Below are positions 1-24,467 of a stretch of DNA of 24,467 nucleotides, one piece after another. Under the pieces are notes generated by a model. The model worked only from the letters and a program-made list of their open reading frames with translations. It searched no databases and was not told the origin of the DNA. The position numbers and the translations under genes were made by a program. Position 1 is the stretch's first letter, and each line of letters begins with the position of its first letter. The stretch is from Anaerohalosphaeraceae bacterium (GTDB lineage Bacteria > Planctomycetota > Phycisphaerae > Sedimentisphaerales > Anaerohalosphaeraceae). The DNA is taken from positions 1 through 24,467 of the forward strand of contig JBNRMN010000087.1 of NCBI GenBank assembly GCA_050309605.1, written 5' to 3'.

Positions 1-161
1 TTAAATTCTGCGGCGGTGAGATAAGGATAATCTTTGCGATAAAAGAATATCCGTTATTCATATTCACACACAAAATTTAAGACGATACGATTTTTCATTC
101 TTTCATAAAATTTTTGACACTACCAAAGTCTCCGTAAAAGCCGCCGCCGGCTCATGATTAC

Positions 162-190
162 ACTGTACTGCCGGGATGCTTATTTGTCAA
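162..190 (-). promoter_or_regulatory. Sigma70-type promoter pointing out of the left window edge
   Basis: Minus-strand TTGACA (190-185), 17-nt spacer, TACAGT (167-162), AT-rich upstream tract. The downstream gene cannot be identified within the window. Confidence 0.6.
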
Positions 191-227
191 GTACAAAATA
201 ATTTTATTATTTCTTTTGTATGTTATT

Positions 228-237
228 TGTATTTACA
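228..237. promoter_or_regulatory. Putative transcription-factor site TGTATTTACA (TGTA-N2-TACA), copy 1
   Basis: Identical 10-mer at 17909-17918; both lie 37 nt upstream of a minus-strand TTGAC -35 box. Confidence 0.5.
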
Positions 238-346
238 TATAAAAAAGAGACAATTATCTTGCAGAGCCGCAATCTCAATTAACAATACCCGTGGCTATCG
301 TCTGCACGAAACATCTATAAATATAGATTAAACAGTGAGTTACATT

Positions 347-1999
347 TTAACCGACAACATCTGATGCAACTTTTCGACGGCACGAGATGTCCGGATTGAT
401 CGGATTAAGTCTCGATCTGGACGGGACATCCGCTGCCTCGATCATTCTGTTGGCCTCAAAGGAAGAATCATTGCAATGACGTATCTCGCTTCGCCGAGCC
501 GGGTAACGGTTGGGGGCAATATCCATGGCCGCGGCGGGGGAGGACGGTTTGACAGCGATGTGCACCGTGGTCGTACTGTTTGCATCCAAATCTATATCGA
601 CGTCAACAACATGAAACGCATCACCGTCAAAGGCCTGATAAACGGTCCCTTGAGAGACGGTATAAACAAACCCCTTGGGCATAACAAACCGCACTCGCGC
701 GGCCGGAATTGAAAAATCGAACTTATTGACCAGCGTCGCGGTATTCTCTGGTACGGTGCCGTTATTGTCATAGGCGTAATCCAGTGTGAGGTTATAGACC
801 CAGACGGATCGGTCTTCGTTGTTTTTTTCGTAATCATTTTCAAGTACCCGGTTGCTGGCGGTCGAGCGTCCATAGCCGTCGGTTTCAGCGTTGCTATTCA
901 TATATCCCAAAGGCGTATAGGTCCCCGCTGTCCGGTCCACCACAAATAAACAGAATTCGAAATGGTCTCGAACAGAACGTGCATAATAGGCCATAAGACG
1001 ATCGGCCATCGTATAGGGGTTCCTGTCTCCCAGATGATGGTTATGACCGAATAATCCCAAGTCAAAATTGTGGGTGCCGACAAACGTCTCCATCGCACCC
1101 CCTTGCTTTAAGTGGGCCAGAAGAATTCTGAAGCGGCCGCCTGCCGCCTGCTCCTTAAGCCAGGCGTCGGCACGCTCTCTCTGCCAACTCCAGTCATAAC
1201 CGACCCAGCCATTATTAAACAGAACGAAGCGACTGTCGCCATACATAAACGCGTGATATTGCAGTCCGTGATAGGTATTCCAGTAATTTGACTTCAGATC
1301 ATAACGGCCTTCTTGCGGCAATCCGTCGCTGCCGCCTTCCTGAAAATCATGGTTGCCGGCTACCACAAACGTGGCCGCATTGAAATCGTGCATCCCTTTC
1401 CAGCCCCGGGAATCATCCCCTTGGTAAAATAAATCCATGCGCTCCTGCAACCGGTGTGGATTTGAATGATAATAGACGACATCACCGGTATTGAACACAA
1501 AGTCAGGATGGATAATATTGGCCGTTTTCACCAGAGCAGTGTGCTTGTTGGGAACTAACACGTCGGTTCCCCGCTGCCCTAAATGGCTGTCGGATATGTG
1601 GAAGATTTTATAGGTGGTTTTGTATTCTTTGATCACCTTCACCGCCCTTGCAGAGAGGGCCTGGCCGTGAGAGGTGTGGACGACCAGATCATAGCGGTCT
1701 GCCGGGACGCCCGGCGGCACAGTGACGGTCAGACGTGTATTGTAGGTGTTTTCGGAGACCGGATCGTACGTCCAGGAGCCTGTTTGAGCAATAATTGGCG
1801 AAATATGAACCGTGTTATAGGGACCCCGCAATACAGCAGCTTGGACAGTCTGGCCGGGTTCGGCATCAAACCACACCTCAAAACTCTCACCGGCCTTGAC
1901 AATCGAAGTGACGGCATTCCAGGGATACACAATCGTTCCGGCAGCAGCGGCAATACCGGCAAGAAAGATCATCATAATGGATGAGGTTAAATGCTTCAT
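347..1999 (-). CDS. Secreted calcineurin-like metallophosphoesterase with N- and C-terminal beta-rich domains
   Basis: Signal peptide MKHLTSSIMMIFLAGIAAAA; metallophosphoesterase motifs in order: HISDSH, TGDVV, GNHD, LAH, GHNH. The last ~55 aa look like run-on sequence. Confidence 0.85.
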   Translation of the reverse strand: MKHLTSSIMMIFLAGIAAAAGTIVYPWNAVTSIVKAGESFEVWFDAEPGQTVQAAVLRGPYNTVHISPIIAQTGSWTYDPVSENTYNTRLTVTVPPGVPADRYDLVVHTSHGQALSARAVKVIKEYKTTYKIFHISDSHLGQRGTDVLVPNKHTALVKTANIIHPDFVFNTGDVVYYHSNPHRLQERMDLFYQGDDSRGWKGMHDFNAATFVVAGNHDFQEGGSDGLPQEGRYDLKSNYWNTYHGLQYHAFMYGDSRFVLFNNGWVGYDWSWQRERADAWLKEQAAGGRFRILLAHLKQGGAMETFVGTHNFDLGLFGHNHHLGDRNPYTMADRLMAYYARSVRDHFEFCLFVVDRTAGTYTPLGYMNSNAETDGYGRSTASNRVLENDYEKNNEDRSVWVYNLTLDYAYDNNGTVPENTATLVNKFDFSIPAARVRFVMPKGFVYTVSQGTVYQAFDGDAFHVVDVDIDLDANSTTTVHIAVKPSSPAAAMDIAPNRYPARRSEIRHCNDSSFEANRMIEAADVPSRSRLNPINPDISCRRKVASDVVG

Positions 2000-2036
2000 T
2001 TTTTTTAGTCCGAAATAAAAGTGTTTGGGCCGTCGA

Positions 2037-3437
2037 TCAGAGAAGGGCGCTCAATTCTTGACAGATTATTTTGAAATCCTCCATTTCGGCAAGATTGCGG
2101 TATTCCTGAGGATCACTGGCATGATCGAACAGTTCGCGTGCCAGAATTCGGTCGTTTCGAATCCATTCATTGTAACGCCAGCGTTTTGTCCGGACCGACT
2201 TGCCGGCGATCTGCCCGCGCTGGACCTGGGTAAAGGCCGCTGTTTTTTTCCATGGTGTGTTCGGTTCGCTCAGAAGCGGGCGAATACTGATCCCATCGAG
2301 ATTCTTCGGAGGGGTCAACCCGCACAAATCGGCAAACGTAGGATACAGATCCACCATTTCCACAAATTGATCACATCGCCTGCTCACCCCGGTTTGGCCG
2401 TCCACGACGGCAATCATGGGAATACGGGCCGAATCCTCCATCAAAACGGCCTTGTTCCACCACTCATATTCTCCCAGATTGTAACCGTGGTCGCCAACCA
2501 AAATGACGGCGGTGTCTTTCCATAAGTTTTGCCGATCCATCGCGTCAATCACTTTGCCGACTTGCGCATCAACAAAGGTCGTACAGGCGTAATAAGAACG
2601 TAGAAACTCCCGCTGATCCTGCAATGAAAATTCTTTCATGTTCTCATGCCAACCACTGCCGATCATGTAGTCCTCCTTGGGGGAGCGATTGGCCGGGGAA
2701 AACGGCGGCATCAATTCGTTCAGGGGATACAAATCAAAGTAGTATTTGGGTGCATGGAACGGATCATGCGGCTTATGAAAGCCGACGGCCATAAAGAAAG
2801 GTGTCGTGTGCGGTTCTTGAAGAAATTCTACAGCGGCCGCGGCGATTTGGCCGTCCGGCTGGTCTTCATCGGTTCCCTCGGCGGCAAGCCAATTGCACCA
2901 ATCGATCTTTCCGCCGGTCATATTCCGGCCTTCGCCGCGTTTGCCGCGTGCGGTCTGCTCAAAATCCAGAGCGATATCCCAGGCCTGCGGATCATCGTGT
3001 TCCCCTCGTCCATGAAAGATTTTTCCCAGGCCGACGGTGTAATAGCCGTTGTCTTTGAATAATTTGGGCAGTGTCGGATGATTTACATGGATATTCCAGG
3101 TTGTGTAATTATCCAAAACTTTTGTCTTGTCCGGGCGCAGTCCTGTTAAAAACGAAGAACGGCTGGGATTGCAGACGGGAAACTGACAATAGGCACGATC
3201 GAAGATGACCCCTTTTTGAGCCAGCCTGTCTAAATGGGGTGTTTGCACAAGCGGATTGCCATAACAGCCCATAATATTTTTGAGGTCTTCGATGATAATA
3301 AACAGGGCATTTTTGGGCTTATTTGCCGCAGTCACCTTGGCCGAGCCGTGTAAAACAGCGGGCATAACAGACGCCGCACCAATCGCGCCAAATGAGCACT
3401 TGATAAAATTTCGTCGATTAGGCTGCTTTGAGTCCAT
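2037..3437 (-). CDS. Tat-exported formylglycine-dependent sulfatase (S1 family, iduronate-2-sulfatase-like)
   Basis: Twin-arginine signal NRRNFIK; N-x-L-F-I-I-I-E-D-L; CxPxR motif CNPSRSSFLTG (CNPSR at 3173-3159); GKIFH; GFHKPHDPF; GDHGYNLGE; ELFDHASDPQE. RBS AAAGGA upstream. Confidence 0.92.
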   Translation of the reverse strand: MDSKQPNRRNFIKCSFGAIGAASVMPAVLHGSAKVTAANKPKNALFIIIEDLKNIMGCYGNPLVQTPHLDRLAQKGVIFDRAYCQFPVCNPSRSSFLTGLRPDKTKVLDNYTTWNIHVNHPTLPKLFKDNGYYTVGLGKIFHGRGEHDDPQAWDIALDFEQTARGKRGEGRNMTGGKIDWCNWLAAEGTDEDQPDGQIAAAAVEFLQEPHTTPFFMAVGFHKPHDPFHAPKYYFDLYPLNELMPPFSPANRSPKEDYMIGSGWHENMKEFSLQDQREFLRSYYACTTFVDAQVGKVIDAMDRQNLWKDTAVILVGDHGYNLGEYEWWNKAVLMEDSARIPMIAVVDGQTGVSRRCDQFVEMVDLYPTFADLCGLTPPKNLDGISIRPLLSEPNTPWKKTAAFTQVQRGQIAGKSVRTKRWRYNEWIRNDRILARELFDHASDPQEYRNLAEMEDFKIICQELSALL

Positions 3438-3477
3438 CGCACAGTCCTTTCCGTTTGCTCTCGTTTTTTCCTGCTTC

Positions 3478-3541
3478 TATAAAGACAAAATCATTCCGAT
3501 TCACTGCACCCTCACCGGCTGCCGTCGCCGTCGGGATCGAA
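3478..3541 (-). pseudogene. Relic coding sequence beyond the CotH-gene stop (Ig-like FDPDGD motif plus dockerin-like remnant)
   Basis: In frame after TGA: F-D-P-D-G-D-G-S-R-stop. A shifted frame (3522-3478) reads AAGEGAVNRNDFVFI. Confidence 0.5.
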
Positions 3542-6500
3542 TCAATGCTCCGACAGATCAAGGGAAATCGAGGCATCGACGATCGCTTGAGTGAAGGGGA
3601 TTGGCTCGGTCAACGGCGACGGCGGGTTTGTTCCCGGCAGGGCAAGCCCTTCCAGTGTGATGTTGTCAAAGCGGTTATTGCCCGATGTGCCTGCCGCGTT
3701 CAGGCCGCTAAAGAGAATGCGTACCGCAAACTCCGGATTGTTCTCGGCGGCAGGGATACCGGAAAAATCAAATCGGAAGAATTGATAGGATTCCGGCACC
3801 GTGACAGTATCAAGGGTGTACCAGTCGCCGACGCTGTCGGTGCGGTACTGAATTGTTTGATTGTGGGCGCCGTTGGTCGTACGCCGCACGGCATAGCTGA
3901 GCTGGACGGCCTCATAGCCGGTCGTTGTCAGCGTCAACAACAGCTCGCGCGTGTCGGAGGGGTTGCGGACACGCAGACACTGACCGGCTTCCTGCCCCAA
4001 ACAGGCGTTGATGTCCGAGCCGGTTGTGCTGTCCAGGTAGCCGTCCCCCGTACCGGGATAGGCTGCCAAGGCGCCGTTCAGTAATGTATGGTCTGGTGCA
4101 ACGGAAGTGACGGTATTGCCGGTAAGATGGTTAAAGTGCCAGTAATGCAGCAGCGACAGCGGAATAGTGAACCGGGCCTGGTTCTGCGCGCTCCAATTGT
4201 CGCCGTCTTTAATCCGTGCCCTGACATTAAGATTCCTGTCCAAAACAATCTGCGCGGGGCCGGCAATCCGAGCGGCCTCCAGGTTCAGATCGAAGACGAG
4301 ATCCGAACTGTGGTCTGTAACCTGGTGGACCGAAACGGCAAGGATATTTTCCCCTTCAACCAGAAACTCAGGACAAATCCCGCTGAATACCGTGGTAACC
4401 GGCGTCGAATGAACTGTCGCCGCAGCCAGTGTATCGTAGTGAATCTCGCCGTCCGGCAAAAAAATGCGCCCGATTTCCTGACCGTTGAGATAAACGACGG
4501 CTCCATCATCATGGACAACTGTCATCTCTAATGCCGTGATGGCGGAAACGTTGGAAACATTGAATTGATGCCGGAAATAAGCGGAACGACGGCCTGCGAC
4601 GCGCGGGCCGATATCGGTGACGATGCCGTCCTGGCCGAAACCGAGACGACCGGACCCGGAACCCCATGAACTGTCATCAAAACCATACCCCCGCCAGGCG
4701 GTTCCCTGATCCGAACCGTCGTAGAGGTAGTGCCAGACCGACGAGGACATCTCCACCATCCGCTCGGAGGTGGTGTCATTTGTGTCAGTGTAAATCTGCG
4801 CACCGGGATTAACCCCGCCGCCGGTCAAACGCGGATCCGTCCCGTCCAACGTATAATAAATAGTTCCCGATGCCCCGAAAGGTTTGCTGATATAGAGCAC
4901 ATCTCTCGGATTCACCTCGCCGCCGACGGGGTTGAAGATCGGAGGTCGGGCGGCAAAGCGACTGGCAATCTCACCGTCCAGCCAGCTCAGACGGTTCACA
5001 ATCCAGGTTTTCAATAAATCCACTTCTTGCTGCCAGGTATATCCGTATGGAAAAGGTTTTGTCGTTCTGGCCATCGCTTCGCTCATCAGTTCAACCTGTG
5101 CGTCGATATGGGCCAGGGTTTGATTGGTGTTGATGGTCGTCTTTCGGTGTTGATACCAGCGGTCGGCCAACAGCATTTTGTATTCCGGACATTCCTGCAA
5201 TTTCTGGTGCCATCGGCCCACCAGACCGCCGTTTGTTCTCCAAGTATCATACGGCTGATTATACGTGCCGCCGTTGTTGTGGAACCCGCGGTCAAAGTCC
5301 CATGGGGGGCCTGAAAACAGCTTTCCGCCGCGATCTTTATGCATACGGTAGCTGCCCCAGAAGGCATCCGAATCAAGGCCGGCCTGCTCGACAATAAAGT
5401 GATCGATCCAGGACGCCGGATCGAGATAATCGGTGTAGTGCCGTTCCGGCCCCGGATAATAGCTGCTGGATGTGTTTTGCCACAGAACCGCACTGGCTTG
5501 GTTCATATAACCGGTAATCCACTCGATCTGCGGGACAGTCACCCGGCCGGCGGGCGGGTATTGCAGGATGGGTTTGCCGGCGCCTGTAACCTGTATTCCA
5601 TAGGGCGAGGATTCCAAATAATCCGGATCGACGATCCCGCCCGGTCCATCCGCCAGAAGCGTATCGCCCTCATTGTATTTATCGTGCTTGATGATATATC
5701 CGCCCGACACGTGAGGTTCCAGGTTGTGCAATTCATCCAGACGCGCAATGGCCACCCGATTCTTATCGCGATCGATCTGCTCACGGAGCGCCATAATGCC
5801 GATGAAATTTCGTGATTTGATTTTACCGCCGCCGGTATTCAAATACACCTCTGCATACCGCTGGCGGGGCGCGTAATGCCCCATCTCTCTAAACCACTGA
5901 AAGGCCATCTCGTTCTTGAGCAAGGTGTAGTCAATAATGTCATAACTAAGAATCCAGTCCGACTCCTCAGGCATTCCCAGAGGCGAAACATCTTGATCCC
6001 GGCCGTATTCATCCCGGAATTCAAGGGCATAATGCCCTTGGCCGTAGGTGCTTTGGCCTCGGTACCGAATTTGCCCGATCCCTTTCTCTTTAAGGTGATC
6101 AAGGCCGACCATAGAAGCCCGGCCGCTCTGGTCATCTGTATCCATCATAATCACGCGGCAGTCAATAAAGGGCCGGTTGATTTTATCATAGGGTATTTCC
6201 TGACCCACCGTGTCAACGATAACAATCGGCAGATTTGAATTGAAGGCCGCCAGATCCGGCTCGACAAAAATATAGGTCTCAATACGGGCATCCGACGGAT
6301 GCAGTCCCGGTTTGAACGCTTTGGCAATCAATGTCGTCGAGTCGTCAATCGTAATCGGTCCGGTATAATCCCGTCCAACAAGCAAGCAGGGAGCCGTTCC
6401 GTCCGTTGTATAACGAATGGAGGCACCGGGGGTGTCGCACGTCACAGTCACCTCAAGAGGATTGACATAGCCCCCGCCCTTGATATTCACGTCCGGTCTG

Positions 6501-7930
6501 TGAACGAATCCTGTAAACGCCCCGGCGATATTGTCCGCGCCGGGTGTGGGCGGTGAAAAAAACCGCGTCCGGCCGTAATAATGCCCATACGATATATCAT
6601 CCTTCTGCGGCGGATAACCATAAACCCCGCCTCCTAACGCGATGGAGTCGTACACGTGAATCGGCGTTATCCCGTCGGCGGCAAACAGTCCCAGATATTC
6701 ACCGTCTTTGGACAAACTAAAGTTGGTGTGCAGATATCCGTCCGGGTCTATATACGGGTAATTGTCGGGGGTTTCGGCCTGCGTCTTGCCGGAGGCGAAG
6801 ACGAGCAGATAATCGCCCGGCTCCAGGGTCAATTCTCCGCTGTCTGCGGGAAACTGCCATTGGGTCGGATTGTCGGCGTCATCCGTCAGATACCAACCGC
6901 TGAGATCGACAGGGATCCGGGAATTATTGTACAGTTCAATCCAGTCTGAAGCCTCGAGGTGGCCGTCCAGGATTTGACCGGGACCAAGCGGCGACCTGCT
7001 TTGGTTGCCGGCCAGAAATTCATTGATCAAAACGAGAGGGGTTTGATCGCCCCAGTTCTGCGAAAGCAGTGTCATATCGTTTAACGTGACCGTCTGGTCC
7101 GTATCCAGGTCGGCACAGTCATACCGAGTGGACGCTGTCGCTGCTAGGTTCCACACCTCCTTCAAACGCAATGCGCGATCATAGAGTCGTACCTCATCCA
7201 TCAAGCCTTTAAAATAGTGACTTGGCGAAGGCAAAGGGGCTTGAAAAACCCCCAGTTTCGTCGTTGCCCATGCCTGCGTATCAACAGTCTGAGGAACAGT
7301 TGCCCCAATGGTCTCAAGTTGACCATCAACATACAGATTAATATGGTCGGTCGTGGAACCGTCAAACGTAACGGCAACATGATGCCAGCGATTGTCGGTC
7401 AAAACAGTCGTACCGATGACAAATCCGCCCCCTGTGTCAACACGCAGCACGCCCGTCTCGTCAATCCAAACGACCCACCGGCCCCCGACAACATCCCTGT
7501 TCCCCCACGATATAATTTCGCCGGGCGATTGCCCGGTTTTAATCCATGCCGTACAAGTCCGCGGATGGGATCCGGTGATACCTTGGTAGCTGCTCCACAA
7601 ATACCCGGAGACCCCGTCAAACTGTATCGCACCGCCAAAAACACCACCCGTCGGATTCCAACCGACCCCTCCGACAACAGTGCCGTGGTGTCCCCACCCT
7701 GAAGAATCAGTCGCTGCACTGCCGCGGCTTTCATCAAGCCTCCAATGTGCAACACATCCCGCTTCACTGCAAGAGGGATTTTCCAGCCACTGCGAAGCCA
7801 TAAGAATCAGGTCATTCAGATCGACCCGGCAGTCGCCGTTGAGATCACCCACAAGAAAACAGCTTTCCGAGGTACCTGAAAGCAACAGTAAGCCCAAGAT
7901 AAAACACACTGCCGGTGCGCGAAGTTTCAT
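3542..7930 (-). CDS. Secreted multidomain protein: dockerin-like half, LamG/ConA-like, dockerin-like half, lamin-tail domain, Fn3-associated domain, CotH kinase, second Fn3-associated domain with inserted beta-sandwich, C-terminal beta-sandwich
   Basis: Signal peptide; GDLNGDCRVDLNDL; LamG motifs VAHWRLDE, WHHVAVTFDG, FKGLMDEVRLYDRAL; LTD motifs INEFLAGN, DWIELYN, LSGWYLTDD; IRYTTDGTAP; CotH motifs RGQST, DWIL, GPPWDFDRGF; IYYTLDGTDPR. Confidence 0.88.
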   Translation of the reverse strand: MKLRAPAVCFILGLLLLSGTSESCFLVGDLNGDCRVDLNDLILMASQWLENPSCSEAGCVAHWRLDESRGSAATDSSGWGHHGTVVGGVGWNPTGGVFGGAIQFDGVSGYLWSSYQGITGSHPRTCTAWIKTGQSPGEIISWGNRDVVGGRWVVWIDETGVLRVDTGGGFVIGTTVLTDNRWHHVAVTFDGSTTDHINLYVDGQLETIGATVPQTVDTQAWATTKLGVFQAPLPSPSHYFKGLMDEVRLYDRALRLKEVWNLAATASTRYDCADLDTDQTVTLNDMTLLSQNWGDQTPLVLINEFLAGNQSRSPLGPGQILDGHLEASDWIELYNNSRIPVDLSGWYLTDDADNPTQWQFPADSGELTLEPGDYLLVFASGKTQAETPDNYPYIDPDGYLHTNFSLSKDGEYLGLFAADGITPIHVYDSIALGGGVYGYPPQKDDISYGHYYGRTRFFSPPTPGADNIAGAFTGFVHRPDVNIKGGGYVNPLEVTVTCDTPGASIRYTTDGTAPCLLVGRDYTGPITIDDSTTLIAKAFKPGLHPSDARIETYIFVEPDLAAFNSNLPIVIVDTVGQEIPYDKINRPFIDCRVIMMDTDDQSGRASMVGLDHLKEKGIGQIRYRGQSTYGQGHYALEFRDEYGRDQDVSPLGMPEESDWILSYDIIDYTLLKNEMAFQWFREMGHYAPRQRYAEVYLNTGGGKIKSRNFIGIMALREQIDRDKNRVAIARLDELHNLEPHVSGGYIIKHDKYNEGDTLLADGPGGIVDPDYLESSPYGIQVTGAGKPILQYPPAGRVTVPQIEWITGYMNQASAVLWQNTSSSYYPGPERHYTDYLDPASWIDHFIVEQAGLDSDAFWGSYRMHKDRGGKLFSGPPWDFDRGFHNNGGTYNQPYDTWRTNGGLVGRWHQKLQECPEYKMLLADRWYQHRKTTINTNQTLAHIDAQVELMSEAMARTTKPFPYGYTWQQEVDLLKTWIVNRLSWLDGEIASRFAARPPIFNPVGGEVNPRDVLYISKPFGASGTIYYTLDGTDPRLTGGGVNPGAQIYTDTNDTTSERMVEMSSSVWHYLYDGSDQGTAWRGYGFDDSSWGSGSGRLGFGQDGIVTDIGPRVAGRRSAYFRHQFNVSNVSAITALEMTVVHDDGAVVYLNGQEIGRIFLPDGEIHYDTLAAATVHSTPVTTVFSGICPEFLVEGENILAVSVHQVTDHSSDLVFDLNLEAARIAGPAQIVLDRNLNVRARIKDGDNWSAQNQARFTIPLSLLHYWHFNHLTGNTVTSVAPDHTLLNGALAAYPGTGDGYLDSTTGSDINACLGQEAGQCLRVRNPSDTRELLLTLTTTGYEAVQLSYAVRRTTNGAHNQTIQYRTDSVGDWYTLDTVTVPESYQFFRFDFSGIPAAENNPEFAVRILFSGLNAAGTSGNNRFDNITLEGLALPGTNPPSPLTEPIPFTQAIVDASISLDLSEH

Positions 7931-7987
7931 AAAGCAAATCCGCCTTTAATTCGAATCACTGAAAAAGCAACTCGGATTTTCAATCGT

Positions 7988-8024
7988 GTCCCGCTCCCAA
8001 GCGGCATGCCGAATGGGAACGGAC
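7988..8024 (-). other. Intergenic RNA stem-loop (mRNA stabiliser or bidirectional terminator)
   Basis: Minus strand GTCCGTTCCCA-TT-CGG-CATG-CCG-CT-TGGGAGCGGGAC forms an imperfect stem including a G.U pair; T7 run at 8028-8034 on the plus strand. Confidence 0.55.
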
Positions 8025-8072
8025 GCATTTTTTTATCCGATTGAGTTAAGAGTCGCATTCTCACCATTACCA

Positions 8073-11000
8073 TTATTGTACCCGGAGGTTTCCTCGGCTG
8101 GTCACATTGGCGCCGCTCGGCATCTTTGACGAAACCGTATTGATCACATTTCCGACAAACGCGGCCGACGCGGTCGTATCCATGTCCAGGAATAATCGAC
8201 CGGACGGAGTCGTCCCCAGGTAATCGCGCAGATTGCCGCCAAGATTGTGAAGGACAGCCGTGTTCCTGACCCGGAACACGCCGCTCTGACCAACCGGGAA
8301 CAGGTGGAACAACTGAAGCCGTACATCGCCGCCGTTGATCATGGCGCTGTATTGATGCGTGCCCCAGCCGGCCGAACTGAACATTCGAAAGACCCCGTCC
8401 AGAGAAGCGCCCGTTTCGAGGTACCGCCCCACAGTGCCGTTGACGGTCACGATCTGAGAATTGATCATATCCAATCCGCCGCTGCCGATAGAATCGATCT
8501 GCAGCGCATTGGTGCATTGATCAACACCCATGCCCAGGCAATGACCGGACGGGCCAAACCCGCCTTCCTGTACAGTATGGACGCCCTTGGCGCCGCCAAA
8601 GACAAAGTTTTGATGCAGTACCTGGCCGGTCATATGGCCGAACAGGTACGGCGTTGCATCCCGCCACTGGATTTTATGGACATTGTCCGCTGTCCCGATT
8701 GGAATACTGTCGTAATACAAGCCTTGATGGGTATAAGCCGACGGATTGAGCTGGACGTTGTGAAGCTGCCCGTCTGTCGTGCCGTGACCGATATGAATTC
8801 CTGTTTTCAGTGCGGTCGCGAAAATGTAATCAACATAATGCCGATCACATCGATAGGTCGCCAGGTCAAGCAGTTGATACGGGATCGTTGCAGCAATGTT
8901 TATCACATAAATATCCGCACCGAGTCCGCGAATTAAGTAGGGGTAAGGAACAAATCCGTACATCCCGGTTTGCGGATCATCATCATTCTCATCATAGATC
9001 TGTTCGGGATAATGGAAATTCAGGCCCCGCACACCGGACTCGTGCTCAAGCTGGATAAAGGGCGTCCCGTCGGCATGGCTGCGGCCGGCATAGACATTGA
9101 GCAGACTGCCTTTTTCGCGGGTGCTGTGGGACGTATCGTAAATCCCTCTCAATTCAACGCCGGTCGGGACGACCAGCGTGCCGTTGAGGCGATAGTTGCC
9201 GCCCGGCACAAAGACGATCCCGCCGCCGTTGGCGCCCGCATCGGCCAGCGCCGCCTGAAAGGCGCCGGTATCATCGGTCACGCCGTCGGCCGCTGCATGA
9301 TAGGGGGCATCCGTTACGACATACAGGTCCGTCTTTGCGGATTGATAGGCCATTGTCGGTTTCTTGAAATCATATGCCGGCAGGGGATCGGCCGCAACAG
9401 GAGCAGAGTCAATGAGCACCGGATACGACGTGTTGTTAATAATCTGAGCACTGCCGGCAAATGTATTGCCCTGAAGGGTCGCCCCGCGGACCCCGCCGGA
9501 AACCCGGATGTGATGGGGCGACGCTGCGCCAAAGCGCGAATTGATAACCGATATATAGCCGCCGTTGAGATTCAAGGGACCCTGGAGGTCCGATGACATC
9601 ATCATCACCCGTGCGGCGCCGTCGCTGAGAATCGCCTCGACGGACGCCTGAATGCTGCATGTATGGAACAGAGTGGCCTGATCTGCGGAGGGCGACAGGT
9701 AAACGCCCCGTTCGGCGCTCTGGATATTAAATCGCGTAAACTGATAACCGGCATTGGCGCTGGCCTGGATATAAACGCCTGTTTGGCAATTGAGCAGATT
9801 AAACCTATACGATTGGCCGTTGGGATACTTGCCGTCATAACGCGACGGCCGTAACGCCAAACCGATGTTGTATCCTTCCACCGTCACATAACAGGAATAC
9901 GACCAGTCGATGCGGCGAACGATCAGACCGGTGCCGTGATCGTAAAGCCACCCTTCATGCTGCCCGGCGGTCGGGGCGCCGGCCAGGCCGGAACCGGCCC
10001 AGTAGGCCGGCGAAAAGTGAACCGTCTCGATGCGCCCGATGTCCGCCAGACAATCGTACTCAATGCCTGTCTTGAGCGGCGTCCCATAAACATTCCGAAC
10101 AAACGGACGGGCGGTTGTGCCTTCTCGAAAGGTGGTTACGCCGAAATAACTATTGACAAACGTTACGTCTTCAACCGTTCCGCCGTCCATCTGAATCGTA
10201 GGCGGATAAGGCTGAATATCGGTCGGCAGCTGTTCGGGATACCAAATCGTGATTCCCTTGATCCCGGCACTGCCGATCAGCCGGATAAACGCAGCGGCGT
10301 TCTCGTCTCCACGGCCGGCGTACGCCTGCAGAATCGTCCCGTCAATCGGACTGCCGGGCTGCGGCTGCGGCCAGTCGCCCCGAAGGGTCACTTGAGCCGG
10401 AATGGTCAATGTGCCGCTGACTTTATACTGGCCTGCCGGCAAAAACAGCGTTCCGCCGCCCAGATTATCGATTGAGATCAGGGCCGTCTGAAGCGCGTCG
10501 GTCACATCGGTCTGACCGTCTGCAACAATGCCGAAATCCCCGGCGTCATACGGCGTTACGATGATGTCATCGGTCGGATAAATCGTCTCGACAACCCGCC
10601 AGGTGGTCATAATCCCCCCAAGCCAGTTAGACGCAAGAACAGCAAAATCGCGATAGTTCACCAGACACCACGGATCAAAATTGGCCGGACTGTCGCAGTC
10701 GGAAACCAACCAGTCGGAAGCCAGCATCGCCAGATCGCCGATGTCCACGCCTCCGTCTCTATTGATGTCCCCGTCCACCGGCTCGAACGCCTGAATGGTT
10801 GTTTTGCCGTGATGCGTTGCGTTATAATCATAGAGAACTCGACCGGCGCCGCCATAGGCGACAATTTTTCCGGCTGAAACATAATTGCCCACCTCATTCG
10901 TTCGGTCGCCATTGATCACAATATATCCCGATTCAACATTGAGAATCGAAGCGCCTTTGATCGAATTGACACCATCCATTCTGTTCAGATTCAGAACGCC

Positions 11001-12482
11001 GCCGTCTCTGACATTCACGTAGCCGGTACCGCCATTCCACCCCAGCCCGAACTGCTGTGAGACATTGACCGTACCGCCATCGATATCCAGAATGCCGATT
11101 GAAGGAGAAGAAAATCCAATCCACATATGACCGCTGATATTGACAACGCCTCCGCCCTCAACGATCATCCGATTACTTGTTCCGCTATTGTATCCGATAC
11201 TCGACCAGGACGCCGTTGCAGTCAGACATCCTCCGTTTTGAACGCGAATCGTACTGTTGGCGTTTTGAACCAGTTGGTTGAAAATGTGGGAACCGGTGAC
11301 CCGACTCTCTGCCCGATTGGAATTGGTAAAACGGCAATTGAAGTTCCCGTCCGGACGTTTTGGATTGGTGCCCGTCCAATGGCTGGCGGTTGCCCAGTTA
11401 CCCGGCGATCCTGTTTTATTCCAAATGATATCCGTCGTTGTAGCCGACCATGTGGTGGCACTGGCGGGAGCCGATTCGTCGGTCTGAATGCCGAAAGGAT
11501 CCCGCAGGGTGACCGTATAGATATAGGTAGTCTCAGCCTGCAGGCCGGTCGCCGTAAAGACAGGGTCGGACTGCCAGCCGCTTGTCAGGCCACCGGGATT
11601 ACCGGAAAGCTCCTTGAAAAGATATTGCACCGGCCCATTGACAGACCAACCGACGGTTGCGGTCATGGTAATCGTATTGGCTCCGATGGCAACCGGCGGC
11701 AAAGAAAACGTCGCCGGATTCGGACTGGGCGGCGTCGGATCGACCGCCAAGGCAGTGATTGTCGTCTTGCCGGGATTTCTGTCGTCATAGTCATAAATCA
11801 AGACCCCAAGACCGCCATAAGCAACGATTTTTGTTCCTTCCCACGCACTGATCGCACCGGCGCCGTCTCCATGCATTAGAATCGTTCCCTCCCGTACGTC
11901 GATGAGCATATCACCGCCCATCGTCAGCGTGCCCGCACGGATATCCACCACCCCTCCGCCATCCACCGTGAGCAGACCAAAGCCGTCATCTAGACCCATC
12001 TGCAGATTACCGGTATGGATTATCACCGTGCCGCCGTCCACAATCAGATGCGATGGCACACCGTTCGCTTCGGTCAAGGCCCTGCGTCCGACAAACAGAC
12101 GGTGGGCGGTATTCAGCGTTCCGCCGGCTTCGACAATCAGGGTCGCCGGCCGGTTGTAGCCCACCGCCGACCAGCTTCCGACGGCGTGTGTCGTCAATGT
12201 GCCGCCGTTTACAATTCTTAAAAAGGTTCCGGTTTGTGTACCGTTATCGCCCATGGCGAGCATGCCGACCCCCACTGCCGTCTCCACGATACACTCGGCG
12301 GCGCCGTCCACATTGAACTGGGCCTTATCCGCCAAATCCGGCAAGCCATTGGTCCAGTGGGCCGCGTCGCTCCAGCTGGCCGCAGCCGGGTAACTCGCGG
12401 CAGGTGACCACACGGTATCGGCAGCCGCAAAGGCCCCGATCACAAGCACAAGCGCCGGTATGAAACGTGAAAAACGTGGCAT
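8073..12482 (-). CDS. Large secreted putative polysaccharide-degrading enzyme: beta-solenoid domain, Fn3, second beta-solenoid domain, dockerin-like pair, two tandem pectate-lyase-3-like beta-helices (GH55/GH87-like fold)
   Basis: Start moved to ATG 12482 (MPRFSRF...; AGAGGA RBS at 12494-12489; signal peptide ending AFAAA). Fn3-like DPTPPSPNP...GLQAETTYIYTV. Dockerin-like GDINRDGGVDIGDLAMLASDWL and VNYRDFAVLASNWL. Beta-helix cap motifs DFGIVADGQTDVTDALQTAL...GGGTLFLPAGQY and ADGVTDDTGAFQAAL...GGGIVFVPGGNY. Confidence 0.85.
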   Translation of the reverse strand: MPRFSRFIPALVLVIGAFAAADTVWSPAASYPAAASWSDAAHWTNGLPDLADKAQFNVDGAAECIVETAVGVGMLAMGDNGTQTGTFLRIVNGGTLTTHAVGSWSAVGYNRPATLIVEAGGTLNTAHRLFVGRRALTEANGVPSHLIVDGGTVIIHTGNLQMGLDDGFGLLTVDGGGVVDIRAGTLTMGGDMLIDVREGTILMHGDGAGAISAWEGTKIVAYGGLGVLIYDYDDRNPGKTTITALAVDPTPPSPNPATFSLPPVAIGANTITMTATVGWSVNGPVQYLFKELSGNPGGLTSGWQSDPVFTATGLQAETTYIYTVTLRDPFGIQTDESAPASATTWSATTTDIIWNKTGSPGNWATASHWTGTNPKRPDGNFNCRFTNSNRAESRVTGSHIFNQLVQNANSTIRVQNGGCLTATASWSSIGYNSGTSNRMIVEGGGVVNISGHMWIGFSSPSIGILDIDGGTVNVSQQFGLGWNGGTGYVNVRDGGVLNLNRMDGVNSIKGASILNVESGYIVINGDRTNEVGNYVSAGKIVAYGGAGRVLYDYNATHHGKTTIQAFEPVDGDINRDGGVDIGDLAMLASDWLVSDCDSPANFDPWCLVNYRDFAVLASNWLGGIMTTWRVVETIYPTDDIIVTPYDAGDFGIVADGQTDVTDALQTALISIDNLGGGTLFLPAGQYKVSGTLTIPAQVTLRGDWPQPQPGSPIDGTILQAYAGRGDENAAAFIRLIGSAGIKGITIWYPEQLPTDIQPYPPTIQMDGGTVEDVTFVNSYFGVTTFREGTTARPFVRNVYGTPLKTGIEYDCLADIGRIETVHFSPAYWAGSGLAGAPTAGQHEGWLYDHGTGLIVRRIDWSYSCYVTVEGYNIGLALRPSRYDGKYPNGQSYRFNLLNCQTGVYIQASANAGYQFTRFNIQSAERGVYLSPSADQATLFHTCSIQASVEAILSDGAARVMMMSSDLQGPLNLNGGYISVINSRFGAASPHHIRVSGGVRGATLQGNTFAGSAQIINNTSYPVLIDSAPVAADPLPAYDFKKPTMAYQSAKTDLYVVTDAPYHAAADGVTDDTGAFQAALADAGANGGGIVFVPGGNYRLNGTLVVPTGVELRGIYDTSHSTREKGSLLNVYAGRSHADGTPFIQLEHESGVRGLNFHYPEQIYDENDDDPQTGMYGFVPYPYLIRGLGADIYVINIAATIPYQLLDLATYRCDRHYVDYIFATALKTGIHIGHGTTDGQLHNVQLNPSAYTHQGLYYDSIPIGTADNVHKIQWRDATPYLFGHMTGQVLHQNFVFGGAKGVHTVQEGGFGPSGHCLGMGVDQCTNALQIDSIGSGGLDMINSQIVTVNGTVGRYLETGASLDGVFRMFSSAGWGTHQYSAMINGGDVRLQLFHLFPVGQSGVFRVRNTAVLHNLGGNLRDYLGTTPSGRLFLDMDTTASAAFVGNVINTVSSKMPSGANVTSRGNLRVQ

Positions 12483-12559
12483 CGCAAATCCTCTGTCTCT
12501 GATTGTTTCGTTTAATGTCAGTCGCTGCTGCAATGATCAAGTAATCAGATATTATTCAA

Positions 12560-12589
12560 AGGGGTTGCGAGCCAAAACCCGCAACCCCT
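12560..12589 (-). terminator. Stem-loop / partial intrinsic terminator downstream of the PEP-CTERM gene
   Basis: Minus strand AGGGGTTGCG-GGTTTTGGCT-CGCAACCCCT: perfect 10-bp stem, extendable by G.U pairs, followed by TTGAAT (short U tract). Confidence 0.7.
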
Positions 12590-12610
12590 AAAATCAAGTA
12601 TCCAACCTCG

Positions 12611-13411
12611 TTATCGTGTTTTCTTCTTTCTGAGCAGCCCCGCAGCCCCCAGGCCCAGCAGAGCCAGCGTCGTCGGCTCAGGAACCACAACGGTCGTTAA
12701 GTCTAAAGCAGAGTCATATGTCGCTTCTACATCGCCGAGAATACCATTGCCGGCGATTAATCCGTTGGCAGCATACGTTTCTATCACGCCAACAAAATTT
12801 CCCGGCAGGGTAACTATGCCAGTTCCCATGATGTTCAAAAGCGAGTTCTGCTTAATCGAGGTCTCTCCATCGCCATGGATATTTGACAGGGCCAAAAGAC
12901 CACCGGAATAGACATTCACAAATCCATCTCCGCCGTTCCAGCCAAGCCCAAACATCTGGGCAACAGTAACGGTACCATAAATATCCACTGTACCCGCGGC
13001 ACCGGGATTGAAGCCAATCCACGCATGGTTACCAAAATTGAACGTGCCGCCGGACTCAACGATCAGGTTGGCGACATTATTCCACCCAATAGAGGACCAA
13101 CCATCGGTGCGGGTGTTAAGGATCCCGCCGTCCAACACGCGGATGACACCACCCGGGCCGCCGTCGCCTTGAACCAATTGCCCCGCATCAAAGGTTCCCG
13201 CTACCTGGGCCTCTGCGGCATCAGTAACATTAAACACGGATTTACTATCCCCATCGGTAACCGGGACTCCATTGGTCCAGTTGGCCGCATCTCCCCAGTC
13301 GCCCACATCCGGCGGATAGATACCATTGGCCGCGGGGTTCCACACGGTGGCGGCGTTTGATACACAAACCAAGCTGACAACCATTAACAACACAACTAAT
13401 TTTCTCATCAT
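12611..13411 (-). CDS. PEP-CTERM sorting-domain surface protein carrying one copy of the repeated beta-solenoid domain
   Basis: Start moved to ATG 13411 (or 13408), GGAGG RBS at 13420-13416; signal peptide MMRKLVVLLMVVSLVCVSNA; C-terminus VPEPTTLALLGLGAAGLLRKKKTR (PEP at 12682-12674, TM helix, basic tail). Confidence 0.92.
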   Translation of the reverse strand: MMRKLVVLLMVVSLVCVSNAATVWNPAANGIYPPDVGDWGDAANWTNGVPVTDGDSKSVFNVTDAAEAQVAGTFDAGQLVQGDGGPGGVIRVLDGGILNTRTDGWSSIGWNNVANLIVESGGTFNFGNHAWIGFNPGAAGTVDIYGTVTVAQMFGLGWNGGDGFVNVYSGGLLALSNIHGDGETSIKQNSLLNIMGTGIVTLPGNFVGVIETYAANGLIAGNGILGDVEATYDSALDLTTVVVPEPTTLALLGLGAAGLLRKKKTR

Positions 13412-13450
13412 TCTGCCTCCAAAAATAAAAGGTACTTGCAACAAATCGCC

Positions 13451-13473
13451 TGCCGTTCCACAGTGAAACGGCA
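13451..13473 (-). other. Small stem-loop in the 5' UTR of the PEP-CTERM gene
   Basis: Minus strand TGCCGTT-T-CA-CTG-TG-G-AACGGCA: 10-bp stem with one U.G pair, 40 nt before the start codon. Confidence 0.55.
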
Positions 13474-13532
13474 ATCGCGTCCTGCCGCATCTTTCGATTG
13501 ACACATTCATCATACGTTCCACATCCCCATCT

Positions 13533-13566
13533 CGGACACCCCGGACGCTGCCGCCCGGAGTGTCCG
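13533..13566 (-). other. Strong intergenic stem-loop
   Basis: Minus strand CGGACACTCCGGGCG-GCAG-CGTCCGGGGTGTCCG: 15-bp stem with two G.U pairs (C/A mismatches on the plus strand) and no U tract on the minus strand. Confidence 0.7.
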
Positions 13567-13596
13567 TTTTGAGGTCAATAAACGACTCCCGACCCC

Positions 13597-15186
13597 TTAC
13601 GGCAGGGGGACAGGCGCCGTTAAACTGTAGTCCGTCAGCCATTGAGAAGCGATCCTTGCAAAATCATCCAGATTCACTTTACAATCAAGCGCCCCCGGGA
13701 TATCGCCCGGATAATCAGCGCCCCGGCCGATGGCCCGTGCCGCCTGACAGGGGTTGTCCGCACAATCAAGCTGGACTGACGCAGAATTGGACACATTCAG
13801 CCCATCGTCCACCGTTACAGTCACGGTAAACGGTCCAGAGTGATAATCCACCGTCACGGTCGGATTGGGATCGGTGTTGCTGGGCGTAAAGACGATATTC
13901 GGATCATCAAGATTCGTCGTCCATTCATAAGCCACCATGGTAGGTTCGCCCTGGACCAGCTCCGTGGCCAATTGAATCGGCACACCTTTCCACGTAATCG
14001 TCGGCGGCGTGGTAATGTTCACCAACGGCGGCAATATATTTGTGACATCGAATTTATATACGTCACCTTTGACGACAACGAAATTGGGATCGGTTTCATA
14101 GTCAACAATTGCCGGATCGCCGTAAAGATACGAATCGACCTTCCAGTAATACGTTGTGGGAGGGTCTCCAATAACCGGGGCATTGACCATGACCGTCGTT
14201 GTATTTTCGCCGGCAACGACCACTGGGGTGAAATCAGCATAACTGGAAAAATTAGGATCATTCTCATCTTCTATCCATGTCGGATCGGTTCCAAACCAAA
14301 CGTCCACCCAAACCGAGTCGCCCGGCTCTGCCGGCTCCAGGTTGGTCCAGGCCAACGCCACATCAACGGCTAAAATCGTCTGGTTGTACGCCGGATAAGG
14401 ATCCAGAGCAGACATCGCGGTAATCGTTGTCCTTCCGGGGTTGGTCACGTTATAGTCATAGACCAATGTTCCGGCACCGCCAAAGGCCAGTATTTTTCCG
14501 GCCGCTGCATAGTTTTCAACAGCCGTGACCCGATCGCCGCCGATAATCACCGTCCCAAATCGTATATCAAGGAACGATCCATCCCAGATTGAGCTGGTGT
14601 TATCCCACTGATTCAAATTCAGAACGCCCTCATTGACATACATATGGGCGACGCCGTTTTGTGAACCGTTGTACCAACCCAGTCCGAAATTTTGGCCAAC
14701 GTTAATGGTGCCGCCATTTATAAAAATCTCGCCGACTCCGGTATTTTGCATGCCGTTCCACATATGACCCCCGGAGTTCAAGACGCCTCCGGTCTCTACG
14801 ATCAACGTAGCGGGCCTGTTATACCCGACAGACATCCATTGGCCGACACCGGTCGTAATGCTGCCGCCATCCATAATACGCAGCACGTTGTTTTGCTCCG
14901 CGGCCCCTCCATCACCCATTACCAGATGATGAACACCCTGTGCACCCGTCACAATACACTCGGCGGCCCCGGCCACATTAAACACGGCCTTGGTATCCAA
15001 CGGCGGCTGCTCGGTCCCGAAGCCCGGAAGCCCGTTGGTCCAGTTGGCTGCAATGTTCCAATTTGATACGCCGTCCACGATTGCATTTGGGTCGGGATTT
15101 CCCGCCGGGTTCCACACCGTTGTTGCAGCGGCAAACCCTATCGTCCACAAAACGACGATTAAACATACTATTTTTTTACATCTCAT
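13597..15186 (-). CDS. Secreted protein: beta-solenoid domain, Fn3/Ig-like, PKD-like, single C-terminal dockerin-like motif (paralog B)
   Basis: Start moved to ATG 15186 (MRCKK...), GGAGG RBS at 15199-15195; signal peptide; DVWFGTDP...TYYWKVD; YEWT...TVTVTVDDG; C-terminal GDIPGALDCKVNLDDFARIASQWL. Confidence 0.85.
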   Translation of the reverse strand: MRCKKIVCLIVVLWTIGFAAATTVWNPAGNPDPNAIVDGVSNWNIAANWTNGLPGFGTEQPPLDTKAVFNVAGAAECIVTGAQGVHHLVMGDGGAAEQNNVLRIMDGGSITTGVGQWMSVGYNRPATLIVETGGVLNSGGHMWNGMQNTGVGEIFINGGTINVGQNFGLGWYNGSQNGVAHMYVNEGVLNLNQWDNTSSIWDGSFLDIRFGTVIIGGDRVTAVENYAAAGKILAFGGAGTLVYDYNVTNPGRTTITAMSALDPYPAYNQTILAVDVALAWTNLEPAEPGDSVWVDVWFGTDPTWIEDENDPNFSSYADFTPVVVAGENTTTVMVNAPVIGDPPTTYYWKVDSYLYGDPAIVDYETDPNFVVVKGDVYKFDVTNILPPLVNITTPPTITWKGVPIQLATELVQGEPTMVAYEWTTNLDDPNIVFTPSNTDPNPTVTVDYHSGPFTVTVTVDDGLNVSNSASVQLDCADNPCQAARAIGRGADYPGDIPGALDCKVNLDDFARIASQWLTDYSLTAPVPLP

Positions 15187-15234
15187 CTTTATGGCCTCCA
15201 CAAAAAATGTTTTCTTTATTATAGTCCGGGTCGT

Positions 15235-16791
15235 TTACGGGATAACCGTCGGCTCTGTGAGTGCATAGTCTGCCAGCCAATCGACAACGAGCGCCGCAAG
15301 GTCTGAAATATCCACCACACAATCATCCCCTGCGATATTCATTGGATAGTCGTCCGCAATACCGGCGACAACCGCCGCGGCACACGGATCAGCGGCCACA
15401 TGCAGCACCATTGAATCGGAATCCATTTCAGGATTGGCCGCGTCCCAAACCGTCGCCGTCAAGGTAATGGGGCCGGCAGCATAATCAACCTCGACAACCG
15501 GATCTTTGGCCGTGGTGCTCGGGAAGAATACGGCGTTCGGATCGCTGGCCGTCCATTCAATAAAGACCTCAGAGGGACCGCTTTTGGTTATCGTCGCCTG
15601 CAGTTGAACCGGTTCATTGATCCAGGTAACGGTATCGGGCGTGTCAATGACGACGGTCGGCGGCGTATCATCGTTAACGTCAAACCTGAACACATCGCCT
15701 TCGATCACGGGGGTTTCAGGGTCATCATAGTCAACCACTGCCGGATCGCCGTAAATGTAAGAATCCACCTGCCAGTAATAGGTGGTGGGCCGCATATCGT
15801 CGAAAACCGGCGCATTGACCGTTACGGTCGTGACATCCTGTCCAGCCGCAACCTCTTGCGAGTACGCCGGGGACAGCTTGTTCGGATCGGTTCCGAACCA
15901 GACATCGACCCACACCGGGTTGCCGGGCTCGTTGGGATCCAAATTCGTCCACACCAAATCGACAGGAGCGATTTCGCCCGACGGAACCGGTAACACGTCT
16001 CTGTAACCCGGCCAGGGATCCATCGGATGGGTCGCTCTGACAAGGGTCCTGGTTGCCCCTTCAAAAGGTTCTCTTGTGACCGTCAATTGGCCGGCGCCGC
16101 CAAAACCAACAAGAGTTCCAGCGTTGATACGACTCCAAAGCCGGCTGGGGGCGGTCGCATAATTGTTATCAATCACAAGGGTACCGAACCTGACATCGCA
16201 AAGAGAACCTGGCTCGTCGAAATCATCCGGATAGTAACGCATCCGGAAAATACCATCATTAATCGTTAAAAAGCCATTACCTCCTGCCTTTCGCCCTAAA
16301 TCGACAGCGTCAGCAACACGGACATATCCTCCATTGATAACAAGTCTTCCAATACCGCCGTTTTCCATTCCAAACCACAGGTGGGATTCCAAAAGAACCT
16401 GTCCGCCTTCTTCGACGATCATCGTACCTCCATCATTGTTGTACCCCAAACCGCTCCAGCCGCCACCGGTTTTACGAATGACGCCGCCGTCCATCACGCG
16501 AATAATGTTCGTAAAAGCGCCGCCGTCTCCTGTGACCAGGCTCTCCGAAAACGGCAGTGTGTCGGTTGTCACCTGACACTCCACGGCCGCACCGGCGGCA
16601 TTAAACACGGGCTTTTGGTCAACGTCTCCGGGGAGCCCGTTGGTCCAGTTGGCTGCAATAGTCCAGTTGGACACCCCGTCCACAATGTCGTTCGGGTCCG
16701 GATTCGCCGCCGGGTTCCACACCGTTGTTGCAGACGCCGGCCCGGCCGTCAACAAGACGGCTGCCAAGCATATTACAGTGATTCTTCTCAT
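15235..16791 (-). CDS. Secreted protein with the same architecture as 13597-15186 (paralog A)
   Basis: Start moved to ATG 16791 (MRRIT...), GGAGG RBS at 16804-16800; signal peptide ending PASA; collinear with paralog B along its full length; C-terminal NIAGDDCVVDISDLAALVVDWL. Confidence 0.85.
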   Translation of the reverse strand: MRRITVICLAAVLLTAGPASATTVWNPAANPDPNDIVDGVSNWTIAANWTNGLPGDVDQKPVFNAAGAAVECQVTTDTLPFSESLVTGDGGAFTNIIRVMDGGVIRKTGGGWSGLGYNNDGGTMIVEEGGQVLLESHLWFGMENGGIGRLVINGGYVRVADAVDLGRKAGGNGFLTINDGIFRMRYYPDDFDEPGSLCDVRFGTLVIDNNYATAPSRLWSRINAGTLVGFGGAGQLTVTREPFEGATRTLVRATHPMDPWPGYRDVLPVPSGEIAPVDLVWTNLDPNEPGNPVWVDVWFGTDPNKLSPAYSQEVAAGQDVTTVTVNAPVFDDMRPTTYYWQVDSYIYGDPAVVDYDDPETPVIEGDVFRFDVNDDTPPTVVIDTPDTVTWINEPVQLQATITKSGPSEVFIEWTASDPNAVFFPSTTAKDPVVEVDYAAGPITLTATVWDAANPEMDSDSMVLHVAADPCAAAVVAGIADDYPMNIAGDDCVVDISDLAALVVDWLADYALTEPTVIP

Positions 16792-16937
16792 TTTGACGAC
16801 CTCCACAAAAAGTTATTCATTTGATTGCGATGAAACACTTCACTCTATACGAAATAGGTAAAACATCCTTGTCGCCGCTAACCATCCCTGCGTACACACC
16901 CACACATCCATTCACACCGGCTTGCCATACAAACGGA

Positions 16938-17762
16938 CTACCGCATCCAGATCGGCCAGTCGTCATTGTCATTCGCAAGCGGATTGCCGATATTAAAGTC
17001 TTTGTGCCATTTTTGCCTCCAGAGTTCCGTCAGACGGATGGACGCGGCGGACCCATCGGCATAAACGCTGTTGACTGATTTGCCATGACGAACCAGCGTA
17101 AACGCACGCATGTACCCCTGACCATCATAGACGCCGAACTCCTCTGAATCCGGCCGATCCGTATGGTGCGGCCACGCATCCACGGACCGTGAATCCAAAT
17201 AGAGGGGCACTCCGGAAGGCTGCCGGATATGACTCATTTTGCCCCAAAATGAATCCACAGGCAACGGGGCGCCAAACGTTCCAACGCTGGGGTCCATGAT
17301 CCAGGAATTGGGAGCATAGCTGCACCAAAACCATTGCCCGGCGTCCGGATGCGCTGTGTCGATGATCTCCCTGCCCCAGCATTCATCCCGTCGTTCAGGA
17401 AAATATCGCCCATCGATTACCCAATCGACAGAGGGGCTAAAGTCTTGTTTTCGTTGAGCTTTCGCGCAGATGAGTATATCGGGTTGGTCGATGTAATACG
17501 GCCGCAAGGTCAGGAACCACCACTGGCCGCGAGGGTCATTGCGGCCGTCATTGTTCCAATCGGCATCCGGGAAGCGGTCATCATTCGCAGAGGTATAAAA
17601 GGAAAGAATCAAATTCCATTGTCGCAAATTCGATGTACAAACAATAGATTTGGCCAGCTCGTGTGCTTTTTGAAGCGACGGTGCTATGATGGAAAGCAGC
17701 AGGGCAATAACAGCAATGACAACCAGCAGTTCAATCAGCGTGAACCCCTTTCGCCGTGGCAT
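16938..17762 (-). CDS. Prepilin-type N-terminal cleavage/methylation domain protein with H-X9-DG C-terminal motif (DUF1559-like)
   Basis: Start moved to ATG 17762 (or 17768), AAGGGA RBS; MPRRKG|FTLIELLVVIAVIALLLSIIAPSL class III signal; CxSNLRQ; H-GKSVNSVYA-DG at 17087-17052. Confidence 0.92.
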   Translation of the reverse strand: MPRRKGFTLIELLVVIAVIALLLSIIAPSLQKAHELAKSIVCTSNLRQWNLILSFYTSANDDRFPDADWNNDGRNDPRGQWWFLTLRPYYIDQPDILICAKAQRKQDFSPSVDWVIDGRYFPERRDECWGREIIDTAHPDAGQWFWCSYAPNSWIMDPSVGTFGAPLPVDSFWGKMSHIRQPSGVPLYLDSRSVDAWPHHTDRPDSEEFGVYDGQGYMRAFTLVRHGKSVNSVYADGSAASIRLTELWRQKWHKDFNIGNPLANDNDDWPIWMR

Positions 17763-17842
17763 CTTCATCCCTTTCAGAATAATACACACATAATTATGGC
17801 TGCTTACAGGGAGCATAAGTGTTGCCATTGCTCTAATCTGCC

Positions 17843-17871
17843 ATATTACATTTTTTGCGGTCCTAAGTCAA
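17843..17871 (-). promoter_or_regulatory. Sigma70-type promoter for the leftward operon
   Basis: TTGACT (17871-17866), 17-nt spacer, TAATAT (17848-17843); A/T-rich UP-like tract upstream. Confidence 0.7.
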
Positions 17872-17908
17872 CCAAAAAAACAAAAATAATAAAAAATTGT
17901 TATCAAAA

Positions 17909-17918
17909 TGTATTTACA
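17909..17918. promoter_or_regulatory. Putative transcription-factor site TGTATTTACA, copy 2
   Basis: Identical to 228-237, with the same 37-nt distance to the -35 box. Confidence 0.5.
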
Positions 17919-18145
17919 ATAAAAAAAGACGCGCCGCCCTTCGCTCAACACGCCACTCAAAAGACCCTCTGGTCCCACAATAAGCGAATAAATCCTCATT
18001 ATTAGTGAATCAGCTCACTATGTCGAACGCAAAAACAAGATAAATCACCGTTTCTTATGTATTATTTTATGTCCTGAATAAAAGCAATTTGGGCCATACT
18101 ATTACCTGAAATGTAAATTATTATCAAGTTGTCCCGCTTTTACAG

Positions 18146-18175
18146 TTGACAAATAGAAACAAATTATGTTAATAT
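18146..18175 (+). promoter_or_regulatory. Sigma70-type promoter for the rightward operon
   Basis: TTGACA (18146-18151), 18-nt spacer, TGn-extended TAATAT (18170-18175). Flanked by the 11-bp inverted repeat AAATGTAAATT (18109-18119) / AATTTACATTT (18177-18187). Confidence 0.7.
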
Positions 18176-18232
18176 GAATTTACATTTAGATTCTATCGTC
18201 CAATGAACCGTGAAGATTGACAACAAAAAGGA

Positions 18233-19249
18233 ATGATTACAGTGAAAAGTGCCGTCGCCCTCAATGAGCCGCTCTCGATCCAGCATTTAGCCCCACATTC
18301 CACAATGGACGATTTCGAGTCCATCGAATCGACCAGTGACGCGCGGTTTAAGGTGGGTTCATGCGGGGTCCACTCGATTTATCGGACAGGCGACAAAAAA
18401 GTAGAGTTTGTCTTTTTCTCAGGCCATATCCTGGCCTATGTCAAGTCGGCATTAGGCTATCCGGCCTATTATCCCATCCATCCGGTCGAAATGAAAACAC
18501 CGATGAAAGCCGTATTAATGGATCTTGATGGGACCAGTGTCAGAAGCGAAGAGTTTTGGGTGTGGATTATTCAAAGGACGGTGGCCTCGCTTCTCGATCA
18601 GCCGAATTTTGAGCTTTCTCAGGACGATTTGCCGTTTGTATCGGGCCATAGCGTGTCGGAACACCTCCAGTACTGCATTGACACATATTGTCCCGACAAA
18701 ACGGTCGAACAGGCCAGAACGTACTATTTCATGCACACCCGCCATGAAATGAACGAGATCATGAATGGCCGAGGAAGAACCGATGCATTTGTGCCTGCAC
18801 CGGGCCTGAAAGAGTTTTTGTATGCGTTAAAGGCCAGGAAGATTAAAATCGGACTGGTCACCTCAGGCTTGTACGAAAAAGCCTGGCCTGAAATTCTCTC
18901 GGCGTTCAAAACGCTGAACATGGCGGACCCGAAAGACTTTTATGATGCAATCATCACGGCTGGTTTCCCGCTTCGAAAAGGCTCAGCCGGCACATTGGGC
19001 GAGTTATCTCCAAAACCGCATCCCTGGCTCTATGCCGAGGTCGCTCGTGTCGGATTGGGGATTGAGCAAAACGAAAACGGGCATATGGTGGGTATTGAAG
19101 ACAGCAGCGCCGGGGTGTGTGCACTCAGGCTTGCTAATATTCCGGTCATTGGTATAACAGGGGGCAATATCGAGCAAAGCGGGACCAGAGGGCTGTGCCA
19201 TCATTATTGCAAAGACTTCGACCAGATTTTACGCATAATTGGGGATTAA
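18233..19249 (+). CDS. HAD-superfamily phosphatase (beta-phosphoglucomutase-like, subfamily IA) with an N-terminal extension
   Basis: Motif I DLDGT (18521-18535), motif II VTSG, motif III KPHP, motif IV IEDSxxG. Start uncertain (ATG 18233, GTG 18242 or ATG 18305). Confidence 0.88.
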   Translation: MITVKSAVALNEPLSIQHLAPHSTMDDFESIESTSDARFKVGSCGVHSIYRTGDKKVEFVFFSGHILAYVKSALGYPAYYPIHPVEMKTPMKAVLMDLDGTSVRSEEFWVWIIQRTVASLLDQPNFELSQDDLPFVSGHSVSEHLQYCIDTYCPDKTVEQARTYYFMHTRHEMNEIMNGRGRTDAFVPAPGLKEFLYALKARKIKIGLVTSGLYEKAWPEILSAFKTLNMADPKDFYDAIITAGFPLRKGSAGTLGELSPKPHPWLYAEVARVGLGIEQNENGHMVGIEDSSAGVCALRLANIPVIGITGGNIEQSGTRGLCHHYCKDFDQILRIIGD

Positions 19250-19251
19250 CG

Positions 19252-22218
19252 ATGGATATTATTGCAGAACAACTGAAGAGCCAGAGCGAAAAAAGTCGCA
19301 AAATAAACGCCTTTGAGATGGTCAAGAGAAAAGGCGTTAGAAAAACTAAAACGCAGTGTCATTTTATTTCAAACACCCACTGGGACCGGGAATGGCGTTT
19401 CTCTATGCAGCGGACCCGCCATATGCTGGTTTATATGATGGACATGCTGCTGGATATATTTGAAAAAGAGCCGGATTTCAAGTCGTTCCATCTGGACTCG
19501 CAGACCGTGCCGCTTCAGGACTACCTGGAGATTCGCCCGGAGAAAGAGGAAACCCTCAAACAGTTAATTGCGGGCAAAAAACTGCTGGTTGGCCCCTGGT
19601 TTTGTCTGCCGGATGAGTTTTCCGTAAGCGGCGAATCACTGATTCGCAATCTGCTGCTCGGCCATCGAATCGCCAAGGACATGGGCTATGTCAGCAAAAC
19701 GGGCTATTCGCCGTTTGGATGGGGCCAGATCTCTCAAATGCCGCAAATCTACAAGGGTTTTGGGATTGAGTTTGCCGCGTTTTATCGGGGAGTCAGCACC
19801 AAAGCCGCCCCCAATTCAGAATATGTCTGGCAAGGCGCCGACGGCACACAAATCGTTGCTTCGCGTCTGGCCATGCGCCCGCGTTATAATGTCTGGTATG
19901 TCATCCAGCGCCCTGTCTATTGGCAGCAGCAAGATGAGAACAACCGCGTTGTTCCCTGGTCATGCGGCGGCGGACCATTTATGTTTGTCGGCGACCGATA
20001 CAGGGAATTGGACGCCCAATACGCACGTCCGAAATATCGCTATGACGCCGCGGCGATACCGGCCAGAGCCAAACAGGCCATAGAAGAACAGGACGGTGAC
20101 TGGACTACCCCGCATCGCTTATGGTCCTGCGGCCATGACTCGTCCTGCCCGGACATTCGCGAAGTGCAGATGATCAAAGACTGCAATGAGGCCCTCAGGG
20201 GCGATGCGGATGTGTTCCACAGCACGTTTGAAGCGTTCCAGAAGCAAATCCTTGAACATGTTTCAGATGAGTTGCCTGTATTGCGGGGCGAAATGCGCTA
20301 TTACTCTGACTCCAAAGTCACCAGCCCCCTGTTTGGCTGGATCATTTCTGCACGGATGGATGTCAAAATCGACAACTTCAAAACCGAACGCGAACTGATG
20401 CAGTATGCCGAACCGCTGGCTGTTTATGCCGCCATGCTCGGAGCACCGTACCCGCAGGGATTCCTGGACAACGCTTATAACTGGCTGCTGCAGAACCACG
20501 GGCATGATTCAATCGGCGGATGCAGCCGTGCCATTGTGAGCGAGGACATGCTTTTCAGAACGCGGCAATGCCGGGAAATTTCGGCCTGTGTCGCCGAACG
20601 CGCGATCCTTGATATTGCCGGAACAATCGATTATACCGGGCATGAGAATGAGCCAATCGTCTTGTTTGTGTACAACCCCGCACCATTCAAACGGGATGAA
20701 ATTGTGTCGGTTAATCTGGGATTGCCGCGCGAAGCGGAATCCGAATCGTTTGAAATTGTTGATGACCGCGGACTAAAGGTCAGCGCTGAAACGCTGGGTT
20801 CTGAGCCGTCCTTCCAGATCGTCCAGTCTCCCAACGATACGGCCAATATGTTTCTGACCAAACAATATCGCGCGAACGTTGAGCTGAAAGACATTCCGCC
20901 GACCGGTTATAAACTCTTCTTTGTCAGGCCCGTTGACAAACACAATGCCGTTCCGGCCCGCTCTGACACGATGGTCACCGACATCAACACGATGGAAAAC
21001 GAACATCTGCGTGTCGCAATCCAGGGCAACGGCACGATGACCATTACCGATAAAAACACCGGCAGGGTTTTTGAACGGATGGGCTATTTCCGCGACACCG
21101 CAGAAGTCGGAGACCCCTGGCAGCATCGCGATGTTGAGGCCAAACAAGAGTTCACGACAATCAATGAAAAAGCAACGGTCAGCTTGGTTCGCGATGGCCG
21201 TCTGGAAGCGGCCTTCAGAGTATCGCTGGATTGGCCGTTGCCCCAGTGCCGCACGCCCGACGATAAAGCCCGAAGCAAATATATGAAAACAGTCCGGATC
21301 AACAGCACCATTACCCTGCGCAAAGGGCAAAAATGGGTTGATATTGTCACCGACGTGGAGAATACCGTCGAAGATCATTATTTACAGGTCGCGTTCCCAA
21401 GCGGCATTTCCGCCGACACGGTGTTTGCCCAGGGGCAATTCGATGTGCTTGAGCGTCCGGTTAAGCTGCCGTATTCGGAAGACTTCCGCGAACCTCCGCA
21501 ATCCGAGCAGCCGATGAATTCCTTTATCGATATTACCGATGGACACCACGGCCTTGCGATATTGAATGAAGGCATGAAGGCCTATGAGGCAACCGACCGG
21601 GACCAGCCGGAGCTGCGACTTACCCTGCTGCGCAGCTTTCCCCTGCGGATTTGCGTCACGCAGGAGATGACCGATTACAGCCGGATTGACAAGAGTTCGC
21701 AGTGCCTGGGCAAACACACATTCCATTACGCCGTGATGCCGCACAAAGGAAACTGGGAACAGGCCGCTCTGTGGAATGCCGCCGAGCAATTCAACCTGCC
21801 GCTGGTGATTGGCCAAACCGCTCCGACCCAAAACGGCACCGAACCGAGGCAAAAATCCTTCCTTGAGATTTCAGACGAACGGATTGCCGTCAGTGCGGTT
21901 AAACGCAGTGAAAACGGAACCGGTTGGGTGGTTCGACTCTTCAATCCCACCTCACGGCCTGTCAAAGCCAAACTGCGGCTTAACGGCGGTTATGCAAACG
22001 CCTTTCCTGTCGCCGGCCCCGTACAACGATTACAGAACGAAATGGCACTGTCGGGAACCAGCAAGCGGCCATGGAATGCCGCGCGAATCGTCAATCTGGA
22101 AGAAATTCCGGAAAAAGAGCTTGCCGTGGACAGCGCCGGCTGGTGCGTTTTTGAAATGGCTCCGAAAAAGATTCTGACCATTGAATTCAGAGATAAAAAC
22201 AACCGGTGCGACGAATGA
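19252..22218 (+). CDS. Cytoplasmic GH38-fold protein (alpha-mannosidase/MngB-like) with a non-canonical nucleophile position
   Basis: Start moved to ATG 19252 (GGGGA RBS, 2 nt after the HAD stop). Motifs THWDREW, LDSQT, GPWFCLPDEF..SGESLIRNLLLG, GHD, NHGHDSIGGCS, LTLLRS, SAVKRSE...VVRLFNP. No signal peptide. Confidence 0.9.
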   Translation: MDIIAEQLKSQSEKSRKINAFEMVKRKGVRKTKTQCHFISNTHWDREWRFSMQRTRHMLVYMMDMLLDIFEKEPDFKSFHLDSQTVPLQDYLEIRPEKEETLKQLIAGKKLLVGPWFCLPDEFSVSGESLIRNLLLGHRIAKDMGYVSKTGYSPFGWGQISQMPQIYKGFGIEFAAFYRGVSTKAAPNSEYVWQGADGTQIVASRLAMRPRYNVWYVIQRPVYWQQQDENNRVVPWSCGGGPFMFVGDRYRELDAQYARPKYRYDAAAIPARAKQAIEEQDGDWTTPHRLWSCGHDSSCPDIREVQMIKDCNEALRGDADVFHSTFEAFQKQILEHVSDELPVLRGEMRYYSDSKVTSPLFGWIISARMDVKIDNFKTERELMQYAEPLAVYAAMLGAPYPQGFLDNAYNWLLQNHGHDSIGGCSRAIVSEDMLFRTRQCREISACVAERAILDIAGTIDYTGHENEPIVLFVYNPAPFKRDEIVSVNLGLPREAESESFEIVDDRGLKVSAETLGSEPSFQIVQSPNDTANMFLTKQYRANVELKDIPPTGYKLFFVRPVDKHNAVPARSDTMVTDINTMENEHLRVAIQGNGTMTITDKNTGRVFERMGYFRDTAEVGDPWQHRDVEAKQEFTTINEKATVSLVRDGRLEAAFRVSLDWPLPQCRTPDDKARSKYMKTVRINSTITLRKGQKWVDIVTDVENTVEDHYLQVAFPSGISADTVFAQGQFDVLERPVKLPYSEDFREPPQSEQPMNSFIDITDGHHGLAILNEGMKAYEATDRDQPELRLTLLRSFPLRICVTQEMTDYSRIDKSSQCLGKHTFHYAVMPHKGNWEQAALWNAAEQFNLPLVIGQTAPTQNGTEPRQKSFLEISDERIAVSAVKRSENGTGWVVRLFNPTSRPVKAKLRLNGGYANAFPVAGPVQRLQNEMALSGTSKRPWNAARIVNLEEIPEKELAVDSAGWCVFEMAPKKILTIEFRDKNNRCDE

Positions 22219-22320
22219 GTTTGCAGACCGATAGGTTTGCTCGTCTCGTCCAGGACCCGTGAGATGTTAGATGCTTATTTGCCAACCCCAATGATGCTGA
22301 TAAGGAAGTGAGGTGTTCCG

Positions 22321-24279
22321 TTGGACAATCTTTTGACCGCTGTTGACTATGTCTTTATCGCCGTTTATTTTGTTATTCTGATGGGAATTGCGGCATACCT
22401 TCAGAAAAGGGCATCCAGCAGTATCGAAGATTATTTCATCGGCGGCAGAAAGCTGCCGGGGTGGCTGCTCGGCATTTCAGGCTTTAGCCAGTTTGTCGAT
22501 ATTACGGGCACGGCGGTCATCATCTCGTTTCTTTATATGCTGGGACCGAAAGGGATGATGATTGAATTACGCGGCGGGATGGTGATCCATATGGCGGTGA
22601 TCTTGTTATGGGCCGGCAAATGGCATCGTCGAAGCGGGTGTATCACAGGCGCTGAATGGATGATTTTCCGATTCGGCAACGGCCCGGACGGCAAGGCGGC
22701 CAGAATTATTACAGCCGTGGCGATGCAGATCTTCACGATCGGTATGGTCATTTATCTGGCCAAGGGCGTGGGGATTTTCTTTTCCACATTTTTGCCTTTT
22801 AGTCCTCACACCTGTTCTTTTGTATTGATTCTCATTGCGTGCATCTATACCGCAACGTCAGGTTTTTACGGGGTGGTATTCAGCGATTTATTCCAGGGCT
22901 TGATTATTATTGCGGCGGTGTTTGTCGTATCCATCCTGGCCATCCAGAAAACATGGTTTTCGCCGGAATTCCCGGCTCTGGCCACTCAGGTTTCCGGCAT
23001 GGAAGACTGGGTCAGTGCCATTCCTCAATGGAAAGTACAAATGCCCGAAGGGTATGAAAATTATAACCTTCTGACTCTCATGGCCATGTTCTACCTGCTC
23101 AAAGCAATCATTAACGGCATGGGAGGCGGGGGGGAGCCTAAATATTTTGGCGCCCGCAACGACCGGGAATGCGGCACGCTGACGTTCATTTGGACCAGCC
23201 TGGTGGCGTTTCGCTGGCCCCTGATGATTGGGTGTGCGATTCTTGGCATTTATTTTGTCAACCAAAATATTCCGGACACCGCCTTGCTGGCCGACGCGGC
23301 GGCAATCGTCAAAGGGACGTTCACGGATATCGGCCATCCTCAGTGGGAAGCCACCATCTCCAGAATCATAACACATCCCTCCGATTATCCGCAATTGGTC
23401 GGCCAGCTCGAGACGCTCTTGGGGCCGACATGGTCGGATAAGCTGGTGTTGACGAGTTTTCACGGGACGATTAACCCTGAACGCATCCTGCCGGTTGTCG
23501 TTTTGAATGCGATTCCGGTCGGTCTGAAGGGGCTGCTTTTGATCGCACTGGTTTCAGCATGCTTGTCCACGTTTGATTCGAATGTCAACTGGGCGGTCGG
23601 CTTTATTACGCGCGATCTCTATCAGGGATACCTCAGGCCTCAGGCCGGCACCAAGGAACTCATCAAGATAAGCTGGATTGGCACATTTGCCATCGGCGCA
23701 ATCGGTTATATCGCCGCCTTTACAGTGGATAACATCAATGACATCTGGGGTTGGCTGATGATGGCCCTGGGCACGGGGTTCTTTGTGCCCAGTGCGATTA
23801 AGTTTTATTGGGCACGCTTTAACGGCTGGGGTTTTACCACAGGCATGGCGATGGGAATCGGAAGCGCGGTGTTGCAGCGAGCCGTCTGGCCGGGACTGTC
23901 GGAAATGTGGCAGTTTGTCCTGACCGGATCGTTGGGCCTGGTCGGTTCGGTTGCCGGAACATTGTTGACCAAACCGATGGATCAGGAAATCCTGAAAACC
24001 TTCTATGAGAAAACCAAACCCTTTGGGTTCTGGGGCCGTTTCAAAGAAGGTCTGGACCCGGAAACACGAAAAACCGTCAGTCGGGAGCATTTTTATGACA
24101 TTATTGCTCTGCCGTTTGTCTTAGCCTGGCACTATCTGATTCTGCTGCTGCCGGTACTGCTGGTCATTGGCAATTTCAAAGAACTGGCCGCAGGATGCGT
24201 CCTCCTTGTGGTTGCCATGGCCGCGATGTATCAATTTTGGTATAAAAAATTACCGAAAACTAACCTTTATGAGGCCTAA
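22321..24279 (+). CDS. Sodium:solute symporter (SSS family), probably a sugar/oligosaccharide importer
   Basis: TTG start with GAGGTG RBS (22310-22315); DYFIGGRKLPGWLLGIS; YTxxSGFYGVVFSDLFQ; PVGLKGLLLxALVSACLSTFDSxVN; DLYQ; many hydrophobic TM segments. Confidence 0.92.
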   Translation: MDNLLTAVDYVFIAVYFVILMGIAAYLQKRASSSIEDYFIGGRKLPGWLLGISGFSQFVDITGTAVIISFLYMLGPKGMMIELRGGMVIHMAVILLWAGKWHRRSGCITGAEWMIFRFGNGPDGKAARIITAVAMQIFTIGMVIYLAKGVGIFFSTFLPFSPHTCSFVLILIACIYTATSGFYGVVFSDLFQGLIIIAAVFVVSILAIQKTWFSPEFPALATQVSGMEDWVSAIPQWKVQMPEGYENYNLLTLMAMFYLLKAIINGMGGGGEPKYFGARNDRECGTLTFIWTSLVAFRWPLMIGCAILGIYFVNQNIPDTALLADAAAIVKGTFTDIGHPQWEATISRIITHPSDYPQLVGQLETLLGPTWSDKLVLTSFHGTINPERILPVVVLNAIPVGLKGLLLIALVSACLSTFDSNVNWAVGFITRDLYQGYLRPQAGTKELIKISWIGTFAIGAIGYIAAFTVDNINDIWGWLMMALGTGFFVPSAIKFYWARFNGWGFTTGMAMGIGSAVLQRAVWPGLSEMWQFVLTGSLGLVGSVAGTLLTKPMDQEILKTFYEKTKPFGFWGRFKEGLDPETRKTVSREHFYDIIALPFVLAWHYLILLLPVLLVIGNFKELAAGCVLLVVAMAAMYQFWYKKLPKTNLYEA

Positions 24280-24281
24280 TA

Positions 24282-24330
24282 GGCAGCAAACCGACGATAA
24301 TCGCGTTGGGAAAGCTTAGCCGTTTTTTCT
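24282..24330 (+). terminator. Possible weak intrinsic terminator after the symporter
   Basis: CCGACG...CGTTGG inner stem, imperfect outer GGCAGC/GCTTAGCC pairing, then a T6 run. Confidence 0.3.
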
Positions 24331-24467
24331 GATTTATTCGCAGTACTGTCCGGTTATAAGTCGAACAAGGACAGTTGGTTATGGTTTTGTTGTTCTTTGA
24401 CAATATAGTGATCTCCCGTAAGTGCTTGTTTTAGCGGAGTTTTCTCGAAAAGCAGGATGCTGACAAT

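Follow-up and report, generated by a model that had tools for sequence, protein, structure and literature searches.

A predicted beta-helix module recurs five times in a four-gene cassette of a Phycisphaerae bacterium

A unit of ~225 amino acids is present in five copies in four adjoining genes of a polysaccharide-degrading Phycisphaerae bacterium, and it belongs to a widespread, large and real family that has no existing name. The confidently predicted structure is a right-handed parallel beta-helix, short and capped at both ends. The module is likely a non-catalytic binding, or address, domain, with polysaccharide as its most probable ligand; we infer binding from circumstantial evidence and put the probability of this reading at about one half.

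The window analyzed here, a stretch of 24,467 nucleotides, carries all five copies on the minus strand (Table 1), at coordinates that agree with an earlier note placing a five-copy domain at 10790-16728. In a MAFFT alignment, copy A is 48, 38, 35 and 33% identical to the other four, and 32 columns are invariant. The most distant pairs by BLASTP, A with D2 (E 3e-19) and C with D1 (E 5e-19), remain alike far beyond chance. The motifs that the earlier note had singled out, WSxxGYN, HxWxG and LGW, are real and are conserved family-wide. Its description of the domain as uncharacterized also stands: neither Pfam nor NCBIfam has a family covering the copies in proteins A-D within the window or the module in the 142 scanned of the 150 best family representatives, and a PDB sequence search with a module profile of 5 or 64 sequences returned no match.

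Table 1. Features of the four-gene cassette (positions in the window)
Feature	Position	Strand	Description
Gene A	15235..16806	(-)	523 aa; signal peptide, copy A, two Ig-like regions, Cys-containing dockerin-like C-terminal tail
Module copy A	16021-16728	(-)	236 aa; E 7.4e-92 against the profile made from the five copies
A-type C-terminal tail	15238..15381	(-)	Single degenerate dockerin-like segment (...DDCVVDISDLAALVVDWLADYALTEPTVIP)
Gene B	13597..15201	(-)	534 aa; paralog of A with identical architecture
Module copy B	14404-15123	(-)	240 aa
Gene C	12611..13411	(-)	266 aa from the MMRKL start; signal peptide, copy C, PEP-CTERM anchor
Module copy C	12680-13351	(-)	224 aa; copy used for the structure model
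PEP-CTERM sorting signal of gene C	12623..12685	(-)	Pfam and NCBIfam matches
Gene D	8073..12482	(-)	1469 aa from the MPRFSRF start (public gene calls); open frame from 12533
Module copy D1	11739-12419	(-)	227 aa
D1-D2 linker	11436..11738	(-)	~100 aa; Fn3/Ig-like by eye; no Pfam match at E<=0.01
Module copy D2	10776-11435	(-)	220 aa
Dockerin-like pair of segments	10614..10775	(-)	DGDINRDGGVDIGDL... plus degenerate second half; directly after D2
Putative enzyme core	8076..10613	(-)	Two tandem pectate-lyase-fold beta-helix domains

Protein C consists of a signal peptide (MMRKLVVLLMVVSLVCVSNA), the module and the terminal stretch VPEP...RKKKTR. Copy C fills the space between the two ends, which bears out the earlier reading that the domain forms the whole mature PEP-CTERM protein. 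The sorting signal is matched by PF07589 with 30.8 bits (E 2.8e-7; cut-off 20.7) and by TIGR02595 with 25.9 (cut-off 16), and gene C is the best of 29 PEP-CTERM matches in the genome, which contains two exosortase genes, both over cut-off. With a C-terminal signal and a genomic exosortase, gene C has the sequence features of an exosortase substrate. Its open frame extends to 13642 and overlaps the end of gene B.

Copies A and B begin directly behind the signal peptides of two ~525-aa paralogs. Protein A has no match in Pfam or NCBIfam, and gene B has a weak PKD match (13.4 bits, under cut-off). These proteins had been described as two dockerin-tagged paralogs. The module does lie at the N-terminus of both, but the tails are degenerate and have no match to Pfam Dockerin_1 (PF00404) at E<=0.1. 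Each contains one degenerate dockerin-like segment, as compared to the two Ca-binding segments of dockerin type I, and cohesin PF00963 has 0 matches in the genome (99.7% complete). Among the 150 best representatives of the family, a tail HMM identifies 28 proteins that end in the A/B-type tail.

The product of gene D carries two modules and a dockerin-like segment ahead of an enzyme core of tandem beta-helices. D1 and D2 both fall in the first 586 residues of this 1469-1486-aa enzyme, to which a 1469-aa protein (P0156) is 100% identical. Here, the dockerin-like segment nearly reaches Dockerin_1 (21.6 bits against a cut-off of 22.9). Pect-lyase_RHGA_epim (PF12708) matches gene D twice (1.3e-18), and relatives of the core are annotated as GH55, GH28-related or pectate lyase superfamily. 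Similarity to solved structures, including 5m5z (2.2e-7), is confined to the first ~50 aa of each half.

The dosage of the module on this one core is variable. The enzyme region of gene D has 316 homologs at E<=1e-10, and the 120 best of these carry zero (25 proteins), one (32), two (46), three (16) or four (1) copies, located on the N-terminal side of the core or flanking it on both sides. In precomputed Pfam annotation, most of the 25 proteins without a module have Laminin_G_3, F5/8-type-C, CBM6/35 or SLH; the remainder show the core alone (Cohnella-like, ~950 aa).

Surveyed for distribution and fusions, as the earlier note had suggested, the family comprises 1395 clusters at 50% identity, with one to five copies per protein and many C-terminal partners. 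Architectures were counted in the 150 best representatives and domains scanned in 142 of these. The 150 proteins contain 174 full-length instances (median 227 aa); 93 have one copy, 37 two, 11 three, seven four and two five, and 127 have their first copy beginning inside the N-terminal 45 residues. At the C-terminus, T9SS tails (32 of 142) and PEP-CTERM (10) are found. Other partners in the scanned set include lectin or CBM domains (Laminin_G_3, CBM_6, CBM_4_9, F5/8-type-C), enzymes (GH2, pectate-lyase-fold, Metallophos, PhoD, M60 peptidase, GDSL esterase) and spacer-type domains (Big_5, PASTA, Fn3, Cadherin-like). The family also has partners unrelated to glycans, namely the Metallophos and PhoD phosphatases, the M60 peptidase and HEAT repeats. 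Proteins made solely of two to five tandem copies and an anchor are common; for these, an adhesin or matrix role is as plausible as a CBM role.

The AlphaFold model of copy C, built from a 64-sequence alignment, has a pLDDT of 97.7 and a pTM of 0.93. Its N-terminal cap carries three near-invariant tryptophans (W-x14-W-x5-W; motif W..NWTNG.P), the middle has about six coils forming double-coil repeats of ~48 residues, and the C-terminal cap is a helix and a hairpin. In an hhalign self-comparison, the internal repeat shows up as an off-diagonal match shifted by ~47-49 columns (Prob 90, E 1.6e-6, 84 columns). Conservation across 179 instances is strongest at structural positions, the glycine turns and the cap tryptophans. 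It is also high at W85 (91%), the aromatic position 90 (91%), H109 (71%) and the aromatic position 111 (80%), and among polar residues at K37 (72%), D63 (80%), E99 (73%) and D173 (73%). By strand alternation, W85, H109 and W111 would point away from the core ladder of I88, V112 and L136 and possibly form an exposed patch. Y90, F114 and W138 probably belong to the core, so this part of an aromatic ladder proposed in the earlier note appears to face inward.

The cassette is conserved between genera: the order A-B-C-D with matching tails recurs in genomes G000, G006 and G016, with a variant in G031, and gene A is represented by positionally equivalent orthologs in G006 and G016. Across genera, three of the copies (A, C and D2) fall into well-supported ortholog groups; therefore, the paralogs are old and each has been kept. 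In G000, contig C82 carries an ECF sigma gene followed 8 bp downstream by a gene for a FecR-domain protein, the C-terminal part of which is a divergent module copy. A further protein (P0060) combines FecR with a full module copy.

Among solved structures, the nearest fold is that of the tapirins of Caldicellulosiruptor (4wa0, Z 14.8, rmsd 3.0 over 162 residues; 6n2b, Z 13.4; 6n2c, Z 10.8). Both tapirins and the module are non-catalytic cell-surface beta-helices in polysaccharide degraders, although identity in the structural alignments is 9-13% and there is no sequence relationship. According to the tapirin study (10.1101/359786), these proteins grip cellulose by flat aromatic side chains lined up along one face of the helix, and their genes are located close to a type IV pilus locus. 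The tapirin helix has 11-14 turns and a 40-residue loop joining both ends, as described in the same study (10.1101/359786), against about six coils in the module. Immediately upstream of the cassette is a prepilin-type gene (16938-17828), a tapirin-like setting. As prepilin-like genes are very common in Planctomycetota, this neighborhood may mean little. The likeness among beta-helix folds is generic: 36 chains reach Z>=8, and a Foldseek search with the module model gave no match at E<=0.001.

A second comparison is with the T5SS/PEP-CTERM-associated repeat of NCBIfam (TIGR04393, rpt_T5SS_PEPC), the 49-position model of which resembles the ~47-49-residue internal repeat of the module; both occur on PEP-CTERM proteins. 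When a Bradyrhizobium autotransporter with 14 TIGR04393 units is compared by hhalign, the module cap and first coil align with Prob 95.7-95.9 (E 5e-9 to 9e-9) and the coil region aligns to the repeat units with Prob 76-80 (E ~2e-5); a repeat-only TIGR04393 profile gives Prob 44. The TIGR04393 model itself has no match to proteins A-D at E<=0.1 or to copies C and D2 at E<=10, and it touches two of 64 family members, the better at 19.3 bits, under the 23-bit cut-off. The module has a fixed length and its own C-terminal cap, while TIGR04393 forms an open-ended array. These profile comparisons suggest that the module is a compact offshoot, through a distant link, of a beta-helix lineage that includes this repeat. 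Together with the confident beta-helix model, they support the earlier description of an autotransporter-passenger-like beta-solenoid. Classical type V secretion is rejected, as A-D contain no Autotransporter domain. The autotransporter-associated repeat PATR (PF12951) is likewise rejected as the identity of the module: the window copies have no match at E<=10, a single match in P0063 lies outside the module, and Atlas neighbors with PATR score only 0.79-0.80.

The passengers of TibA (Z 11.0 and 10.2) and Ag43 (Z 9.0-10.1) share the right-handed beta-helix adhesin fold, and both give the top Foldseek rows for the module, though weakly; 4kh3, titled 'a bacterial self-associating protein', reaches Z 9.4. 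Unlike these passengers, the module is short and capped, and A-D have no beta-barrel translocator. The flocculation-associated PEP-CTERM protein PepA (NF033554) resembles gene C in size and layout, with a signal peptide, a ~225-aa body and PEP-CTERM. Gene C aligns end-to-end with the 261-position PepA model at 17.0 bits (3.9e-3), and small PEP-CTERM members of the family align over their whole length (P0076, 2.5e-7; P0123, 9.1e-6; best 30.8 bits). PepA membership of gene C or of the family is rejected, since all scores (17-31 bits) fall far under the 80-bit cut-off.

A third likeness is to carbohydrate-binding modules. CBM-bearing anti-sigma factors are known, as in RsgI of Clostridium thermocellum, and known CBMs are mostly beta-sandwiches. 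The module differs from these in its beta-helix fold but behaves similarly: its copy number and position vary on one core, it is exchanged with lectin and CBM domains in other lineages, and it serves as the outer domain of an anti-sigma factor.

If the module is an address domain, anchored surface proteins would expose it at their outward-facing N-terminus, and secreted enzymes would carry it in variable numbers. Gene C would fix it to the cell envelope by the exosortase/PEP-CTERM route, in the products of genes A and B it would sit on Ig-like spacers followed by a dockerin-like tail, and the two copies in gene D would keep a tandem-beta-helix glycanase attached to the same polymer. The cell, the accessory proteins and the enzyme could thus meet on one substrate, and the divergent copy on the ECF anti-sigma factor, encoded at another place in the genome, may sense the same kind of ligand. 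The glycan-binding and targeting option of the earlier note is favored here on circumstantial grounds: the tapirin neighbors, the CBM-like dosage, the replacement by lectin and CBM domains and the FecR fusion. A tentative extension, which we consider possible but doubtful, is that the family represents a new beta-helix class of carbohydrate-binding/adhesin domains in PVC and T9SS bacteria, a common address tag for capture, holding and sensing. If so, one module would be the building block for sensing, capture and degradation alike.

One alternative is that the module associates with itself or with matrix: copies would stick to one another or to the exopolysaccharide layer of their own cell, such that A, B and D dock on a coat of protein C, or cells aggregate. 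TibA, Ag43 and 4kh3 follow the tapirins among the structural neighbors, an anchored protein and secreted partners of one conserved cassette carry the same module, and proteins of tandem copies and an anchor are common. The full-length alignments of small PEP-CTERM members with the PepA model point towards an own-matrix or aggregation role, and PepA overexpression is reported to convert soluble exopolysaccharide to cell-bound polymer (PMC9850573). However, the PepA scores, far under 80 bits, are partly due to the shared signal peptide and PEP-CTERM ends, the passenger likeness is set against the lack of an autotransporter barrel in A-D, and both the anti-sigma fusion and the lectin/CBM replacement on the same core fit ligand sensing better than self-docking. 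We regard self-association as rather unlikely.

Alternatively, the module could be inert, binding no ligand itself and acting as a rigid spacer, cap or aid to folding or export at the mature N-terminus. Its place right behind the signal peptide in 127 of 150 proteins, its combination with Big_5, PASTA, Fn3 and Cadherin-like domains, and the concentration of conservation at glycine turns and cap tryptophans are consistent with this. It would be rare, however, for a spacer to persist as five paralogs, each conserved in its own right, within a single cassette, to vary from zero to four copies on either side of one enzyme core or to be the sole extracytoplasmic domain of an anti-sigma factor. Because the module is the whole mature protein C, there is nothing to space in that protein. 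We judge this proposal improbable, and more so one in which the module is itself a small catalytic beta-helix, such as a PL3-like polysaccharide lyase or an esterase, and the cassette a set of several enzymes. Small lyases are among the structural neighbors (pectate lyase 1ee6, 197 aa, and Cthe_2159, each Z 8.3) and the polar residues K37, D63, E99, H109 and D173 are well conserved. Yet a Z of 8.3 is within the range common for repeats, the conserved acidic and amide residues appear to lie just before the GG turns of successive coils in the manner of a structural ladder, no lyase or hydrolase family matches the module in sequence, and arrays of up to five copies and use in an anti-sigma sensor would be unusual for a catalytic domain; a catalytic module is thus very improbable.

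The cassette lies in the window beside genes for a sulfatase, a GH38 enzyme, a CotH/LamG protein and a sugar symporter. Three contigs from an RNA library fall on 13573-14547, which covers part of gene B, a weak hint of transcription. DNA of the window occurs in metagenomes from litter, digesters, sludge, compost, soil and animal gut.

Four consecutive minus-strand genes, designated A to D and spanning 8073-16806 of the window, carry five copies of one beta-helical module of about 225 residues: one each in A, B and C, and two in D (D1 and D2). The earlier note had described and located this repeated unit from the sequence alone, and both its description and its positions are borne out. Relative to copy A, the remaining copies are 48, 38, 35 and 33% identical; the five-copy alignment has 32 invariant columns, and BLASTP joins the most distant pairs of copies at E values of 3e-19 and 5e-19. 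The first copy directly follows the signal peptide in all four proteins. Because only a PEP-CTERM signal comes after copy C, the module makes up the entire mature protein C.

Genes of the cassette and features discussed with it (window positions unless a contig is named)
Feature	Position	Strand	Description
Gene A	15235-16806	-	523 aa
Gene B	13597-15201	-	534 aa
Gene C	open frame 12611-13642, likely start 13411	-	266 aa
Gene D	open frame 8073-12533; start 12482 in public gene calls (database protein P0156)	-	1469 aa
CotH/Laminin_G_3/LTD protein	3542-7930	-	1462 aa, secreted; directly downstream of gene D
Flanks	1-3437, 18233-24279		metallophosphoesterase, sulfatase, HAD hydrolase, GH38 alpha-mannosidase, sodium:solute symporter
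ECF sigma gene, then 8 bp later FecR-domain protein	contig C82 of the source genome (G000), locus L031:3612-5877	+	

The earlier note called the domain uncharacterised, which holds across Pfam, NCBIfam, PDB sequences and literature in the searches made. No Pfam or NCBIfam family covers the unit in the window, with copies C and D2 searched even at E ≤ 10, nor does any Pfam family cover it in the relatives scanned (142 of the best 150). Sequence searches of the PDB with 5- and 64-sequence profiles yield no solved structure, only one chance row at E 1.8. The ESM Atlas does not place the unit in any named family; the best named neighbours, G8 and PATR at 0.79-0.81, are leads only. Keyword searches of the open-access literature returned no description of the module and no paper naming 'PEP-CTERM-associated repeat' or TIGR04393. 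Publicly, member proteins are called 'hypothetical protein', 'PEP-CTERM motif-containing protein', or by the name of the attached enzyme.

The profile of the five copies and the survey of distribution and fusions that the note had proposed were both run, and reveal a large family with varied partners. Among 1.84 billion 50%-identity clusters, the profile matches 1395 representatives at E ≤ 0.001, of which 540 pass E ≤ 1e-10 and 170 pass E ≤ 1e-30; at least 1395 clusters at 50% identity are therefore without a Pfam or NCBIfam model of their shared domain. The best 150 representatives contain 174 full-length instances with a median of 227 aa, present as one (93 proteins), two (37), three (11), four (7) or five (2) copies, and in 127 the first copy begins inside the N-terminal 45 residues. 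Partner domains were counted in the 142 of these 150 that were scanned. They comprise sorting signals (T9SS tails in 32, PEP-CTERM in 10), spacer-type domains (Big_5, Cadherin-like, PASTA, Fn3), lectin or CBM-type domains (Laminin_G_3, CBM_6, CBM_4_9, F5/8-type-C), enzymes (GH2, pectate-lyase-fold in 6, Metallophos in 5, PhoD, peptidase M60, GDSL esterase) and FecR.

Within the window's order, 21 of 41 genomes match at E ≤ 0.001, the source genome counted, and 14 of the 40 others match at E ≤ 1e-10; none of 200 genomes evenly sampled from the rest of the phylum does so at E ≤ 1e-10. Named sources include Phycisphaerales MAGs, Anaerohalosphaera lusitana, Limihaloglobus sulfuriphilus, Haloferula rosea, Pontiella desulfatans and Verrucomicrobia MAGs. 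As T9SS tails are present on members, and the distribution of T9SS points to Bacteroidota-type bacteria, such bacteria probably carry the module as well. Being common in its own order and found in other phyla, yet absent from the 200 genomes elsewhere in its phylum, the module has a patchy spread, which suggests horizontal transfer among polysaccharide degraders. A search of genome contigs for related loci gave 10 loci, of which 3 are true relatives, all in Phycisphaerales/Phycisphaerae MAGs. The Bradyrhizobium, Verrucomicrobiales, Omnitrophota, Chitinophagales, Saprospiraceae and Rhodospirillales loci were rejected, having the cap motif alone in common, and a whole-genome search of four cap-motif-only genomes found no copy at E ≤ 1e-5.

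The Bradyrhizobium locus encodes an autotransporter with 14 units of TIGR04393, the T5SS/PEP-CTERM-associated repeat. In hhalign, the N-terminal part of this protein matches the five-sequence module profile at Prob 95.7 and the 179-instance profile at Prob 95.9 (E 5e-9), both matches spanning the cap motif W..NWTNG.P and the first coil. The coil region matches TIGR04393 repeat units at Prob 80 and 76 (E ~2e-5), and the match to a profile of the 50-aa repeats alone is weak (Prob 44). Self-alignment of the module reveals an internal repeat offset by 47-49 residues (Prob 90), the same length as the TIGR04393 unit. The TIGR04393 model itself matches none of the copies in the window; of 64 family members it hits 2, with scores short of its cut-off. 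Together, the hhalign tie and the model's misses argue that the module is an offshoot of the TIGR04393 beta-helix lineage rather than a member: TIGR04393 forms an open-ended repeat array, whereas the module is a capped single domain of fixed length. This tie shows how the latter can arise from the former. The domain is thus confirmed as real, widespread and unmodelled, with a distant tie to TIGR04393. It would form a domain family of its own within a kind already known, the beta-helix surface binding module, and a definition of it would give annotation to a large number of proteins, secreted or at the surface, in Phycisphaerae, Verrucomicrobiota, Kiritimatiellota and T9SS-bearing bacteria.

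Structure prediction and a fold search, also proposed in the note, give a confident beta-helix. An AlphaFold model of copy C from a 64-sequence alignment (pLDDT 97.7, pTM 0.93) supersedes a 5-sequence model (pLDDT 73.7). In it, an N-terminal cap leads into about six coils of three strands each, followed by one helix and a hairpin that closes the fold. Foldseek against the PDB finds no match at E ≤ 0.001 with either model. In exhaustive structural alignment the top matches are C-terminal domains from tapirins, the Caldicellulosiruptor adhesins (4wa0, Z 14.8, rmsd 3.0 over 162 residues; 6n2b, Z 13.4 on a second look; 6n2c, Z 10.8), followed by TibA (11.0), Pet (10.7), Ssp (10.0), Awp3b (9.7), pertactin (9.5) and Ag43 (9.0-10.1), although Z values of this size among repeat folds are no proof of common function. 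Every low-rmsd match is a right-handed beta-helix, left-handed ones appearing only at rmsd ~12 Å, so that the modelled domain is probably right-handed. Tapirins are cellulose-binding surface proteins, and their authors explain this binding by flat aromatic side chains lined up along one face of the helix (10.1101/359786).

Conservation across 179 module instances is highest in the cap, where W4, W19 and W25 reach 98-99% and N24 and P30 also rank among the most conserved positions, and at the glycine turns G62, G75, G126, G151 and G178 (93-99%). W85 is conserved at 91% and H109 at 71%; position 90 is aromatic in 91% and position 111 in 80%. In the third strand of successive coils, a hydrophobic ladder (I88/V112/L136) alternates with W85-A87, H109-W111 and M133-G135. 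This alternation suggests that W85, H109 and W111 may face outward as a small patch, and that Y90/F114/W138 may pack at the corner.

The A-B-C-D order, with the same tails, recurs in a genome of the same genus (G006, where the contig ends within D) and in one of another genus (G016). In a genome of another family (G031), the module occurs in a PEP-CTERM form, in a form of 846 aa whose tail is dockerin-like and in a two-copy enzyme of 1536 aa. In a tree of 21 module instances, cross-genome ortholog groups are recovered for A (100/100), C (100/99) and D2 (93/97); B is weakly supported (81/56) and D1 has no resolved placement. Because A, C and D2 group by ortholog across genomes, the paralogs go back a long way, and each has been preserved separately. 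A few kb downstream of the G016 cassette (L028:2-4193, minus strand), 684- and 704-aa proteins contain a divergent module subfamily (E ~1e-24) that forms a separate, long-branched clade.

The C-terminal 867 residues of D form two tandem pectate-lyase-fold halves. This core has 316 homologs at E ≤ 1e-10 among 7999 candidates scored; within the best 120, one to four module copies accompany it in 95 and none in 25. Copies flank the core on both sides in Haloferula, Pontiella and one Verrucomicrobia MAG. Homologs lacking a copy are more distant; most of them have Laminin_G_3, F5/8-type-C with Big_2 and a T9SS tail, CBM6/35 or SLH domains, and others (Cohnella) are the core alone. Against the PDB, phmmer and profile searches give the core no full-length match; the first ~50 residues of each half alone match, to mannuronan epimerases, tailspikes, GH55 glucanase, alpha-1,3-glucanase, iota-carrageenase and GH28.

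The only other trace of the module in the source genome lies on contig C82. There, the C-terminal ~240 residues of the 572-aa FecR-domain protein are a divergent module copy with a recognisable cap, and secreted Calx-beta-like, Laminin_G_3 and DUF1349/DUF6055 proteins are encoded downstream. The database protein P0060 likewise joins FecR to a full module copy. The C82 protein is anti-sigma-like, with the module copy as its extracytoplasmic part. This fusion resembles the RsgI anti-sigma factors of Clostridium thermocellum, which bear CBMs.

Taken together, these data favour, at a probability of roughly 0.5, a binding module without catalytic activity, whose ligand is probably a polysaccharide and which would supply one shared address to the anchored protein, the accessory proteins and the enzyme. 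The reading rests on behaviour like that of CBMs or adhesin tips and on the cellulose-binding best structural neighbours: the fold is discrete, sits at the outward end of anchored proteins, varies in dosage and position on one catalytic core, is exchangeable with lectin domains and is reused as a sensor domain. The main rival, that the module self-associates or binds the cell's own matrix, is considerably less probable. In its favour, self-associating autotransporters are among the structural neighbours, and small PEP-CTERM members align end to end, at sub-threshold scores, with the model of the flocculation protein PepA, whose overexpression turns soluble exopolysaccharide into bound polymer (PMC9850573). 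Both readings involve polymer at the cell surface. A pure spacer is unlikely, somewhat more so than self-association, and a small lyase is the most doubtful of all.

Between the alternatives raised in the earlier note, a glycan-binding module or a self-associating one that docks enzymes onto a PEP-CTERM layer, the putative glycan-binding role is the better supported. Should the module bind glycans, the carbohydrate-binding modules would gain a beta-helix fold, and there would be a handle on the substrate of a widespread tandem-beta-helix enzyme family. The four-gene cassette is a simple model of one recognition unit distributed over anchor, accessory proteins, enzyme and possibly sensor.

The note's description of the paralogs as dockerin-tagged is somewhat too strong: the dockerin-like segments in the A and B tails are single, degenerate and without a Pfam match, and the one following D2 reaches 21.6 bits, short of the 22.9 cut-off. 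No cohesin was found in the 99.7%-complete genome, which encodes two exosortases and 29 PEP-CTERM matches, that of gene C being the best of the 29. The A and B tails (15238-15381 and 13600-13743, minus strand) follow the pattern ...DC.V....D.A......WL.DY.LT.P..IP, with a second conserved Cys before it. A tail of this type ends 28 of the 150 best family representatives, mostly proteins of 491-554 aa, which makes the A/B architecture a widespread family by itself. These tails might be an anchoring or sorting signal of their own rather than a dockerin. The cohesin/dockerin 'planctosome' hypothesised for freshwater Phycisphaerae (PMC6461901) is a loose parallel to this genome, in which cohesin was not detected.

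The 1462-aa protein next to gene D combines an N-terminal dockerin-like segment, Laminin_G_3, a lamin tail domain, CHB_HEX_C/Fn3_assoc and a CotH kinase-like domain. The remaining flanking genes fit a glycan-foraging neighbourhood. Directly upstream of gene A (16938-17828, minus strand) lies a gene for a prepilin-type N-terminal methylation protein. The abundance of such pseudopilin-like genes in Planctomycetota limits the parallel with tapirin genes, which also adjoin a type IV pilus locus (10.1101/359786). Near-identical DNA occurs in 20 runs from 12 studies, covering poultry litter, soil, biogas fermenter, animal gut, sludge, digester and compost; two of the runs may be its source.

The open frame of gene C reaches 77 codons upstream of its signal-peptide start, overlapping the end of B. 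A terminator-like hairpin (13474-13450) separates B from the likely C start, and C may therefore be transcribed on its own; terminator-like sites are in no excess overall (12 vs 11.5 in shuffled sequence), and promoter-like sites are enriched, none of them decisive. In one RNA-library run, three contigs lie on gene B with 0-1 differences, a weak hint that B is transcribed, DNA carry-over being an alternative source. The same run has no contigs over A, D or C (beyond 35 bases), from which, in contigs-only data, silence does not follow. Metagenome contigs of several runs end or diverge near the PEP-CTERM-coding end of gene C (12648-12831): loose ends fall at 12648-12689 in runs X5, X9, X10 and X20, and one X9 contig has 142 bases at 12688-12831 swapped for 145 others. 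This pattern points to differences between strains, or to assemblies breaking at a sequence that the genome repeats 29 times.

Follow-up and report, generated by a model that had tools for sequence, protein, structure and literature searches.

A branch of GH38-fold proteins without the nucleophilic aspartate, and its conserved HAD-family partner gene

GH38 is generally regarded as retaining throughout, with an aspartate nucleophile as its defining feature. In the window (the whole stretch of DNA analysed, 24,467 nucleotides), the forward-strand gene at 19252..22218 encodes a 988-amino-acid protein of the GH38 fold with phenylalanine at the position of that aspartate. How might such a protein work, and is it one of a kind?

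The GH38 fold and its altered active site

Pfam assigns GH38N (PF01074, E-value 1.7e-27), GH38C (PF07748, 2.8e-24) and GH38C2 (PF17677, 2e-7) domains plus a weak mid domain to the protein, in which a signal peptide is absent. Its AF2 model (pLDDT 93.6, pTM 0.94) matched 5kbp and 2wyi in Foldseek with TM scores of 0.80-0.89 and E-values of about 1e-73 to 1e-76. GH38 barrel, helical bundle and C-terminal beta domains are all present in the same five-domain architecture as in Streptococcus pyogenes GH38 (SpGH38; 2wyh/2wyi) and E. faecalis 3lvt/5kbp, although identity to bacterial GH38 is only 24-25% in the structural alignment.

The original prediction had read Phe at the nucleophile position, and a phmmer comparison with PDB chains bears this out: 'gyspFgwgqisqmpq' aligns without gaps to 'gyfpDtfgnmgqtpq' of 3lvt, 5kbp and 2wyh. 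According to passages of the SpGH38 paper, Asp125 is both nucleophile and Zn ligand, His13, Asp15 and His351 are the remaining Zn ligands and Asp232 is the acid/base; allowing for the +22 numbering shift of chain 2wyh_A, they correspond to Phe155 (codon TTT, 19714..19716, +), His43, Asp45, His418 and Asp296, counted from the ATG at 19252. The spacing from GY to Q..PQ is identical in Asp-bearing and Asp-less groups, so no gapped alternative alignment restores the aspartate.

The rest of the catalytic apparatus is in place, at the very coordinates first proposed. His43-Trp-Asp45 (19378..19386, +) holds two Zn ligands, with His and Asp found in those columns in 84 and 83 of 87 representatives without the nucleophilic Asp. 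Gly294-His-Asp296 (20131..20139, +) contains the general acid/base, Asp296 (codon 20137..20139; kept in 85/87), and 20503..20508 (+) encodes the Zn ligand His418 (86/87) followed by Asp419, the counterpart of Sp Asp352 (85/87). Among the residues that GH38 requires, the protein thus has the other Zn ligands and the acid/base Asp and lacks only the nucleophile/Zn-ligand Asp (Sp Asp125, dGMII Asp204). Arg179 (19786..19788, +) is kept despite this loss; it corresponds to Sp Arg149, a residue that polarises the nucleophile according to the same SpGH38 passages, and its column is basic in 85/87 representatives (R 65, K 16, H 4).

The protein therefore shares with bacterial GH38 the HxD and HD Zn ligands, the acid/base Asp, the Arg149 equivalent and the GY...Q.PQ frame. 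Beyond the nucleophile, it differs in having Gln for the canonical His at +4 ('FGH'), in losing the His after the acid/base, in having Trp for Tyr574 and in carrying an insertion with a conserved Arg. A sequencing error or pseudogene, judged unlikely from the outset, was ruled out by the intact ORF (other possible starts are GTG 19195 and ATG 19318), the conservation of the change and a dN/dS of 0.11 (0.033/0.289) against a 93%-identical homologue, a sign of purifying selection.

An Asp-less branch with a gained arginine

The substitution extends far beyond one strain. Of the 121 closest proteins (identity 56-93%), 120 have Phe at the position, the remaining one not having been located by the pattern used. 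In the wider family, which has roughly 10,000 members, 87 of 143 full-length representatives lack the Asp and have F, T, C, S, A or N instead. In the tree, one branch separates these 87 from the others, and a single loss of Asp suffices. Well over half of the nearest 143 representatives are thus Asp-less, among them many uncultured anaerobic lineages and ruminant-gut Clostridia. The idea that a PFxWG motif might define a conserved clade was correct as to the clade and too narrow as to the motif. Because the column can hold any of six residues (F, T, C, S, A, N), Phe itself was discarded as the functional novelty.

By its sequences, the Asp-less branch of GH38 is large, ancient and strongly conserved. 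The Zn ligands and acid/base are conserved at 95-100% across the 87 representatives, and the combination of a lost Asp, an otherwise conserved active site and purifying selection suggests that the enzyme is active although it has no nucleophile of its own. Asp-less GH38-like enzymes probably work by a different chemistry.

Sources currently name these relatives 'alpha-mannosidase' or 'mannosylglycerate hydrolase'. Both names are unsafe, in keeping with an earlier warning that the first would mislead: the protein scored 443.2 bits against the NCBIfam MngB model (NF007331), for which the cut-off is 1138. Since the Asp is missing in 87 of 143 representatives, thousands of entries under these names are probably mis-annotated.

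The clade has also gained residues. An insertion of ~67 residues (Ala207-Ala273; 19870..20070, +), specific to the clade and absent from canonical GH38, has Arg205, Arg209 and Arg211 in the region of its start, plus Asp254 further on. Arg211 (19882..19884, +), part of an 'RxNF' motif, is near-invariant in the alignment of the 87 Asp-less representatives (R 81, K 5, G 1). It lies 5 residues past the beta-strand that leads to Tyr192 in SpGH38, a residue that binds the nucleophile according to passages of the SpGH38 paper. From alignment and barrel topology, we infer that Arg211 and Arg179 are near the active site; as cations beside a vacated carboxylate site, they would fit an anionic co-substrate. 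No newly conserved acidic column was gained among the 87 aligned representatives, and a relocated carboxylate is unlikely on this evidence.

A HAD-IA gene beside the Asp-less genes

Directly upstream of the GH38-like gene, on the same strand, lies a gene for a 338-amino-acid HAD-IA phosphotransferase (18233..19249, +), identified by Pfam, alignment, AF2 and Foldseek. Its stop codon (TAA, 19247-19249) is followed by two bases and then the GH38-like ATG at 19252, and the junction (19241..19254, +) carries a GGGGA Shine-Dalgarno-like run, a layout that suggests translational coupling. Upstream of the HAD gene, a sigma-70-like promoter match (18146..18175, +; TTGACA-18-TAATAT, 10/12, with TG extension) is a consensus match only, in a region with 10 promoter-type sites where shuffled sequence would give 7.6. 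Downstream, in the same orientation, a 652-amino-acid sodium:solute symporter (SSF by Pfam; 22321..24279, +) is the probable importer of the substrate; of 72 genome loci, 13 have a member of this family 3' of the GH38-like gene.

The HAD gene is a near-constant companion in the F-clade: of 59 loci, drawn from Planctomycetota, Verrucomicrobiota and Clostridia, 56 have it immediately 5' of the GH38-like gene and in the same orientation. The same family adjoins T- and C-variants (G076, G101, L082), and a divergent 451-464-amino-acid form adjoins a second F subclade. We also scanned metagenomes with a 10-sequence T-variant alignment, and the resulting 80 loci are therefore biased to that query and the pattern THWDREW; within this set, the HAD family occurred at 16 of 44 Asp-less loci versus 0 of 27 canonical GH38 loci, and at the other 28 Asp-less loci it was not seen within the flanks examined (±6-8 kb). 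Five of 151 Planctomycetota genomes carry the HAD gene, and each of them is among the 6 with a strong GH38-like match. A conserved HAD partner of Asp-less GH38-like genes is a new finding, and it makes for a directly testable two-enzyme system.

The HAD protein combines a conserved ~88-amino-acid N-terminal beta domain with a C1 cap. As expected of the HAD superfamily, motifs I-IV, namely DLDGT (D97, D99), TSG (T210), KPHP (K261) and EDS (E289, D290), are all invariant in a 31-sequence alignment (59-78% identity). Pfam reports HAD_2 (4.7e-12) and Hydrolase, and protein atlas names are generic HAD only. Foldseek matches to the AF2 model (pLDDT 81) are HAD-IA proteins, comprising beta-phosphoglucomutase (beta-PGM) homologues and phosphatases (AlnB, CbbY, phosphoglycolate phosphatase), with the E. 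coli beta-PGM homologue YcjU (4g9b) on top. The only PDB sequence matches are two beta-phosphoglucomutases, and the best NCBIfam matches are beta-PGM families, yet far under their curated cut-offs (30.2 bits for TIGR01990, cut-off 189.4; 33.6 bits for TIGR02009, cut-off 153.35). Neither Foldseek nor the PDB profile search separated mutase from phosphatase. A weak HMMER alignment with 3nas (E 0.005) sets a 'GiSR' cap against 'GHSV' and 'SSSRN' against 'TSGLY'. In L. lactis beta-PGM, Arg49 and Ser116-Lys117-Asn118 are the cap and core residues for the second phosphate; in the HMMER alignment, too weak to decide the matter, the cap position of the distal-phosphate Arg is Val in the HAD partner.

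A predicted complex of GH38-like residues 30-630, thus excluding the C-terminal beta domains, with the whole HAD protein gave ipSAE values of 0.01 and 0.00, a result that speaks neither for nor against binding. A search for longer HAD-containing proteins, itself weak evidence, found no HAD-GH38 fusion; its single match was a 965-amino-acid HAD plus SASA-esterase protein.

We tentatively propose that the HAD, GH38-like and SSF genes work together as a single cytoplasmic module for the catabolism of a small glycoside taken up from outside, most likely an alpha-mannoside. E. coli MngB (NF007331) likewise has a GH38 fold, is cytoplasmic and belongs to a small-glycoside import module; however, MngB-type enzymes have the Asp and MngB a PTS, whereas here a symporter and a HAD partner are found. 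The transporters of the module are symporters (SSF, MFS_2) and not PTS, and a kinase is not conserved, so the sugar phosphate handled by the HAD protein would most simply come from phosphorolysis. In one subclade, the operon also encodes a GH94 phosphorylase and a PGM/PMM mutase. Among the chemistries first suggested for the missing Asp, a conserved HAD phosphotransferase partner favours an exogenous phosphate over an N-acetyl group; gene context gave no support to N-acetyl substrate assistance, with no conserved deacetylase or GlcNAc/ManNAc genes.

Candidate mechanisms for an Asp-less GH38 protein

The reading that we prefer, while holding it tentatively, is that the GH38-like protein is an inverting phosphorylase, with phosphate in the vacated Zn/nucleophile site and the HAD protein processing the resulting sugar phosphate. 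Inorganic phosphate would replace the lost aspartate, binding to the vacant coordination position of the Zn, to the retained Arg179 and to the gained Arg211. Its attack on C1 would come from the beta face as Asp296 protonates the leaving group, and this single-displacement, inverting phosphorolysis would yield a beta-glycosyl 1-phosphate. This product would next go to the HAD-IA enzyme, whose likeliest role is that of a beta-phosphohexomutase making the 6-phosphate, with phosphatase as the alternative. We infer all four elements of this scheme (phosphate site, reaction, sugar, HAD activity) from the gene and residue patterns. In its fullest form, again a possibility that we put below even, deletion of the nucleophile would have made inverting phosphorylases out of retaining, Zn-dependent glycosidases across an entire GH38 branch; phosphate would serve as both fourth Zn ligand and nucleophile, and beta-mannose 1-phosphate (or a related beta-hexose 1-phosphate) would pass to a dedicated HAD 'beta-phosphomannomutase' evolving alongside, and on to glycolysis.

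Several observations are consistent with an inverting phosphorylase: the selective loss of the Asp under purifying selection, the gain of a near-invariant Arg and no acid next to a retained base at the Arg149 position, and a HAD-IA partner that is catalytically intact by its motifs, resembles beta-PGM in its PDB, NCBIfam and top Foldseek matches, and recurs beside F-, T- and C-variants and at no canonical locus of the metagenome set. The GH94 and PGM/PMM genes of one subclade also fit. Inverting phosphorylases such as those of GH65, GH94 and GH130 have neither nucleophile nor base, bind phosphate on the side facing away from the leaving group, and cleave in a phosphate-dependent way to a glycosyl 1-phosphate of inverted configuration; the nucleophile is absent here, and Arg179 and Arg211 are candidate phosphate ligands. 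A close parallel is GH65 with beta-phosphoglucomutase (maltose/kojibiose phosphorylase with PgmB/YcjU), which combines a missing nucleophile/base, an alpha-glycoside and an adjoining HAD-IA gene. Unlike the GH38 barrel, however, GH65 is a metal-free (alpha/alpha)6 barrel, phosphorolysis is putative in our case, and the HAD protein differs from GH65 partners in being no beta-PGM equivalog and in its extra N-terminal domain.

Against an inverting phosphorylase stand the low beta-PGM scores of the HAD protein, the phosphatases that Foldseek ranks beside beta-PGMs, the Val at the presumed distal-phosphate Arg position and the 28 of 44 Asp-less metagenome loci without HAD in the flanks examined. 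The site itself bears a hydrophobic Phe, and this protein has Met where most Asp-less relatives have H, R or K (79/85, or 93%, of the other Asp-less sequences and 38/42 of the F-clade sampled). Nor did we find a biochemical precedent for the product: a literature search in which most subscription journals lay outside the scope returned nothing relevant on a nucleophile-less GH38 or GH38 phosphorylase, or on an alpha-mannoside phosphorylase, beta-mannose 1-phosphate or a beta-phosphomannomutase. If true, an inverting phosphorylase of this kind would be the first alpha-mannoside phosphorylase and the first metal-assisted glycoside phosphorylase, a natural counterpart to the chemical rescue of nucleophile mutants.

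An inverting, metal-dependent alpha-mannosidase, which we consider unlikely but worth serious attention, would have water (possibly Zn-bound) attack C1 directly, as in the Ca-dependent families GH47 and GH92, where the metal binds mannose O2 and O3. Three protein ligands plus water make a normal catalytic Zn site, and here the Zn ligands are conserved, as is the acid Asp296. The nucleophile column varies, with a residue that is often small or polar (39/87 have T, S, C, A or N), and would leave room for a water at the site. PMC2670981 describes retaining and inverting members within GH97, the mechanism having switched by loss or relocation of the nucleophile, so such a change within one family has precedent. 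In GH97, GH47 and GH92, though, a carboxylate base for the water has been identified, and here no new conserved carboxylate could serve as general base, the gained residues being basic. The HAD protein would act in an unrelated or downstream step, such as dephosphorylating a phosphorylated substrate or product, an equally doubtful role; this would suit the 28 HAD-less loci and leave the tight coupling across phyla unexplained.

A retaining enzyme that uses the substrate's own 2-OH is improbable. In that scheme, O2 would become more acidic on the Zn and give rise to a 1,2-anhydro (epoxide) intermediate like the one put forward for GH99, or else an acetamido or carboxylate group of the substrate would act. 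In an alpha-mannoside, O2 and the leaving group stand in a trans-diaxial relation. In the swainsonine complex described in passages of the SpGH38 paper, the Zn is bound to both O2 and O3 of the sugar at -1, and GH99 offers a precedent for a 1,2-anhydrosugar intermediate without an enzyme nucleophile (proposed in PMC6001782). GH99, however, has a dedicated carboxylate base for O2, whereas none is newly conserved here, and both the gained Arg and the HAD partner go unexplained.

We regard as quite improbable an ordinary retaining alpha-mannosidase whose nucleophile has moved into the insertion, either to Asp254 or to the 247/248 acid of 'PF[HRK]xxD'. Within the F-clade both are frequent (D 41 and E 1 of 42 sequences sampled at Asp254; an acid at 247/248 in 37/42). 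Outside it, however, the Asp254 column holds only D 17 and E 8 of 85 Asp-less sequences, and the 247/248 acid, present in 70/85, is missing in 20/127 overall, against 95-100% for the other catalytic residues. The tree has the clade losing its Asp once, yet neither candidate is conserved as a catalytic residue would be.

A catalytically dead sugar binder (lectin-like, or a regulatory or scaffolding subunit for HAD) is highly improbable: nucleophile loss alone does inactivate canonical GH38, the Golgi mannosidase II D204A mutant being an inactive substrate trap by the titles of 3czn, 3bud, 3bvu and 3cv5, but a mere binding module would not be expected to keep Zn ligands, acid/base and many other active-site residues at 95-100% across so deep a clade with a dN/dS of 0.11.

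Phosphorolysis, metal-bound water or substrate assistance would each be a new catalytic solution in a well-studied fold, and the Asp-less branch may point to a so far unnoticed way in which mannosides are broken down in anoxic sediments and herbivore guts. The cultured Anaerohalosphaera lusitana has an orthologue of the GH38-like protein that is 75% identical.

A Phe at the GH38 nucleophile position

The GH38-like protein (988 aa; 19252-22218, +) carries the full GH38 domain set in Pfam (GH38N 1.7e-27, GH38C 2.8e-24, GH38C2 2e-7 and a weak mid domain). Searching all PDB chains with phmmer matched it to bacterial GH38 structures (3lvt/5kbp, E 1e-90; 2wyh, E 6.5e-84), the same proteins that were top structural matches (TM 0.80-0.89) of its very confident AlphaFold2 model (pLDDT 93.6, pTM 0.94). 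In 3lvt, 5kbp and 2wyh, 'gyspFgwgqisqmpq' pairs with 'gyfpDtfgnmgqtpq' without gaps. The account of S. pyogenes SpGH38 in PMC2815779 gives His13, Asp15, Asp125 and His351 as Zn ligands, Asp232 as acid/base and Asp125 as nucleophile, kept ionised by Arg149 and by Tyr192, which hydrogen-bonds it. Aligned to chain 2wyh_A (offset +22), Asp125 corresponds to Phe155, His13/Asp15 to His43/Asp45, Asp232 to Asp296, His351/Asp352 to His418/Asp419, Arg149 to Arg179, Phe127 to Trp157 and Tyr574 to Trp623. The original prediction had placed exactly both the Phe codon (TTT, 19714-19716) and the retained His43-Trp-Asp45 (19378-19386), Gly294-His-Asp296 (20131-20139) and His418-Asp419 (20503-20508).

Phe at this position is not a strain oddity. 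A word-indexed search that scored 8000 candidates found 2652 relatives at E <= 1e-10, the best 120 of which (56-93% identity) come from Phycisphaerae, other Planctomycetota, Bacteroidota, Anaerolineales and others. Together with the query, 120/121 have the Phe, in a nearly invariant context ('KTGYSPF[GS]WGQISQMPQIY'); in the remaining sequence, P0013, the pattern used did not locate the motif. Against a 93%-identical homologue, dN/dS was 0.033/0.289. Run exhaustively against 1.84 billion cluster representatives, HMMER returned 10,075 proteins at E <= 0.001; aligning the top 150 together with the query gave 151 rows, as P0057 was included twice, and removing 8 rows below 800 aa left 143 full-length rows, 56 with Asp at the nucleophile column and 87 without (F 46, T 19, C 7, S 6, A 4, N 3, G 1, R 1). 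In a FastTree phylogeny of these 150 nearest representatives, built without motif and insertion columns, a single branch (local support 82) separates all Asp-less sequences from the rest, and therefore one change suffices within this set. The predicted replacement of Asp by Phe is thus confirmed and broadened to a larger Asp-less group.

Residues around the vacated site

The remaining catalytic positions are kept across the 87 Asp-less rows: His43 in 84 (the other 3 are gaps), Asp45 in 83, Asp296 in 85, His418 in 86 and Asp419 in 85. In a scan of the columns class by class, none showed an acidic gain, defined as at least 70% in the Asp-less group and at most 30% in canonical sequences. Lost were the nucleophile, two Tyr and three His of canonical enzymes (those of the N-terminal 'HSH' and of 'FGH', and the one following the acid/base); basic residues were gained. 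The main gain, Arg211 (R 81, K 5, G 1 of 87), opens a ~67-residue insertion that canonical GH38s lack, and the SpGH38 Arg149 equivalent is basic in 85/87 rows. Arg211 lies five residues past the strand 'QIVASRL', and Tyr192 four past the equivalent SpGH38 strand '...RILGLLF'. Judged by eye, canonical 'W-Y-(S/N)-N' becomes 'R-x-N-F' in Asp-less proteins; MAFFT instead pairs the canonical Tyr with Trp236. From this we infer that Arg211 probably lines the vacated site.

The Phe-bearing F-clade also departs at sites conserved in both other groups (for example 'DHRLRV' to 'DHYLQV' and 'EYE' to 'AYE') and gains additional Arg and Trp residues, meaning that its substrate site has been remodelled.

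A HAD-IA partner gene

Directly upstream lies a gene for a 338-aa HAD-IA protein (18233-19249, +), which ends two bases before the ATG at 19252; a GGGGA run precedes this junction. When ORFs were clustered across 72 genome loci that hold a GH38-like relative, this HAD family appeared in 60/72, the only broadly common neighbour. Of the 59 F-type genes for which 1.1 kb or more of upstream sequence was available (five further loci had none), 56 are directly preceded by the HAD in the same orientation; L012, L038 and L040 differ, the last with the HAD directly downstream. These loci belong to Planctomycetota, Verrucomicrobiota and ruminant-gut Clostridia. The 31 partner HADs compared (59-78% identity to the window's) share invariant DLDGT, TSG, KPHP and EDS motifs, together with a conserved cap motif 'VSGHSVSEHL' and a conserved ~88-residue N-terminal domain, a small beta sheet in the AF2 model (pLDDT 81).

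The best NCBIfam matches of the HAD are beta-phosphoglucomutase (beta-PGM) families, where it scores 33.6 and 30.2 bits (cut-offs 153 and 189), with sugar and glycolate phosphatases close behind. Its only PDB sequence matches are two beta-PGMs (E ~1e-3, phmmer and profile), and its top Foldseek match is 4g9b, an E. coli beta-PGM homologue, with phosphatases scoring alike. It appears to be a competent HAD-IA phosphotransferase in a family of its own and may be a mutase or a phosphatase.

The family also accompanies deeper Asp-less branches: it lies upstream of a T-variant (G076, L082) and a C-variant (G101), and divergently adjoins a 31%-identical F-variant (G045). In five loci, members of a second F subclade are directly preceded by a divergent 451-464-aa form that has the hallmark motifs, within a conserved FAD oxidoreductase - GHL10 - PGM/PMM - HAD - GH38-like - GH94 phosphorylase operon (metagenome contigs L100:714-11152, L104 and L108; GH38-like protein 917-929 aa). 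Among 80 metagenome loci, nine of them unclassifiable or mixed and excluded, the HAD occurs in 16/44 Asp-less versus 0/27 canonical loci (Fisher p 2e-4; loci not independent). Across 151 evenly sampled Planctomycetota genomes, the HAD occurs in 5, all of which belong to the 6 whose GH38-like match reaches E <= 1e-100.

In G076, one in-frame TGA falls within the genome-search match to the T-variant gene (C90:3629-6343); because the called ORF begins just past it (L160:3671), the TGA is probably outside the real coding sequence, ahead of its start codon. P0272 (965 aa) is 66% identical to the HAD over 91% of the HAD's length and joined to a SASA (sialate O-acetylesterase-like) domain; the fusion may be genuine or may stem from faulty gene calling. 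In L018 and L021 the gene directly preceding the HAD-GH38 pair is PLD-like (PLDc_2, 582 aa), and a related 528-aa gene is found two genes further upstream in L020, so the substrate may perhaps derive from a phospholipid headgroup. T9SS-tailed NAGPA-type phosphodiester glycosidases near the second-subclade operon (and also directly upstream in L095 and L107) hint at breakdown of a phosphodiester-linked glycan.

Candidate mechanisms and gene context

Sequence, phylogeny and gene context support the predictions that this protein would use different chemistry and that annotation as an alpha-mannosidase would mislead. The Zn/acid apparatus is intact; an enzyme nucleophile and a compensating conserved carboxylate are lacking; two conserved cations are placed, from sequence, at or near the vacated site; a phosphotransferase co-evolves; and transporters are symporters, not PTS, with no conserved kinase. 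The simplest model that accommodates all of these facts, proposed tentatively, is an inverting phosphorylase whose product the HAD handles. Phosphate, held by the Arg pair and at the open Zn position, would attack C1, as Asp formerly did, and the HAD would then process the beta-glycosyl phosphate, the same logic as GH65 phosphorylases with beta-PGM. Several findings weaken this model: the HAD does not qualify as a beta-PGM equivalog, many of the Asp-less loci have no HAD in the examined flanks, the site residue in the window's protein is hydrophobic, and the searchable literature yielded no such metabolite or enzyme.

An inverting metal-dependent hydrolase would share the intact Zn/acid apparatus; we consider it unlikely, and GH97 is described as making such mechanism switches inside one family (PMC2670981). 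Participation of the 2-OH or an epoxide, already proposed for GH99 (PMC6001782), is rather improbable here. A relocated nucleophile seems quite improbable: the best candidates, an acid at 247/248 (37/42 F-clade, 70/85 other Asp-less sequences) and Asp254 (D or E in 42/42 sampled F-clade sequences, only 25/85 others), are not conserved as catalytic residues would be. A non-catalytic binding protein is highly improbable. The exogenous-phosphate option is now the leading, though tentative, reading.

Pfam places the module among large secreted proteins (CotH/LamG, pectate-lyase-like, PEP-CTERM), pseudopilin-like N-methyl proteins, a sulfatase and a metallophosphoesterase. In Clostridia, frequent neighbours of the HAD-GH38 pair are an Ams1-like canonical GH38 and a GFO/IDH/MocA oxidoreductase (11 loci each) as well as an MFS_2 glycoside transporter (7 loci). 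Such surroundings are consistent with the module degrading an oligosaccharide or heteroside that contains mannose and is taken up by the cell.

The window also encodes a 1462-aa protein (3542-7930, -) with LamG/Laminin_G_3, lamin-tail, CHB_HEX_C/Fn3_assoc and CotH kinase domains, and an array (8073-12533, 12611-13642, 13597-16806 and 16938-17828, all -) comprising a 1486-aa pectate-lyase-fold protein, a PEP-CTERM protein, an N-methyl (pseudopilin-like) protein and two further proteins without Pfam match. Relatives of these genes recur upstream of the pair, on the opposite strand, in other Planctomycetota loci (L006, L022, L023 and L040). By BLAST, URO-D/MtaA-like genes adjoin Asp-less GH38s in five metagenome loci and one genome locus (L080:2142-3092, L081:5017-5967, L155:8861-11109, L102:12285-13655, L088:5247-6377, L038:10916-12055), and the same search found none in canonical-Asp loci. 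Genome G000 (contig C13) encodes two tandem divergent GH38-like paralogues of 1115 and 1171 aa (L079:3587-6934 and 6964-10479, -), apparently secreted, with an extra ~300-residue N-terminal region, a 'HQTHLDIGYT' metal motif and 'LTD(I/V)PG' replacing the usual nucleophile motif; they adjoin an MFS sugar porter and a pseudopilin-like gene.
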